A DNA stretch of 64,000 nt from Methanomassiliicoccaceae archaeon. GTDB taxonomy: Archaea; Thermoplasmatota; Thermoplasmata; Methanomassiliicoccales; Methanomassiliicoccaceae. The notes beneath the pieces were generated by a model. It saw only the letters and a list, made by a program, of their open reading frames with translations, did not search any database and was not told where the DNA came from. A program made the translations under genes and the position numbers. The stretch spans positions 224,001 through 288,000 of the forward strand of contig CAVSJV010000007.1 in the NCBI GenBank assembly GCA_963728405.1, in the 5' to 3' direction. Below are positions 1 through 64,000 of this stretch, one piece after another (position 1 is the first letter of the stretch; each line of letters begins with the position of its first letter).

Positions 1-399
1 GTCACGTTCCAGTCCTTCAACGCTTCCTTTACCTTCTCTAGGTCGGCACTGCGCCTTAGGGCGACCTCGGTACGCCGCCAATTGTCAGTGAACAGCCTCT
101 CCACTGGCATCTTGGTCTTCAGATGCTCGTAGGCCCTTTCCGGCAGCAAGCCCTCGCACAACTGGTATATCTTTTCCTGATAGGAGACCACCCCGCCATT
201 CTCGGCGATGATGGGGCCCTGCAGCCCGATATAGGTCGAAAGCCCATAGGCGACCGGTAGAAATGTTGCCGGAAGCGATGCTTACTGGTACCCCCCGTTC
301 CTGGACCCTCCGCAGGGCCTCGATGGCCGAAGTGAACATCACTTTGTTACGGTCGGTCAGCGTGCCGTCGACATCCACCACCACTGCCTTTATGCTCAA
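1..399 (-). CDS. HAD-superfamily phosphoglycolate phosphatase (TA0175/SPP-like); one frameshift near 262, runs off the window start
   Basis: The N-terminus has the VVVDVDGTLT HAD motif I and ASGN. After one extra base the frame continues LPVAYGLSTYIGLQGPIIAENGG, typical of this family. Confidence 0.85.
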
Positions 400-729
400 A
401 TCGGTCCCTCGTCCCCCACGCCAATGTTGGGAGGGCCATAAATGATTATCTGCGACTTGCCAGGAACGGCAAACTTACCAACTCATTATATATGGTGACA
501 ATGATTTTATACATGGCTGGTCAGTTCGGTCCTAGGAGGAAATGAACAGATGGTCAGAGGGGTCGACTCTCGACATTTCTGAACATATTTGTCCATTGAG
601 CGATCGGATGACCGGAGCGAACGGGGGAGGTTCGTGGCCAGGGGCCCTATGTCCTTGGCCTGGACACTCCAGAATGAGCAGGGGCGGAACAGATGCCGCA
701 ACCCAGCAAGCCGAATCGGGGGAGCGACC

Positions 730-3087
730 ATGAGCAGGATGGAGAGGGCCAGTAAGGGGGAGGATGGTGGAAGGAAAGACCATGGCGACAGTACGGTCAA
801 GGTACTGATCGTCGAGGATAATCCAGGTGATATCTCCCTTATGGAAGAGATGCTCAGCGATTCACGGACCACTCGCTTCGAGGTCATCACCGCTGCAAGG
901 ATGCAGGAGGGGATCGCCAAGATGGAAAACGACTCCCCGGACGTTGTGCTGCTGGACCTAGGGCTTCCAGATTCCTCCGGTCTTGAGACCTTGGAGGGAA
1001 CGGTCGGCCCTGCCGCCAAGGCGCCGGTTGTGGTTCTCACCGGTCAGACCGATGAGGATCTGGGCATCAAGGCCCTGAGCATGGGGGCTCAGGATTACCT
1101 GGTGAAAGGTCAGGTGGACAGCAGCACGCTGGAGCGATCGATACGATATGCCATCCAGCGGAAGAGGGCCATCGAGGAGCTCAAGGAGAGCAACGACCGC
1201 TATGTGAGCCTGTTCAAGGAGAACCACGCGGTCATGTTCCTGATCGATCCCGTGACCGCGCGCATCGTGGACGTCAATCAGGCCGCGGTCGATTTCTACG
1301 GCTACGACAGAGCCACCCTCATCGGTATGAACGTCAGCGAGATCACCTGCCTGCCCGTGGACAAGGTACTTGAGGACATGGGACGGGCCATATCCCGGAG
1401 CGAGGGGCGCTTCTTCTTCCAACACTGCCTGGCCGATGGTCAGCGCCGAGAGGTGGAGGTGCTAAGTGGGCCGTTGCACATCAAAGGTAAGATCTACCTC
1501 TACTCGATCGTCCATGACATAACTGATCGAAAGCAGGCCGAGGAGGAGAAGGCCAGGCTGACCGAGGAGGTGGCGGAACAGAAGAGCCTCCTACAGACGG
1601 TCATCGACAATGCCCCTTCAGGCATCGTGGTCATCTCCGGACTGGAGATGCGGGTCAAATGGGCCAACGACGCCTTTGTCAAGATAGTGAATATGGTCGA
1701 GATGGCCGAGGACATGGGTGGAAGGAGGCTTGAGGACATACCTGGTCCGCTCGGAACCAGCCTTGTAGAAAGGGCTCGAAACGCCCTGAGGAGCGGGATG
1801 CCGAGAATTGACATGGAAGTGGAAGCCCCCGCCGAACCAGGCCTGTTCGCCGTATATCACATAGCGGCCGTACCCATCCCCCTGAAGGGGGGTGAAAAAG
1901 GATGCATGATCATGCTCATTGATGTGACCGAGCAGGTGATGGCCCGACGGCGCATCGAGGAGCTGGCCGCCCGGTCGGATGCCGAGCGGCGGCGCATCAA
2001 GACCATCCTGGACAACCTGCCAGTAGGGGTCTTCGTGGCCGACAAGACTGCCAAGGTCATCGAAAAGAACGACATCGTCGATATCATCTGGGGGGGCCGG
2101 ACCCCCACGCCCACGTCGACCTCGGACTATCGGGAGTTCAAAGCCTGGTGGGCGGACACCGGCATGAGCTTGCGGCCCGAGGACTGGGCCATCATCAGGG
2201 CGATCAGGAAGGGAGAGACCTCGGTGGGAGAGGTCATCGACATCCTGCGCTTCGATGGCACGAGAGGGACCATACTGTACTCGGCCGCTCCCATTCGGGA
2301 CGCTGAGGGTAAGACCATGGGCGCAGTGGCGGTCATCCAGGACATCACGCGACAAAGGAAGTTGGAGCATGATGCCATCGAGGCCAAGGAGCAGGCCGAG
2401 CTGTACATCGATCTGTTGTCCCATGATATCAGCAACATGAACGCGGCGGTGTCCAGTTACCTTCAGATGGCCGTGGAGAAGATGGACATCGAGCAGAGGA
2501 ACATGCAGTATTTCACAAAACCGCAGGAGATACTGGAGAACAGTAATCGGCTCATCGAGAACGTCAGGAAGATCCAGCAGGTGGAGAGCCACGAATCCAA
2601 GCACGGCATGATGGATCTTGGCTGGCTGCTGGAGGACGTGCGCTCGGAGTTCGAGCACTATCCCGGTCGTGACATCAAGATCACCTATAGGACGGCCATC
2701 AAAAAGTTCGTCATGGCCAGTGACCTGTTGAAGGACGTCTTCACCAACCTAGTGAGCAACTCCATCAAGCATTCCACCGGTCCGGTCGAGATCTCGATCG
2801 TCCTGAACAAAGTGTTCGAGGGTGGAAGGGAGCACTACAAGGTGACGGTGGAGGACGACGGCCCGGGCATTCCCGACGATCTCAAGAGCAAGCTGTTCCA
2901 GAGAAAGCAACGGGGGCGGACCAAGACGACCGGCACCGGCCTCGGCCTCTATTTGGTCAAGAAGCTGGTAGAGGACGTCAACGGCCGGGTGTGGGTCGAG
3001 GATCGCGTGCCCGGTGATTCCAACAAGGGGGCGAGGTTCGTGGTCCTATTGCCGGCGGTGACGAACGATGCGAAGTCCGCGGTCTAG
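730..3087 (+). CDS. Hybrid sensor histidine kinase (REC-PAS/PAC x3-HisKA-HATPase_c)
   Basis: Receiver motifs VLIVED, LLDLGLPD and DYLVK; PAS/PAC repeats; H-box LSHDISN; N-box NLVSNSIKH; G1 DDGPGIP; G2 GTGLGL. Start placed at ATG 730. Confidence 0.93.
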   Translation: MSRMERASKGEDGGRKDHGDSTVKVLIVEDNPGDISLMEEMLSDSRTTRFEVITAARMQEGIAKMENDSPDVVLLDLGLPDSSGLETLEGTVGPAAKAPVVVLTGQTDEDLGIKALSMGAQDYLVKGQVDSSTLERSIRYAIQRKRAIEELKESNDRYVSLFKENHAVMFLIDPVTARIVDVNQAAVDFYGYDRATLIGMNVSEITCLPVDKVLEDMGRAISRSEGRFFFQHCLADGQRREVEVLSGPLHIKGKIYLYSIVHDITDRKQAEEEKARLTEEVAEQKSLLQTVIDNAPSGIVVISGLEMRVKWANDAFVKIVNMVEMAEDMGGRRLEDIPGPLGTSLVERARNALRSGMPRIDMEVEAPAEPGLFAVYHIAAVPIPLKGGEKGCMIMLIDVTEQVMARRRIEELAARSDAERRRIKTILDNLPVGVFVADKTAKVIEKNDIVDIIWGGRTPTPTSTSDYREFKAWWADTGMSLRPEDWAIIRAIRKGETSVGEVIDILRFDGTRGTILYSAAPIRDAEGKTMGAVAVIQDITRQRKLEHDAIEAKEQAELYIDLLSHDISNMNAAVSSYLQMAVEKMDIEQRNMQYFTKPQEILENSNRLIENVRKIQQVESHESKHGMMDLGWLLEDVRSEFEHYPGRDIKITYRTAIKKFVMASDLLKDVFTNLVSNSIKHSTGPVEISIVLNKVFEGGREHYKVTVEDDGPGIPDDLKSKLFQRKQRGRTKTTGTGLGLYLVKKLVEDVNGRVWVEDRVPGDSNKGARFVVLLPAVTNDAKSAV

Positions 3088-3973
3088 TTCGGTCCCCTCA
3101 GTTCACCAAGGGTGGTCACCCTCTCGGCGAAGGCATTGTGCTTGTGGATGGATTCCTCGCTCTCGCTACGCACAGTGACCAGCAGCGTCGTTGGGCAGCT
3201 TCCCGTAGCGGTCCAATACCTTAGCCAGCATGGTCCTGACCACATCCTCCACGAACTTGGGCTGTTGATGGGCTTTGAGCACCACTTTGGCCTCATCCGA
3301 TCTCTTTCAGCACTTCGTAGGTCGGTGATGAGAACGACGCTTCCACCAGATCGATGAGATCGTTCGCTTCCACATCGTATTCCTCGGGCACCTCGATCAT
3401 CAAGGTGGCGATGTTGCGCTGGTTGTGAGAAATGACTGGCAGATCGTCCTCGAGCATCACCTTGTTGCCACGGTACTGCTCGCGCACCGTCTCCATGGCA
3501 CAGGGGCAGGCGGTCATGCCGATGACCTCCACGCCGATCATCTTCTTCAGCCCATCGGAGTTACGGCTGATGGCCGTGGCCATGATCTTGAACGCTTCCA
3601 GGTTCCTCTTTCCACTAGGTCCAGGCCTTTCCGCGAAGTAGTCGGCCACCAGGTTCACCTCGGCGTAGGTCGAGTACTCATGCTTCTCGCGCAAGGCCCG
3701 GCAGATCTCCGCCGCGATGACCTCGATGCCGGCGATGGAATCGCTCATGCTCCGGTTCACTGCCTCGTTGATCGCTTCCAGGTTCCTCGAAAGATGAGAG
3801 CCTTTCTGAGTGGAGGGCAGGTCCACGAACACATCTATGGAGCAGAAAAGAGTGGTATTCTTGCCGGCCCGGGTGACCCGGACCGGTTTCTTGACCCCGG
3901 TAACGCCTACGCGGGTGAGCATGAAACCATTGGCCAGCTTGCTGTTCTGAACGTCGGTCGGGATGGATATCAC
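3084..3973 (-). CDS. mptA: GTP cyclohydrolase MptA/FolE2 family; two apparent indels (~3305 and ~3185)
   Basis: Motifs KGSHLSR, GMTACPC and SHNQR are present. The shifted frames supply LKRSDE, PKFVEDVVR and ESIHKHNA. Confidence 0.88.
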
Positions 3974-4049
3974 CTTAATATCGAGCGGGTTGACTAATGG
4001 CTCGAAGTCAATAAAGATTTTGTAGCTACCTGCTTAAAGCGTATGTAGC

Positions 4050-5156
4050 TCATCGGACCCTTATTAGGTCGTACTCTCGCTCACCCAGCCCCAGTTCCTC
4101 GGCGTACTTCAATTGAGCTGTCCAGTCGGCATCTACCACCTGGCGGAACTTGTCATCGCCGGGGGCCAGGCCCCCCTTCAGCATACTGTTCTTGATACCC
4201 GGAGAGGCGTTCACCAGGTCGGCCGCGGCCTGGTCGATGGCCACGATGTCCCTCGAGGCTAGTATGCCGATGTTGGGAACTATGGGGGTGTCGCTGAAGT
4301 TATAGCAGTCGCACAGTGGGGTCACATCCATGATGAAGGTCATGTAACCGGTCTTTCCCCTCTTCGACCTCAGGATGCCGTAGCAGTACTCCACGATCCG
4401 CTCCTGGACCCCCGTGTAGTTCTCCCAGCTCCCTAGGTCGATGCCCTCGTTCTGGCAGGCAATGTTGCACTCCCCGCATCCGATACACCTCTCCGGGTCG
4501 ATCTGGGCCTTGCGCCCCTTCATTTTGATGGCATCTGCCGGGCATTGCACCACGCATCTCCCGCAGCCCTTGCAGTTCTCACCCCTGACCTTGGGCTTGA
4601 CCAGGGCATGCATCTCCATCTTCCCCCGCCGGGAACCGAGGCCCATGCCCACGTTCTTCAGCGCCGCACCAAAACCGGTGAGGCCATGGCCCTTGAAATG
4701 GGATATCGTGATAAGCGAATCGGCGTGCTGGGCGGCGGCCCCGAACTTGACCGTCTTGCAGTGCTTGAGGTCTACCCGTACTTCCACGTAGTCCGTCCCC
4801 CGCAATCCGTCGGCGATGATCACCGGTGCGTTTATTACCGGATAGGTGAAGCCGTGCCGGGCCGCCACCAGGAGATGATCGACCGCATTGGTCCTCATGC
4901 CCTTGTACAAGGTGCTGCTGTCGGTGAGGAACGGCTTCCCGCCGCCCTTGGCCACCAGGTCGACGACCTTGGATACGAGCTCCGGACGGAGATAGGTGGT
5001 GTTCCCATCCTCACCGAAATGGGTCTTGATCGCCACCAGGTCGCCCGGAGCGAAGGCGTTCCCCAGGCCGGCCCTCTTGTAGAGCCTCTGTATCTTGTTG
5101 GGCACGCTCCTGGAGGGCCGATCGGCCCGCAGGTCAGTGAAGTAGACCTCGGACAT
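4050..5156 (-). CDS. DUF362 domain Fe-S protein with a 2x[4Fe-4S] ferredoxin domain
   Basis: AIKTHFGE, SHFKGH, GAALKNVGMG, two CxxCxxCxxxC motifs, and PLCDC. Confidence 0.88.
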   Translation of the reverse strand: MSEVYFTDLRADRPSRSVPNKIQRLYKRAGLGNAFAPGDLVAIKTHFGEDGNTTYLRPELVSKVVDLVAKGGGKPFLTDSSTLYKGMRTNAVDHLLVAARHGFTYPVINAPVIIADGLRGTDYVEVRVDLKHCKTVKFGAAAQHADSLITISHFKGHGLTGFGAALKNVGMGLGSRRGKMEMHALVKPKVRGENCKGCGRCVVQCPADAIKMKGRKAQIDPERCIGCGECNIACQNEGIDLGSWENYTGVQERIVEYCYGILRSKRGKTGYMTFIMDVTPLCDCYNFSDTPIVPNIGILASRDIVAIDQAAADLVNASPGIKNSMLKGGLAPGDDKFRQVVDADWTAQLKYAEELGLGEREYDLIRVR

Positions 5157-5257
5157 ATTATCACCTAATGGATGGCCCGAAGCCTTGATGAACCTTGCCT
5201 AGTTCCTCGGCTGGAAATGACGATATGACTATATACGGAGAGAAATTTGGTCTGGGC

Positions 5258-5905
5258 ATGTTCTGCGGGGTCGACGAGGCTGGCCGAGGCCCGGTCATGG
5301 GTCCGCTGGTCGTGGCGGCGGTCATGGTCCAGAGCGACCGCGCCCTGAAGAAGCTCAAGGTCAAGGACTCCAAGCTTCTGACCCGCCAGAAGAGGGAAGA
5401 GCTTGCCCCCCAGATAATGGCGCTGGGGCGGGTGGAAGTGATCATCGTCCCAGCCGATGACATCGACCGGTTCATGGCCAAGGACTCCCTGAACATGCTT
5501 GAGGTCTATCACTTCGCCACGCTGATCGAGATGCTTCGGCCGGACCGGGCCTATATCGATGCCGCCGATGTGGTGGAATCGCGGTTCGCCCAGAACATCC
5601 AGGACCGCCTGACCTGCCGGCCCGAGTTGGTGTGCCAACATAAAGCGGACGTCAAGTACCCAGTGGTCTCCGCCGCATCCATTATCGCCAAGGTGGTCCG
5701 GGACCGGTCCATGGATGCGATCCAGGAGCAGTTTGGGCAGGACATTGGCTCTGGCTATGCCCATGACGAGGTCACCCTGGATTTCATGCGCCGATGGTTG
5801 AAGGAGAAGGGCGAGCTGCCGCCTCATACTCGCCACAGCTGGAAGACAGCCAAGACATTATATTCGCTAAGCAAGGTACCGAAACTGACCAATTGGACGG
5901 ATTGA
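5258..5905 (+). CDS. rnhB: Ribonuclease HII
   Basis: GVDEAGRGPVMGP, KDSKLL, HKAD, VSAASIIAKV, GSGY. Confidence 0.96.
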   Translation: MFCGVDEAGRGPVMGPLVVAAVMVQSDRALKKLKVKDSKLLTRQKREELAPQIMALGRVEVIIVPADDIDRFMAKDSLNMLEVYHFATLIEMLRPDRAYIDAADVVESRFAQNIQDRLTCRPELVCQHKADVKYPVVSAASIIAKVVRDRSMDAIQEQFGQDIGSGYAHDEVTLDFMRRWLKEKGELPPHTRHSWKTAKTLYSLSKVPKLTNWTD

Positions 5906-6240
5906 TGATGACAGTTGAGCCTTTATTGCAAGACCTTGTTCGCAAGTTCAATGAGAAGGTGCAGACGGACGAGAAGCTTCAGAGTGAGCTCGATGGGATG
6001 AACAAGAAGGTCCTGATCGACCTGGAGAGCGAGAAATACAATTTTCATCTGCACGACAAGAAGATATCTGATCTCCAGACGGGGACCATCACCGACCCGG
6101 ACATCACCCTGGAGTCAGACCCGGAAACCATCCAGGGTCTTATCGAAGGAAAGATCAAACCCATGAAGGCGTTCGCCCTACGCAAGGTTCGGGTGAAAGG
6201 GGAGATCGACGATATCCTCCGCCTGAGGAAGCTGTTCTGA
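5905..6240 (+). CDS. SCP2 sterol/lipid-binding domain protein
   Basis: The 111-aa ORF overlaps the rnhB stop (TGATG). The C-terminal G-x3-P-x2-AF-x3-K-x-KGE pattern (GKIKPMKAFALRKVRVKGE) fits SCP2. Confidence 0.8.
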   Translation: MMTVEPLLQDLVRKFNEKVQTDEKLQSELDGMNKKVLIDLESEKYNFHLHDKKISDLQTGTITDPDITLESDPETIQGLIEGKIKPMKAFALRKVRVKGEIDDILRLRKLF

Positions 6241-6340
6241 CAGTTCTCCTCCGTACACGATGCTCGACCAGGGCCAAGGGCTGATGAGACTCCGCGCCGG
6301 AAACATTCAGGATCAGGATATAATTGAAAGAACCCATCGG

Positions 6341-6352
6341 AAAGGTTTATAT
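6341..6352 (+). promoter_or_regulatory. BRE/TATA promoter of the tRNA gene
   Basis: AAAGGTTTATAT lies about 25-30 nt upstream of the tRNA 5' end. Confidence 0.6.
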
Positions 6353-6377
6353 GGGGTCTTGTAATAGTGGCATTCAT

Positions 6378-6452
6378 AGCGGGGTGGGGTAGCCAGGACA
6401 TCCCGTCGGGCTCATAACCCGGAGACCGGTCGTTCAAATCGACCCCCCGCTA
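6378..6452 (+). tRNA. Initiator tRNA-Met (CAT)
   Basis: Cloverleaf AGCGGGG...CCCCGCT-A with an A1:U72 pair, GGG/CCC closing the CTCATAA anticodon loop, and T-arm GTTCAAATC. No encoded CCA and no intron. Confidence 0.93.
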
Positions 6453-6502
6453 CTTTTCCATTCATCAATAGGTTTATTTTGACCTAGATAAAATGCTTAG
6501 TA

Positions 6503-6871
6503 GTGGCCGTCGAGACCTTCAGCATCGCCGATCAGACATTCATCTTCTTCGAGACCCTTTTGGCCTACTTCGGCGCCGCGGTCATTGCCTATGGCGGGAT
6601 CATTGCCGTCTATCATACCCTTCGGCTGGAGCTCCGCCATCCCGCTAGCCTGAGCTACAAGATCATACGTGGCGGTTTCGCCGCCCGGATCATCCTGGGT
6701 CTGGACTTCCTTATCGCCAGCGATATCATAAGTACAATCGGTCATCCCGATCTCAACGAGGTTCTGATCCTCGGCGGCATAGTCCTCATACGGACGGTCC
6801 TCACCATCATCCTGTCTCAGGAGACCAGGGAAGTGGGGCCGGGTGAGATGGAAAGGGCCCCTCGGGCCTAG
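6503..6871 (+). CDS. DUF1622 family membrane protein
   Basis: The ILLGLDFLIASDIISTI...LGGIVLIRTVL signature is present. Confidence 0.85.
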   Translation: MAVETFSIADQTFIFFETLLAYFGAAVIAYGGIIAVYHTLRLELRHPASLSYKIIRGGFAARIILGLDFLIASDIISTIGHPDLNEVLILGGIVLIRTVLTIILSQETREVGPGEMERAPRA

Positions 6872-7191
6872 CAACAACCTCCCTTTTATCGGCGGCCCAT
6901 ATGTCGGCATGAAGATTAGGATGGACAGGGTCTGCTGGTCGATCGCTGGGCGGTTCCCATCGGCTTCGTTCTGGCGCCGGCAGGCTACACCACCTTGCTC
7001 TCAGGGGGCGGGATCTTCAGTGCGATCGACCTTTACTGGCTTACCTGCCTGTAGTTGCTTGGTCTGGCCCTGATCGTTCTCGCCGTTATTATGGGGGCCC
7101 TAGCCGCCGTCATGGATGAATGGGACTCGCCCATAGGTAACGCGGCATCACCTGAAAACACTATATCGCACGAGGGCCTACCCCGACTAGG

Positions 7192-8745
7192 ATGCCGCGT
7201 TCCAAGGTGCTGAGACCCGAGGTCCTGGTGATCGGCGGAGGAGCGACCGGAGCAGGTACAGCAAGGGACCTGGCCATGCGCGGTTGCGACGTACTGCTGG
7301 TGGAGAAGGGGGACTTCTCGACAGGAGCGTCGGGAGCGAACCACGGCATGCTCCATTCCGGGGCGCGGTATGCTGTCAGGGACCCCTCTTCGGCAAGGGA
7401 ATGCGCCGATGAGAACAGCGTCCTGAAGAAGATCGCCTCCTTCTGCATCGAGGATACGAGAGGATTGTTCGTCTCTCTACCCTTCGATGATCAAACATAT
7501 CTATCCCACTTCCTGACCTCCTGCGCGTCGGCAGGGGTAAAGGCGACCGAGATCGAGGCCGATGAGGCCCGTAGGCTGGAACCGAACCTGTCCTCCGACA
7601 TCACCGCGGCCGTGGACGTCCCGGACGCTTCCATCGACCCTTTCTTCCTGGTCTGGGGCAACATCGAGTCGGCCCGCTCGGCAGGAGCGACCGTTCTCAA
7701 TCACACCCCCGTCCACTCGTTCGAGGTACATAATGGTCGCATCGTCGGTGCGGTGATCGGGGACCGCAAGGAGAGAAGGACGATACGGCCGGAGATGATC
7801 ATCAACGCCAGCGGGGCGTGGTCCGGGCAGGTCGCATCCATGGCCGGCCTCCATATGGACATGCAGCTGGACAAGGGTTCGATGATCGTGTTCAACGGCC
7901 GCATGGTCAACCGATTGGTGAACCGTCTAAGGCCCCCCTCCGACGGGGATATCCTGGTGCCGCACCGCTCATCGACCATTCTCGGCACCACGTCCGGAAC
8001 GGGGGACCTCGGTGACATGAGGTCGACCCGAGGAGAGGTGGACATGCTTCTGGACGAGTTCAGGGCCCTCCTTCCTGGCATTGATGGGGCCAGGATGATC
8101 AGGGCCTACGCGGGGGTCCGGCCGTTACTGGCCGGCCACAAGTCCGGCCGGGAGGCCTCTCGGGGCTTCCAGATCATCGATCACGCCCCGGAGTTGGACA
8201 ACATGATCAGCGTGGTGGGCGGTAAATTGACCACCTACCGACTGATGGCCGAGAAGACCTCAGACCTGGTCATGGCCAAGCTGGGCCCGAAGGGCTCCTG
8301 TCGCACCAAGCTGGAGGAGCTGGTACCCCCCGGCGGCGACGCAGAGGGAAATTTCCAGGCTGCGGTGATGAAACGCAAGTACGGCGCCCTGACAGAGGAC
8401 CTGCTCACCCCCGTATCCGACAGGGGCAGGGAAGAGGCCTGCTCCTGCGAATCAGTATCCTACGCCGAGCTCGAGCACTTCGCCGCGTCCAGAGATGTGT
8501 GCGCTCCGGGAGACCTCATGAGGCGGACCCGGGCCGGAATGGGCTTCTGCCAGGCCGGGTTGTGCGCGCTCCGGATGGCATCGGTGCTGGACGGAGATCC
8601 CGTGGGTCAAGCAGAACAGTTCCTTAAGGAGCGGTGGAAAGGCATCGAGCCGGTGCTTCGTGGAGAGCAGCTCCGTCAGGAGGCGTTCAAAGCCCATCTA
8701 TTCCGGGTCTACGGGATCGATCATACCGTGGGAGGGCGGGAATGA
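7192..8745 (+). CDS. glpA: Anaerobic glycerol-3-phosphate dehydrogenase subunit A (FAD)
   Basis: GGGATG, ARDLAMRG, NHGMLHSGARY, GVRPL, GGKLTTYRLMAE, and the C-terminal 2Fe-2S motif CSCE...RRTRAGMGFCQAGLC. Confidence 0.9.
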   Translation: MPRSKVLRPEVLVIGGGATGAGTARDLAMRGCDVLLVEKGDFSTGASGANHGMLHSGARYAVRDPSSARECADENSVLKKIASFCIEDTRGLFVSLPFDDQTYLSHFLTSCASAGVKATEIEADEARRLEPNLSSDITAAVDVPDASIDPFFLVWGNIESARSAGATVLNHTPVHSFEVHNGRIVGAVIGDRKERRTIRPEMIINASGAWSGQVASMAGLHMDMQLDKGSMIVFNGRMVNRLVNRLRPPSDGDILVPHRSSTILGTTSGTGDLGDMRSTRGEVDMLLDEFRALLPGIDGARMIRAYAGVRPLLAGHKSGREASRGFQIIDHAPELDNMISVVGGKLTTYRLMAEKTSDLVMAKLGPKGSCRTKLEELVPPGGDAEGNFQAAVMKRKYGALTEDLLTPVSDRGREEACSCESVSYAELEHFAASRDVCAPGDLMRRTRAGMGFCQAGLCALRMASVLDGDPVGQAEQFLKERWKGIEPVLRGEQLRQEAFKAHLFRVYGIDHTVGGRE

Positions 8746-9872
8746 ACCGTGATCCTCGTTCGTGCGATATCCTGGTGGTGGGACGAGGCGCGGCGGGCTG
8801 CATCGTCTCACTGCGCCTGGCCGAGGCCGGTTCCGACGTGATCTTGGTGGGAAGGGAGACCACCGCCACAGCGCTCTCCACTGGCCGTATCGACCTGAGA
8901 GGAACGGAGAACGAGGCCCTGCTCTCCACTATGCTAAGGACATTAGGCGTCGACCACGGACTTTATCAGGCTCCGATGGGGGTGAAGCGCACAGTCACCA
9001 ACTGCGGCACAATCGCCTGCCAGAGCCTCAGCTCTGGTCATGACTGGTGCGATCCGTTCGAGGGAAGCATCGCCGTGCTGGGCCTGAAGGGCAACCCGGA
9101 CCTCGACCCCATCCTGGTCTGCTCCGCTTTGAAGAGGAGGATACCACACCTAAGATGCAAGCCGTACTGGACTGACCTTGGCCTTCCGTGCAGCATTCCA
9201 TCGGGGAAAGGGGCCAGCCTCAGCGAGGAGGCCATTGCGGCAGTGGACCTGGCCTCCCGCGTCCTGGGGGACCTGGGCGAGGACAGGATAGTTTTGCCGC
9301 CGCTGTTCGCGGGGCCGAACTATGAACGAGCCCTGTCGTCGTTGGAGCGGTCCAGCGGGCGAAGGGTCGTGGAGCCCACCACCCCGCTGTCCAATCCCGG
9401 CGGCCGATTGCAGGCTTGCCTGGAAGATGGAGCTGTCACGGCCGGGTGCGCCCTATGGAGGGAGAGGGAGCTCTGCGGCCTGGAGATCGAAGGGGGCCGG
9501 GTCACCAGGGTCACGCTAAGGTCCGGTCTTCGCGAGATCGCCGTTCGACCGAAGGCCGTTGTGATGGCCACAGGGAATCTTGTGGCGGGTGGCTTGGCGG
9601 TCGAGGGCGAGGGCCCGACCGATCCTATGGGACAGTTCGCGTTGGAGCAGGCTCCAGAAAAAGAATTGAGCTCTCTGCCTTTGACCAGGGCCCTGTCCGT
9701 CGGCATAAGGAACGCTGAAGGGAAGGCGGTCCTTTTAGATGGTACGGTGATGGATAATGTCCTAGTGGCCGGCTCGGCCGTTCCCGGCCTGTCCTATCCA
9801 TTGGGCAAAGGTCTGGGACAGGTCATCGCCGATGCCTGGGGCAAGGCCGCGAGGATGCTGGAGGCACTATGA
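8742..9872 (+). CDS. glpB: Anaerobic glycerol-3-phosphate dehydrogenase subunit B-like flavoprotein
   Basis: ATGA overlap with glpA; dinucleotide motif VVGRGAAG, ALSTGRID, EPTTPLSNPGGRL, ATGNLVAGGL. Confidence 0.8.
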   Translation: MNRDPRSCDILVVGRGAAGCIVSLRLAEAGSDVILVGRETTATALSTGRIDLRGTENEALLSTMLRTLGVDHGLYQAPMGVKRTVTNCGTIACQSLSSGHDWCDPFEGSIAVLGLKGNPDLDPILVCSALKRRIPHLRCKPYWTDLGLPCSIPSGKGASLSEEAIAAVDLASRVLGDLGEDRIVLPPLFAGPNYERALSSLERSSGRRVVEPTTPLSNPGGRLQACLEDGAVTAGCALWRERELCGLEIEGGRVTRVTLRSGLREIAVRPKAVVMATGNLVAGGLAVEGEGPTDPMGQFALEQAPEKELSSLPLTRALSVGIRNAEGKAVLLDGTVMDNVLVAGSAVPGLSYPLGKGLGQVIADAWGKAARMLEAL

Positions 9873-10912
9873 CCGTCCGCACCATCGACGGATGCATCAA
9901 ATGCGGGGCCTGCGTCCGCGAATGTCCGGTCCTGCGCCAGGAAGGACGAGAACGATTTCCCGGTCCCCGCCGACTCGCCGTGGAAGCCCCCCGCTTCAAC
10001 GCCGAACTGGCCGCGCTGCGCGATCCCCCTTTCCTGTGCACCACCTGTGCGCGCTGCAGCTCGGTATGCCCTTCGAGCTTGCCGTTGCCGGAGGCCCTGG
10101 TCCGAGTCCGCGCGCTCCAATGGGAAGGAAGCCGGCCAGAGGGCCAGCGGAGGCTGTTGGAGAACGTCGACCGGACCCTTCGGACCGTCCTGCTAGAGCA
10201 GGAGGGAGCGGCCGCTCCGGAAGAGGGGGACCTGGCCTTCTTCCCCGGATGCATCGCTCACGGCCGGCTTCCGGAGGAGACGGCGGCGTCCCTGGCTCTG
10301 TTGAGGGCATCGGGGGCCCGCCCCTATGTCCCGAAGGGCTGGGCCTGCTGCGGCTCCCCGCTGGAGAAGATCGGGGAGCGGGGCCGCCTGGAACGGGTCA
10401 GACAGACGAACCTCGAACTGCTCTCAGAAGTGGACGAGGTGGTAACCTCCTGTCCGGGCTGCACCGTCCAGTTGCGCAACGCTTACCACAAGGATGCTTG
10501 GCACATCCTGGAGTACCTTCACCGGACCGGGCTGCCAGATCGGGCCTTTGCCCCCCGCACCCCCCCGGTGAAGGTGACGCTCCATCGCCCCTGCCATCTT
10601 TCGAGGGTGGTCGGGCCCCACACCATGGACATGGCGCGGGAGCTGCTGGAGATGGTGCCCGGGGTCACCGTGGTGGAGCATGAGGGAGAGGACGAATGCT
10701 GCGGTGGGGGTGGGGGCGTGGCCTCATCCCGTCCCGAGGTGTCCGTGCGCATGGCCGAACGTAAATTGCGCTCGGCCAGGCGGTCGGGAGCGGACCTCCT
10801 GCTCGCCCCTTGCCCGTTCTGCGTTCTCAACCTCCGGCGGGCTGGCGGGATGGAGGTCCAGGAGTTATCGGTTTTCTTAGCTGGAATGCTCTTCCGGAGG
10901 GCTAAGTCATAA
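9869..10912 (+). CDS. glpC: GlpC/HdrD-like Fe-S protein (2x 4Fe-4S plus two CCG domains)
   Basis: CIKCGACVRECP, CTTCARCSSVCP, FPGC, WACCG, SCPGC, ECCGGGG, PCPFC; ATGA overlap with glpB. Confidence 0.85.
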   Translation: MTVRTIDGCIKCGACVRECPVLRQEGRERFPGPRRLAVEAPRFNAELAALRDPPFLCTTCARCSSVCPSSLPLPEALVRVRALQWEGSRPEGQRRLLENVDRTLRTVLLEQEGAAAPEEGDLAFFPGCIAHGRLPEETAASLALLRASGARPYVPKGWACCGSPLEKIGERGRLERVRQTNLELLSEVDEVVTSCPGCTVQLRNAYHKDAWHILEYLHRTGLPDRAFAPRTPPVKVTLHRPCHLSRVVGPHTMDMARELLEMVPGVTVVEHEGEDECCGGGGGVASSRPEVSVRMAERKLRSARRSGADLLLAPCPFCVLNLRRAGGMEVQELSVFLAGMLFRRAKS

Positions 10913-10937
10913 ATACGTACATCGCCTGTGCGGACCG

Positions 10938-11150
10938 TTGAACAAAGACCAGTATCTATGTTTTTCCTGCTTGTATGTGGACAAGCGGCCCGAGGCCGGA
11001 GTGAACGAGGGCCTTATCTACTGCCAGAAGAAAAAGCTGGTAGTGAGGCCCAAGCTCCAGTGCGACGTCTATGTCCGCGCCACCGCCCAGAACCGTGAGA
11101 GCTTCAAGGCATCCATCTACGGGACCATCGAAGCTGAAGAATTCGAGTGA
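10938..11150 (+). CDS. Small cysteine-rich hypothetical protein (70 aa)
   Basis: CFSC...YC...C spacing; fills the gap and converges on the RAD55-like gene. Confidence 0.6.
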   Translation: MNKDQYLCFSCLYVDKRPEAGVNEGLIYCQKKKLVVRPKLQCDVYVRATAQNRESFKASIYGTIEAEEFE

Positions 11151-11151
11151 T

Positions 11152-11832
11152 CTAGCGCCATTCCAATAGTGACGGTCCGCCTCCAGTGTGGACCTGTTTG
11201 ATCTCGAAGGGGATCCACTGCGACGAGGTGATGCAGCCCCGCATGTTGCGTATGCGCATGCGCCGGTTCAGCTCCTCATCGAACCGTAGCTCCAGCACAC
11301 CGTCGGCGATGGCCATCAAGTGATTCACGGTCCGTTCGTCATGCACGCCCTCGTGAACGGTGAAGAAGGCCGTCCCGAACTCGGTGCGTATGCGCGAGGA
11401 CGAGATCTGGAAGAACTTCAGCACAACGTTGGACTGATTATAGAGGAACAACGTTGAAAGGGAGTGGACCACGATCTTCACCGGCCGGGTGGTGCTGCTG
11501 GCCAGGGTGGAGATGTTGAACATGATGCCCTCCAGGTCGGAGACCTTCCTGATCTCGGTCCCCTGGCAGTTGGTGGAGTTATCGAACGAGCCCAGGAGCG
11601 AGGAATGGTAGTCGATGATGAACATGTTCCTGCCCAGCACCTCACGGTCCACGCCGAACGAGGTCATAATATCCAAGAGATCGGACGGCAGCAGGTCCAC
11701 GGTGACGAAGATGACCAGATTGTCCGACTCCATCCAGTCCTTGGCGATACTGACCGCGAACTCCAGCATACCGATGCCGGGGCTGCCGATCATCAGCATG
11801 GACGAATACTCGGGAAAGGTGGCCTTTATCAT
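11152..11832 (-). CDS. Single-domain KaiC/RAD55-family protein with a degenerate Walker A
   Basis: GSPGIGMLEF (Lys replaced by Met), VVHSLSTL, IADGVLEL...RRMRIRNMRG. Confidence 0.82.
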   Translation of the reverse strand: MIKATFPEYSSMLMIGSPGIGMLEFAVSIAKDWMESDNLVIFVTVDLLPSDLLDIMTSFGVDREVLGRNMFIIDYHSSLLGSFDNSTNCQGTEIRKVSDLEGIMFNISTLASSTTRPVKIVVHSLSTLFLYNQSNVVLKFFQISSSRIRTEFGTAFFTVHEGVHDERTVNHLMAIADGVLELRFDEELNRRMRIRNMRGCITSSQWIPFEIKQVHTGGGPSLLEWR

Positions 11833-11841
11833 ATGGGCACC

Positions 11842-13320
11842 TCAGAGTATTGGGGTGAGGGAGACATTGCTTCCTGCCTCCTTCTTCTCAAAATGAAGGG
11901 CATAGCACTCGGTGAACGGCTCCTCGCCGTACAGCAGAATGGTCCCTCCGATGCGGTCGATCCTCAGGCGGGTGGTGGCCAGATCGGCCAACCTGCTGGT
12001 GGATGAACTGGACGGCGGGGTCATGGCCACGAATATGCCGTTGTTCCTCCTCACCAGCGCGAGGAAGTCCATCAGTTGGTCGCAGATATCGCTGCCGTAC
12101 AGCGATTGCATGGTATCGAAACCCATCATCGACAGGATCGGCTTCTTGGACGAGTTGAGCGAGAACTCGATGTTCTGCCACTTGAAGTCGAAGAAGGCGT
12201 TCGCCCCTTCGATCGGCAGCACGAACGGATCGCCCACAGAGGTCATCTGGTCCGCTTTCTCCGGTATCCGGACCAGGCGGTCGAACTCCTGCTCCGGCAC
12301 GGCCTTGGTGATCCTGGACCGGGCACTGTCCGCCGACGCTTTCCTTAGCGGGACCCACAGTACTCCTCTTCCCAGGGCGATGAAGTTCGTGACCAGGGCC
12401 GATTCCAGGGCGGTGCTGACGGCGGTGGGGACGCCATGGCCCAGTTCGATGAGCGTGATGGAACCTCGCTCCAACCCTCCGTTGAGCGAAAGGTCCAGGT
12501 CCCGGATGCCGCAGGAGACCCGGTCGTTGATGTCATCGATGGGCTTCCACATGGTCTTCTGTATCTGGGATTCCAGCACCCGCTGATAGCCGAAGGTCTG
12601 GATCCTCCCTCCGTCCAGGGTAAATATGTATTTAGGCTGCTGGATCTCGCATCCTCTTAACTTTAGGATCTCAAGCTCGCGCAGCCGGCGGCGATTGTAC
12701 TCGGTGCAGGAGAAGTTGATGACCCCGTCCCCGAGGTAGTCGAGGTCCATGTTGCTGTTCTCAAGTACGAACAGCACGTTGGAGCCGTAGCCCTCCACGA
12801 TGTCGTACTGGATGGTGGATAGTAATCTTGAGCAGGTTAGATTGTACTTCTCGGCAAGGGCGTCGATGGAATCGATCACGACCAAGCTCTTGTCCGGGAG
12901 GTTCTTCTCGATGCCTCTGTAAAGGCCTTCCAGCTCTCCTAGGTCTTTCCCAATGGAGATGGCCAGCTCGCCCCCTTTGGCAAACTCCAGAGGGGCGTTC
13001 TTTATGCCCTTGAGATTGCTGAGTCCGATACGGCGGACGGCTGGACCCTTGTTCTGGTGAAGGTCGGAAAAACTGTCGGAACGTTCGATGCTGTCCATCT
13101 TATCCTTGAGCCAGTCGAACTGGGTCAGCAGGGACATGTCCGATACTCGGGTGGAATGATAGAAGCTCTTCTCGATCGCCGAGAGCTCCTCGATGGTCTG
13201 CAGGGCGAACGTGGTCTTGCCGGTACCGGCGTTCCCCCGCACGATCAGGGAATGCCCGCCCGGATTGGTGAAGAACTGGTAGACCTCGGTCGGTATCTTT
13301 ATCTTAGGTTCCTTCTCCAT
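11842..13320 (-). CDS. Double-domain KaiC/GvpD-like P-loop ATPase
   Basis: GNAGTGKT, VIDSIDAL, YLGDGVI, LEILKLRG; the second domain (SCGIRDLDLSLNGG) lacks a Walker A. Confidence 0.88.
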   Translation of the reverse strand: MEKEPKIKIPTEVYQFFTNPGGHSLIVRGNAGTGKTTFALQTIEELSAIEKSFYHSTRVSDMSLLTQFDWLKDKMDSIERSDSFSDLHQNKGPAVRRIGLSNLKGIKNAPLEFAKGGELAISIGKDLGELEGLYRGIEKNLPDKSLVVIDSIDALAEKYNLTCSRLLSTIQYDIVEGYGSNVLFVLENSNMDLDYLGDGVINFSCTEYNRRRLRELEILKLRGCEIQQPKYIFTLDGGRIQTFGYQRVLESQIQKTMWKPIDDINDRVSCGIRDLDLSLNGGLERGSITLIELGHGVPTAVSTALESALVTNFIALGRGVLWVPLRKASADSARSRITKAVPEQEFDRLVRIPEKADQMTSVGDPFVLPIEGANAFFDFKWQNIEFSLNSSKKPILSMMGFDTMQSLYGSDICDQLMDFLALVRRNNGIFVAMTPPSSSSTSRLADLATTRLRIDRIGGTILLYGEEPFTECYALHFEKKEAGSNVSLTPIL

Positions 13321-13500
13321 TAGATGGCCTCCCCGAATATCATCGAGACGATGGATAAAAATCCGATAGGGCTGGTTTATATCTTTGCCGCAGATTACGA
13401 TTAGTGATAACAGGAATGGGGCTGGCATAGAGATGTCTGGATGAAACCGGGACAAAAAGGTTATGAGGGACTAGTTAAATCGAGTATTGGAGGAAGCAGG

Positions 13501-14694
13501 TTGAAGGCGGTAGTGCTTGCGGCGGGAGAGGGGACCAGGTTACGCCCTTTTACGATGTCAAAGCCCAAGGGCATGATACCGGTGGGCAACCGGCCGATCC
13601 TCGAGTATATCGTGGAGGCCCTTGTTCAGAACGGGGTCAAGGACATCATAATGGTGGTCGGTTATCACAAGGACACCATACTTTCACAATTCGAGGACGG
13701 GCGCCGTTACGGCGCCCGCATCCAATATGTCACCCAGGACAAGCAGTTGGGAACTGCTCACGCCCTTAGCCTGGCGTCCAAGTACCTGGACGAGGAAGGA
13801 TTCGTGACCGTGGCAGGGGACAACCTTATCGATGCTCAGCTGATCGCTGATCTCCTGGAAAAGAAGGAAGGTCCCTCCCTGGTGGTGACCGAGAGTGAGA
13901 TACCATCCAAGTACGGCGTGGTTAAGATCGAGAACGGTAAGATATTGGACATCGTGGAGAAGCCGGACTGGAAGATGGGAAACATCATCAACACCGGGGT
14001 CTACTACTTCACCAGTGATCTCATGCGGTTCTTCAAGGACCAGGTGTTCAAGGCCGAGAGAGGCATCACCCAGACCCTCGCCCCGATCATTCGCAAGCTG
14101 GACTTCACGGCCGTACAGACCCGGGGAAAATGGATCGATGCAGTTTATCCCTGGGACCTCCTGGGAGTGAATGCGGCGGCTTTGGAGTTCCAGGGACAGG
14201 GCATCAACGGTACGGTCGAGAACGGGGTCACCATCAAGGGACCGGTGTCCATCGGGGCCGGTACTCGGATACGGTCGGGCTGCTATATCGAAGGGCCGGT
14301 GAGCATCGGAGAGGGCTGCGATATCGGACCTTACGTGACCATTCTCCCTTCTACCAGCATCGGTAACGGCGTTCAAGTGGAACCCTTCACCTATGTGGCC
14401 AACTGCCTGGTGATGAGCAGTGTGCGGATCGGTTCGCATTCTCATCTTTCTCACTCGGTCATCGATGACGGTGTGAAGACCAAGGCGGGGACCTTTGCCC
14501 CCTCGGGATGTTGCTATGCTCGGGTGGACCGGGAGCTGTTCAAGCTCTCCGATATCGGTGCGCTCATCGGGGCCGACACGACGATAGGCTCCCGAGTGGT
14601 CATAGCCTCGGGCTCCGTCATCGGCACAGGATGCCGCATCGAGGACGGCGTGAAGGTAAGCGGAAATCTGGACAATCGGAGCGTCGTGGTCTGA
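13501..14694 (+). CDS. glmU: Bifunctional sugar-1-phosphate nucleotidylyltransferase/acetyltransferase (archaeal GlmU-like)
   Basis: LAAGEGTRLRP...PK, LGTAHA, IVEKP, and C-terminal hexapeptide repeats. TTG start after GGAGG; directly upstream of glmS. Confidence 0.88.
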   Translation: MKAVVLAAGEGTRLRPFTMSKPKGMIPVGNRPILEYIVEALVQNGVKDIIMVVGYHKDTILSQFEDGRRYGARIQYVTQDKQLGTAHALSLASKYLDEEGFVTVAGDNLIDAQLIADLLEKKEGPSLVVTESEIPSKYGVVKIENGKILDIVEKPDWKMGNIINTGVYYFTSDLMRFFKDQVFKAERGITQTLAPIIRKLDFTAVQTRGKWIDAVYPWDLLGVNAAALEFQGQGINGTVENGVTIKGPVSIGAGTRIRSGCYIEGPVSIGEGCDIGPYVTILPSTSIGNGVQVEPFTYVANCLVMSSVRIGSHSHLSHSVIDDGVKTKAGTFAPSGCCYARVDRELFKLSDIGALIGADTTIGSRVVIASGSVIGTGCRIEDGVKVSGNLDNRSVVV

Positions 14695-14695
14695 G

Positions 14696-16486
14696 ATGTG
14701 CGGGATCATAGGGTATGCGGGCCCCCGGAACGCGGAGGAAGTGCTCCTCGATGGACTAAAAAGGCTGGAGTACAGAGGCTATGACTCAGCGGGCATCGCC
14801 ATAGCGGGCAGCAAGCTGGAGATATTCAAGGACAAAGGCGAGATATCCAAGATGGCTGCCACTATGCCCAGCTTGCGAGGGCACCTCGGGGTCGGCCACA
14901 CCAGGTGGGCGACCTGCGGAAAACCTTCCAAGCTGAACGCCCATCCCTTCCTCGATTGCACCGGTAAGATGGCGGTGGTGCACAACGGCATCATAGAGAA
15001 TTACCTGGCCTTGAGGAAGAAGCTCAAGGACGAGGGCCACGTGTTCACCTCCGAGACGGACACCGAAGTGCTGGTCCACCTGCTCGAGAAGCATTACCGG
15101 GGCGATCTGCATGCCGCGCTGGTCGAGACGCTGAAGGAGATCAAGGGAACCTACGCGGTGGTGGCCATCCGGGCCGACCGCAATGAACTGGTCGCCGCGC
15201 GGAAAGAGAACCCCCTGGTGGTCGGACTGGGCGTCGGAGAGAATATCATCGCCTCCGATGTCACGGCCATGCTCAACTACACCAACAAGGCCGTCTACAT
15301 AATGGACGGCGAGACCGTGGTTCTCGGCTCCGGCAAGGTCTCCATATATGATCGGCAAGGCGCGGAGGTCCGCCGGGAGCCGTCTATGATCACATGGACG
15401 GTGGAGGACGCTCAGAAGGGCGGGTTCGAGCATTACATGCTCAAGGAGATATTCGAGCAGCCGACCGCTATCCATAACTCCCTCCTGGGTAGCCTGGATG
15501 AGCTGGAATCAGGTAACTTGATGATCGATCAGGACGTCTCATCGGTAAAGTTGGTAGCCTGCGGGACTTCCTATCATGCGTCGATGGTGGGCAAGTACAT
15601 CATCGAGCAACTGGCCAAGGTCCCCACCACCGTGGAGCTGGCATCAGAGTACCGCTATTCGCCAGGCACTGGAGAGAACCCCCTGACCGTCCTGCTGACT
15701 CAGTCTGGAGAGACGGCCGACACCCTGGCCGCGGCCAGAGAGGCCCGCCGCAGGGGCTGCCGCACCCTGGCCGTCACCAACGTGGTCGGAAGCACCATCG
15801 CCCGCGAGGTCGACAGCGTGTTCTACACCAAGGCAGGCCCTGAGATCGGGGTCGCGGCCACCAAGACCTATACGACCCAGCTGATCTCCATGTATCTCTT
15901 GGGTATTCGCCTGGGACAGCTGCGTCACAAGATGGCCCGCGATGAGGTCCGGGAGCTGGCCTCCGAGCTCAGAGGCATGCCCCGCTACATCCGGAAGGTG
16001 CTGGACCTTGCCCATGAGGTGGATGCGGCCGCCGACATGCTCGTCCCTGCCAGGGATGTGTTCTTCCTCGGTCGGAACATCAACTATCCCACCATGTTGG
16101 AGGGCGCCCTCAAGCTCAAGGAGATATCCTACATTCACGCCGAAGGCTATGCCGCCGGCGAGCTGAAGCACGGCCCCCTGGCGTTACTGGACGCGTCCAC
16201 CCCAGTGGTGGCGGCGTGCGTTCGGGACCACACCTACGAGAAGATGCTGGCCAACATATCAGAGGTCGCCGCCCGGGACAGCCCCATACTTGGCATCGGG
16301 ATCGAGGGCGACACCGAGCTGGCGGCGGTGGCCGATTCAACGGTCTTCATCCCCAAGGTCTTTCCCATCCTTTCCCCGGTACCTCTGACGGTCATGGTGC
16401 AGCTGATCGCCTACTACACGGCCAAGAAGAGAGGATGCCCCATCGACAAGCCCCGGAACCTGGCCAAGAGCGTCACCGTCGATTAA
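14696..16486 (+). CDS. glmS: Glutamine--fructose-6-phosphate transaminase (isomerizing)
   Basis: MCGIIG, LEYRGYDSAG, GHTRWAT, QSGETADT, ELKHGP, PRNLAKSVTV. Confidence 0.98.
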   Translation: MCGIIGYAGPRNAEEVLLDGLKRLEYRGYDSAGIAIAGSKLEIFKDKGEISKMAATMPSLRGHLGVGHTRWATCGKPSKLNAHPFLDCTGKMAVVHNGIIENYLALRKKLKDEGHVFTSETDTEVLVHLLEKHYRGDLHAALVETLKEIKGTYAVVAIRADRNELVAARKENPLVVGLGVGENIIASDVTAMLNYTNKAVYIMDGETVVLGSGKVSIYDRQGAEVRREPSMITWTVEDAQKGGFEHYMLKEIFEQPTAIHNSLLGSLDELESGNLMIDQDVSSVKLVACGTSYHASMVGKYIIEQLAKVPTTVELASEYRYSPGTGENPLTVLLTQSGETADTLAAAREARRRGCRTLAVTNVVGSTIAREVDSVFYTKAGPEIGVAATKTYTTQLISMYLLGIRLGQLRHKMARDEVRELASELRGMPRYIRKVLDLAHEVDAAADMLVPARDVFFLGRNINYPTMLEGALKLKEISYIHAEGYAAGELKHGPLALLDASTPVVAACVRDHTYEKMLANISEVAARDSPILGIGIEGDTELAAVADSTVFIPKVFPILSPVPLTVMVQLIAYYTAKKRGCPIDKPRNLAKSVTVD

Positions 16487-17457
16487 TCCAGCCTCTCGGG
16501 GCAAGCGTCCCTTCGTGAGCAGGAGCGGCATTTACCCGGCCGGTCGTGGTCGCGATGAGCCTCTCCGGATGATATCGCCATCCTCATCTCCGCCAGTTTC
16601 GTCAGCAGCAGGGACCGGAGGTTCTGGTCGAACTCGATGACGTGCTCGACCTCCCCGTACCTGAGGATGCCGTAGCTCACCCTGCCCTCCTGCTCCATGA
16701 GGAGGCAGTATGCAGCCAGCTGTATGATGTGCGAGAACAGCGGCCCGCGGGGGACCCGCCCGGTCTTCACCTCTACCGGGACAAGCTCGCCATCTATCTC
16801 CAAGATATAGTCCGGCCTGCCGGCCAGTTGGTGTTCCTCGGACCTAAGGGTCCGGGGCTCTCCGCCCTCCCCGATGTAGGCGATGCGTCCCTTGACATTG
16901 AAGGACTCCCTGATCTTCCTAGCTCCCTCCGCCTGCGCCTGGGACAGGTAAAGGGCCAGGGAGGCTGCCATCAGTAGCAGCAGAGCGACGGCCTCGGCTA
17001 GCAACCCCTGGTCCTGGCTGAACCCGAAGATAGGGACGGCGTTGAGGGCCAGGACCATCGCCAGGATCGCGAGGACACCGATCCACAGCTCGCTCTTCTC
17101 CCGGTCCCAGGGGGCCCTGGTCCGGGCCGAGTTGTAGAGAACGGTGATGGCCAGCAGGATCCATAGCAGAGCGAGAACGCTGAGGGCCCTGGCTCGAAGC
17201 AGAACATCGGTGGAAGCGAAGACGAAAAGCCCGATCAGGGCCAGGGCGGTGGCGACCACCGACGATGCGATGACCAGGCGCTCATACTGCGATGCCCGGC
17301 GCTCTTGGCGAACAATGCCCCGGAGCTCAGATGCCATCCGATCATGGCGTTGGCGGCCTTGGTCAAGGCCTTCCTCGCAGACCTCGTTGTCCCGAAGCTG
17401 CCAGCTCAGGGGACAGTAACAGAACTTTTCGAGGTCTCCCGCGGAGATTCCTGCCAT
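16483..17457 (-). CDS. Stand-alone Cas4/Dna2-like PD-(D/E)XK nuclease with about four inserted transmembrane helices
   Basis: FCYCP, GRQRH, a hydrophobic insert, GRPD, VEVKT, QLAAY, and CRSC-x5-C. No CRISPR array or other cas genes in the window. Confidence 0.85.
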   Translation of the reverse strand: MAGISAGDLEKFCYCPLSWQLRDNEVCEEGLDQGRQRHDRMASELRGIVRQERRASQYERLVIASSVVATALALIGLFVFASTDVLLRARALSVLALLWILLAITVLYNSARTRAPWDREKSELWIGVLAILAMVLALNAVPIFGFSQDQGLLAEAVALLLLMAASLALYLSQAQAEGARKIRESFNVKGRIAYIGEGGEPRTLRSEEHQLAGRPDYILEIDGELVPVEVKTGRVPRGPLFSHIIQLAAYCLLMEQEGRVSYGILRYGEVEHVIEFDQNLRSLLLTKLAEMRMAISSGEAHRDHDRPGKCRSCSRRDACPERLD

Positions 17458-17521
17458 GGGGCGGGAATGGGGGCGAGCCTATCTATTGGTACCTACCTGA
17501 TATCGTCTGACCCGGAATAGC

Positions 17522-18328
17522 TCAGACCTGATCATTGATGATCTCTTCGGGGCAGAAGTCCCCGCCACCGGACGCCCGCTCGCAATCCATGTTGCACAGA
17601 CAGGCGTCGATGATCTCGATGCCAGGCGGACAATCGACCTCTTCGACATGCCCGAACCAGTAGACCACTAGGCCATGACCGAACATCTCAACATATTGGC
17701 TGAGCTGTCCGCGGATGTTCTTGTTGAACTCGATGCGGTCGCCGAAGGAGGCCTTGGACTCGATCCAGTTGAGCGTCCACCCATTGACCTTCAATGGCTC
17801 ATCGAGCAGGCAGTCGGGGGTCTTGGTGAACTTGCCCCGGAGGTCCTTCTCGGTGCGGTAGGTGATGTTGTGGGCGTTGAGCCACTCCTGAAGTTTGGTC
17901 TCTCCCCAGGTTCCTCGTTTGTACTGGACATCGTTCCCCCAGGGTGAGTAGATGGTATCGGCCTCGGTGATCTCGATGATCTCCCGCTTGGTGCGGGGAT
18001 TGGCGATGCACTCCGGCTCGCGGACATATTTCCAGAACTCCTTCTTGGAGTACCCATCCTCCTGGAACAGCAACAGGCCAGTGAGGATGGGGGGAAAATT
18101 CCACTTGTCGGAGATCTCCAGGAGACTGATCCCGGACCTCCAATCCCTCAGCAAACGGGGGGCGTTCCTTTTGACCACATGATAGTGCTTGGTAGCTTCA
18201 CGTACCGTCCTTTGGGTGTAGATGACGTTGAGAAGCTCTTCATCAAGACCGGTCTGTTTTGACAGGGCTTTCACATCTCTATGTGTGTTTAGCCGATCAT
18301 AAAGGGTCTTGAACTCTTCAAATTTCAT
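17522..18328 (-). CDS. TPD-domain protein, homolog of eukaryotic C15orf41/CDIN1 (restriction-endonuclease-like)
   Basis: TEKDLR...KTPDCLL...NWIESKASFGD...QLSQY...FGHGLVVYWFG. Confidence 0.85.
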   Translation of the reverse strand: MKFEEFKTLYDRLNTHRDVKALSKQTGLDEELLNVIYTQRTVREATKHYHVVKRNAPRLLRDWRSGISLLEISDKWNFPPILTGLLLFQEDGYSKKEFWKYVREPECIANPRTKREIIEITEADTIYSPWGNDVQYKRGTWGETKLQEWLNAHNITYRTEKDLRGKFTKTPDCLLDEPLKVNGWTLNWIESKASFGDRIEFNKNIRGQLSQYVEMFGHGLVVYWFGHVEEVDCPPGIEIIDACLCNMDCERASGGGDFCPEEIINDQV

Positions 18329-18537
18329 ATGAACTTCGACCTATCGATTCGATTATGAGGTTCGTAAAACCTGCCATGTCTTAAATATATCGACAACAAC
18401 AACATGGACCACATGTTATCGGTATCTCCATAGATAATGTTTTTCTATAGGCATGACAGGTATGGATAGATTATATATCACGGAGGGGTATTTAGCGTCA
18501 TCCGAATTATTTATCCAGACTTGTGAAGAGGGATAGC

Positions 18538-19236
18538 ATGGCAGAATTACCATTCCTAGCAAACAGCAACGGGCCGGCCTGGCTACCGGGCGCGGCCAAG
18601 GAAGCCCGCCAGTTCGCCTACTGGGGGCAATTGATCCTGGTGGCGATGTTCATCCTCGCCATTGTGTTGGCCATATTGGCCTTCGCGGTCTCGTCCTGGG
18701 CCTCGGGCGTATATTTCGTCATCTCCGCTGTCGTGGACGTCATACTGCTGTACCTGATGAACAGTACGGTGTTCGAGCCCATGGATCAGGGCAAATTCCG
18801 CGAAGCGAGCGACCGTCTGTTGATCTGGGGCATACTGGGCCTTATCTTTTCCCTGGTGGTCCCGGGCATATTCCTGCTCCTGGCGTTCATTCGCCTGCAG
18901 GAGGTCTTCCAGCCTCAATATCAGCAGTACCCCACCCAGTACTACCAGGCGCCTCAGCAGTACCCGCCGCAGCAGGCCCCGCCGCCCGCTCAGCCTCAAT
19001 ATCAGCCGGCGCCGCCCCCTCAACAGTACCAGCAGCCTCCGAACCAGGCACCTCCGCCGCAGCAGGCCCCGCCGCCCCAGTACCAGCCGGCCCCTGCCCC
19101 CGCGCCAGTGCCTCCACCGGTCGCCCCTGCTGCCGAACCGCAGCAGCACAAGTCCGATATGACCAAGTGCAAGAGCTGCGGCGTGCAGTACCCCTCGTTC
19201 ATGAGGAACTGCCCCAACTGCGGCGCTCCGAGATGA
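18538..19236 (+). CDS. Membrane protein with a Pro/Gln-rich linker and C-terminal zinc ribbon
   Basis: Three to four hydrophobic segments, a QQYPPQQAPPP low-complexity tract, and CKSC...CPNCG. Confidence 0.8.
   Translation: MAELPFLANSNGPAWLPGAAKEARQFAYWGQLILVAMFILAIVLAILAFAVSSWASGVYFVISAVVDVILLYLMNSTVFEPMDQGKFREASDRLLIWGILGLIFSLVVPGIFLLLAFIRLQEVFQPQYQQYPTQYYQAPQQYPPQQAPPPAQPQYQPAPPPQQYQQPPNQAPPPQQAPPPQYQPAPAPAPVPPPVAPAAEPQQHKSDMTKCKSCGVQYPSFMRNCPNCGAPR
18909..19150 (+). repeat. Coding low-complexity repeat (Gln/Pro/Tyr)
   Basis: CAGCCTCAATATCAGC occurs twice and CCGCCGCAGCAGGCCCCGCCGCCC occurs twice. Confidence 0.7.
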
Positions 19237-19246
19237 AACGTCTTTC

Positions 19247-19501
19247 TCATTCTTCTTTTACATTCATGCCCCTGTCCCTATAGAGCACCTCTCCTCGCCT
19301 TTCTATCAGCCGGATCCGGTGGTATGGGATCTTACTGTCGGCGGTGACGAAGAATGATCGCTCCAGCTCCACGATATCCCTGCCTTTGATCGACATCATG
19401 TCGCCGGGAGCGCCGCGATGAAGGTAATAGATAACGACATCGTCCAGGCCTCGCTCCTCGGACCATTTCAGGCGGTTCAGTACCTCGCGCGGGAAGACCA
19501 T
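19247..19501 (-). CDS. DUF504/MJ1316-family RNA-repair domain protein
   Basis: REVLNRLKW, YLHRGAP, IPYHRI. Confidence 0.88.
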   Translation of the reverse strand: MVFPREVLNRLKWSEERGLDDVVIYYLHRGAPGDMMSIKGRDIVELERSFFVTADSKIPYHRIRLIERRGEVLYRDRGMNVKEE

Positions 19502-19557
19502 GATCGTTCATTCTATCCTCGAAAGTGCTTTCTATATTCCGGTCCGTAGCATTAATC

Positions 19558-21177
19558 ATGCATTTCCCCCCGTACGGCGACACCATCGGCTCGATAGTGG
19601 TAAAGCATGTGAACGGACAGCTCGTTGACGTGTTGAGCGGAACGATCTATCCCGCCTGTGTCAACTTCTACGAGGGCAAGGTCGTCCGGATCGAGCACAA
19701 GATCACGGCCCCCATGCAATATCTCCTCCCGGGACTGATAGACTCCCACGTACACGTCGAATCGTCGTCCCTCACGCCTTACCGTTTCGCCGAGCAGGCT
19801 GTTGCCCATGGGACCACCGCGGTGATCGCGGACCCCACCCCGATCGCGGCTGCCATGGGTATGGACGGGATCAAGTTCCTCATGGAGGATGGCCGGTCCT
19901 CGCCCCTTCGGTTCTACTATGCGGCGCCCTCGGAGGGGCATTCTTCAAACAGCATGGGCTGGCAGGCGGTCCGGGAGCTGATGGGAATGCCCGAGTTCGT
20001 GGCCCTGGGCGAGGTCACCGAGGTCGCCGATGTGCTGGCCGAGGAACCGGAGACCATGGCCAAGATGGAGGTCGCCAGGCAGAACGGCAAGCCCATCGAT
20101 GGCTTCGCTCCCGACCTTCGCGGCTATGACCTGGACCGATATATCATGGCTGGTGTATCGTCCGATCACGGCTGCTCTTCGGTGAGGGAGGCGATGGAGA
20201 AGCAGCGTCGAGGAATGACCATCATCGTGGAGGAGGGGGCGGGTGCCCAACAGCTGGATGCCCTGGCTGAGTTCATGAAGGCGAACCACTACCTGTTGGC
20301 CTCAGGGAACCTCGGTGCTCCTGATATCGTGGGAGGGCACATAGACGACCTGCTGCGCCGCTCCGTGGCGCTAGGGGTCGACCCCCTCCAGGCGATTCGA
20401 GCGGCGACGCTCTGGCCGGCCGAACGTTATAACCTGGCAGGCGGTTCGCTCTACGTAGGCGGGCCGGCCGACCTCATCGCGGTCAACGATCTCAAGGAGT
20501 TCAAGGTGCTGGAGACCTGGATCGGTGGCGAGCTCGTGGCCAAGGACGGGGCTCCGATGTTCCTTGGCAACCCCATGGGGGTGGCCGCTCCTTTCAGCAT
20601 CACCAAGGTCAATGCCGATGACCTGGAACCGCGCTCCAGCTCTCCGGTCGCCCACACCAGGGCGCTGGAGGTGAACTCTCAGGGCTTGGGGGTCGGCCGA
20701 GGAACGGTCGAACTGTCGGTCCAGAACGGCCGGGTGATGGCCGACCCCCGTCGTGACATCGCCCTCCTGGCCTGGGTGGATCCGTGGAGGGGAGGGAGCC
20801 CGAAGGTATCCTTTGTCAAAGGCTTCGGCCTGACCGCAGGGGCCATGGCAACCTCCTTCGTTATGGGTGCCGCGGGCATCCTGGCGGTAGGGGTGGACGC
20901 GGTCAGTCTGGCCGATGCGATCAACATGGTGGTGAAGGCTGGCGGAGGGAAAGCCGCAACCAAGGGCAGCTGCTGGACCATATTGGCACTCCCCGAAGGA
21001 GGGATGATGTCATCGCTGCCGGCGAGAGAGATCGCCGAGGGCGAGCTAGAGCTGCGTTCGTTGGTCAGGGAGATGGGCTCCCAGCTGCCCGATCCCCTAC
21101 TGTCCCTTTCCTACCTGGGCCGGGAGGTCCGGTGGGCTTTCGACCTGGAACCGGTGATGGAGATGCGCTCGGCCTGA
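19558..21177 (+). CDS. ade: Adenine deaminase homolog with eroded catalytic residues
   Basis: PGLIDSHVHVESS, HGTTAVIADP, LGEV, and an Ade C-terminal domain; several metal ligands are substituted (see findings). Confidence 0.8.
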   Translation: MHFPPYGDTIGSIVVKHVNGQLVDVLSGTIYPACVNFYEGKVVRIEHKITAPMQYLLPGLIDSHVHVESSSLTPYRFAEQAVAHGTTAVIADPTPIAAAMGMDGIKFLMEDGRSSPLRFYYAAPSEGHSSNSMGWQAVRELMGMPEFVALGEVTEVADVLAEEPETMAKMEVARQNGKPIDGFAPDLRGYDLDRYIMAGVSSDHGCSSVREAMEKQRRGMTIIVEEGAGAQQLDALAEFMKANHYLLASGNLGAPDIVGGHIDDLLRRSVALGVDPLQAIRAATLWPAERYNLAGGSLYVGGPADLIAVNDLKEFKVLETWIGGELVAKDGAPMFLGNPMGVAAPFSITKVNADDLEPRSSSPVAHTRALEVNSQGLGVGRGTVELSVQNGRVMADPRRDIALLAWVDPWRGGSPKVSFVKGFGLTAGAMATSFVMGAAGILAVGVDAVSLADAINMVVKAGGGKAATKGSCWTILALPEGGMMSSLPAREIAEGELELRSLVREMGSQLPDPLLSLSYLGREVRWAFDLEPVMEMRSA

Positions 21178-21270
21178 TCGATTAATTTTATAATAGATGG
21201 AAATGTTTTATTAGCCCCTGGCCGTTTTTACCGGACGGTTCCCCCGCCGTATCGGGGCGAAGTGATGCTC

Positions 21271-21945
21271 ATGGCAGATGTCGAGACATTCGTGTGCAAA
21301 TTGGTCACCTATGATGAGATAGCCAAGTGGGCCGAAAAACTGGCCAAGGAGGTCCGGGACTGTGGATGCAAGCCCACGGTCATCATCGGGCTCACGCGGG
21401 GGGGTTGGGTGCCTGCTCGGTTGCTTTGTGACGAGTTGGGCGTGAAGAAGCTCTATGCGATCAAGACCGAGCACTGGGGCGTGACGGCGAACCTGGACGG
21501 GAAAGCGCTGCTGACCCAGGAGCTGAACGCCGATGTGGAGAACGAAACCGTCCTCATCGTCGATGACATCACCGATACCGGCGAATCGCTGACGCTGGCA
21601 TTGGGGCACCTGTTCAAGAAGCGGCCCAAGGATATCAAGACCGCCACCTTACTGCACATCACCCACTCGAAGATGGAGCCGGACTTCTATGCCATCGAGG
21701 TCCCCAAAGAGCAGTGGGCGTGGTTCATCTTCCCCTGGAATCTGCATGAGGACCTGAGGACGCTCCTTCCGAAAACGCTGTACGAGCCGAGGACGGAGGT
21801 CGAGATAAAGAATGCGTTCAATGCCCAGTTCAAGATAAGCGTCTCACCGGCCCTGATCAAGGTCACCCTGAATGACCTAGCGGTAATGGGCAGGGTCAAG
21901 AAGGCCGGAAAGAAGTGGACGCTGGTAGAGCAGCCGGTGCTGTAG
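21271..21945 (+). CDS. Purine phosphoribosyltransferase (HGPRT/XPRT-like)
   Basis: LTRGGWVPAR, the PRPP motif VLIVDDITDTGESL, and WFIFPW. Confidence 0.88.
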   Translation: MADVETFVCKLVTYDEIAKWAEKLAKEVRDCGCKPTVIIGLTRGGWVPARLLCDELGVKKLYAIKTEHWGVTANLDGKALLTQELNADVENETVLIVDDITDTGESLTLALGHLFKKRPKDIKTATLLHITHSKMEPDFYAIEVPKEQWAWFIFPWNLHEDLRTLLPKTLYEPRTEVEIKNAFNAQFKISVSPALIKVTLNDLAVMGRVKKAGKKWTLVEQPVL

Positions 21946-22002
21946 CCCCGGCAAACTCGCAATCTGAACAAAGGATAAAATCGTCTAGGTCCTTCTCCGG
22001 GC

Positions 22003-22560
22003 GTGCTCGCCCGTTTCAAGAACAGCCTGGAGGCCGCCCCCATCATAAAGGTCGGCGACTACGATTATTTCGTTCATCCCATCACGGACGGCGTTCCCCG
22101 CGTGGACCCGGCCATTCTGGACGAGGTGGTGCAGACCATGCTTCGCCTGGGCAAGTTCGACTGCGATGTCATCCTCGGTCCCGAAGCGCTGGGCATCCCG
22201 CTGGCGGTGGCGCTGTCCCTGGAACTGAACATTCCCTATGTTATCATACGCAAGCGCAGCTACGGGCTCCCCGGAGAGATACGGATCGACCAGTCCACGG
22301 GGTATTCGAAAGGGCAGATGTTCCTCAATGATCTGAAGGCGGGGGACCGGGTGGTCGTTGTCGATGATGTCATCTCGACCGGGGGCACCCTGAAGGCCAT
22401 CATCACCGCCCTCAAGAACGCCGGGATCCAGGTCGTTGATGTTCTGGTCGCCGTGGAAAAGGGTGAGGTAGGTAAGGATCTGGAGAGTGAGCTCGGCATC
22501 AAGATCCGGACCCTGGTCAAGGTCGAGGTCCGCGACGGCCGCTTGGTCCTACTAAATTGA
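22003..22560 (+). CDS. hpt: Archaeal hypoxanthine/guanine (adenine) phosphoribosyltransferase
   Basis: YFVHPITDGVP, IIRKRSYGL, QSTGYS, VVDDVISTGGT. Confidence 0.88.
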   Translation: MLARFKNSLEAAPIIKVGDYDYFVHPITDGVPRVDPAILDEVVQTMLRLGKFDCDVILGPEALGIPLAVALSLELNIPYVIIRKRSYGLPGEIRIDQSTGYSKGQMFLNDLKAGDRVVVVDDVISTGGTLKAIITALKNAGIQVVDVLVAVEKGEVGKDLESELGIKIRTLVKVEVRDGRLVLLN

Positions 22561-22566
22561 GCCAGC

Positions 22567-23371
22567 TTACTTTATTAATCGCTTCTTCATCAAGTAGATC
22601 GCCGGGATGAATGTCAGCAGGGTCGCGATGATGATGTATATGGTCGAACCCAGGTCGATCCAGTTCACCAGGCCGAGGCACATGTTCCGGACCAGGATGC
22701 TGACGTGGGTGAGCGGCAAAGCATAGGCGATCGGCTCGGCAGCTCCTAACTGGGTGACGGGGAAGAAGGTGCCTCCCAGCAGGAACATCGGGGTGACCAG
22801 CAGGAAGAACGGGTAGTTGAACGAGTCGATGTTGGGCACCAGTCCGGTGAAGATCATGGCGATGGAGGAGAACATCAATCCTCCCAGGAAGGCGATGATG
22901 GGGATCAGCAGCACGGTCGGAGCGGAGAACAGGACAGTTGGGGAAGAAAGTGATCCCCAGGACCTCGATCACCAACAGGACGATAGTGGAATTGACGAAG
23001 CTTTTCGTGGCCCCCCATAGTATCTCGCCGGTGATGACATCCTCGATGCTCGTCGGGGTGGCGATGATGGCATCGAAGGTCTTCTGATAGTGCATGCGGA
23101 CGAACGAGCCGTAGGTGCATTCGAAGAAGCCGCCGTACATCACCGAGATGGCGATCAGGCCTGGGGCTAGAAATCGGATATACTGGATGTCCTGGCCGGC
23201 ATACTGGAGGCCGACGATGAGGCCGCCCAGTCCGGCGCCCATCGCCACTAGGTACAACAAAGGCTCGAAGATGGAGGGCAGGAAGTTGGTCTTCCAGGTC
23301 TTGAAGAAGACATCCGCGTTCCGTCGCCAGACCAACAGTGCGCCGGAATCGATGTTCGAGAGCATGCTCAT
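22567..23371 (-). CDS. ABC-2 type exporter permease (NodJ-like); frameshift near 22925
   Basis: FLAPGLIA and TFDAIIATP...GEILW; the C-terminal half PMFLLGGTFFP...LPLTH is in another frame. Confidence 0.85.
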
Positions 23372-24282
23372 TCCTTCAACCCCCTGCCGGTGAGCTTCAG
23401 GAACACGTCCTCGAGCGTGGCGGGACGAACGGTCGAATCGACGTCGGGGTACCTCTTCTTGAACTCAGTCTGGACCACATAGCACTCTTTCGAATAGACA
23501 TAGATGCGGTCGGCCGAGCGCTCGATATGGTCGCCCGTCGATCCCAGGTACTTCTCGATCTCCGTCCCGTTGGGGTCCATGACCTCCATGACACAGGGGC
23601 CGACGACCTGCTGGATCAGTGCTTTGGGCGTTCCCTCTACCAGGAACTTGCCGCTCTCCATGATGACCAGGCGGTCACACAGCTGCTCGGCCTCGTCCAT
23701 GTAATGAGTGGTGAGGATGATGCTGGTCCCCCGCTTCTTGAGCTCCCGTATGCGATCCCAGATCAGGTGGCGCGCCTGGGGGTCCAGTCCGGTGGTCGGC
23801 TCGTCCAGGATGAGGATCTTGGGGTTGTTGATCAGCGCCCGGGCGACGATCAGGCGGCGCTTCATCCCACCTGACAGGCTCTCGATCATATTGTCCGCCT
23901 TCTCGGTAAGCTGCATGAACTCCAGCAGGTCCCGCGACCGCTTCTCCGCCTCGGCAGCGGGAATATGAAAGTAGCGAGCATAGGTCGTGAGGTTCTTAAT
24001 GACCGAGAAATCGGGATCGAGGTTCGATTCCTGGGGGGCCACCCCGATCAGTTGCTTGACCTCCTTGGGATGCTCGGTCACATCCATGTCCATCACATCC
24101 AACTTTCCAGAGGTGATGGGGGACACCGTCTGGATCATACGCATAGTGGTGCTCTTGCCCGCGCCGTTCGGTCCGAGGAATCCGAAGATCTCGCTCTGTT
24201 CGATCTGAAAACTTATGTGGTCCACTGCCGTCAGTTCGTCATACTTCTTTACGAGGTCCTTAGCAGCAACGACCACGGACAT
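23368..24282 (-). CDS. ABC transporter ATP-binding protein (NodI/DrrA-like)
   Basis: GPNGAGKS, LSGGMKRR, ILDEPTTGLD, TTHYMDEAE, LEDVFLKLTG. Confidence 0.95.
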   Translation of the reverse strand: MSVVVAAKDLVKKYDELTAVDHISFQIEQSEIFGFLGPNGAGKSTTMRMIQTVSPITSGKLDVMDMDVTEHPKEVKQLIGVAPQESNLDPDFSVIKNLTTYARYFHIPAAEAEKRSRDLLEFMQLTEKADNMIESLSGGMKRRLIVARALINNPKILILDEPTTGLDPQARHLIWDRIRELKKRGTSIILTTHYMDEAEQLCDRLVIMESGKFLVEGTPKALIQQVVGPCVMEVMDPNGTEIEKYLGSTGDHIERSADRIYVYSKECYVVQTEFKKRYPDVDSTVRPATLEDVFLKLTGRGLKE

Positions 24283-24374
24283 GTAGCTCCCTAATCCAAC
24301 TTCTAGTTAATATATCATGAACGAAGCCTAAGCGTAGCCGGGTCCCTTTTCCCTTGGCCAGTGGAGGACGGGGG

Positions 24375-25958
24375 GTGGACCTTCCCTTGTTGCTGGCGGT
24401 GCTCTATTTCTCGTTCCTGGGAACCGGCCTGGGGTCTCTGACCGGCCTCACTCCCGGTGTCCACGTCAACACCCTGGCCCTGATCCTGGTGTCATCTTGC
24501 CCATTGCTCCTGCCCCTGCTGGAAGAGGCCGCTGCCGCCCTGGGGACGGTACGCGAAGCGGCTCCCCTGCTGATGGTCACCGTCATCGTCTCCGCGGCGG
24601 TGGCCCATTCCTTTCTCGACTTCCTTCCATCGATCTTCCTGGGCGCGCCGGAGGAGGGTACCGCCCTCAGCACCTTGCCCGGTCATCGGCTGCTACTGAG
24701 TGGTAAAGGGCTGGACGCGGTCCTCTGCTCCGCCTACGGCGGCCTGGTGGGCGCTACCGCCGCAGTGGTGCTGTGCCTGCCACTGTCCCTGGTTTTGGGC
24801 CCGCCCCTCGGCCTGTTCCCGCTGCTGGACCAGGCGACCCCGTTCCTGGTGGTGGCCGCCCTGATGGCCCTGGTGATCTCGGAGAAGGGAAAGAAGCTCC
24901 GGGTGGCGGTCCGGGTCCGCAAGGTCACACGCACTAGGGGGGCGGTAAGCCTGGTCCGTTCGGTCCCGGTGAACGGCCTGGAAGCGACCTTAGTAGGGAG
25001 AGTGGAGAGGGACCGGTATGGGAGAAAGTGGCTCCGGACCTCCCATGGCCGGTGGCGGCTGAAAGGGGCAAGCGTTCAGGGGGGTATGGTCAGGGTAGAA
25101 TGTGTCTGGCAGGTACGTCATTCCGCCATTCGTGAACGCTGCTATGCCGTTGCGCTCCTGCTCATCTCCGGCCTGCTAGGGCTCACCTGCATGGGATCCC
25201 GTCTACCGCTCACCGACATCTGGGAAGGCATGGACCAGAGCATACTCTTCCCGCTGCTCACCGGCCTGTTCGGCCTGCCGGGGATCATCAGCTCCCTCCG
25301 CTCCAGCACAATCCCCCCGCAGCTCGAGCCGTCCGCTTTCCAGGGTGAGCTGGGGCCCGGCCTGCGGGGAGCACTGTCCGGCGCGCTGGTCGGCTGGTTC
25401 CCCGGGATATCTTCTACCACGGGGGTAATCATTGCCTCTGCGTTCTCGCGCGACCGCGAGGATCAACTGGCCGGTTCGCGCCGCTATCTGGCCATGGTGT
25501 CGGCGGTGGGCACATCGTCCACCGTGCTCGGTCTCCTGGCCCTCTCCATCGCCTACAAGGGGCGCTCAGGGGCGATGCTGGCGGCCAAGGAGGTGCTGGG
25601 GCCGGAGGGGGTATCGCTGCTCTCCCTCCCCTCGCCGTGGTTCCCCCTTCTCCTCGCGGCGGCGCTCCTCTCCGCCGCGGTCAGCTACCTGCTCGCGCTC
25701 CGGTTGGGCCGGCGCCTGGCCCGCCTGGCGGCCGGGGCGGACCTCGGCCCCCTGAACAAGGTCATACTCATCCTTATCGTCCTTCTGGTCGCGGTGTTCT
25801 GCGGGCTGCCGGGGCTGCTGGTCCTTGTGGTGGCTACCTTCCTGGGCTTCCTGCCTCCGCGGCTTGGGGTAAGCCGCGTCCACCTGACCGGATGCCTCCT
25901 GCTCCCGACGGCACTGTACTTCCTCGGCCTAGAGGCAGGGCTCCTGTCGGTGCTTTGA
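24375..25958 (+). CDS. Tripartite tricarboxylate transporter TctA/DUF112 family permease with a soluble insertion
   Basis: GLTPGVHVN, FLDFLPSIFLGAP, LPGHRLL, PLLTGLFG, GWFPGIS, and many TM segments. The start is uncertain (24354 or 24375). Confidence 0.85.
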   Translation: MDLPLLLAVLYFSFLGTGLGSLTGLTPGVHVNTLALILVSSCPLLLPLLEEAAAALGTVREAAPLLMVTVIVSAAVAHSFLDFLPSIFLGAPEEGTALSTLPGHRLLLSGKGLDAVLCSAYGGLVGATAAVVLCLPLSLVLGPPLGLFPLLDQATPFLVVAALMALVISEKGKKLRVAVRVRKVTRTRGAVSLVRSVPVNGLEATLVGRVERDRYGRKWLRTSHGRWRLKGASVQGGMVRVECVWQVRHSAIRERCYAVALLLISGLLGLTCMGSRLPLTDIWEGMDQSILFPLLTGLFGLPGIISSLRSSTIPPQLEPSAFQGELGPGLRGALSGALVGWFPGISSTTGVIIASAFSRDREDQLAGSRRYLAMVSAVGTSSTVLGLLALSIAYKGRSGAMLAAKEVLGPEGVSLLSLPSPWFPLLLAAALLSAAVSYLLALRLGRRLARLAAGADLGPLNKVILILIVLLVAVFCGLPGLLVLVVATFLGFLPPRLGVSRVHLTGCLLLPTALYFLGLEAGLLSVL

Positions 25959-28121
25959 TCGGCCATTATCATCCCGCGCCCTCAACTCTTCAAAGCTCCA
26001 GCCGAACGGGGACAGCAGTTCGGACGCCCCCCGCAGCGCGAACTCCACGTACCGCTCCGCGTCATAGTGCTCGTCCCCGTCCAGGAAGGGCGCGGCCCTA
26101 ACCCGTTGCCAGGAGCTCTTGCTCTTGGAGTCGGTGATGAGGTACTCGACGGCCTGCCCGGGCTGCAGCTCGAACCCCTGGTCATGCAGCTGGCGGAGGG
26201 CGGCCACCGAATCGTTGAACTGCACGTACTCCTCCAGCCGCCGGGATATGCTCTTCCGCATGATCAGGCGGTCCCTGGACACCGTGCCGGAGCGCAGCTC
26301 CTCGGCGTAGCGGTCCAGGGCTCGGAGCGAGGAGGGCACCAGCTCCCGGAACTCGTCGGCGTCCTTGGCCCTAGAGAGGTGCTTGAGCATGTCCTGCTGC
26401 AGGTCCTCGATCAGGGTGGGGGTGTCCTTCCGGCGGACGGCAATGCCTCGTAACTTCAGCTCTCCGCTCTCGAACATGCCGTAGTATCTGTTGAGCGCCC
26501 CGATGCCAGTGGAAATGTTCGGAAGGAAGACGATCCAAGCGTATCTCCCTTCCAGGTTCAGAGGGATGCCCACCTCTCGGCTCATCTCCTCGCAGTACGA
26601 AGCGGCGTCCCCGTCCCCTTTCAACCACAACGAATCGACGATGCCGTGGAGGACCTCGAAGCCTCTTCTCTCCGCCAGGTCCGCGGAGCGAATGAGAATG
26701 TCCCTGCCGAAGGCGGTGATCGATTCATGGCATTCGATGCGCCCGAACCTAGCGTTGCGATAACCAGTGTAGCCAAAGCAGGTCACCAATACCCATTTGA
26801 GCGCCTTCGCTCGCTGATCATACATCTCCCCCTTCCGACCGCCCTGCTTCTTCAGCTGCTTGTACACCCGGCGGCGGTTGAGGAGGGGGACCAGCACCTT
26901 TGGTATGAGCCCCTGCCGCTTCTCACAGATGTGATATCCGAGTTCGGGAACGGTCCTGCCCGAGTGGGGACAGCATGAGCACAGCAGCGTCTCCGGGGAG
27001 ATGTTGTACTGGACCATGATGCTAGGGTAGAGGGAGAAGAAATCGACCTCCCAGACGTGGTCGTGGACGCCGACCTTGGGCTCGTAGATGAACCCCCCAC
27101 GGTCCGACACGATCAGCGCCCTGGCGGTCTTGAAGTCCTCGGGCAGGTTCTTCTTCCATAGGATGACATGGCCGGAGCGCACGGCCTCGTTCACTTGCAT
27201 GGCGCTGATGGCGCTGCCTGGCGACAGCCGGGAGAGGTCCTGCAGAGGGATCATCGACAGCCGGGATAGCTCGATGAGGCCGTGCAGCCCGCTCTCCATG
27301 AAGGTGAACGATGCCTCGCGGTCGATATGAACGCGCCCCCGTAGCTTATGGCCAGGCGGCTTGTACACGATGCGGCCGTAGGTGAAGAAGCTCTTGCCCT
27401 TAGAGGTAAGCTCGCCCTTCTCCCGGCCGAGCTCGAGCTGGAGCCCGTTGGCTTCCGCGCGCTTGTGCAGGTACGGCAGGTAGAACGAATCGCCCTTGCT
27501 GGTGTAGATGATGTCCGGGTCCCTTTCCGCGATGAGGGCCTGCAGCTCTTTGAGCACCTCATCCTCGGGACCATCCAGCACGACGTCGTCCGCGGTGATC
27601 GAGACGATGGTGTCCTCGAAGGTCGGTATCCCCACCCCGGCAGTCCTGATCTTGAGGTCCAGGGAGCTCAGGTCGGGGATAGGATAATCGATGCGCAGGT
27701 TGGAGTCCAGGGAGCGCAGGGACGGCGCCTCCACCAGCCCCATGGAGAAGATGCCCTTCTCCAGGAAGTAGCGCTGGTCCATGCGCAGGTCGACGTTATA
27801 GAGCAGGTGATGGTGGTAGTCGCCCCACGAGTCGATGGTGACCGCCAACGGCTGGATGGCGGCGTAATCGCGGACCGCGATCGAGAGCACGTCCCTCTCC
27901 CGCTCCCCCAGTCCGGTCCGCCGGCGCACTATCGCCGTGTCCCTGACCCCCAAGAGCGTGAGGTCCCTGACCAGCTTCTCCAGCCGCTCGCGGGAAGCGC
28001 GCACGTAGATGTGCGGCACGAAGCCCTCGATCACTCGCTCCACGCCCTGGTTGGTCTTGATCCAGGTGACCATGCGGTTCTCGGCCATGTCGGCGTAGCA
28101 GTCCAGCACCCAGCCCTTCAT
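25929..28121 (-). CDS. polB2: Family B DNA polymerase, PolB2 type
   Basis: Motif A DFFSLYPSI, motif B KWVLVTCFGY, altered motif C HGIVDS (canonical YGDTDS), NRYYG, and degenerate exonuclease motifs. Confidence 0.9.
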   Translation of the reverse strand: MKGWVLDCYADMAENRMVTWIKTNQGVERVIEGFVPHIYVRASRERLEKLVRDLTLLGVRDTAIVRRRTGLGERERDVLSIAVRDYAAIQPLAVTIDSWGDYHHHLLYNVDLRMDQRYFLEKGIFSMGLVEAPSLRSLDSNLRIDYPIPDLSSLDLKIRTAGVGIPTFEDTIVSITADDVVLDGPEDEVLKELQALIAERDPDIIYTSKGDSFYLPYLHKRAEANGLQLELGREKGELTSKGKSFFTYGRIVYKPPGHKLRGRVHIDREASFTFMESGLHGLIELSRLSMIPLQDLSRLSPGSAISAMQVNEAVRSGHVILWKKNLPEDFKTARALIVSDRGGFIYEPKVGVHDHVWEVDFFSLYPSIMVQYNISPETLLCSCCPHSGRTVPELGYHICEKRQGLIPKVLVPLLNRRRVYKQLKKQGGRKGEMYDQRAKALKWVLVTCFGYTGYRNARFGRIECHESITAFGRDILIRSADLAERRGFEVLHGIVDSLWLKGDGDAASYCEEMSREVGIPLNLEGRYAWIVFLPNISTGIGALNRYYGMFESGELKLRGIAVRRKDTPTLIEDLQQDMLKHLSRAKDADEFRELVPSSLRALDRYAEELRSGTVSRDRLIMRKSISRRLEEYVQFNDSVAALRQLHDQGFELQPGQAVEYLITDSKSKSSWQRVRAAPFLDGDEHYDAERYVEFALRGASELLSPFGWSFEELRARDDNGRSKHRQEPCL

Positions 28122-28357
28122 CTTGGACCCTTCAGCCGTCGGATCTCCTTTTCCTGCTCCAGGAGAATGGAGAGCAGCGCTCCCTCCACTGGGTCGGAGA
28201 ACGCCGCGTAGGTGGAGGCGGAGGAGTGCATCCGCGCGCGGTTGACCATCTGGTCGAACACGTCCCGGTCCTCCTTCGGCAGGGCCCTCCGAAAATCGTT
28301 CCAGCTCAGGATGATCGATTCCAGGGTCATCCGGTAGGTCGACACGGTGCGCCCCAT
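28118..28357 (-). CDS. Small helical partner of PolB2 (arCOG07300/PPB2-like)
   Basis: MGRTVSTYR...FRRAL...D...FD...ILLEQ; ATGA-coupled to polB2. Confidence 0.82.
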   Translation of the reverse strand: MGRTVSTYRMTLESIILSWNDFRRALPKEDRDVFDQMVNRARMHSSASTYAAFSDPVEGALLSILLEQEKEIRRLKGPR

Positions 28358-28358
28358 G

Positions 28359-29096
28359 TCATCGCCCCAGGAACTCGTCCAGCGTGGTCTGGTTGTGCGG
28401 CACCGGATGGTACAGCATCGATTCCTGCTGGTTGGGGAGCGAGATCCTCAGGCACCGGGAGGCGTTCTCGATGCGCACGATGTCGTCCGCGGTCCCATAG
28501 AGGAGGTTCTTCAGGCTCTTCTTCTGCAGGAGCTTCATCAGCCCGCGGTTGGTGATCAGCGTCGCCACGCCTCTTTCCCTTGACAGATCATGAAGGCGGC
28601 CGACGCACCGTTTGATGAGCTGGTATGATTCAGACCAGTGCATCTCCTTGTCCTGGAACAGGTCGGGCAGGCAGGACACGATGACCATGCCCGCGTCGGT
28701 GAGACGCACCTCGTCCTCCAGCCGCTCGTCTATCAGGGAAACGAGCTGGTAGGCGGTGAACGCCCTGGCCACGTTGACGCTGTCCAGGACCTCCGCCCGA
28801 TCGAGGCCGAACCGCTTGCAGATGCGGCCCAGCTCATAGGGGTCCACCGAGTTCCCCCCGTCGACCCAAACGACGTCCCGGCCAAGCGAGCTGACGGCGT
28901 TGACGCACAGGATATGGGTGAGATCGAACAGCATGCGGTCCGAGGAGTCGATGAGCGTCACGTTGCCGGGCCGGACGCCGCGGAAGAACCCGTCCAGGGC
29001 CGGTATGGACGTGCGGACGGCCCGCTCGCCGGCCGGTGACGGCCCGATATCTGGTCTCGTGGCCAGCGTGTACGCTTCCCTGGTCGCTAGGCTCAT
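28359..29096 (-). CDS. Inactivated RadA/RecA-like protein (iRadA, ImuA analog)
   Basis: TSIPALDGFFRG with no Walker A lysine, WVDGGNSVDPY, VARAFTAYQL, and C-terminal QTTLDEF. Confidence 0.85.
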   Translation of the reverse strand: MSLATREAYTLATRPDIGPSPAGERAVRTSIPALDGFFRGVRPGNVTLIDSSDRMLFDLTHILCVNAVSSLGRDVVWVDGGNSVDPYELGRICKRFGLDRAEVLDSVNVARAFTAYQLVSLIDERLEDEVRLTDAGMVIVSCLPDLFQDKEMHWSESYQLIKRCVGRLHDLSRERGVATLITNRGLMKLLQKKSLKNLLYGTADDIVRIENASRCLRISLPNQQESMLYHPVPHNQTTLDEFLGR

Positions 29097-29114
29097 GCTC
29101 TCCTTCTTCCCCTT

Positions 29115-29131
29115 GTAAATATAAATATAAG
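29115..29131 (-). promoter_or_regulatory. TATA-like promoter of the iRadA-polB2 operon
   Basis: Minus-strand CTTATATTTATATTTAC lies 20-35 nt upstream of ATG 29096 in GC-rich context. Confidence 0.6.
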
Positions 29132-29200
29132 ACGATGAGAGGGGGGAGGTGCCCGAAAGTAGCCCTTCGTTTCCAGTGGGATGGCCTCCAAAAAATGCAC

Positions 29201-29214
29201 CGAAAGCGCTTTCG
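29201..29214. promoter_or_regulatory. Perfect 14-bp palindrome CGAAAGCGCTTTCG, candidate operator
   Basis: Self-complementary and intergenic, upstream of the polB2 operon promoter; a related site CGAAAGTAGCCCTTCG is at 29154-29169. Confidence 0.4.
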
Positions 29215-29350
29215 ACAGCAATGTGCGATAAGGCCACTGTTGAAAAAGGGAGATATGGAGCCATCTGGGCAGATCTGACACCTCCTTGCGGAAAGGAAAA
29301 GGGTTGAGCCCGCATTGAGCTCTGACCGATCTTCGAAGATATCGAACGAA

Positions 29351-29719
29351 CTACATCCGGGGGTTCGGCACCGGTTGCATCAGGCCGTGCATGTTGCCCT
29401 CGGTGTCCAGGAAATAGGCCATGGTGCCTATGTTGGGAATGTCCATCTTGGGGACCGCGATCTTCCCGCCATTCTGCTCGACCTTCTTGATGGCCTCGTC
29501 GAGGTTGGTGACCCCGATGGTATTGACCACCGGAGCGCTATTGGGCTTCCTGGGCTGTATGGCCCCATTGATCCCCAGGCCCTCCTTACTCCCGGTCTCG
29601 GCCAACCAGTAGTCCTGGTCTGTCCACTTCTGGAACTTCCAGCCGAAGACCTTCTCATAGAATTCCATCGCCCTCTTGGGGTCGTCCGCGCTCAGCTCAA
29701 AGAACGTCACTTTTGGCAC
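29351..29719 (-). CDS. VOC/glyoxalase family protein
   Basis: FELSADDPKRAMEFYEKVFGW...GGKI...GTMAYFLDTEGN. Confidence 0.92.
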   Translation of the reverse strand: MPKVTFFELSADDPKRAMEFYEKVFGWKFQKWTDQDYWLAETGSKEGLGINGAIQPRKPNSAPVVNTIGVTNLDEAIKKVEQNGGKIAVPKMDIPNIGTMAYFLDTEGNMHGLMQPVPNPRM

Positions 29720-29875
29720 TCGATATCACCCTGAATGCATTTTCACCGCACCCATTTAATGTTATCAATTTCTGGATTGTGAGATATGGTTGTAAGATCG
29801 GGCCGGCCGTCCAAACCTGATAGGGGACTCTCCATTCTATGTTCCATACGCTGACCCGATGCCCGTGGGTGGATC

Positions 29876-30031
29876 ATGTGGCAGGAAAATCAGTTCATAT
29901 TGAGGTGCCGGAAGTGTGGGAAAACAATCGCCGCAGCTTCGGAGGAAGGGGGCAAGGAAAGGACGATGGCTCACGATAATGAGATCCATGAATGCTCCTA
30001 CCCGGTGGAATGTGAAAAAAGAAGTCTATGA
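29876..30031 (+). CDS. 51-aa zinc-binding microprotein (CxxC...HxxxxH), absent from the ORF track
   Basis: MWQENQFILRCRKCGKTIAAASEEGGKERTMAHDNEIHECSYPVECEKRSL, preceded by the SD-like GGGTGGA. Confidence 0.55.
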   Translation: MWQENQFILRCRKCGKTIAAASEEGGKERTMAHDNEIHECSYPVECEKRSL

Positions 30032-30156
30032 TCGATCGGACAGGATGGTGCTATTCTCTCCCGCTAATGATCTAGCAGGTCGAAAGATCAGATTCAGAGT
30101 GTTGGTGGCGGGTTAAACAGATACCTTTAACTACTCTCTCCAGCATCGAAACGGGG

Positions 30157-31135
30157 ATGCCAGGGAGAGCGCTGACAGTAAGGCTTGGTAATGGGGTGGA
30201 AGTGCTCGGAGAGGAGGAGTTCTACTTCGATGCCGATGTCATCGAATCGTCCGGTAAGTTCTGCATATCTCACAGTTCATTCCGATCACCTGCCTAAGCG
30301 GGTGGTCGGCGACAAGGTCGTCTGCTCTGATATCACTCTCAGGTGCATCGGGGGACGGACGAAGCACAAATTGAGCATGGGACATCATGACGAAATAACC
30401 ATGCACAACGCCGGCCACATGGCTGGTTCCCGCATGTTCCAGGTCGAGGTGGAAGGCCGAAAGGTCCTCTACACTGGGGACCTATGCCCTCGCGACCGCT
30501 TCGGGCAGCCGGGGGCGAGGCCGGTCAAGACCGACATCCTGGTCATCGAGTCGACCTACGGCCGCCCGGGCTACGTCTTCCCGCCGACCGAGGAAATGGG
30601 AAGCATTATGCACGACTGGGTCGAGGACACCATGTCCCAGGGCCGGTCGGTGGCGATGTTCGCCTATCCGTTCGGCAAGTCCCAGGACCTCCTCCGGATG
30701 CTGGGCGATCTCGATCCCCTGGTGGACCAGTCGGTGTTCAACGCCTCTTCGCTCATACGGTGTGAAGAGGACCCCCTGAACTTCCAGCTGTACACTGAGG
30801 AGCGGGCCAAGGATCCTTTTGTCATCGTGTGTACCTCCTGGTTCCGTAAGTCATCGCAGGCCGATTGCTGGCGACGGGATGGTATGAGGACCGCTGCGAT
30901 CTCCGGTTGGGCCTTGGATTCGGGCTACAAATACCAGATGCGGGTGGACGAGGCCTTTCCCTTCTCCGACCATGCCGATTTCGAGGAGCTGCTGGCGTTC
31001 ACCGAGGCTTGCGAGCCGTCCCTGGTGCTCACCCACCACGGCTCTGATGAATCGCTAGCCCACGAGATCAAGGGCAGGTTGGGCATCGAGGCCCGACCGT
31101 TGAAGAAAGGTCAGCGGTCCTTGGCAGAGTTCTGA
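30157..31135 (+). CDS. MBL-fold beta-CASP nuclease; frameshift near 30272
   Basis: Split (S)H-x-HSDH motif, NAGHMAGS, YTGD, IESTYG, FSDHADF, THHG. Confidence 0.82.
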
Positions 31136-31158
31136 GTTGAACGATGTGGTCGGGCGGG

Positions 31159-31644
31159 CTAAACGACCTTGCTGAAATCCTCGGCCACCAGCCGGAATAG
31201 GAACCAGTCCAGATGCTTCCCGCCCATGCTCTCGTAGAAGCGGTGTGCAGGGTGGTTCCAGTCCAGGGCGGTCCACTCCATGCGTCCGCAGCTCTTGCTC
31301 TTCGCCTCCTGAACGCAGTAACGGAACAGCTCCTTTCCGACGCCTTTCTTGCGGTGCTCTTCGAGCACGAAGATGTCCTCCAGGAACAGGGTCGGCTTGG
31401 CCAGAAAGGTCGAGTAGGTGTAGTAAAACGCTAGGTAGCCGACGGGTACGCCGCCAAGGAGGGCGATGCGGGCCTGGAACATCGGCGGGTCGGAGGTGGC
31501 GTCCCTGATCAAACGGGCTTTGCTCTCTTCAGTGGGTGGGCTGAGCTTCTCGTAGTCGGCCAGTGCCTTAATCAACCCGACATACCGGTCGGCATTAGAG
31601 CGGTCTACCGGTACGATCTTCAAGCCCTCGGTCCCCGTGGCCAT
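31159..31644 (-). CDS. GNAT N-acetyltransferase (diamine acetyltransferase-like)
   Basis: LADYEK, LFLEDIFV...RKKGVG, MEWTALDWNHPAHRFY. Confidence 0.92.
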   Translation of the reverse strand: MATGTEGLKIVPVDRSNADRYVGLIKALADYEKLSPPTEESKARLIRDATSDPPMFQARIALLGGVPVGYLAFYYTYSTFLAKPTLFLEDIFVLEEHRKKGVGKELFRYCVQEAKSKSCGRMEWTALDWNHPAHRFYESMGGKHLDWFLFRLVAEDFSKVV

Positions 31645-31683
31645 GTTGTCCTGTATCGGAACGGACATAAAATGGATTTTGTC

Positions 31684-31903
31684 TCACAACGCATGCCCGT
31701 TCTTGAGCTCGACCACATCGTCGAAGAAGAGGGCCATCGATCTCGGCCCTCAAGACCTGGCCACATCATGAGCGAGGCGGAGTGAGGGATCATACTTGCC
31801 CGTCTCCAAGAAGACGATCGTTCCCCGTCGCACCCCTGCCCTGTTTGCCAAGTCCACCGAGGTAATATCCGGGCGGGCGCGGTGCTCCTTGGTTGGCCCT
31901 CAT
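31684..31903 (-). pseudogene. Degraded XRE/HTH_3 transcriptional regulator
   Basis: The frame [46 protein letters not shown] matches archaeal Cro-like regulators. The start is out of frame and the C-terminus has a premature stop or frameshift. Confidence 0.65.
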
Positions 31904-32272
31904 TCCACACATCCCGTCCTCCCAGGTGCCAGTTGAACAGCATTATTGGGAGGGCCATGGAGTCAGAACGGCCCCACCACCTGGGACATGCCGACCATAT
32001 GGTCGCCGCCGAACAGACCTAGGCCGATCAGCACTTCAAGCTAGAAGATCGTCGATGGTTCCTCGACCATCATCAGGATGCCATAGCCGATAAGGAGCGC
32101 CCCGCCGATGTACATGCCGATCAGTCGTGCTTCTACCCTGCTCACACATTTTTCTAACACAATGTCCGAGGGGGCCGGATTGCCGACCGCTCTACCTGTT
32201 ACTATATGGTCACTCTCCTGGTCGCCTGCTCGATCTGCCGAAAAATAGTACTGACCTTCTGAAGTTGAGAAC

Positions 32273-33031
32273 TCAGGTACTATCTTCGGCCCTAGAGATT
32301 ATGATGGTCTGGATGAAGATCGCTGTCAGCAGTCCCAGGGCCATGTAACCGGAGATGGACTCGAACAGTACGATGCCCTTTCCGATTCCCATCGGTACGA
32401 TGATATCATAGCCCAAGGTGGTGAAGACCAGGCCGCTGAAATAGAAAGCATCATCGAAGGTGATCGGACCCCCATTGCTGTCCAGGAGGCCGTTCACGAA
32501 GTAAATGGTCGCGAAAGTATAGATGATCAGGAAGATCGTGAGGAATACTAGGACCAGAGGGACCTTCGGGCTGGACCTGGAGCTGCCCCGCCGGAGGACC
32601 GATTCGACCAGCAGAGCGATCACCAGCAGGAGGGGAACGATCACGACCAATGATGCGGATGCCCGAAGGACCGGGTCTATCTCGTTGCCCAAGAGGGCGG
32701 TCGATGCGGTGAGCAGGAAGAATGCAGTTATGGGCAGGACGATCAAGAGCACGATGGTCCTGCCCGTCCGCCTCATGTCCTCGTCCAAGGTCCGATTGAA
32801 GGCCAGGATGACCAGGGCCGTCAGATAGAACGCGATATTCAGGATGACAAAGACTAATCCCGTTTCCAGTCGTGCGGCCGAGCTGTTTTCAGGCCCTCCC
32901 AGCAAGGGAACTATCATGAATGCCAGGAAGAACCCGCCCATTACCGCCCGGGATGTCTTGGGGGCGTGGGTGAAGAACAAACGAAAGTAGTCAAAGGTCC
33001 GGCGATTGCTGAACGACCAGGGGCGAGACAT
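32273..33031 (-). CDS. Two-TM pore (Ion_trans_2) potassium-channel-like membrane protein
   Basis: FDDAFYFSGLVFTTLGYDIIVP...ESISG pore region plus extra N-terminal TM helices. Confidence 0.8.
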   Translation of the reverse strand: MSRPWSFSNRRTFDYFRLFFTHAPKTSRAVMGGFFLAFMIVPLLGGPENSSAARLETGLVFVILNIAFYLTALVILAFNRTLDEDMRRTGRTIVLLIVLPITAFFLLTASTALLGNEIDPVLRASASLVVIVPLLLVIALLVESVLRRGSSRSSPKVPLVLVFLTIFLIIYTFATIYFVNGLLDSNGGPITFDDAFYFSGLVFTTLGYDIIVPMGIGKGIVLFESISGYMALGLLTAIFIQTIIISRAEDST

Positions 33032-33105
33032 GGGAAGGACCTAGCGGCCGCATTGAGCTGAAGTGCATCGACCAGGCGATTATTAAGGATATCCTGTGAG
33101 TGACT

Positions 33106-34059
33106 TCACCACATCTTCGGATAGGTCCCTGATGGCATGTACACGCGGTCGGTCTCGCAGGCGATGCCTTCCTTGGCCTTGGTCATCTCCTCGGCCGACA
33201 TCTTCGCGGTGCCAACGGCCACGACCTCGCCCTTGACGGTGAAGAACGCTACCGTGGTCTCCTTCCGTATGGCATCGTCCACCTGGGCGACACCTACCGC
33301 GGCTAGGTTGGCGCCATGACAAATGGCGTCCACGGCACTATCTTTGATTATGATCTTGGGCAGGGGGTCGAACAGCACCTCGATCGGGGAGATCATCGAG
33401 CGAAGCCAATGCTCGTCGCCGGCCTTCCAATCGACATAGGCGTCCTTGATGTCCTGCAGGGTGACGGCACTGTCCTCGGTCATGTTGCCGGAGCGGACCC
33501 TCCTCAGGTCCTCCATGCTGGCCCCGACCCCCAGTGCATCGCCGATGTCCACGCACATCGTTCGTATGTATGTCCCGGCATCGCAGTCGACCCGGAAGAG
33601 CACATCCCGGCCCCGGAACTCCAGGATATTTAGCGAATGTATGGTCCGGATTCGCATCTGCCGCTTGACCGCAGAGCGGACCGGAGGGGTCTGATAGACG
33701 CGACCGACGAATGTGGCCATTACTCGGCGAACATCCTCCTCCTTGCGGTCGCGGTGCAGTCGCATCAGGCCGACATATTCCTTATCGGACTTCAGCACGA
33801 GGTTGAGGGCCCGGACCGCGCGGCCGGTGGCGACCGGGAGGACGCCGGTGACATGGGGATCAAGGGTTCCTCCATGGCCTATCTTCTCTACCTTAAGGAT
33901 CTCTCGGACCCATGCGGTGGCCTGGTGGGATGTGGGGCCCAGGGGTTTGTCCATGTTGATGACTCCCGCTTCCAAGAGCTCCTCTATGGTCCGGTCGGTG
34001 GGCCGCTTCCCGGCTTTGACGTTCAAGGGGCTCTTGTCCCGGACTAGCATCTTAGACAT
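33106..34059 (-). CDS. cbf5: H/ACA RNA-guided pseudouridine synthase Cbf5/TruB
   Basis: DKPLGPTSH, GHGGTLDP, QTPPVRSAVKR, AGTYIR, and a PUA domain. Confidence 0.96.
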   Translation of the reverse strand: MSKMLVRDKSPLNVKAGKRPTDRTIEELLEAGVINMDKPLGPTSHQATAWVREILKVEKIGHGGTLDPHVTGVLPVATGRAVRALNLVLKSDKEYVGLMRLHRDRKEEDVRRVMATFVGRVYQTPPVRSAVKRQMRIRTIHSLNILEFRGRDVLFRVDCDAGTYIRTMCVDIGDALGVGASMEDLRRVRSGNMTEDSAVTLQDIKDAYVDWKAGDEHWLRSMISPIEVLFDPLPKIIIKDSAVDAICHGANLAAVGVAQVDDAIRKETTVAFFTVKGEVVAVGTAKMSAEEMTKAKEGIACETDRVYMPSGTYPKMW

Positions 34060-34590
34060 CCTTTACCTCCGCTTCCTTGATTATCCTTTCTGCCACCTGT
34101 TCTGGCGTTAGATGTGTAGTATCGATGATCAGGTCGTAGACCTTGTGGTCACGGATATCGATATCGTAGAAGGTACGGTAGCGCTTGGCCTCGCAGTCCT
34201 CGCGGACAACGATTCTCCTGCTTCCGCTGCTCTGGTGTACCGCCCTCTCTTTCAGCGACCCTTTCCGCCCGGACAGTCCAGGTCTGCATCCATGAGCACA
34301 CGCAGTGCTGGAATCCCATGCATGGTGAGCATGTAGGCGGTGAGCCTGCCTTCTAGGACGATGCCGTCCTTATCTCGGGCGATCTCCACCATCCGCTGGT
34401 CCAACCTCTTGTCCGCCTCGGGGTCCAGCTCGCACAGTTTTCCGAAGTCGGCCAGGGACATCGACGATTCCTTGGCCATCTGTCGGAAGATGTTGCCGGA
34501 GACCACCACTTCGAGATGTAGCCGGTCGGCAACTAGCTTGCAGACCGTGGTCTTGCCGGACCCGGGAGGGCCGCTGATGGTTATCCTCAT
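34052..34590 (-). CDS. cmk: Cytidylate kinase; two apparent indels (~34270 and ~34212)
   Basis: ITISGPPGSGKTT and LEGRL; shifted frames give RAERVAERE and RYRTFYDID...YDLIIDT. Confidence 0.88.
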
Positions 34591-35267
34591 GCCGCCTGGG
34601 CCTCAACCTCTTTGAGCCTCTCTCTGAACTCGAAGTAGCGCAGCGCGCGCATTAGGATCTGGCCGAACGGTATGCTGACGAGTGAGTACATCAGGACCCA
34701 GTTGGGCAGTATGGTCGTTCCCTGCGGCCCCAATAGTGGGACGCTCATAGCCCACGGTAGGTTGACCACCGGAATGGGGTTGAATCCGTTCATGAATACG
34801 TCCAGCCAGGCGAAGATGGGGATGACGATGAGCATGGTCAGCGGCATCAGCTTCATCTGGGTGGTGGACATGTCCATGGATTTCTTCATGATCTTGGACT
34901 GCTGTTCGGTCAGTTTCTTGATCTTGTACTTGTTGTTCTCGATCCGGGCCTGCCGAAGTTCTTTGTTGAACGCCCCGACGATCTTCTGGTTCTCCGCCTG
35001 TTCGACGTAATTGGTGAAGAAGTGCCTCACGATTATGGTCAGCGTGGTCATGATGATGCCCGTTAGGAACAGCGTCACTACTGGATTAGAGCCGCCAAGA
35101 CCGACCGTCGGCTCGAACACCACGCCTACGATGCTGCCCAACCATAGCCTAAGCGATTGGTCGAACAGCACGAACATGGCGAATACGAAGATGAAGATGG
35201 TGAAGAAAGTGCTCATCTGCTTCTTGGGGTCCGGCGGTGGCCGGGCCGGCGGAGTGGTAGATTCCAT
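34587..35267 (-). CDS. DUF106 / EMC3-TMCO1 (Oxa1 superfamily) membrane protein
   Basis: TM segments with a coiled coil, in the conserved position between secY and cmk. Confidence 0.88.
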   Translation of the reverse strand: MESTTPPARPPPDPKKQMSTFFTIFIFVFAMFVLFDQSLRLWLGSIVGVVFEPTVGLGGSNPVVTLFLTGIIMTTLTIIVRHFFTNYVEQAENQKIVGAFNKELRQARIENNKYKIKKLTEQQSKIMKKSMDMSTTQMKLMPLTMLIVIPIFAWLDVFMNGFNPIPVVNLPWAMSVPLLGPQGTTILPNWVLMYSLVSIPFGQILMRALRYFEFRERLKEVEAQAA

Positions 35268-35270
35268 CTA

Positions 35271-36855
35271 TCAATCACCTCCGAAGAAGCCTCTAAGCAT
35301 GGGGTGCATCTCCATCATCTGTTCGCGACCCAGCGCCTCGTAGAACTGGATCAGGATGCCCACGGCTAGCAGCACACCGGTACCGGACGCGTTACCGACC
35401 GTACCTATGAGATCCGCTCCTGCCGCAAGCGCTCCAACCAAGGCACCTGATATGACCGTAACCACGGGTATATATCTCTCTAGCACCCGCTTGAGGACGC
35501 GCGGATCGCGCCTGAACCCGGGGATCTGCAGTCCCGAAGATTCGATCTGCTTCGCTACCGCTTCCGGCCCCATGTTGGTGGTCATGATCCAGAACTTGGC
35601 GAAGACGATCGAGCCGACGACCATCACGCTGAAGAATATCACCACATGGGCGAGGATCTGCAGCGAGCTATGGCCGAACACCACCGTTGAGTATGCCGTA
35701 GGGTTCAGCAGCGGCAACAGCCAATCGGCCAGCCCTCTCGGTGTGGAGAGGTACCAGGCCAGACCTCCGGCTGGTGACGAGCCCGAGGCTGGAGTAAAGT
35801 ATCCCAGCAGGGCGTTATGACCGAGCAACGGCACCTGCTGAAGAGCACTATTGGTGTAGAACAATAGGGCGAACATGCTGATATTGGCCAGCACTGCGGC
35901 CATCAGGATGACTGGGATATTGGAGGCGTACAGCAGCTTGATAGGGATAGCGGCCCCTGGCGCCTCTGGCCGTTCCATGAGCCAGCGGCAGTTCGATCCT
36001 CGCCGATTCCACGTACGAGACGAACAGGAAGATCGCTATCGTGCCAATCAGTGCTATCAACGGATTGGGATTTTGCAGCAATATGCGTTCGTACCCTCCC
36101 GAGGCCAACTGGCCCGCTGACATGTTGACCAGATAGTAGATGGTCTTGGGGACCGTACCGGCCGGCGGGTTCGCCAAGCTCAACGCCGCGTTACCATCGA
36201 CCGGGTTCCAGTTCACCGTTCCGGTGAAAATGGCTTGCGCTACGCCTGCTGCAATGAACAGCGATATGCCGCTCCCTATGCCCCATTTAGACACGACCTC
36301 GTCCATTAGGAAGACGAGATAGGAGCCGGCGAACAGTTGTATTATGATTATGAACCTTGCAAGGTTCTGGCCGTTCAATATTCCAGATGCACCCACCAGG
36401 CCGTCCATGTTGTTGACGAAGGTAGGGGATGGAACGAGGTAGCCGAACACCTGAGGTACTGCTTCTACGAAGATCATGATGATGACCAGGAACTTCTGAG
36501 TGCCCTGGTAGACTGCCTTATCATCATCATTGGTAAGGTCAAGCTTGATGATCTTCGCGCCGACGAACAGCTGCATGATGATCGATCCGGTGACTATCGG
36601 ACCGATACCGAGATGCATCAGGGAGCCCTGCGCACCGGCCAGGATGGCTCGGTAGGGGCCGAAGATATCTATGATGTTCGCTTGGTCAAGACCATAGAGG
36701 AACACATTGGTCATCACGAAGTAGAAGACCAGCATTAGGACGACCCACAGGATCTTGGTCCGGAAGTGCACGTGCCCATCCGGACGTTTGACCGCGGGGA
36801 GCCTGTCCGTCAGCGGTTTCAACTTATACAGTCTACTTTTCTGTTCGTCGGCCAT
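35271..36855 (-). CDS. secY: Preprotein translocase SecY; frameshift near 35945
   Basis: LGIGPIVTGSIIMQL, KWGIGSGISLFIA, YPIKLLYASNIP (spanning the shift), QIPGFRRD, GTGVLLAV. Confidence 0.96.
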
Positions 36856-36874
36856 GTTGATCACTGGAAGCGGA

Positions 36875-37300
36875 CTAAGGCTGGGCTACCGAGCCCCCGG
36901 CCGCCTCGAGCTTTTCCTTCGCTCGGGCCGAAGACTCGGCAACCACTACATCGAAGATGTTTGAGACCTTCCCGAAACCCAGGAGTTTGTCCACGCCCAT
37001 ATTGGCGAGGTTGATTTTTACTTTGCCGTCCTGTTTCACGGCAAAGCCCTGTTTCATGAGTTCCTCGAGCTTCTCGTCCAGGTCACCCACATTGAGGGTG
37101 ATCTTGGCGGATACGACCTTCTGGGGGCGCTTGAAGCCGTGGCGGCCGAAGTGCAATGGGTCGTACTTGAGCACGCTCATGGTCTTGTGCTTGTGGAGAC
37201 CGGCATTGCCGTGGCCTCCCATTTTGCCCGCACCCCTTCCGCTCTTCTTTCCGCGCCCGTGGGTCCGAGATCCTCTGAACTTGGTGGTTCTGCTTGGCAT
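36875..37300 (-). CDS. rpl15: 50S ribosomal protein uL15
   Basis: RGSRTHGRG...GGHGNAGLHKHK, KLLGFG, EKLEAAGG. Confidence 0.96.
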   Translation of the reverse strand: MPSRTTKFRGSRTHGRGKKSGRGAGKMGGHGNAGLHKHKTMSVLKYDPLHFGRHGFKRPQKVVSAKITLNVGDLDEKLEELMKQGFAVKQDGKVKINLANMGVDKLLGFGKVSNIFDVVVAESSARAKEKLEAAGGSVAQP

Positions 37301-37311
37301 GTTCTAGCACC

Positions 37312-37776
37312 TCACAGCATCTTCTCGATGAGGGCGTTAATCCGCTCTCCCCGGTACCCCAGGGACCCGTGGGTCTTGAGGTCCTTCTTCACAGCTTCCC
37401 ATCCTTGGATCGGAGGGTGCAGCCTAAAGAGCGGCTTAATGTCCTTCAGATCCGAGTACTTGGCCTCGTCCATTACCACGCTCTTGGCGAACGCCTCGAC
37501 CGATTGGAACTGGGAATTGCCTCCCACATACGCATCGTCGATGGGCTTGTCCCCCATGAGTCGGCCGCGGGTCTTGATCATCCTGGCGAGCGTTTCCTCA
37601 GAAACCTCTCCCCAGGTGATGAAGTCCTTGGCCTTCTGCAGCATCCCCTTCATACAATCGTTCTCGGGGATGATGACGCAGTGGTTGACGCGGGTGAGGC
37701 GGAGCATGCACATCGTATCCTCGATGTCGTGGTTGATCTTCGTATGTCCGCGAACTCTGATTACCGCGAATGCCAT
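37312..37776 (-). CDS. rpl30: 50S ribosomal protein uL30
   Basis: AVIRVRG, ITWGE, FRLHPP, LGYRGERIN. Confidence 0.96.
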   Translation of the reverse strand: MAFAVIRVRGHTKINHDIEDTMCMLRLTRVNHCVIIPENDCMKGMLQKAKDFITWGEVSEETLARMIKTRGRLMGDKPIDDAYVGGNSQFQSVEAFAKSVVMDEAKYSDLKDIKPLFRLHPPIQGWEAVKKDLKTHGSLGYRGERINALIEKML

Positions 37777-37781
37777 TTGAA

Positions 37782-38477
37782 TCACGCTTCCTTAAGCGCC
37801 GCGGCATCGCCCTCGATGGGCGCGCCGGCGACGTGGACCCTGGTGGGCCCGCTGATGATCTTGAGGCGCTTCTCCTGCTCGTCGGTGACCCTCATTTCGG
37901 AGGTCCGCTTCAGAGCGTCGAAGGTGGCCAACGCGTAGTTCACCGTGGTCTTGGTGTGTCCGCGGGCAAAGCCCCAAGAGTCCTTTACCCCGGCCAGGCC
38001 GAGGATGCTCTTGGCGACGTCGCCAACGGCGAGCCCGATACCACGGGGCGCCGGCTTGAGGGTGACCTCCACCGAACTGGACTTACCAGTGACGGCCAGA
38101 GGCAGGGAGTGAGCTGTTCCGCAACCACATTCCCAGGACCCGCAGCCCCTCTTGATCTCGATCATGTTGAGCTTGGCGTTATCGATCGCCTTCCGGATGG
38201 TCGGGCCGACCTCCTTACCCTTGGCGCGGCCTAGGCCGACATATCCGTCGCCGTTGCCGACGCAGCTGGTGACCGCGAACCTGACCCTGCGGCCGGAGTC
38301 TGTCATCCTTTGGACCATGTTAAGGTCGATGACCTCGTCCTTCATCTCCGGCAGGAGGATATCTACGATCTCCGGCTCCCTCAGAGGGAGCTTGGTGGCA
38401 AGGGCCTGGCTCATGGTGGTTATCTCACCGCTCAGGACCATCTTGCCCAATCTTGTCTTAGGATTCCATTCTGCCAT
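37782..38477 (-). CDS. rps5: 30S ribosomal protein uS5
   Basis: [35 protein letters not shown]. Confidence 0.97.
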
Positions 38478-38478
38478 C

Positions 38479-38979
38479 TTATTCCGCCTCCATCCGGCTC
38501 TTGACCTCTTCGACCATCTTACCCAGCTTCTCATCGATGTGGGCACCGTTGAGCCTTTCCTTTGCCGGAATGACCTCCTCGCCGTGGGGGATATTGATGC
38601 CTGCATCGAGCATGCCCTTCAGGGCAGCGAAGACAGCTGAGCCTTTCGCCGGCCCCCTGAGGCCGATGTCCAATACTGCGTCCTCGATACCGTTCTTGGC
38701 CGCCCTCTTACCAGCTAAGTAGCCGGTGAGGTAGGTCGCGGGCAGGTTTCCGGTCGCTGCGGTCCACCCGAGCTTTGTGAGCTCCTTGGAGGTGGCCGAG
38801 GCCAGGACCTTGTCCCCAGTGGCATCGTAGGATATGAACTGGACGTTGGCGTTCCTAAGGGAGAGGCGAACTACCGCCCTCGGGATCCTTGCCCTGAGCA
38901 GCCTCTGCCTCTGCCTGTAATCTGTCCTTCCCTCCCTGCGCCTGCGGAAGGGCACCCTATACCTTGGTCCATTTGCCAT
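38479..38979 (-). CDS. rpl18: 50S ribosomal protein uL18
   Basis: [24 protein letters not shown]. Confidence 0.97.
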
Positions 38980-39440
38980 TACTGTCCCTCCTTCAGGTGA
39001 CCTTCCATCTTTAGGTGCGAAAGCACATGGGTCCGGCTCTTGAACATGCCGCCCTTGGCCTTCATGTAGAACTCGCGGTAGACGTGCTTGTCGATCTGCC
39101 CGCTTTCCCTCAGCCCACGAAGCTCGGCACGAATGGGTCTGATGGTCTGGATCCAGTCTCTCTTGGTGGGAGTCCTGGCCCCGGCCTTTCCCTTCCTGCT
39201 GCCCGGACCGCGCTGGCGGCCTTTCTTGCGCTGGGCGCGGTTGTACTTGGTCCGGCCCTTGGAGATGCCGGCCTTGGGCATTGCCTTGATCGTTCCGGAC
39301 CCGATCGCTGTGCGGATATCCGCTCGAGTAATGGCGTCGGCGAGGTCCTCAGTACGGTTAGGGTCGATCCAAACGCGGTTCTCCCCGCAGTCCAGTATCT
39401 CGGCCGCCATACGCCTTTGGTTCTTAAGGTCCATTTTCAT
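38979..39440 (-). CDS. rpl19e: 50S ribosomal protein eL19
   Basis: QRRMAAEILDCGENRVWIDP, GPGSRKG, AKGGMF. Confidence 0.97.
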   Translation of the reverse strand: MKMDLKNQRRMAAEILDCGENRVWIDPNRTEDLADAITRADIRTAIGSGTIKAMPKAGISKGRTKYNRAQRKKGRQRGPGSRKGKAGARTPTKRDWIQTIRPIRAELRGLRESGQIDKHVYREFYMKAKGGMFKSRTHVLSHLKMEGHLKEGQ

Positions 39441-40219
39441 CCCGTCCTGTTCAAGACACGAATGCCCAGTTCATCGGCCTTTTGCTCGATGGCCTGCCTT
39501 TTCTTGAATCCGACGCTGCTGCCTACTCTTGCTGCCTGTACCTTGGGGTCCATCTTCTGCAGCTGGTCTGGGTTGAACACCATTACCTCTTCGAATCCAG
39601 AGGGGTGCAGGCCGCGTACCTTGGCCGGTCCGCGGTACCCGATGCTGACGACATTGGGACGGTACTGGATGTGGCGGCGCATCTTGGAGTGCATACCGCG
39701 TGGTCTTCTCCACTTCTCGCCCAGACGGGGGAAGCGGAACCACTCTTGCCTCAGGAAGGCGATGCGGTCGTGGCTCATTTCATAGCGCAGGGCCAGGAGC
39801 TTCTTGGTCTCGGCGTCGAGGATCGGCTTCTGCTTAGGCGTATAGCCGCCTTTCTCGACGACCTCGGCTTCTGGCTTCTCAACGATCTCGACCCCTTCCT
39901 TCTTGGCCTTGGCCAGCTTCTTCTCAGAAGCCGAGGGGACGATGGCCCTCTCTTCCTTCTTGGCCTTGGGCTCTACGGCCTTCTCTTTCCGGGCGGGCTT
40001 GGTCTCGGTCTCCAGGAGCCCCTTCCAGGTCTCCAGGGTCTTTGGCCCGACCCCGTTCAGCTCGGCCATGATCTCTTCGGCCTTCTCGTCGTCATAGATG
40101 GCCTTCTTCAGGTCAGGAAGGGACTTGATGCCCATGTCCGTGAGCTGAGCGGTGAACTCTTCCTTGTAGTGGGGGAGGTCCGTCAGCTCCTTGATCTCTA
40201 TCTTCTTCTCCTTGCTCAT
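39437..40219 (-). CDS. rpl32e: 50S ribosomal protein eL32 with a long N-terminal extension
   Basis: WRRPRGMHSKMR, GYRGPAKVRGLHPSG, RVLN. Confidence 0.95.
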   Translation of the reverse strand: MSKEKKIEIKELTDLPHYKEEFTAQLTDMGIKSLPDLKKAIYDDEKAEEIMAELNGVGPKTLETWKGLLETETKPARKEKAVEPKAKKEERAIVPSASEKKLAKAKKEGVEIVEKPEAEVVEKGGYTPKQKPILDAETKKLLALRYEMSHDRIAFLRQEWFRFPRLGEKWRRPRGMHSKMRRHIQYRPNVVSIGYRGPAKVRGLHPSGFEEVMVFNPDQLQKMDPKVQAARVGSSVGFKKRQAIEQKADELGIRVLNRTG

Positions 40220-40770
40220 GAGCTCACCTTCTTGACCGCCTTCTCAGTGATGTAGATGCCATCCTGGAACACCCGGGGGTCGAAGCCCCAGATCTTGGTG
40301 GCGTACTCAATGTTGGCCGCCGTCTGACCGACCGCCTCGACATCGATGCCAGTTAGCACGACATCGTTACCCTTGACCACGATCTTGGTTTCCCTGACGA
40401 TCTTGGCCTGGCGGGCAGCGCGCTCACCGAGGAAGTTCTCGATGATGAACTTCTCGCCCTTCACCGAGGTCTTCATCGGGAAGTGAGAGTAGACGATCTT
40501 CATGTGGTATTCGAAGCCCTCGGTCACGCCCTCGATCATGTTGGTGAGGTGCGACGCAAAGGTGCCGATCATGGCTTTATCCTTCACGCGGGGGAGTTCG
40601 CAGCTGACCACGATGTGGTCGCCGTCCACTCTGACCTTGGTCTTTGGGTTGGTGAAGTCCCTGGACAGTTTGCCCTTGGGGCCTTTGACATCGACAATGG
40701 ATCCCTGTACGGTGACGGTGACTCCCTGGGGGATGTCCACCATCTCCTCGATTAATCCGCTTAGTGTCAT
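40216..40770 (-). CDS. rpl6: 50S ribosomal protein uL6
   Basis: VKGPKG, YSHFP, NFLGE, FDPRVFQDGIY. Confidence 0.97.
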   Translation of the reverse strand: MTLSGLIEEMVDIPQGVTVTVQGSIVDVKGPKGKLSRDFTNPKTKVRVDGDHIVVSCELPRVKDKAMIGTFASHLTNMIEGVTEGFEYHMKIVYSHFPMKTSVKGEKFIIENFLGERAARQAKIVRETKIVVKGNDVVLTGIDVEAVGQTAANIEYATKIWGFDPRVFQDGIYITEKAVKKVSS

Positions 40771-40779
40771 TGCAGTCCC

Positions 40780-41169
40780 TCAGTACACATAGGCCAGAAG
40801 CTTGCCGCCTACCCCTAGCTCCTTGGCTCTGGTGTGGCTCACGACGCCCGATGTGGTCGTCATAATGAGCACTCCGAAGTCCTGCGCGGGTAGGTATCTG
40901 GATTCGAACTTTTCCAGATCGTTCTTCTGTACCGAATATCTCGGCTTTATCACGCCGCAATCATTGATCTTGCCGTGCATTCTAACCTTGAACACGCCGG
41001 CCTTGCCGTCCTCAATGAACTCGAACTGGTTGATGTAACCATATTCCTGCATGACCTTCAGCACCCTCCCGATCAATTTCGAGGACGGGCGGATCATGCA
41101 TTCGCTCTTGCCTACTGAGGCTGCGTTCTTGATGGTCGACATAGCGTCGTTAAGTGGGTCGCTCTGCAT
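40780..41169 (-). CDS. rps8: 30S ribosomal protein uS8
   Basis: [31 protein letters not shown]. Confidence 0.97.
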
Positions 41170-41178
41170 GTCATCACC

Positions 41179-41325
41179 TCAGCTATACTTCTTGAACCCT
41201 ATTTGCGGGGCAATCTCGCGGAAGCACTGCCGACAGACGTGCATACCGTAGCGGCGCACGATGCCTCGCTTCCTTCCACAGCGCAGGCACCCTTTCTTTC
41301 TTCCAAACTCCTTCTTAGTCTTCAC
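41179..41325 (-). CDS. rps14: 30S ribosomal protein uS14 (not in the ORF track)
   Basis: GTG start; [47 protein letters not shown]. Confidence 0.95.
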
Positions 41326-41834
41326 TCGACCACCTCGACTTTGTACTGCTCCCTCATGAAGCCGATGGCCTCATCACGGGTCATGCGGTGCTTCCTGGGG
41401 ATCTTGCAGGTCATGATGCGCCTCTTGGCCACCCTGTACCCGGGCCTCTTTAAGACCACGTTGATATCCATGCCGAATATGCCGATCTCGGGGTCATACT
41501 TCATGCCCTCGAAGTCAGTGTAGTCGGAGATTCCGAAGGACATGTTGCCCTCCTTATCGAAGGAATAGATGGCAATCCTGTGCTCTCGGATGATCAGTGC
41601 CCTCTTGAGGAAGTCCTGAGCCTTCTCGCCCCTCATGGTGACCTTGCACCCGATGGGCATGCCGGTCCTGACGCCCAGGTCACGGTTAGTGACCTTGGCG
41701 ATGGTGATCACAGGCTTCTGCTTGGTGACCATGTTGAGGACTTTCTGGGCCTTGTTCAGGCGTTCGCCGGCCTCGCCAACGCCGATGTTGACGACGACCT
41801 TCTCGATCTTCGGCTGCCTCATGACGTCGCTCAT
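41322..41834 (-). CDS. rpl5: 50S ribosomal protein uL5
   Basis: [32 protein letters not shown]. Confidence 0.97.
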
Positions 41835-42541
41835 ATCGCGGCCTCCTCGGGCAACTCTATCTCGGGCACCTTAGCGCCGATGATGAACACGTTGCTCTTC
41901 ACGGTGGAGGTGCCATCCTTGAACTTTACGAGGTTGTCGGATGCGAGCCTAGTGATCAGGTACTCTTCTACGACCGCAGTCTCACCGACGTGGGACCCGG
42001 ATGTGATAAGGGCAACGCTGCCCTTGTCTAGGCTGTAGTGGTCCAGGACCTTCTGGCTTGGGATCTCGAGCTTGAGAACGTCGCCGGTCTTGTATTCATC
42101 CTTCTCCATCAGGAGGTTCCTGCCGTCGTGAAGGTTGAGCTGGGTCTTTCCGCCGGGTACGGTGGTCTTGTTCTCGATGCGGCAGAGCTTCCACGAGGCC
42201 TTGGTCTCGGGGACCTCGACCAGCTGGAGCTTGCCTCTCCTGTCCAGGACCATCCTATAGTAGGTCTTGATCTTGGGCATGGAGACGACATCCATGAGGC
42301 CGATGCCCTGCTTCAGGCTGGTGGCGACCTTGCCGTCCACCAGCACGCTCTTATCGTGTAGGACCGACCGGACCTCGCTGGCGGTGTTGCACACATGCAG
42401 CAGGTCACGAAGGACCACGTTCACCGGGATGCTCTCCTCTAGGGCGTGAGCGCCGGGGGAAGGCTTGGTGATCCAAGCGTTGGTCTTCCTCTTTACCGGC
42501 CAGCTGCGGGGCGCGGTCAATCTCTTCATTTCATTGCTCAT
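41831..42541 (-). CDS. rps4e: 30S ribosomal protein eS4
   Basis: KRLTAPRSW, PSPGAH, QLNLHDGRN, GSHVG. Confidence 0.97.
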   Translation of the reverse strand: MSNEMKRLTAPRSWPVKRKTNAWITKPSPGAHALEESIPVNVVLRDLLHVCNTASEVRSVLHDKSVLVDGKVATSLKQGIGLMDVVSMPKIKTYYRMVLDRRGKLQLVEVPETKASWKLCRIENKTTVPGGKTQLNLHDGRNLLMEKDEYKTGDVLKLEIPSQKVLDHYSLDKGSVALITSGSHVGETAVVEEYLITRLASDNLVKFKDGTSTVKSNVFIIGAKVPEIELPEEAAI

Positions 42542-42915
42542 TGTGAAACCTCCTTAGCCCTGGCGAGCCTTTCCTTCCGCTTGGGGTCGGAGAGGTCAAG
42601 CTTGGTGATCATGACCTTGGACGCATGCACAGACCTTGCGGTCTGAGTGCCGTCGGCCTTAGCGACGGTTACTCCTTCGACCGTCACCCTGCCCGTCTTG
42701 GTGATCACTGCGGCGACCTTGCCCTCTACGCCGAGGATGGCCTCGTCGCCACGCATAACCTTCACGGTGTCTCCCTTGATGACCTGGAGCGAGTGTATCT
42801 TGTACTCCTTCTGGAGATCTTCGCTCAGGTGGGAAGAGATGTTCTTCCTCCGGATGTGGATGGGAGCGTTAAAGAAGGCCTTCCGTTGCTTTCTCGCTTT
42901 CGTGCTCTTTACCAT
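42538..42915 (-). CDS. rpl24: 50S ribosomal protein uL24
   Basis: RKQRK...NAPIH, KGDTVKVMRG, HASKVMITKL. Confidence 0.96.
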   Translation of the reverse strand: MVKSTKARKQRKAFFNAPIHIRRKNISSHLSEDLQKEYKIHSLQVIKGDTVKVMRGDEAILGVEGKVAAVITKTGRVTVEGVTVAKADGTQTARSVHASKVMITKLDLSDPKRKERLARAKEVSQ

Positions 42916-42925
42916 TTTCTCACCT

Positions 42926-43324
42926 TCAGATGATCGTAGAGGCGGTCGCCGCAATACGGGGCCACCTCTCCGCCGCTTCCCTCGCCACGGGTCCCTTGAT
43001 GTCCGTTCCCTTGGTCTCGCCCTCTTCGGTGGTGATGACCGCGGCATTGTCCGCAAAGGAGATCATTACTCCATCAGCCCGGCGGAATGGCCGGCGCTGG
43101 CGGACGACGATGGCGTAGACTACTTGTCTCCGCATCTCCGGGGTGCCCTTCTTTACGGACGCGATCACTATGTCGCCCACTCCGGCCTTAGGGGTCCTAC
43201 GGGCTGTTCCGTGGTATCCCGGGACGGTGAGGATAGCGATCGTCTTGGCGCCCGTGTTGTCGATGACATTCAATACTGTTCCGTTCTGGACACCGCGTGT
43301 CTGTGTGCCGGCAACTCCTTTCAT
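42926..43324 (-). CDS. rpl14: 50S ribosomal protein uL14
   Basis: DNTGAK, SVKKG, FADNAAVI, KGPVAREAAERW. Confidence 0.97.
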   Translation of the reverse strand: MKGVAGTQTRGVQNGTVLNVIDNTGAKTIAILTVPGYHGTARRTPKAGVGDIVIASVKKGTPEMRRQVVYAIVVRQRRPFRRADGVMISFADNAAVITTEEGETKGTDIKGPVAREAAERWPRIAATASTII

Positions 43325-43329
43325 CACGT

Positions 43330-43659
43330 TCACCTCTTCTCAATGATCACGAATGAGACGGTCTTGCTCAGTGGGCGGCACTCCATGATTTTCACCTGGT
43401 CGCCGGCCTTTACCCCCAAGCAGGGGGGATTGTGCACTGAGTAGTGGCTCGTCCGCTTCTCGTAACGCTCGTATTTCTGCTGGTATTTCAGATAGTTGCG
43501 CTCCACCACCGCGGTCTTGTCCATCTTTGTAGAAACAACAACCCCTTCGATGGTCTGGCCCCTGCAGGCAAGCTCCCCGTGGAACGGGCAGTGCTTGTCG
43601 GTACAGGCGGTCTCAGGCGCCTTGACATCGATTCCTATATCCTTGACTTCATTAGCCAT
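43330..43659 (-). CDS. rps17: 30S ribosomal protein uS17
   Basis: CPFHG, KYERYEKR, ECRPLSKT. Confidence 0.97.
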   Translation of the reverse strand: MANEVKDIGIDVKAPETACTDKHCPFHGELACRGQTIEGVVVSTKMDKTAVVERNYLKYQQKYERYEKRTSHYSVHNPPCLGVKAGDQVKIMECRPLSKTVSFVIIEKR

Positions 43660-43664
43660 TGGGA

Positions 43665-43928
43665 TCACCTAATCTTCTTGATACGATCCTCAGGTCGGTG
43701 CTGGATATCCGAACCTTGAATCAGGACCTTTTCGCCCTGGTATGTGAACAGGAAATCATTGGTCGGCTTGGGCACGGTGACCTCACGGTCCGCCTTGCGC
43801 ACGACTATGGTGTTCTTGGTCTCGTCCACTACGGTGCCACATATGTTGCCGCATCCGGGGTTGGGCATTACCTCGACCTCCAAGCCTATGAATTCCGACC
43901 TCATGATATCCCTCTTATTCACGTTCAT
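43665..43928 (-). CDS. rnp1: Ribonuclease P protein component 1 (Rpp29/POP4)
   Basis: EFIGL, GTVVDETKNT, RPEDRIKK; conserved operon position. Confidence 0.93.
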   Translation of the reverse strand: MNVNKRDIMRSEFIGLEVEVMPNPGCGNICGTVVDETKNTIVVRKADREVTVPKPTNDFLFTYQGEKVLIQGSDIQHRPEDRIKKIR

Positions 43929-44224
43929 CTAACGTCCGTCTTGAAACCCATCTGTTCGAGGGCTTCCTTGACCTTCTTCTTGTGGTCACCCTGCAGCTCG
44001 ATGCGGCCTTCTTTGGCCGTACCGCCGGCAGCGCACTTGCTTTTAAGCTTCTTGGCCAGGTCGTCCATGTCGATATCGTTCTCGTCGATACCTTCGACCA
44101 CAGTGACGATCTTGCCGTAGCGCCTGCTATCGGTGCTGATCCTTACGGTCTGTTGTTCACGCGCGATCTCTTCGCACATGCACAGTTCCTTGGGCAGTCC
44201 ACATACCGGGCAAATTTCAGCCAT
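43925..44224 (-). CDS. sui1: Translation initiation factor SUI1/aIF1
   Basis: CPVCGLP...RRYGK...LKSKCAAGGT...IELQGDH. Confidence 0.95.
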   Translation of the reverse strand: MAEICPVCGLPKELCMCEEIAREQQTVRISTDSRRYGKIVTVVEGIDENDIDMDDLAKKLKSKCAAGGTAKEGRIELQGDHKKKVKEALEQMGFKTDVR

Positions 44225-44427
44225 TAGTGCTTCTCCTCCTCCTTCTGGATGGTCTCGATCCGAGCAATGTTCGTCCTGAGGGCTCGTATCCGTCCGGGGT
44301 TGGTGGGGGCGCCGCCCATTGCGGCCGTGCCCCTCTCGTGCATGAGCTCGTCGCGGAGCTCGCGCATTTTCTTGGCGCGGTCCGCGGCGTTCATGTCCTT
44401 GATCTCCGACGTCCGGAGGAGAGCCAT
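44224..44427 (-). CDS. rpl29: 50S ribosomal protein uL29
   Basis: NPGRIRALRTNIARIET. Confidence 0.96.
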   Translation of the reverse strand: MALLRTSEIKDMNAADRAKKMRELRDELMHERGTAAMGGAPTNPGRIRALRTNIARIETIQKEEEKH

Positions 44428-45161
44428 TACTGCTCACCCTCCTTGACATCGGCGTCTGCTTCTACTGGGACCGGTTCCTCAGCGGTCTCCGCGCGCACGA
44501 TCGCAGAGGGTTCCGCTTTCTTCACCATCAATGGTGCGAGCTCGGGGAACTTCTCTGCGGCCTCTGCGGGCAGGGTGACATCGATCTCATCGGGGAGCCT
44601 AGCGTCCGGGCGCATGATCTCGACGGTCACGCCGATGACGCCTGGCTTTAGCTTGGCGACGGCGTAGCCCTTCTCGATATCCTTTAGCTTGGGCTCGCCG
44701 CAGAACTTGATGTAGCCTTCCTTGAACTTCTCAGTGCGGTGCCTCTGGCCGGTCAGCTTGCCGGCAATGACGATGTGGCATCCACGGGCGCCAGAGTCCA
44801 TGACCCGGCGGATGGTGGAGTGTCCGGCCCGTCTGAAGTGCCAGCCCCTCTCTAACGCGAACGCGAGCTTCTCGGCCATGATCTGGGCGTTGAGGTTAGG
44901 GTTTGCAACCTCTTGCACCTCGACCTGGGGATTGTCGAACTTGAAGTCCTCTTCGATCGCCCTGGTCAGGTTCTTAATGGATGCGCCGCGGCGCCCGATG
45001 ACGATCCCGGGGCGCTCAACGATGAGCGTTACCCTGGTCCCCATCGGGGTCCTCTGTACATCCAATCCGCCAAAGCCTGCTCTGGAGACCTCTTTCATCA
45101 GGTATTCCTTGAGGAGGACCCTGCGGACGTTCTCAGCTATGAACTTCCTTTCGTTTGCCAT
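44427..45161 (-). CDS. rps3: 30S ribosomal protein uS3
   Basis: RPGIVIGRRG, LERGWHFRRA, GVIGVTV. Confidence 0.97.
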   Translation of the reverse strand: MANERKFIAENVRRVLLKEYLMKEVSRAGFGGLDVQRTPMGTRVTLIVERPGIVIGRRGASIKNLTRAIEEDFKFDNPQVEVQEVANPNLNAQIMAEKLAFALERGWHFRRAGHSTIRRVMDSGARGCHIVIAGKLTGQRHRTEKFKEGYIKFCGEPKLKDIEKGYAVAKLKPGVIGVTVEIMRPDARLPDEIDVTLPAEAAEKFPELAPLMVKKAEPSAIVRAETAEEPVPVEADADVKEGEQ

Positions 45162-45608
45162 TTACTGTACCTCCTCCAGGATGACCTCGATGTTGACGGT
45201 CTGCTGGTTCCACGGGGTGCTCCGGCCGAAGGCACGGGGCATGTGCCCGGGAATGGTCCGTCCGAGGTTCGTGGTGATGACCCTGACCTTCAGGTTCTCA
45301 GAGTCAAGACCCTTGTACTCGGCGTTATGCTTGGCGCTCTGGATGACGTCCAGGATGGCCATGGCCGACTTCTTGGGGAAGCGGCCGGGGCCGACGCCGG
45401 CCTTGTGGGCGACGCCCATGTTGAACCGGGCGAACTGTACTGGTCTCTTGAGGTCGATGACCTCTTCCAGCATCTTGATCGCCACTGTGACGTTCTTACC
45501 TCTGACCATGCGGCAGACCTCACGGGAGTCCTTGGGGGAGATGGGTTTCTCCTTACCAATGGCCCGCGCGGTCTTGTCCGGATCGGTGTGTTGAGTGTAT
45601 CCTACCAT
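45162..45608 (-). CDS. rpl22: 50S ribosomal protein uL22
   Basis: GRFPKK, NAEYKGLD, PRAFGR. Confidence 0.97.
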   Translation of the reverse strand: MVGYTQHTDPDKTARAIGKEKPISPKDSREVCRMVRGKNVTVAIKMLEEVIDLKRPVQFARFNMGVAHKAGVGPGRFPKKSAMAILDVIQSAKHNAEYKGLDSENLKVRVITTNLGRTIPGHMPRAFGRSTPWNQQTVNIEVILEEVQ

Positions 45609-45617
45609 GTTTCCACC

Positions 45618-46079
45618 TCACTTCAGCGGCAGGAACTTGGATCCTCTGGTCGCACCGACGCCTGGTCCAGAGTGCTTCACTTCATGCCTGGTCATGGCGA
45701 ACTCGCCAGTGAAATGCCCGATCATCTCGGGTTTTATCTCGAACTCAAAGAACTCGTGCCCGTTGTAGACGGCCACTCTCTTACCCACGAACTGGGGGAT
45801 GATGGGGACGTCCCGGCGGTGGGTCCTGGTGACCTCACGGTTCCCGGTCTTGATTATCTCGTAGGCGGTCCTCTGCTCTTCGCACATGCCACGGGCTAGG
45901 GTCCTCCGGGCCCGTGACGGGAGCAAAGTGACCATCTCGTCAAAGGGCATCTCCAGCAGTTCCTCCATAGAGAAACCGCGGTAGGTGAACTCCTTCTTGC
46001 GGCGAGCGGTGATACCGCCCTTCTTCTTCCGCATCTTCCTGCGCGCGGCCTTCTGGCCGCCAATTTTCTCCTTTGCCAT
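45618..46079 (-). CDS. rps19: 30S ribosomal protein uS19
   Basis: FTYRG, RTHRRD, EMIGHFTGEF, GVGATRGSKFLPLK. Confidence 0.97.
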   Translation of the reverse strand: MAKEKIGGQKAARRKMRKKKGGITARRKKEFTYRGFSMEELLEMPFDEMVTLLPSRARRTLARGMCEEQRTAYEIIKTGNREVTRTHRRDVPIIPQFVGKRVAVYNGHEFFEFEIKPEMIGHFTGEFAMTRHEVKHSGPGVGATRGSKFLPLK

Positions 46080-46083
46080 TAGA

Positions 46084-46779
46084 TCACTTCCTCCGCTTGG
46101 GAGACAGTCGGCCGACCTTACGTCCAGGTGGCGCGTTCCGGCTCACGGTGCTGGGCTTTCCTACATGGGGGTGACCGCCGCCACCATGGGGGTGGTTCAC
46201 TGGGTTCATGGCCACTCCCTTGACCTTGAAGTAGGCCTTGGCCTTGCTGCGGTAGGCGTGGAACTTGTTCCCTGCCTTACCGAACGGCTTTTCCCTCTGG
46301 CCACCACCGGCGACGACGCCCAATGAGGCGCGGCAGCGGGGGTCGAAGGTCTTGAACGAACCGGAGGGCATCAGGAGGACGACCTTGTCGCCCCTGCTGA
46401 CCACGGTCGCGGAAGCTCCGGCGGCGCGGACGAACTTGCCACCATCGCCAGGCTTCCCTTCAACATTGTATACGAAACTTCCTTCGGGCACGGTGCCTAG
46501 GTTCACGACGTTTCCGGGGGTGAGGTCCGAAGCTCCGACATCATAGCTGATGTTCTTTCCGACCATCATGCCCTCGGCGGCTAGCATGAGGATGCTCTGG
46601 CCGGCGAAGTCGATCTTGGCCAGCGGGCCACTGCGGCCTGGTGCGTGGATGAGGTCGACGATCTTGCCGGTCCCGGCATCGACATTGGGATACCGGATGC
46701 TACCGAGGTGCCTGTGTCCGGGGCTGCGATATACTGCGCTGCCCTTTCCTCTTCTCTGCTGTCTGAGTTGTTTTCCCAT
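46084..46779 (-). CDS. rpl2: 50S ribosomal protein uL2
   Basis: QRRGKG, GVAMNPVNHPHGGG, PPGRKVG. Confidence 0.97.
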   Translation of the reverse strand: MGKQLRQQRRGKGSAVYRSPGHRHLGSIRYPNVDAGTGKIVDLIHAPGRSGPLAKIDFAGQSILMLAAEGMMVGKNISYDVGASDLTPGNVVNLGTVPEGSFVYNVEGKPGDGGKFVRAAGASATVVSRGDKVVLLMPSGSFKTFDPRCRASLGVVAGGGQREKPFGKAGNKFHAYRSKAKAYFKVKGVAMNPVNHPHGGGGHPHVGKPSTVSRNAPPGRKVGRLSPKRRK

Positions 46780-46788
46780 ATTATCCCC

Positions 46789-47070
46789 TCAGAACACTCC
46801 AATTCTCATTCCGATATCCTCCGCCGAATATCCTTCGGCGAGCTGGATGATCGCGCGCTTCCCTTCCTTGGTGATCTTGGTCCAGACCTTGGTGACCTTG
46901 ACCTCGAAGTGGTCCTCGAAGGCATCCTTGATGTCCTTCTTGGTGGCTTCCTTGATGACGACAAACTCGATCTTGTTGCCATCCTTGAAGTTCTGGGTTG
47001 GGGTCCCGGCCATGTGGTTCATTGTCTTTTCCGTGACATAGGGGTGAAGCAGGATGTTTTTGTGAGCCAT
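46789..47070 (-). CDS. rpl23: 50S ribosomal protein uL23
   Basis: PYVTEK, KRAII, AEDIGMRIGVF. Confidence 0.96.
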   Translation of the reverse strand: MAHKNILLHPYVTEKTMNHMAGTPTQNFKDGNKIEFVVIKEATKKDIKDAFEDHFEVKVTKVWTKITKEGKRAIIQLAEGYSAEDIGMRIGVF

Positions 47071-47072
47071 GC

Positions 47073-47843
47073 CTACCACTCTCCTACCATGTTGAGGGCG
47101 GACTCGGAGAAGATCGCTAGTCTCCCTGCCTGGCCGCCTGGGGCTAGCACTCCCGCGCTAAGTCCCTCGGTCGAAACGATTTCCACGCCGGGCAGGTTGT
47201 TCGCACCCATGAACACCGGGGCACCCAGGGCCGAGACGACCACTAGGATGCTACGGGGGGTCTTGTACTTCCTGCCCCTCATCTTTCCGCGGCCAGCGCG
47301 GATCTTCTTGCCGTCCTTGGCCCTGGCCAGGTCTGCAGATATGCCGATCTTTTCCAGAGCAGCCACGACATCGTTGGTGGTGGCAAGCTTTTCAAAGTCA
47401 TCCTCTACAACCACTGGCATGGTCACGCCTTCATCGAACTGGTGACCTCTCAGCTTGACCAGCTCAGGGTCTGACAGAGCAGCCAGCGCGGACAGTTTAG
47501 CTTTGCACCGCTCCTTACGGTTGACCTTCTTGGAGTAGTCCTTGTCCGGCTTGGGCGGGAAGGCCCGGCGTCCGCCCACGTTGTTGGGCGACTCGGCGGC
47601 CTTGCTGCCCCCAGTAAGCCTCTGGACACGCGCGACACCACGTCCCTTTCCCCACTGGGACACGGCATGTCTCATGCCTGCCGTGGGGGAAGGACCGTAG
47701 GCCTGGCGTCTGTTGGCCATCTCGGCCACAGCGGCCCTGTGGATAATGTCAGGGCGGAACTCGGTGGCAAAAGCCGCGGGGAGCTCGACGCTCTTGACGA
47801 CGTCGCCATTTACAGAGTATATATTGACATTGTTCTTGGCCAT
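47073..47843 (-). CDS. rpl4: 50S ribosomal protein uL4
   Basis: WGKGRGVARV, GGRRAFPP, RAGRGKMRGR, LAPGG. Confidence 0.97.
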   Translation of the reverse strand: MAKNNVNIYSVNGDVVKSVELPAAFATEFRPDIIHRAAVAEMANRRQAYGPSPTAGMRHAVSQWGKGRGVARVQRLTGGSKAAESPNNVGGRRAFPPKPDKDYSKKVNRKERCKAKLSALAALSDPELVKLRGHQFDEGVTMPVVVEDDFEKLATTNDVVAALEKIGISADLARAKDGKKIRAGRGKMRGRKYKTPRSILVVVSALGAPVFMGANNLPGVEIVSTEGLSAGVLAPGGQAGRLAIFSESALNMVGEW

Positions 47844-47848
47844 GATCT

Positions 47849-48850
47849 TCAAGCCCCCTGCTTGGACTCAGTGGAGACATATACCATGTTGGGCGCCTCC
47901 TTGAGCACGATACCGATCGGCCTCACGGGGTCCCTCAAGCGGATAAGTCTCTTGGTAGGGCCCGGAACCGATCCGTGGATCAGAACGTAATTGTTCCTGA
48001 TGTTACCATAATGGAGGAAACCACCCTTGGGGTTGATCTCCTCTCCCTTCTCGCCGATCTTGAGGATCCTCTTGTTAAACTCGGTCCTCTGATGGTAACC
48101 CATCTGACCGGCCTGAGGAACCTGGGGCCTAACGAACCCAGGCCTCTTGGGGCCCAGTGTGCCGACCATCCTGCGGTGCTTGGAGTTCTTGTGGGAGAGC
48201 AGCTTTACGCCCCATCTCTTGATGGCTCCCTGGAACCCCTTGCCCTTGGTGACCGCGGACACGTCGATAATGGCGCCGTCCTTGGCGAACTCGGTGACCG
48301 TGATCTCTTTTCCCAGCAGTCCCTTTGCGTACTCCAGTCGGGCCTCGATGGAACCGCCGCCTACGCGGGTCTCCATAAGATCAGGGGCCTTCTTCGGCAC
48401 GCCGGTGATCATCTTAGGCTGAGTGTAAGTTAGCACCCGGACATCCTCGATGTCTTTCTTGATTAGCTCGCTCCAGGCCTTCTCCGTATCGTAGTTCTTG
48501 GGGATGGGCAGTTTCCGGGCGAGGTTTTGCTCTACCCCGCTGGCCCATACCTCTCCTACGGTGCGCAATCCGTACCGGGTGTTCTCATAGACCCTTACGG
48601 CAGCAACCTTCATGGGAGGTACTTCTACGACGGTTACCGGGATCTGGATCTCCTGACCTGCGGTGAGGCTGGCCTTCCTGAAGTCCACGACGAATGCGTG
48701 GGTCATTCCGGCCTTGTACCCGGCGAAGCCCTGTAGCTTAGGGCCTTCGCTGATCTCGGGCCAGGAGTCTAACCTGGGTGTCTGGCTGATCGCTCGCTTC
48801 CTAGGCGAATACGCATGCGAACCTTGTTTTGGACGTCTCTTGTTTGGCAT
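47849..48850 (-). CDS. rpl3: 50S ribosomal protein uL3
   Basis: PRKRA, GYKAGMTH, TKGKGFQG, QAGQMGYHQRTE, GSVPG. Confidence 0.98.
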   Translation of the reverse strand: MPNKRRPKQGSHAYSPRKRAISQTPRLDSWPEISEGPKLQGFAGYKAGMTHAFVVDFRKASLTAGQEIQIPVTVVEVPPMKVAAVRVYENTRYGLRTVGEVWASGVEQNLARKLPIPKNYDTEKAWSELIKKDIEDVRVLTYTQPKMITGVPKKAPDLMETRVGGGSIEARLEYAKGLLGKEITVTEFAKDGAIIDVSAVTKGKGFQGAIKRWGVKLLSHKNSKHRRMVGTLGPKRPGFVRPQVPQAGQMGYHQRTEFNKRILKIGEKGEEINPKGGFLHYGNIRNNYVLIHGSVPGPTKRLIRLRDPVRPIGIVLKEAPNMVYVSTESKQGA

Positions 48851-49062
48851 GATTCTCCCTCTCTTCCTTTTTGAGAGAATCCACTCTCTGTGCTCGCGCC
48901 TCTTTTTACTCGATCGCTCGAGGTCAGCACCTTCGACCGTGACGCGTTATCCGCCCTCCGAGAATGGAGTTAGAGGGGAAGTTGGGATGCAAGTGCATTG
49001 CCCATGGCGTCTGGTCGAACGTCCTCAGCGCTTACAGCGTAACTGTGGCATTATAATTATGG

Positions 49063-49072
49063 TATATAAACT
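49063..49072 (-). promoter_or_regulatory. TATA box of the ribosomal-protein superoperon
   Basis: Minus-strand AGTTTATATA about 215 nt upstream of the rpl3 start, implying a long leader. Confidence 0.55.
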
Positions 49073-49220
49073 TAGCGTGGGAGGGGGACCCCTATCTGGC
49101 TATGGCATATTCTCCTTTCAGGAAAAGGTTGGCTCATAGCTCCGACCTTGAACTTTCTAAGATGATAGATGGGTAAAATATATCACCTTCGGAGGGCGTT
49201 CGGGGATAGGAAGGGATGTA

Positions 49221-49430
49221 TTGAGCCGGGTTCGGGACGTCGGTCCGTCGCAAAGGACGCTTTTCAACTTCGATATCGAGGACCCTTTCGAGGCAGGGTC
49301 GATAGATAGCTTCAAGGACCAATTCCGTCGATTGAACGGCCGCAACCCCTCGGCCGTGGAGCTCAGCACCTACTATCGCAAGCATCCTCAGGAGCTGGAA
49401 CGGCGGACCGGGAATTTCAAGAAGCATTAA
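49221..49430 (+). CDS. Small hypothetical protein
   Basis: A 69-aa ORF converging on the CDF gene; no recognised motif. Confidence 0.35.
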   Translation: MSRVRDVGPSQRTLFNFDIEDPFEAGSIDSFKDQFRRLNGRNPSAVELSTYYRKHPQELERRTGNFKKH

Positions 49431-50401
49431 CTGCTCTCTTTCTTGGCCTTATCTCGCTCATGGCATCGTCCTTCGAGTGCGCTCCCAGTGACGATGTTCT
49501 CCAATACGCAGACCTTTTGACCATTGACCACGAAGCACATGTTTTTGTCACATGGTTCGACGTGGATGATCACGTCGCAATTTTTGAGCTCCTTTTTGAT
49601 CTCGCTCTTTATCATCCCGGACAAGGCGTGACCTGCTTCGATAGGAGTATCGTACTTGATCACGATGTGGAAGTCAACGAACCGCTCCGCACCGGCCTTG
49701 CGGCTGCGTAGATTGTGATAGCCCAGGAACCTATCGCTATGTTTGTTCAATATTTCCCGGATCTTCACTTCCTCCTCAGGAGGTAGCTTCTCATCAAGGA
49801 GGTCCCGCCCAGACCGCTTGATCATGCCCCAGGCGGCCTTGATGATGAGTATGGCCACACCGATGGCGATAAGGGGGTCCAGGATCGGCAGGTTCGTTAT
49901 CTTGATGACCACCAGCCCGGCGAATATGCCTAAGGAGGTCCAGACATCCGTCTTAAGATGGAGGGCATCCGCCTCTAGGGCCATAGAATCCTCCTCTTTG
50001 GCCACCTTGTAGAGGTATCGGGACACGATGATGTTGATTACCACCGAGATGCCCATGACTGCGATGCCCAGGTCGACCTCTTCTATCCCGGTGTGAGAAA
50101 TGATCTTTTGTGAAGCCTCGAAGAGAATTATGCCCGCGGCAATAAAGATAAGGATGGCTTCGATGACCCCTGAAAGGTTCTCATATTTACCATGGCCATA
50201 GGGGTGTTCCTTGTCCACAGGCTCACTGGCTTTCCGGACAGAGTAGTTGGCGATGATGGCTGCCAGAAGGTCCATCATCGAATGTATCGCCTCGGATATC
50301 ACCGAGACGGACATCATCATAATGCCAACGGTTAGCTTCAAAACCACCAATGAAGTGTTAGATACGATGGATGCTCGTGCGGCGGCCACTTTTCGTTCCA
50401 A
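49427..50401 (-). CDS. Cation diffusion facilitator (FieF-like) transporter
   Basis: SEAIHSMMD, HPYGHGKYE, ADALHLKTD, IHVEP. Confidence 0.95.
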   Translation of the reverse strand: MERKVAAARASIVSNTSLVVLKLTVGIMMMSVSVISEAIHSMMDLLAAIIANYSVRKASEPVDKEHPYGHGKYENLSGVIEAILIFIAAGIILFEASQKIISHTGIEEVDLGIAVMGISVVINIIVSRYLYKVAKEEDSMALEADALHLKTDVWTSLGIFAGLVVIKITNLPILDPLIAIGVAILIIKAAWGMIKRSGRDLLDEKLPPEEEVKIREILNKHSDRFLGYHNLRSRKAGAERFVDFHIVIKYDTPIEAGHALSGMIKSEIKKELKNCDVIIHVEPCDKNMCFVVNGQKVCVLENIVTGSALEGRCHERDKAKKESS

Positions 50402-50511
50402 AGCGATCCATCACCTATCGACGCCCCCTATTTGGGATTTGTGGAAGGCGTACAATTGAGGGCCTAGATGGGGGCCATCGGGCCTCCATCAGCCCAGAAC
50501 GCGGGTAGAAC

Positions 50512-50838
50512 TCAGAGCTTTCCTTCCTTGGCCTTCTTCTGCAGGCGCTTGGACCGCTCCTTAGTGTTGAAGCCGGTAGCCTTTTCCATGAACTCATTGT
50601 ACTTACGGTTCGACTCTATCATCGCCTCGGGGGAAGCGCCCTTGTCCGAGGTGGTCACCACCGACAAAGTGCTCTTGCTAAGCATCTTGACCTCGAACCT
50701 GACGGTGGCGCCGAAGGAAGAGATCAGGGATCCATTCTCTTCCTCGACCTTTCCAAGCACCTCCTTCATCAGATTCTTAAGGCCGTCCCCTTCCAAGCTG
50801 GCAGCATGCCCCTTCTTGATATCGAATTCCATCGTCAT
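50512..50838 (-). CDS. Conserved archaeal protein (DUF5611-like)
   Basis: IKKG...SFGA...YNEFMEKATGFNTKERSK. Confidence 0.75.
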   Translation of the reverse strand: MTMEFDIKKGHAASLEGDGLKNLMKEVLGKVEEENGSLISSFGATVRFEVKMLSKSTLSVVTTSDKGASPEAMIESNRKYNEFMEKATGFNTKERSKRLQKKAKEGKL

Positions 50839-50843
50839 TCCTC

Positions 50844-51842
50844 CTAATCGAAATCCAGTTCATTGCTCAGGTACTTGGCGACGTCCACGCTCGTGCCCAT
50901 GGTGTCCTGAATGTCCATGAGGCCGGTCCACTCCTTGCGACAGCCACAATCTAGGCCGCCCAGGTCATCAAGGTCCTGGCTGAAGGAAAAGCGCTGGACC
51001 GCATCAAGTATTTTTCTGTCGCAGCTATCGCAGTTATGGACGCCCCGCGCGGTCCCCCCGCCCGACGGAGAGGACATGATCCGGCATTCGCTGATCTCTC
51101 TCCCCTTTCTCAGCACCTCGATCAATGACCATAGCCAGGGCGGGCGGTAGTTGCCCCGACGCCACAGCATATCTACCACAGTGTCCCTCTGCACGTTCAC
51201 CGGGTTGACGCTCACGCTCTCGGAGAATTTGGACGCGTAGCCGATCGATACGATGGCATCTTGTACAGCGGCCCTTTCCGTTAGGTAGGGGGGCTTGAGG
51301 AGCAGATAGGTCCTCAACGGTATGTCCTTGCCCCTCAGAACACCGGCCGCCCGAGTGTAGTCCTCCACGGTGAAACCCTTGCGGACGCACTTGCGGAGCA
51401 CCTCCTCGTTCGCCGTCTCTAGGCCAATGGCCACCGCCGAGCGGGGATCGATGTCCAGCAGGTTCTCGTCGGTGATGAAGTCCGGCCGGCTCTCGTAGAG
51501 GATGCGGTCGGCCGGGGAGAACGCGGAAAATATCTCGGACCGGAGGTCCAGGGGAATCTCGTTCGGATCGAGAAACGAGCCGGAGGTGTAGATCTTGACC
51601 AGCCGTTCGCCCTTGTACCTCGAGGCCGCCTTGCTCATCTGGGCCCTTATGTCGGCAGGGGTGACCGCTCTAGAACTGGCCGAATTGTAGCCGCACATGA
51701 GGCACCCCTTCTGCCAGGACCACCAGCAGCCCGTGGTCCGCAGAATGACCACAAATGCCTCGGCCTTCTGACCGTCGATGACGTCCTCCTCCTTCCAGAC
51801 GCTGACTGGGCTCTGGAGCTCCTCTCTGGTCAATCGGGCCAT
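50844..51842 (-). CDS. Archaeosine biosynthesis radical SAM protein RaSEA (TIGR01210-like)
   Basis: RTTGCWW...GCLMCGY, KIYTSGSFLD, ESRP, YLLLKP, YRPPWLWS, RGVHNC. Confidence 0.9.
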   Translation of the reverse strand: MARLTREELQSPVSVWKEEDVIDGQKAEAFVVILRTTGCWWSWQKGCLMCGYNSASSRAVTPADIRAQMSKAASRYKGERLVKIYTSGSFLDPNEIPLDLRSEIFSAFSPADRILYESRPDFITDENLLDIDPRSAVAIGLETANEEVLRKCVRKGFTVEDYTRAAGVLRGKDIPLRTYLLLKPPYLTERAAVQDAIVSIGYASKFSESVSVNPVNVQRDTVVDMLWRRGNYRPPWLWSLIEVLRKGREISECRIMSSPSGGGTARGVHNCDSCDRKILDAVQRFSFSQDLDDLGGLDCGCRKEWTGLMDIQDTMGTSVDVAKYLSNELDFD

Positions 51843-52756
51843 TTTGTATCTCTCATGATGGACATGTCGACCTCGATAATTAGGTTTGCCCATATCTCCG
51901 CAGCTGGCCGGACTCTCCGGGAGCAATCATATTCATTTAACGATCAGGCCGCCCGGATCGAGGGAGCTGGCCTATGAGCGCCGAATCCTCGACCAAGCAG
52001 GCAAATCTCAACGGCGAGCATGTCCTCTCCACCCGATATCAGCGAGGGCTCCGAGACCAAGCTCTACCGCATTCTCATGGCCAGCCAGTATTATCTGAAG
52101 CTGACCGACAAGGCTGGTAAAAGCTGCTGTAATCTGAGAAGGGATAGAGCGCCGCGGAGCACCTGAAGCGCATCAAGGACGGGGTGCAATCCCATGCCAA
52201 AGGTGATGGGAAGGTCCGAGGTCCCGGCCGGCACCAATGACTAGGATTGCCAGGCCCTCTTCGACCGCATCCGTGGTAAGGCCTGATGGTCGTTGCTGAG
52301 TTCAAAGTGGGCCCCTATGGGTTCAAGGGCGACTTTCTTGTCGCCGCCGATGAACTAATGAAGAGGTTGCCGGGAGCGGTCGTAGCCTCTTCTCTTTGGG
52401 CTGTTAACTAAGAGGATTACGAAACTCCGTGGGAAGCTGAAATGGAAGGGATCGAAAGAGGTGACCCCCCATGTATAGGTCGACAAGACCGCTCCCGGAG
52501 GGCTTGAAAGACTTTCGGACATCCCCAGGCTGCCCCTAAATGTCCAGCGCCATGCCATGGACCATTATGTCGTCACGCTGCGCACCCGCTAGCGTTCTAT
52601 CTCCCATTTCATTAATTCGAGTCGGAAGGATATGACTACTTTCGATCACCCCCCGGGACCGACGGTAAGGGGAGATGGGTTGAAAGGGGAACTCGGTTCG
52701 TCTATTCGGCTATATATCTCGGATGCCCACCACATATCAAGCAAAAAGTGAGAAAT

Positions 52757-52948
52757 ATGATTGCCGAAGACCAAATCGAATATGCGATGGACCTGATTGC
52801 CAAGAAGCACACCAATGTGTCGGCCCTCATGTACGATATGCAGAACCTCTCGTCGGTGGATCACAACAATGCTGGCCTCCGCGAATGGTTGTCTGGCATG
52901 ACCGACGACGGGTACAGCATCCTGATCGAGCGCCTGGCGAGGATGTAG
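52757..52948 (+). CDS. Small helical hypothetical protein (63 aa)
   Basis: Coding-like codon pattern, with TATA-like CTATATATC about 45 nt upstream. Confidence 0.45.
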   Translation: MIAEDQIEYAMDLIAKKHTNVSALMYDMQNLSSVDHNNAGLREWLSGMTDDGYSILIERLARM

Positions 52949-53052
52949 TACTGGAAGACGACCAAATGGCATATGTTGCCGTTATGCCAAAAAATTGCAC
53001 TTTCGGTCATCTCCATTAACGAGGGTGACGGGGGAGCGACATCCTCCGGTTC

Positions 53053-53247
53053 ATGATCACGCACAAGGGGTTCATTCGGAATGCCGCGCCCTGCCCGCTC
53101 TGCGGCTCGTTGCGGCTGACGAGATTCATGTTCAACGAGCTCGCGAGTGGCGGCCGGTACGACAGTTGCGGCGACCTAGGGACATTCAGCCGCGAGATGG
53201 ACAGAGGTTCCTGGGCAGGCTGTGAATATCGCAAATGGGAGCGCTAG
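53053..53247 (+). CDS. Small hypothetical protein with a CPxCG motif
   Basis: 64 aa; CPLCG plus later Cys residues. Confidence 0.3.
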   Translation: MITHKGFIRNAAPCPLCGSLRLTRFMFNELASGGRYDSCGDLGTFSREMDRGSWAGCEYRKWER

Positions 53248-53275
53248 ATGACTAAACTATTGAATTAAACGGCCA

Positions 53276-54454
53276 CTATTCGCTAATAATATCCAAATCG
53301 CGTTCCAACAGCGATAGGTCCCTGCTCGCCAATGTCTCCGGGTCCAAGGCTATAATGAGCTTAGACTCAGAGACTATGGTCGCATCCCTTAGCTCGAATA
53401 CGAACGGCAGGACCTTCTCCAAACGATTGTACGATGCCAGATGCTCCAGGCCATCTATGAGGATGACCGGACCGTTACCTCTCTGCAAGAATTTTAAGGT
53501 CGTATGTTGCAAGACCGAGATATTGGCAGGGTCGATACTGTCCGGTCCGGGCTTATGGGTCAACCATAATATGGGCGTGTTCATCAGACCATATGCTTCC
53601 TTGACCTGATCGGGATGTTTTCGGGTGATCAACAAACCCTGTCCGCCCGAGGCGAGTTCATTGACGAACATCTGGTAGGCTAGATCACCAGACTTGGCCT
53701 TCACCAGGACGCTATGCCTCGGTTCCACGATCGGCGCTTCTTTGACGGCGCGCAGGTTCTCTTGGGCTGGTTCGAGGATGAAGAGCTTTTGTCGAAATAT
53801 ACCATAGGCGAAGGTGAGGCTCGATGCCAGGATGGTCGCGGAGAACAGAGGAGGGGCGCTTGGTTCATACGCCTTGATGAGGGCTACCATCAGCCCTAAA
53901 AAGAAGGGGATCACCATCCCTGCGGTCAGGATGGCGATCCTACGCCTTGTCCCCTCCATGCTCTCCGTTAGGTACAATCGGGCTAGGATGATGGCGCCCA
54001 CGAAAAAGTAGGCATAGATGACCACGAACCACCAAACCATGGGCAGGCCGGTGGAGACCCACCAACCATACTTGTCCTCGGCCACGGTGCTGACCAACAT
54101 CGTGGGCACCACAGCGGTAAACACTATGATGAGAGTGAACTCTCGCTTGTGCCGGACCAGCCACGATCCTTTCCGTTCATATGGTAGGAATGAGGTAAGG
54201 TAAAGCATCGTGGCCACCGTAATCGTGGAAAAGAAAATCGTAGGCCGAGCGAATGCTAGAGCTGTGCCCTCATCTGATGCAGTGATCATGAAAAAGTCGG
54301 TCAAGTCCGTCAATATCGCCATCAACGTGAGGAGGACGAATACCCTGGAGCTCTTCAGATGGGGGTTCCTGATGAGGACATAGAGGCTCAACGAGATGCA
54401 CACCATCACCGCAATGATGGAAATCGCCGAGAATACTAGACCAGCTTCGAACAT
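53276..54454 (-). CDS. 7TM sensor (HisKA_7TM-like) fused to a DUF835 inactive KaiC-like domain
   Basis: Seven hydrophobic segments followed by GLLITRKHP...ILWLT...ILIDGLEHL...LLER. Confidence 0.87.
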   Translation of the reverse strand: MFEAGLVFSAISIIAVMVCISLSLYVLIRNPHLKSSRVFVLLTLMAILTDLTDFFMITASDEGTALAFARPTIFFSTITVATMLYLTSFLPYERKGSWLVRHKREFTLIIVFTAVVPTMLVSTVAEDKYGWWVSTGLPMVWWFVVIYAYFFVGAIILARLYLTESMEGTRRRIAILTAGMVIPFFLGLMVALIKAYEPSAPPLFSATILASSLTFAYGIFRQKLFILEPAQENLRAVKEAPIVEPRHSVLVKAKSGDLAYQMFVNELASGGQGLLITRKHPDQVKEAYGLMNTPILWLTHKPGPDSIDPANISVLQHTTLKFLQRGNGPVILIDGLEHLASYNRLEKVLPFVFELRDATIVSESKLIIALDPETLASRDLSLLERDLDIISE

Positions 54455-54952
54455 CGACCCGCTCCTCCTCGGCGAATGTCCCGTCAGTAATATTATTAGA
54501 TGAATGTTTAAAAAATCAAATATGAAACCACGGAGGAAGCGCTATCAGAAGATCAGGAACTTCCCGGGAAATCCTAGATCGCGGCCCCATCGAATGCCCG
54601 ATTCTGATGTTTGCTCCTGCGCGCCCAACTAGGCCGGCTGCCTGCGAGCCCATCCAAGGGCATCCGGCAGGGAGGAGAGCTGGAGAATGGTTTATTGCTG
54701 CTCAATGCGGCATGAGCCCATTGATCAGTCGTTCCGCAGCCACGTCGGCATATTCTCCGACGAGATGAGAGAGGCGCAGGGCCAGGAGGGTAGAAATTAT
54801 CCCGACTGGCTCAGCCAGTAAAACCGAGCTAGTCAATTAAGTTTGCCCGGATGCCCGCCCCGTGTCCGGGCTGCGAAAAGAGCATCGGAACACCGAGCGT
54901 TGCCTAATCCTTTAATAAGCCTGGAATAATCCCTGAACCAGAAGGTAAGGGC

Positions 54953-56302
54953 ATGGCCAAGAAGATCATAATCATCGGGTCCGGAGCGGCGGGTATGACC
55001 GCAGCATCCTCGGCAAGGGCGGCCAATAAAGAGGCCGAGATAATCGTGTTCACCGAAGAGGAGCATATATCTTACTCGCCGTGCGCCATCCCCTTCGTGT
55101 TGGAAGGGAAGATCAAGGATTTCCCCTCCATCGTGATGCACCACCCAGAATTTTATCGCCGGGAAAGGAACATCGATGTGCGCACCCGGTCCAAGGTCAC
55201 CGCGGTCGATGCGGAGAAAAAGACCGTCACCCTCGTCGATGGGACCACGATACCTTACGACAGCATCATCCTGGCCACTGGTGGCACGGTGTTCGTCCCC
55301 CCCATCGAGGGGGCGGGCCTGCCCGGGGTGTTCAAGGTCCGGTTCATCCAGGACGGCATAGATATCCAAAAGGCCATGCTCACGGCCCGCTCGATCGTGG
55401 TGGCCGGCGCGGGGGTCATCGGTCTGGAAGTAGCGGTCGCTCTCCGCCGTGCGGGCAAGGACGTGACCGTGGTAGAGATGTTCTCTCAGGTCATCCCAAG
55501 GATCTGCGATCCAGACATGGCCAGGGAAATGCAGACCTACTGCGAGAGCCTGGGCATCAAGTTCATGATGGGTCTGCCCCTTGGTTCGATCAGGGGGGCA
55601 GGAATGGTAGAGAAGGTCCTGGTTGGCAATACTGAGGTGGGGTGCGACATGGTCATCATGGCCACCGGCGTCAGGGCCAACCTCGAGCTGCCGAACATGC
55701 TTGGTCTGGAGATCGGTCCGCTAGGTGCGGTGCGGGTCTCGCCGACCCTCCAGCCCTACAAGAAAGGCCGTCTGGTGAAGGACATGTATATGGCGGGCGA
55801 CGTGGTCATGTGCGAGAGCGCCGCAGCTCCTGGCCCTACGATGAGCCAGCTGGGGTCGACCGCGGTGAGACAGGGCCGTGTCGCCGGGGTCAATGCTGCA
55901 GGAGGCTATGGTACCTTCCCGGCGGTCCTAAGTGCCTGGGTGTCGCAGATCGGCGAGCTTCAGGTGGGCGGGACGGGTTTGTCGAAGGGCCTGGCCGATT
56001 ATTATGGTCTCAATGTGGTGGAGGGTACGGCGGCCGGGCTGACCAAGGCCCGATATTATCCAGGTGGTAAGAAGCTCATGGTTAAGCTCATCGCGGATCG
56101 GGAGACCCGCAGACTGCTGGGTGCCCAGATCGTGGCTGGCGAGGAGGTCACCGGACGCATCAACTGGCTGACTGGTGCGATCATGAAGGGTGTGACTGCA
56201 GATGAGTTCATGAACTCGTTCGAGAACGCCTACTGCCCCCCGACCTCTATGGTCAAGGATGTCGTCAACATCGCAGCGGAGGACCTGGTCCGGAGGCTCT
56301 GA
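54953..56302 (+). CDS. FAD-dependent pyridine nucleotide-disulfide oxidoreductase (NADH oxidase/CoA-disulfide reductase family)
   Basis: GSGAAG, redox Cys in SYSPCAIP, LATGG, GAGVIGLE, MAGD, LLGAQ, AYCPP. Confidence 0.9.
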   Translation: MAKKIIIIGSGAAGMTAASSARAANKEAEIIVFTEEEHISYSPCAIPFVLEGKIKDFPSIVMHHPEFYRRERNIDVRTRSKVTAVDAEKKTVTLVDGTTIPYDSIILATGGTVFVPPIEGAGLPGVFKVRFIQDGIDIQKAMLTARSIVVAGAGVIGLEVAVALRRAGKDVTVVEMFSQVIPRICDPDMAREMQTYCESLGIKFMMGLPLGSIRGAGMVEKVLVGNTEVGCDMVIMATGVRANLELPNMLGLEIGPLGAVRVSPTLQPYKKGRLVKDMYMAGDVVMCESAAAPGPTMSQLGSTAVRQGRVAGVNAAGGYGTFPAVLSAWVSQIGELQVGGTGLSKGLADYYGLNVVEGTAAGLTKARYYPGGKKLMVKLIADRETRRLLGAQIVAGEEVTGRINWLTGAIMKGVTADEFMNSFENAYCPPTSMVKDVVNIAAEDLVRRL

Positions 56303-56303
56303 G

Positions 56304-56588
56304 ATGACCAGGGTCCTTTTCAGGACCTTTGGCCATATCACCGCCATAACCAAGGGGAACCAGTTGGAGATCGAGTTCCCCGGGGCTACCATCGAGGAGT
56401 TCCTCATCGAGATGGTCAAGAGGTTCGGAAAGCCCATGGGAGGTGTCCTCTTTCCCCAGGGGGAGAGTTTCTCGGAGATGCTGTATGTGTTGGTCAACGG
56501 TAAGAACATGGCCTACCTGGACGGACCGAGAACCTCGCTCAAGGATGGAGATATAGTATCTATCCTGCCGATGACTGCTGGTGGATAA
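56304..56588 (+). CDS. Ubiquitin-like MoaD/ThiS (SAMP-type) protein
   Basis: VLVNG...LKDGDIVSILPMTAGG with a C-terminal diglycine. Confidence 0.92.
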   Translation: MTRVLFRTFGHITAITKGNQLEIEFPGATIEEFLIEMVKRFGKPMGGVLFPQGESFSEMLYVLVNGKNMAYLDGPRTSLKDGDIVSILPMTAGG

Positions 56589-56754
56589 AGGCCGCTGTCT
56601 CCATATGCTGTTCGCATGAAAGATGAGCGGCGGACGCGATACCTCCAATGCCGAGGGCCCAAAACGAATCAACAGGCCCGCATTTTCTAGATCTGGACAC
56701 ACATGACCCATGATCGAACTGGAACGTTATGGGCTCACATCGAGTGATCAAATA

Positions 56755-56780
56755 TTATAAAAAAATAGGAAAGGGTTTGA
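56755..56780 (-). terminator. Pyrimidine/oligo-T terminator after glnK
   Basis: Minus-strand AAACCCTTTCCTATTTTTTT. Confidence 0.55.
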
Positions 56781-56791
56781 GGTGACACTGG

Positions 56792-57130
56792 TCAGATGGC
56801 GCTCTTTCCTCTCTCCTTGGAGCTGACTCGGATGACCTCATCGACGGTCCAGACGAATATCTTCCCGTCTCCGATGGTGCCAGTGCTGGTCACGTCAAGG
56901 ATGATGTTGACTGCCTTCTCGACATCGGCATCGTCCACTACTGTTTCCAGCTTGATCTTGGGCAGCAGGTCGATATCATAGACGGCGCCCCTCCATTGAC
57001 GGGTCTGCCCTTTTTGCCTCCCCCGGCCTTGGATCTCGGTCACATTTAGCCCGAGTATTCCTTGCGCTTCCAGGGCCTTCTTTACCTCTCCGAGCTTCTC
57101 GTGTCTAATGATTGCCTGGACCATTTTCAT
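56792..57130 (-). CDS. glnK: P-II nitrogen regulatory protein
   Basis: AIIR, GRGRQKG, LLPKIKLE, TGTIGDGKIFV. Confidence 0.96.
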   Translation of the reverse strand: MKMVQAIIRHEKLGEVKKALEAQGILGLNVTEIQGRGRQKGQTRQWRGAVYDIDLLPKIKLETVVDDADVEKAVNIILDVTSTGTIGDGKIFVWTVDEVIRVSSKERGKSAI

Positions 57131-58626
57131 CGGTTGTTCCCTCCCAGGTTAAAGTCCTTGATGACCATTTCTGGATAGGCGATGGCGTTATGCTCACTAA
57201 TATCCAGACCTTCCCTCTCTTCGGCCTCGGAAACCCTGATGCCCATGATCCTCTTCAGAACATAGAACAGTAGGTATCCAAGGCCAAACGCCCAAAGGAC
57301 CACGACCGCAACGTTGATCATCTCGACGAGGAAGAACCCCGCGTTGCCATAGAGCAGGCCGGTGACCAGCGGACCGTCCGTGGAGTAGACCCCGTAGGTG
57401 CCGTCAGCGAACAGGCCCAGGGCGAGAAGGCCCCACACGCCGTTAAGCCCGTGGACCGATACTGCCCCGACCACGTCATCGATACCTTTCTTCTCGATGA
57501 ACCATATGCCGTAGCAGACCACGAAGCCAGCAATAACGCCGATGAGCATCGCTGCCCACGGAGCGACCCAAGCGCAGCCTGCGGTTATTCCGACCAGACC
57601 GGCGATGACGCCGTTGATGGTCATGCTGACATCGGGCTTCCCGGTCCTCCTCCAAGTGATGAACATCGCGGCTATGCCGCCGGCAGCCCCGGCGAGTGTG
57701 GTAGTGACGGCGATGCGGGAGATGACCAGCTGCTGGGCCGAGAGCGTGCTGCCAGGGTTGAAGCCGAACCAGCCGAACCACAGGATGAACCCGCCCAGTA
57801 CGGCCAGGGTCAGGTTGTGGCCCGGTATGGGCAGGGGCTTGCCGTCCTTGGTATACTTGCCGATACGAGGCCCAATAAGAATGCAAGCGGCCAGTGCGAT
57901 GAACCCACCCAGCGCATGAACGACCCCGGACCCGGCGAAATCAAGGGCCCCATAACCGCCACCCAGGTCCGTCATGAACGTGGAGGTGGCCAGCCAACCG
58001 CCGCCCCATACCCAGTGAGCGTAGATCGGGTAGATCAAAGCAGAAACGATCACACTGTATATGATGTAAACCTTGAACTTCGGCCTCTCGGCGATGGCCC
58101 CGCTGACGATCGTCGAAGCAGTGGCTGCGAACACCAGCATGAAGAACCAAAGTAACATGGTGTTGACATCATAGGAATCACCCAGGAGCATGAACGCAGA
58201 TGTCGGATCTCCAATGATCCCACCTATGTCAGGTCCCAGCAGGAGCGAATATCCCAGAATGAAGAACGCTATGGTCCCCAGAACGAAATCCACCAGGTTC
58301 TTCATCAGCACGTTTGCCACATTCTTGACCCGGCACATGCCTGCTTCAAGCAGGGCAAAGCCTGCCTGCATGAAGAAGACCAGGAACGCGCAGACCAGGA
58401 TCCATACAAAATCAATCGACAGGACCGCCCCGTCCAGATCGGGCGTATATGTGGCTGCTCCACTGGGATCTCCAGATGCCATGGCGGTACCTGGGATCAA
58501 GGCTACAAGGGCAACGACGGCCAGCAGACCAATTAGGGCCTGCCTGTTACTTCCACCCCTCCTTGAAGGAGATGCAGGCCGGGGCGAACGGTCATTCCAC
58601 TCATCGGTCGTTTCATCCATTTTCAT
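57127..58626 (-). CDS. amtB: Ammonium transporter
   Basis: FMQAGFALLEAG, SGAIAER, DFAGSGVVH, WFGWFGFNPGS, DDVVGAVSVHG. The start may be ATG 58620. Confidence 0.97.
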   Translation of the reverse strand: MKMDETTDEWNDRSPRPASPSRRGGSNRQALIGLLAVVALVALIPGTAMASGDPSGAATYTPDLDGAVLSIDFVWILVCAFLVFFMQAGFALLEAGMCRVKNVANVLMKNLVDFVLGTIAFFILGYSLLLGPDIGGIIGDPTSAFMLLGDSYDVNTMLLWFFMLVFAATASTIVSGAIAERPKFKVYIIYSVIVSALIYPIYAHWVWGGGWLATSTFMTDLGGGYGALDFAGSGVVHALGGFIALAACILIGPRIGKYTKDGKPLPIPGHNLTLAVLGGFILWFGWFGFNPGSTLSAQQLVISRIAVTTTLAGAAGGIAAMFITWRRTGKPDVSMTINGVIAGLVGITAGCAWVAPWAAMLIGVIAGFVVCYGIWFIEKKGIDDVVGAVSVHGLNGVWGLLALGLFADGTYGVYSTDGPLVTGLLYGNAGFFLVEMINVAVVVLWAFGLGYLLFYVLKRIMGIRVSEAEEREGLDISEHNAIAYPEMVIKDFNLGGNNR

Positions 58627-58690
58627 ACCTCGTCGTCTCGTTCTTTGACCGGCCTTGTCAGTCCACCAGAGGTGAGGCCAAGCCTCTCTT
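58627..58690 (-). promoter_or_regulatory. Candidate cis-regulatory RNA motif in the amtB-glnK leader
   Basis: GGCCUCACC...GGAC...CCGG...CGAG...CGACGAGG, shared with the glnA leader. Confidence 0.45.
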
Positions 58691-58843
58691 TTCTACGGTA
58701 GAATTCCAACCCGGCAAAGATTTGATGCGTCGAATCGCCCCGACCTAGGACAGTTCATCAACATCTTTGGGACGGGAGTAGTCATTTGACCAACGCATCG
58801 GCTAGGATAATAGATGAATGTATATTAATCAATACGTCAATAA

Positions 58844-58853
58844 GATATAAAGT
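58844..58853 (-). promoter_or_regulatory. Putative TATA box for amtB-glnK
   Basis: Minus-strand ACTTTATATC in an AT-rich island about 220 nt upstream of the start. Confidence 0.45.
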
Positions 58854-59316
58854 TATAATTCTTATAAACTAATATTCAATCATATATGAATCGCATTGAA
58901 GACTAGCGATTCATCTAATCACTAAATCTTAACAAACACAATGGGCACAGTGATCAATATTAAAACATTCGACATGTCCGTGCTGAACGAACAAAGCTGC
59001 TCGTTGAAATTTTGAGATGGCGCCAGGGGATAGATGGGCCTGATGTTCGCCCCTCACAATGCCTCATCGAGAAATGTGGAGCAGGAAGACTTTCCATACG
59101 GGGTCGGCCTTAAACTTATTCTATTACGACCCCATTGAACAATAACACTGTGTCCTTCTATCGATGAGGTCGAGCATGGTTCGAACTTGGCCCTTTGACC
59201 AATGAGCAACAGTAGGGCATTATCATGACCGATACTTTAATCAGGTCCTTGAAATACTAATAGAGCAGATATTAGTGTGCACTTGTTCTGTCGTTAGGGG
59301 ATGCGGAGGAGTGGAA

Positions 59317-59463
59317 ATGAGAGACTCAGAGATCCTCCAAGTTAAGACAGCGGTCCGCCTACTGGGCGGCATGAGGGATGAAGTTGAATCCTGGCCCAGC
59401 GTCAAATGTCCCCGTCCGGCCTACGAGCTCGTCTCGGAGGAACACGAAGCGGAAAAGGCCTGA
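59317..59463 (+). CDS. Small hypothetical protein (48 aa)
   Basis: Strong SD GGAGGA six nt before the ATG; MRDSEILQVKTAVRLLGG... Confidence 0.45.
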   Translation: MRDSEILQVKTAVRLLGGMRDEVESWPSVKCPRPAYELVSEEHEAEKA

Positions 59464-59680
59464 TGCTATCTCTCGTCGTAGGACTGACCACATATTCCCA
59501 TCAATCCAGCCGTGGCCAGAATTATTGCGCCTCTATCGACGGCGCTAATTTTTCAAAATCAGATGATCTGTAACTCAAATCAGCATCTCTATATCCATCC
59601 AGTTCGTTCTCCATATCACTCAGTCGTACAATGGATTTGAACAAGCCGCGTAGCAAAAATGCTAGGTGGTGATGGGTGGG

Positions 59681-60154
59681 ATGGGGCGGTTCAAATTTCT
59701 CAAGGCCAGTAATTATAAGGATTACTGGATAATCAACGAGCTCGTCGAGCAGTGCAACGAAGAGGGCAAGGACGGACGGTTCCGGTGGTGCTATGCTCCC
59801 CGAGAGCACATGACATTGCCCCATATAGACGATGATTGCGAGGCTAAATTGGTGGTGACCAAAGACAAGGTCCCTAAGATCGTCGGTTTCTATTCCTACA
59901 ACTCCTTGGGCAAAAGATTGGATGTCCTCTATGTGGTGCCTAACAAGCGGGGGCATCACATCGCCACTGACATCATCGACAACTTCCTGCGCATGTTCCC
60001 GAAGGAGAGGGAACTCTATGTTCTGAACCCCTGCAGGGCGGTTCGGAAGATGCTCAATAAGCACTACTCCGGGAGGTTCATCGCGGTCATGGCCGATGGC
60101 GCGAGCATGCAGACCATACACTTCGAGGAAGAGGACCTGGCCTTTTCGAATTGA
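59681..60154 (+). CDS. GNAT-fold acetyltransferase-like protein (resembles alphaTAT1/FAM169)
   Basis: IVGFYSY, LDVLYVVPNKRGHHIAT (acetyl-CoA motif A-like), NPCRAVRKMLNKHY. Confidence 0.6.
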   Translation: MGRFKFLKASNYKDYWIINELVEQCNEEGKDGRFRWCYAPREHMTLPHIDDDCEAKLVVTKDKVPKIVGFYSYNSLGKRLDVLYVVPNKRGHHIATDIIDNFLRMFPKERELYVLNPCRAVRKMLNKHYSGRFIAVMADGASMQTIHFEEEDLAFSN

Positions 60155-60159
60155 TTCAT

Positions 60160-60200
60160 GAAATAAAAAGATAAAGGAAAAGGATTTGAGAAGGGTTTTA
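60160..60200 (-). terminator. Pyrimidine/oligo-T terminator after glnA
   Basis: Minus-strand AAACCCTTCTCAAATCCTTTTCCTTTATCTTTTTATTT. Confidence 0.55.
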
Positions 60201-60205
60201 TCGCT

Positions 60206-61661
60206 TCACGCATCGAAGTACAGATAGAAACTCCGAAGGGTGCGGCCGCAGCCGGACATAATCATTCTCCTTCAGCATTTTATAGGAGATCCAGTTGCTG
60301 ATGAAATCCTCGCTGAAGACCCCACCACGGGTAAGGAACTCGTGGTCCGCCTCCAGGGCGTCAAGCGCCTTCTCGAGGGAGCCAGGCACGGTCTTGATCT
60401 CGGCCAGCTCTTTCTTGGAGAGTTCGAACATATCCATGTCGTGGGGTTCGCCTGGGTCGATCTTCCTCTTGATGCCGTCAAGGCCAGCCATGAGCATGGC
60501 GGAGAATGCCAGGTACGGGTTAGAGGTTGCGTCTGGCGGGCGGTACTCGATCCTCTTGGACTTGGGGCTCTTGGAGTACACTGGGATCCTTACTGCGGCC
60601 GATCGGTTACGGGCGGAGTAGACCAGGTTAACAGGCGCCTCGTAGCCTGGCACTAGCCGGCGGTACGAGTTGGTGGACGGGGAGGTCAGGGCTAGGAGGG
60701 CAGGGGAATGTGCCAGCAGACCGCCGATGTAATATAGGGCGTTCTGGGACAGCAGGGAGTAGCCCTTCTTGTCATAGAATACGTTCTCTCCGTTCTTGGC
60801 CAGGCTCTGATGGACGTGCATGCCGGTGCCGTTGTCGCCGAACAGGGGCTTGGGCATGAAAGTGATTGTCTTGCCAGCCGCAGCGGCGGTGTTCTTCATC
60901 ACGTACTTATACATCATGACCTGGTCGGCCATCTTGGCCAGGGTCTGGAAGCGCATGCCTATCTCGCCCTGACCGGCGGTGGCGACCTCGTGGTGATGAA
61001 CCTCGCACTCGATGCCCGCTGCCATCAGGTTAAGGACGCACTGGGACCGGAAGTCCTGTAATGAGTCGGTCGGGGGAACGGGGAAATAGCCCTCCTTGTT
61101 GCGGGGGCGGTGGCCGTGGTTCTTGCCGTCAATGTTGTTGCCGGAGTTCCATATGCCCTCGTCGGAGTCGATGTAGTAATAGCCGGAGTGCTGGTTCTGA
61201 TCAAACCTGACCGAGTCGAAGACGAAGAACTCCAGCTCGGGGCCCATGTAAACGGTGTCGGCAATGCCGGTGCTCTTGAGGAATTCCTCGGCCTTCTGGG
61301 CGATGTATCGGGGGTCTTTCTCATACCTGGCACCGTTAACGGGCTCGCGGACATCGCAGATGACCGAGAGCGTGGGGATCTTACACGCGGGGTCCATGAT
61401 GGCCGTGTTCATATCGGGAACCAGTAGCATGTCGCTTTCGTTGATTTGTGCGAACCCACGGATGGATGATGCGTCGAACCCGACGCCATCCTGAAGGAGA
61501 TCCTCGCACATCCTGCCGGCCGGGTAGGAGATATGCTGAAGGGTACCGGGCACGTCAGTGAACTTGAAGTCCACCATCTTGACCTGGCCGGTAGAGCACA
61601 TCTCCATCGCCGCGGCCTTCGTATCGTTATTCTTAGCCTGCTTCTTGGATGCTGCCGCCAT
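60206..61661 (-). CDS. glnA: Glutamine synthetase type I; one extra base near 60229 alters the last codons
   Basis: FDASSIRGF, GPELEFF, HHHEVATAGQ, FMPKPLFGDNGTGMHVH, SYRRLVPGYEAP, RNRSA. The corrected end reads PHPSEFYLYFDA*. Confidence 0.97.
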
Positions 61662-61684
61662 ATTGTCACAACCTTTTTTTCTTA

Positions 61685-61735
61685 AGCCTCGTCGGGACTC
61701 GAAGGGCCGGACGAGGTCCGGGGTGAGGCCCCCAT
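61685..61735 (-). promoter_or_regulatory. Candidate cis-regulatory RNA motif in the glnA leader
   Basis: GGCCUCACC-CC-GGAC-CUC-GUCCGG...CGAG...CGACGAGGC with alternative pairings; shared with the amtB leader. Confidence 0.5.
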
Positions 61736-61849
61736 TTGTGAAGCCGCCTGAGCTGCCCGCGCTAACTGGACACACATGAATCCAAGATATTTCTTCGATT
61801 CCAGTGTATCATTTTTGGCACTCACGGCAACTGCCTATAGACAAATACC

Positions 61850-61865
61850 TAATTAAAGCTTTTTG
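61850..61865 (-). promoter_or_regulatory. BRE-TATA promoter of glnA
   Basis: Minus-strand CAAAAAGCTTTAATTA, implying a leader of about 165 nt. Confidence 0.55.
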
Positions 61866-62016
61866 AACGAGACAAATGGCGATATATTATAATAATGCAG
61901 CATCATATGGACTATTGGAATAATAGATTCCTATATGAATTAATATCTTTATTGATAATGCACAATTGATGAAAAATTGGGCAATCTCATATGGCGGCGG
62001 CTCTAACATATCCTAC

Positions 62017-62472
62017 ATGTTCGAACGATTGAACGAGCAGGAGAATATCGGAGCCACGGCCAGACCGCCCCGGAAGATGCAGAGCGAGTCCGATCATGTC
62101 CATCGGGCCGTCTTCTCCCGAACCGGGCAGCTGAGAGAAGAGCGGCCTGGGGCCCAGATCACCGAGGAGCTGCAGGATCAGGAGCCTCGGGCGATACTGA
62201 AGGTAGTAGAATCGGGAAGGCCGGTCAGGGTGGAATTCATCGAATCCATGTTCTCTGCCGACCAGCTGCGATTCCTAGAAGAATATGTTCAGGCGGCCAG
62301 GCAGAGTGGGGAACTTGCCGTCCTGTACCCGGGCCAAAGCTTTCCTGAAGAGTACGTCCTTAGGGTGGTCCAGATCATCTTCGAGCGGATCAGATTTGCC
62401 GGTGTAAAGGGTGAGGTCTCGGTCCATGGTTTTCTCTATGATTTTGAGGGATTTCCACGTGAGATTGTCTAG
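62017..62472 (+). CDS. Hypothetical protein divergent from glnA
   Basis: About 150-aa ORF with coding-like composition; start uncertain; no recognised motif. Confidence 0.6.
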   Translation: MFERLNEQENIGATARPPRKMQSESDHVHRAVFSRTGQLREERPGAQITEELQDQEPRAILKVVESGRPVRVEFIESMFSADQLRFLEEYVQAARQSGELAVLYPGQSFPEEYVLRVVQIIFERIRFAGVKGEVSVHGFLYDFEGFPREIV

Positions 62473-62548
62473 TCGATTGTACTATACTGATACAGGTGGC
62501 CTAAAACGAAGTGATTTATAACTCCCGGTGAATTGGGAGGCGAGAGCT

Positions 62549-63595
62549 ATGAATGTCGAAGAGAGATTTAGCTTGCTGGCGAGGAATACTGAGGAGATCG
62601 TGACGGAAGAGGAGCTGAAGAAGCTCCTTGCTGACAACCCCTCGCCCCGGAGTTATATCGGCTTCGAGCCTTCAGGTCTCGTTCACCTTGGCTGGGTCAT
62701 CTGCGCGAACAAGGTGAAGGATTTCGTGGACGCCGGTTTCGAAATCACCATCTTCTTTGCCGATTGGCACGCTTACATCAACGACAAACTGGGTGGTGAC
62801 ATCGAGAGGATACGCACCTGCGCCCGCTACATGGAGGACTGCTTCGAGGCTCTGGGTGTCCCCCGCGATAAGGTCAAGTTCGTGTTGGCTTCAGAGATCA
62901 TGGATGGCATTGACTATTGGGAGAAGGTCATGAAGGTGGGCAAGGTCACCTCGTTGTCCCGGATCAAGCGGGCCATGACCATCATGGGGCGCAAGGAGGA
63001 CGATGCCGAGCTGGACTCCTCCAAATTCCTTTACCCCCTGATGCAGGCTACGGACATCTTCATGATGGACATTGATGTCGCCTACTCCGGGATCGACCAG
63101 AGGCGCGCCCATATGCTGGCGAGGGAAGCCGGGGAGAAGCTGCATTGGAAGGTCCCTATCGCTCTGCACACGCCCCTACTACCTGGCCTAAAGGGGGTCA
63201 ACCGGATGGATCCGGTGGCCAATAAGATGTCCAAGTCCGATCCGGACAGCGGCATTCTGATCCACGACACTCCGGAAGACATCGACCGAAAGATCAAGAA
63301 GGCATTCTGCCCACCAGAAGTGGAAGGTAACCCCCTTCTAGCAATCTGCAAGATGATCCTGTTCCAAAAGAGCCCCATGTTCGTGATCGATCGCCCAGAG
63401 AAGTTCGGAGGAAAGCTGGAGTTCCATTCGTACGAGGATTTGGAGACGACATACAAGGCCGGAAAGCTCCACCCCATGGACCTGAAGGGCGGAGTAGCCA
63501 AGGCCCTCAGCGATCAGCTTGGTCCGGCCAGGGCGTATTTCGAACAGCATCCCGAAAACCTCATGGCGATGAAGCGGTCGATCGGTCTCGTCTAA
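62549..63595 (+). CDS. tyrS: Tyrosine--tRNA ligase (archaeal type)
   Basis: YIGFEPSG, HLGW, ADWHA, YPLMQ, GIDQR, KMSKS, LHPMDLK. Confidence 0.97.
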   Translation: MNVEERFSLLARNTEEIVTEEELKKLLADNPSPRSYIGFEPSGLVHLGWVICANKVKDFVDAGFEITIFFADWHAYINDKLGGDIERIRTCARYMEDCFEALGVPRDKVKFVLASEIMDGIDYWEKVMKVGKVTSLSRIKRAMTIMGRKEDDAELDSSKFLYPLMQATDIFMMDIDVAYSGIDQRRAHMLAREAGEKLHWKVPIALHTPLLPGLKGVNRMDPVANKMSKSDPDSGILIHDTPEDIDRKIKKAFCPPEVEGNPLLAICKMILFQKSPMFVIDRPEKFGGKLEFHSYEDLETTYKAGKLHPMDLKGGVAKALSDQLGPARAYFEQHPENLMAMKRSIGLV

Positions 63596-63670
63596 TCCTT
63601 TCCAAACCCTCACCTTTCCATCTTTTCAACTGTGACAGATGTCCGACAGGGCCATTTTTCGCAATAATTA

Positions 63671-63696
63671 AATGTATGCAAGTACTTGCTTTCATT
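63671..63696. promoter_or_regulatory. Inverted repeat, likely TetR autoregulatory operator
   Basis: AATG-TAT-GCAAGTACTTGC-TTT-CATT, with a perfect 12-bp core, abutting the TetR ATG. Confidence 0.65.
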
Positions 63697-64000
63697 ATGC
63701 CGGACGGTGTAGCGGACGAATGCGATCCTTCATCGAGATCAAGAGAACGGATCCTGGACGCCGGCCTGAAAATTTTTGGTGAGAAGGGTTACGCCGGCGC
63801 CACCACCAAGGAGATCGCCCTTCGGGCTGGGGTGAATGAGGTCACTCTCTTCCGGACCTTTCATAATAAAATGGGTCTTTTCGATGTTATAATCAAAGAA
63901 CGTTTTCCAAAGGCCCAGTTGCTGAAGGAACTGCATTTCGACCGAGGTCTTGGGATGAGAACGGTTCTGGTGGAGAACTCATTGCGTCTTTTAAACATCC
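63697..64000 (+). CDS. TetR/AcrR family transcriptional regulator (partial, runs off the window end)
   Basis: RERILDAGLKIFGEKGYAGATTKEIALRAGVNEVTLFRTFHNKMGLF. Confidence 0.92.
   Translation, partial: MPDGVADECDPSSRSRERILDAGLKIFGEKGYAGATTKEIALRAGVNEVTLFRTFHNKMGLFDVIIKERFPKAQLLKELHFDRGLGMRTVLVENSLRLLNI

Follow-up and report, generated by a model that had tools for sequence, protein, structure and literature searches.

The gene at 16483..17457 on the reverse strand of the window (the whole 64,000-nucleotide stretch of a Methanomassiliicoccaceae archaeon contig that was analysed) very probably encodes an integral-membrane, Cas4/RecB-like PD-(D/E)XK nuclease. The role that we favour, tentatively and with considerable doubt, is that of a RecBCD-type gatekeeper that would process or destroy linear DNA on cell entry. 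With identity and role taken together, we regard the explanation as a whole, as a compromise figure, as fairly likely. The gene and its parts are as follows.

16483..17457, reverse strand: whole gene, 324 amino acids plus stop, ATG start; predicted membrane-embedded Cas4-family nuclease
17284..17457, reverse strand: N-terminal Cas4 module (N-module), residues 1-58, with ISAGDLEKFCYC15PLSW and the G34-x3-H38 helix
17107..17307, reverse strand: membrane hairpin unit 1, residues 51-117; predicted TM1 ~61-81 and TM2 ~91-111
16912..17115, reverse strand: membrane hairpin unit 2, residues 115-182; predicted TM3 ~124-144 and TM4 ~153-173; duplicate of unit 1
16486..16899, reverse strand: catalytic PD-(D/E)XK core, residues 187-324, defined by Cas4 model matches and invariant residues

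Cas4 motifs and predicted fold

Direct reading of the sequence identified the N-terminal motif KFCYCPLSW, with Cys13 and Cys15, followed by G34-RQR-H38, and, in the catalytic core, GRPD216Y, E229-V-K231, Q246-LAA-Y250, HRxH301-304, and C310-x2-C313-x5-C319. The full set of Cas4 membership motifs was therefore present, that is, the Asp and Glu-x-Lys, QxxxY, and one N-terminal Cys with C-x2-C-x5-C. Among 28 aligned homologs, which are 43-77% identical to the window protein, C15, G34, H38, D216, E229, K231, Q246, Y250, C310, C313, and C319 were invariant in 28/28, as were Y14, P16, L17, and W19 of the N-module. A preliminary description had located the first Fe-S cysteine in FCYCP; because Cys13 varies among the 28 homologs, this cluster cysteine is Cys15. 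To judge from its sequence, the window protein most likely carries a [4Fe-4S] cluster.

Residues ~180-320 matched Pfam PDDEXK_1 (E 3.7e-14), Cas_Cas4 (E 1.3e-8), and NCBIfam TIGR00372 cas4 (72.4 bits, cut-off 65); PF01930 scored 35.6 against a cut-off of 22.7, and the PF01930 and TIGR00372 matches covered residues ~203-320 only. No significant Pfam or NCBIfam model was found for residues 1-180, and the N-module gave a weak alignment with residues 12-51, at the N-terminal end, of type I-C Cas4 8d3l. The core matched the PDB sequences 4ic1 (E 5.4e-7) and 8d3l (E 2.9e-6), with D216, E229, and K231 aligning with the GRAD...EIK motifs of SSO0001. The homolog search recovered 365 proteins at E<=1e-3, and most of the 120 listed span 99-100% of the query. 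The nearest clusters in the ESM Atlas were Thermoplasmatota 'Cas4 family' proteins.

The AlphaFold2 model (pLDDT 82.7, pTM 0.70) contained long helices at residues 28-81, 85-112, 116-140, and 148-186, and its C-terminal Cys region was of low confidence (pLDDT 48-59). VIA-align superposed model residues 1..324 on residues 8..211 of the Cas4-Cas1 structure 7mi5_A with Z 18.8 (176 aligned, 3.2 A), on type I-C Cas4 8d3l_I with Z 16.4 (174 aligned), and on SSO0001 4ic1_D with Z 12.7. Since the N- and C-terminal halves superpose jointly on solved Cas4 in the AlphaFold check that the preliminary description had proposed, both are predicted to pack as one Cas4 domain, and the modelled protein has a complete Cas4 fold, including the N-terminal helical module, despite the insert.

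The hydrophobic insert and its topology

The insert (~residues 61-173) comprises ~113 hydrophobic residues with four predicted TM helices, so the protein is not a soluble, contiguous domain. Four hydrophobic stretches, at ~59-89, 84-112, 120-148, and 150-175, had Kyte-Doolittle 19-mer means of 1.6-2.5; the prediction of four TM helices draws on this hydropathy, the predicted long helices, and the conservation of the hydrophobic block. That this block lies inside the Cas4 fold had been claimed beforehand, and it does indeed separate the Cys/His helix from the catalytic core, with the flanking motifs intact and invariant in 28/28 homologs.

An HMM of the hairpin matched unit 1 (envelope 51-117, E 1.6e-20), and hhalign comparison of the unit 1 and unit 2 sub-alignments gave a probability of 98.5% (E 2.7e-15, 61 columns), superseding a single-sequence alignment of the two units (z 2.6). 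By these profiles, the insert consists of a two-helix hairpin duplicated in tandem. The number of hairpin units detectable in relatives was one (268-499 aa), two (322-550 aa), or four (516-596 aa). None of the roles proposed accounts for this variable copy number, and we count it against our best explanation. Matches of the TM block to DUF7546, S_4TM, DUF6442, EPS sugar transferases, and SecE (E 3e-4 to 0.075) fell far below cut-off and were taken as compositional.

Lys and Arg accounted for 276 of 1005 residues on the nuclease-side flanks and loop and for 38 of 472 in the loops across the membrane, and from this distribution both nuclease halves are predicted to be cytoplasmic. An even number of TM helices, which would leave the two halves on the same side of the membrane, had been suggested earlier; the Lys/Arg bias, the joint superposition on Cas4, and the presence of one, two, or four hairpin units or of a split within a hairpin all agree with it. 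In the proposed arrangement, two tandem hairpins of ~65 residues each would separate the N-terminal Cys/His helix from the catalytic beta-core. Because each hairpin would enter and exit the membrane on the same side, the nuclease halves could come together again in the cytoplasm and complete the Cas4 domain. The His38 helix continues into TM1, and TM4 into the core, such that a rigid stalk of two helices would hold the domain at the inner membrane face.

Inheritance, genomic context, and two-gene forms

A profile of the N-module with the first helix matched 268 of the 401 Thermoplasmatota genomes sampled, from 116 of 161 genera, which places a membrane-built Cas4 across most of an archaeal phylum. 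An HMM survey, one of the checks named in the preliminary description, thus upheld the architecture: homologs keep the insert, which defines a phylum-wide family. In the core tree, rows grouped by taxonomic family, and the order to which the window belongs formed one clade (support 93). Inheritance is vertical across the phylum and independent of CRISPR. The N-module was found by profile search in 2/48 genomes of family f2 and 0/4 of genus g2, and the gene is therefore dispensable, which also counts against our best explanation. Lineages such as f2, g2, f6, and f8 represent independent losses of the family. A pattern scan of viral contigs returned 27 matches, only one of which was confirmed, as a 37-residue partial, and a search of sequencing runs found the stretch in no RNA run but, at small shares, in two DNA runs from peat.

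The gene lies outside any cas locus, and thus corresponds to a Solo-Cas4 in this respect; it is neither encoded with nor fused to cas1/cas2 beside a CRISPR array. The window contained no tandem repeats and no CRISPR array, and among its 67 ORFs compared with PADLOC, Cas-model matches were obtained for this gene only and its neighbours matched no system, in line with the earlier remark that CRISPR or cas context is lacking. The genome (93.75% complete) had no Cas1 match, and its single PF01930 match was this gene. Databases label it 'CRISPR-associated protein Cas4', and this annotation and the TIGR00372 score above cut-off would fit a Cas4 of CRISPR adaptation that acts in trans alongside a cas operon far from it. 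We regard such a function as extremely improbable, since it is contradicted by the missing Cas1, by the lack of an array or cas genes in the window, and by the CRISPR-independent inheritance of the family across the phylum.

The PADLOC matches of the window protein (Cas4 and, weakly, DruK), the ties of the Cas4 family to defence, and the weak, non-significant S_4TM match (E 0.032) would accord with a dedicated antiviral or anti-plasmid effector, triggered at the membrane in abortive infection or entry exclusion. Typical defence genes are patchy, whereas this gene is single copy, follows taxonomy, and has housekeeping neighbours and no defence island; moreover, a RecBCD-like core gatekeeper is already contained in our best explanation. 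A dedicated effector therefore appears quite unlikely.

The housekeeping genes that surround the nuclease gene vary, and the phyletic comparisons yielded no partner gene. Immediately upstream, across a gap of 64 nt, is a TPD (CDIN1-like) gene, and a possible AATAGATA box ends 26 nt before the ATG. The order GlmS >< Cas4TM < TPD was seen in 11/11 other genomes of the same order and 0/18 loci outside it. TPD was rejected as an obligate partner because the phyletic patterns are uncoupled: TPD was present where the nuclease is rare (48/48 vs 2/48 in f2 and 4/4 vs 0/4 in g2) and absent where the nuclease is present (0/14 vs 14/14 in f11, 0/53 vs 50/53 in f22, 0/9 vs 9/9 in f16, and 0/4 vs 4/4 in f7).

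Two loci would suit a nuclease that serves a DNA-uptake or extracellular-DNA salvage route from the cytoplasmic side and degrades or processes what is brought in. In L034 (f7), Cas4TM comes first in a same-strand run, followed by genes for a metallo-beta-lactamase, a DUF3198 protein, and a secreted-type protein with LTD and PLD, and in L035 (f43) the gene is flanked by those for a T2SSE-type ATPase and an A24 prepilin peptidase, and HerA is close by. A preprint describes archaeal DNA import machinery as unknown and reports that TctA is required for transformation in M. maripaludis (bioRxiv 10.1101/2022.08.17.504363). A TctA-like transporter was uncoupled from the nuclease as a partner (TctA vs nuclease, 48/48 vs 2/48 in f2 and 1/10 vs 10/10 in f29). 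Each of the two contexts occurred in 1/19 families sampled, and no such genes stand beside the window gene; PLD genes are present elsewhere in the genome, none of them near it. We accordingly consider a salvage or uptake nuclease unlikely. Transporters, pili, and other entry machinery showed no consistent linkage, and this, with the uncoupling of TctA, also counts against the entry role that we favour.

The enzyme can also be encoded by two genes. In the Thermoplasmatota family f22 it occurred as two adjacent ORFs in 3/3 genomes, for example at 1474-1746 and 1773-2273 of locus L149. In Chloroflexota the halves were adjacent in 55/80 loci, where each pair is co-oriented and has both the Cys motif and a TM segment, and in Caldilineaceae, of the same phylum, an unlinked single copy was found in 5/5 genomes. 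The cut falls inside the hairpin, with gene one supplying the N-module and a tail-anchor helix, and gene two an anchor helix and the core. Bacterial and archaeal N-modules matched each other by hhalign (E 1e-11), and databases name the core halves 'Cas4' or 'Dna2/Cas4 domain-containing protein'. This two-gene split of a membrane Cas4 in f22 and Chloroflexota is new here.

The Chloroflexota split genes have Translin-like neighbours (6/6 tested match PF01997, all below cut-off), with NAD kinase at +1 in 25/61 loci and a RecN-like SMC_N gene at +3 in 19/61, and these neighbours point towards repair and away from entry. A housekeeping repair or recombination nuclease working on the cell's own chromosome, in end resection or the clearing of division-site DNA, and anchored at membrane-attached chromosomal sites, is a possibility that we take seriously while doubting it. 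This recurrent cluster, the vertical, near-core inheritance among housekeeping neighbours, and the structural relatives AddB/AdnA, Dna2, EXO5, and MGME1, which are repair or replication nucleases, all argue for it. Yet a rigid membrane anchor would hamper a general resection enzyme, the Chloroflexota synteny, seen within a single phylum, may reflect inherited gene order, the 19 Thermoplasmatota contexts showed no linked repair gene, and whole lineages lack the gene.

Proposed role and relation to known systems

We infer that the window protein is an active, metal-dependent DNA exo/endonuclease that needs no CRISPR system and works on DNA lying at the membrane or passing through it. Uptake, virus entry, and chromosome anchoring, the functions put forward in the preliminary description, are candidate roles. 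Conservation across the phylum and recurrence in a two-gene form suggest that the fold has a widespread, CRISPR-independent job at the membrane, as the site of DNA entry, exit, or tethering. To our knowledge, RecBCD/AddAB are absent from Archaea and no DNA importer has been defined there, and the enzyme is therefore a candidate for either gap. As a gatekeeper, the nuclease would process or destroy incoming linear DNA at the membrane, and the anchor might also hold a dangerous nuclease off the chromosome.

More speculatively, and with little confidence on our part, the two-piece or hairpin-linked TM Cas4 could be the cytoplasmic nuclease module of an undescribed DNA-surveying or DNA-processing membrane machinery of Archaea and Chloroflexota. 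In the split forms, the Fe-S cluster would then bridge two anchored chains, with one Cys from the N-module and three from the core, and whether the active enzyme assembles would be governed by how the cluster is loaded or by its redox state. The natural split could readily be used to test how fold and cluster assemble across a membrane hairpin. Experiments are feasible, since M. luminyensis, a named species, has a homolog with 61% identity to the window protein.

The window protein has a fold in common with the CRISPR Cas4 proteins (8D3L/8D3Q, 7MI4/7MI5, SSO0001 4IC1, and Pcal_0546 4R5Q, the last matched by VIA-align of the model at Z 10.7). It shares with them the D, ExK, and QxxxY motifs, the 1+3 cysteines, and the N-terminal His helix, although sequence similarity to solved Cas4 reached only E 5e-7 to 8e-3. 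In contrast to CRISPR Cas4, four predicted TM helices separate the His helix from the core, Cas1, Cas2, and CRISPR are missing, and the clade of the window protein has its own motifs, PRGPLFSH, AAYC251, and HRxHxRPGKC, ahead of the Cys triad.

Solo-Cas4 genes, as presented in the main text of Hudaiberdiev et al. 2017 (PMC5704561) and in PMC12501428, are Cas4-family genes outside cas loci, like the window gene. According to PMC12501428, M. mazei Solo-Cas4 carries a [4Fe-4S] cluster and cleaves DNA with Mn/Mg, its substrates include both linear and supercoiled DNA, and overexpression of the soluble protein in M. mazei lowers growth. The Solo-Cas4s described in these texts are soluble, unlike the window protein, with the M. 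mazei enzyme forming a soluble complex of ~318 kDa (PMC12501428). The word 'transmembrane' has 0 occurrences in the main text of Hudaiberdiev et al. 2017 (PMC5704561). Our literature search, which covered that study by its main text alone, found no published membrane-embedded or split Cas4, nor any characterised example of the architecture, as had been surmised from the sequence.

The Fe-S/RecB-type nuclease domains of AddB, AdnA, Dna2, EXO5, and MGME1 have the same PD-(D/E)XK core (Z 9-14), but these belong to soluble helicase-nuclease machines or are mitochondrial enzymes, none of them membrane-embedded. The nearest sequence relatives of the window protein are the split forms (E 1e-33 to 1e-40 for the core alone), with which it shares the N-module, the core motifs including AAYC and RNH...C-x2-C-x5-C, and membrane anchoring. 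The split forms have one hairpin, cut in its outer loop, and consist of an N-module protein of ~85-95 aa and a core protein of ~166-180 aa, whereas the window protein is a single chain with two hairpins.

Motifs, topology, and predicted fold

The membrane-embedded Cas4-family nuclease (Cas4TM) is encoded by a single ORF:

16483..17457, minus strand: membrane Cas4-family nuclease, 324 aa

Direct reading of the sequence gave KFCYC15PLSW and G34-x3-H38 in the N-module (residues 1-58), and GRPD216Y, E229-V-K231, Q246-x3-Y250, and C310-x2-C313-x5-C319 in the core (residues 187-324), which is every motif listed in a preliminary description (first Cys, G-x3-H, PD, ExK, QxxxY, and three C-terminal Cys). 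That description had also proposed ~110 hydrophobic residues forming about four TM segments, and four hydrophobic stretches were found (about 59-89, 84-112, 120-148, and 150-175; 19-residue Kyte-Doolittle means 1.6-2.5). The hydrophobic character of this block is kept throughout an alignment of 28 homologs (43-77% identity to the window protein), in which C15, G34, H38, D216, E229, K231, Q246, Y250, C310, C313, and C319 are invariant and Cys13 is variable. Pfam PDDEXK_1 (E 3.7e-14) and Cas_Cas4 (E 1.3e-8) matched residues about 180-320 only, as did NCBIfam TIGR00372 cas4 (72.4 bits; cut-off, 65), and residues 1-180 had no significant Pfam or NCBIfam match. A fifth cysteine, Cys251 (codon 16705-16707, minus strand; in QLAAYC), is nearly invariant in archaeal and single-helix bacterial proteins, whereas SSO0001 has no Cys at the equivalent position; this residue might act as an extra ligand of the cluster or a substitute for one of the four.

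An AlphaFold2 model built from the 28-homolog alignment (pLDDT 82.7, pTM 0.70) placed helices at 28-81, 85-112, 116-140, and 148-186, followed by the beta core, with TM1 continuing the His38 helix and the core continuing from TM4. The top Foldseek matches were Cas4 chains (first 8d3q_J, E 2.2e-6), and VIA-align superposed model residues 1..324 on the Cas4 part of 7mi5_A (Z 18.8; 176 aligned; rmsd 3.2 A), on 8d3l_I (Z 16.4; 174 aligned; rmsd 3.2 A), and on 4ic1_D (Z 12.7; 162 aligned; rmsd 3.4 A). Because some 176 residues aligned to Cas4 are obtainable only from the N-module and core jointly, both halves close into a single Cas4 domain in the model. The closure proposed earlier thus stands, in the model, for the two halves; the Cys-triad tail was modelled at low confidence (pLDDT 48-59). 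At the sequence level, the core aligned to SSO0001 (E 5.4e-7) and the N-module matched the N-terminus of 8d3l weakly. By motifs, models, and fold, the nuclease belongs to the Cas4 family and is of the Solo-Cas4 type (Cas4 outside cas loci).

An even number of TM helices had been expected to keep both halves on the same side of the membrane. Across the 28 sequences, Lys+Arg made up 276/1005 residues in the N-flank, TM2-TM3 loop, and C-flank versus 38/472 in the TM1-TM2 and TM3-TM4 loops. The Lys/Arg-rich side of a membrane protein is cytoplasmic under the positive-inside rule, so both halves are predicted to face the cytoplasm, where Fe-S cluster insertion takes place. The complete catalytic and cysteine set, the even helix number, and the cytoplasmic charge bias are all shown in the sequence.

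Hairpin units and split two-gene forms

Sub-alignments of residues 50-116 and 115-182 matched each other in hhalign (probability 98.5%, E 2.7e-15, 61 columns), and the four helices are therefore a duplicated two-helix hairpin. A hairpin HMM was run on the 170 of 280 proteins having both the N-motif and the Cys triad; most had two units, which bears out the expectation that homologs carry the insert.

Hairpin units per protein (units; proteins; length)
0 detected (divergent inserts); 16; 261-471 aa
1; 13; 268-499 aa
2; 133; 322-550 aa
3; 1; 541 aa
4; 7; 516-596 aa

A profile search run exhaustively over 1.84 billion representatives gave 2438 proteins at E<=1e-3 (199 at E<=1e-30), among them many ~172-182-aa proteins with one N-terminal hydrophobic helix plus the core and without the N-module. 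When species genomes were scanned with seven such single-helix proteins, 594/600 pattern matches were confirmed. Eighty loci were retained, 78 titled as Chloroflexota lineages (Anaerolineae, Caldilineaceae, Thermoflexales, Herpetosiphon, and others) and 2 titled only "bacterium." Upstream of the core genes recurs a small same-strand ORF, IRASE.G.Y.[FY]C.RAWW...G...H..HG followed by one C-terminal hydrophobic helix, which from its sequence is a Cas4 N-module with a predicted tail anchor. The A4 profile (N-module plus first helix), made from Thermoplasmatota sequences alone, detected it in 55/80 loci (E 7e-10 to 2e-4), on the same strand as the core gene each time and with the Cys motif and a TM-like segment in 55/55. 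Five of the 25 loci without a detected N-module had <700 bases upstream. For the Caldilineaceae among these 25, a bacterial N-module profile found exactly one unlinked copy in 5/5 genomes (E 2e-22 to 4.5e-21), as 87-aa frames in 4/5. Archaeal and bacterial N-module profiles matched at 97.4% probability (E 1e-11, 77 columns).

Within Thermoplasmatota, the N and core parts occupied separate adjoining frames in 3/3 genomes of family f22 (90 aa + 166 aa and 95 aa + 176 aa in two of them) and a single frame in 2/2 genomes of f36. That the modules are kept as separate, even unlinked, genes argues that the halves would reassemble, that the two hairpin helices would associate within the membrane, and that the protein can probably do without the outer loop.

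The Chloroflexota genes recurrently lie in a same-strand cluster (L052-L131) of a Translin-like gene, the N-module tail-anchor gene, the anchor+core gene, NAD kinase, a B-box Zn protein, and RecN, sometimes with a HEAT/PDS5-like protein of about 210 aa between the N-module and anchor+core genes. The Translin-like neighbours matched PF01997 in 6/6 tested, every one below cut-off. An example read as this recurrent cluster is:

L069 2964-3602, 3639-3896, 4001-4495, same strand: Chloroflexota cluster genes

Genomic context and inheritance

The nuclease gene is convergent with glmS (4-nt overlap), and the following features lie nearby:

17522-18328, minus strand: TPD, a CDIN1 (C15orf41)-like PD-(D/E)XK gene (PF14811 E 9.3e-45), 64 nt upstream of the nuclease
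24354-25958, plus strand: TctA-family membrane protein (E 8.2e-43), 7 kb from the nuclease

Between window positions 4 and 30 kb, the other neighbours include RNase HII, oxidoreductases, KaiC-like ATPases, a GlmU-like gene, GlmS, adenine deaminase, phosphoribosyltransferases, an ABC transporter, TctA, PolB, and a Rad51-family protein. Action of the nuclease in chromosomal repair or segregation is rather unlikely. The GlmS/TPD arrangement was found in 11/11 other genomes of the order and 0/18 loci outside it; across the phylum, 19 loci in further genomes, most of them of different families, had varied housekeeping genes as neighbours (ribosomal L15e in three, S2 in two). Two contexts, each confined to one family, are suggestive: L034 4415-8384 (G131), a same-strand run of Cas4TM, metallo-beta-lactamase, DUF3198, and LTD+PLD, and L035 5214-11225 (G090), with a T2SSE ATPase, a 664-aa unknown protein, Cas4TM, and an A24 prepilin peptidase, a HerA-like gene adjoining.

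Several further window features were observed:

18523-19236, plus strand: 237-aa membrane protein with a long Pro/Gln-rich tract and C-terminal zinc ribbon, divergent from TPD, position kept in 10/11 other genomes of the order
25929-28121, minus strand: family-B DNA polymerase ORF, 730 aa (PADLOC homing-endonuclease model E 3.1e-34, three stretches), which may carry an intein or homing-endonuclease remnant
11152-13455, minus strand: adjoining KaiC/GvpD-like ATPase genes (226 aa + 537 aa), the larger with GvpD P-loop and basic-region matches
38000-50000: strongly negative AT skew (-0.16 to -0.26) over about 12 kb, called ORFs mostly minus strand

As the preliminary description had it, CRISPR or cas context is lacking: the window has no tandem repeats, PADLOC Cas models matched only the nuclease gene among 67 ORFs, and the genome has no Cas1 match and no other Cas4-family match. 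That the protein is a CRISPR adaptation Cas4 acting in trans is hardly conceivable.

TPD occurs in 226/401 Thermoplasmatota genomes. In f2, f11, and f22 its counts are opposed to those of the nuclease, so the two are not co-inherited; TPD was ruled out as a co-inherited partner, its adjacency being confined to the window's order.

Candidate partners by family (family; TPD; nuclease N-module; TctA)
f2; 48/48; 2/48; 48/48
f11; 0/14; 14/14; 11/14
f22; 0/53; 50/53; 45/53
f29; 9/10; 10/10; 1/10

According to the available text of one preprint (bioRxiv 10.1101/2022.08.17.504363), M. maripaludis requires a TctA-like protein for natural transformation. In several groups TctA and the nuclease are present or absent together, but they are plainly uncoupled in f2 (48/48 vs 2/48) and f29 (1/10 vs 10/10), and TctA is not supported as a cleanly coupled partner. 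Service of the nuclease in DNA uptake or salvage is improbable.

By word-indexed search, 365 homologs reached E<=1e-3; among the 120 matches listed, lengths were 191-357 aa, query coverage was 99-100% in most, and those named were Cas4 of Methanomassiliicoccus, Methanomassiliicoccales, or Thermoplasmata. The full-length profile matched 284/401 sampled Thermoplasmatota genomes and the N-module + first-helix profile 268/401 (164/262 high-quality genomes; 116/161 genera); about 21 of the 268 were weaker than 1e-10, including every f8 match (10) and the only f6 match, and these could represent N-termini of ordinary Cas4 proteins. The N-module profile found none in 46/48 f2 genomes or in 4/4 genomes of g2, which is sister to the genus that the window comes from. 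A quick-search core tree (39 archaeal + 12 single-helix rows, 145 columns; duplicate loci of six genomes and four rows failing the motif/length filter left out) clustered families, f1, f7, and f29 wholly and f3 in 5/6 rows. The 10 f43 rows, together with the one f11 row, made up a starred clade (99), all 11 rows from the order of the window fell in one clade (support 93), and archaeal and single-helix rows split at support 91, not starred. Judged from sequences, inheritance of the nuclease was vertical. When 2.9 million viral contigs were scanned by pattern, a single match was confirmed, partial and 37 residues long. A dedicated defence effector is a very doubtful reading of the nuclease.

Proposed role and comparison with known Cas4 proteins

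Membrane-embedded Cas4 is a real feature with modular and split relatives and no CRISPR link. The predicted Fe-S nuclease would be active, with a two-helix stalk holding it at the inner face of the membrane, where it would act on DNA independently of CRISPR. We tentatively favour a role in which linear DNA entering the cell would be processed or destroyed. Membrane anchoring would also shield the chromosome from the nuclease; overexpressed soluble Solo-Cas4 inhibits growth, according to the available text of PMC12501428.

The preliminary description knew of no characterised example of this architecture, and our literature search likewise turned up no account of a Cas4 that is membrane-embedded or split. 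Hudaiberdiev 2017 does not use the word "transmembrane" in its main text (0 occurrences), and PMC13621843, in its available text, deals with a different, soluble Cas4-like lineage. Compared with known systems, the window nuclease differs from CRISPR-associated Cas4 in lacking CRISPR association, and from Solo-Cas4 and Cas4 generally in not being a soluble domain.
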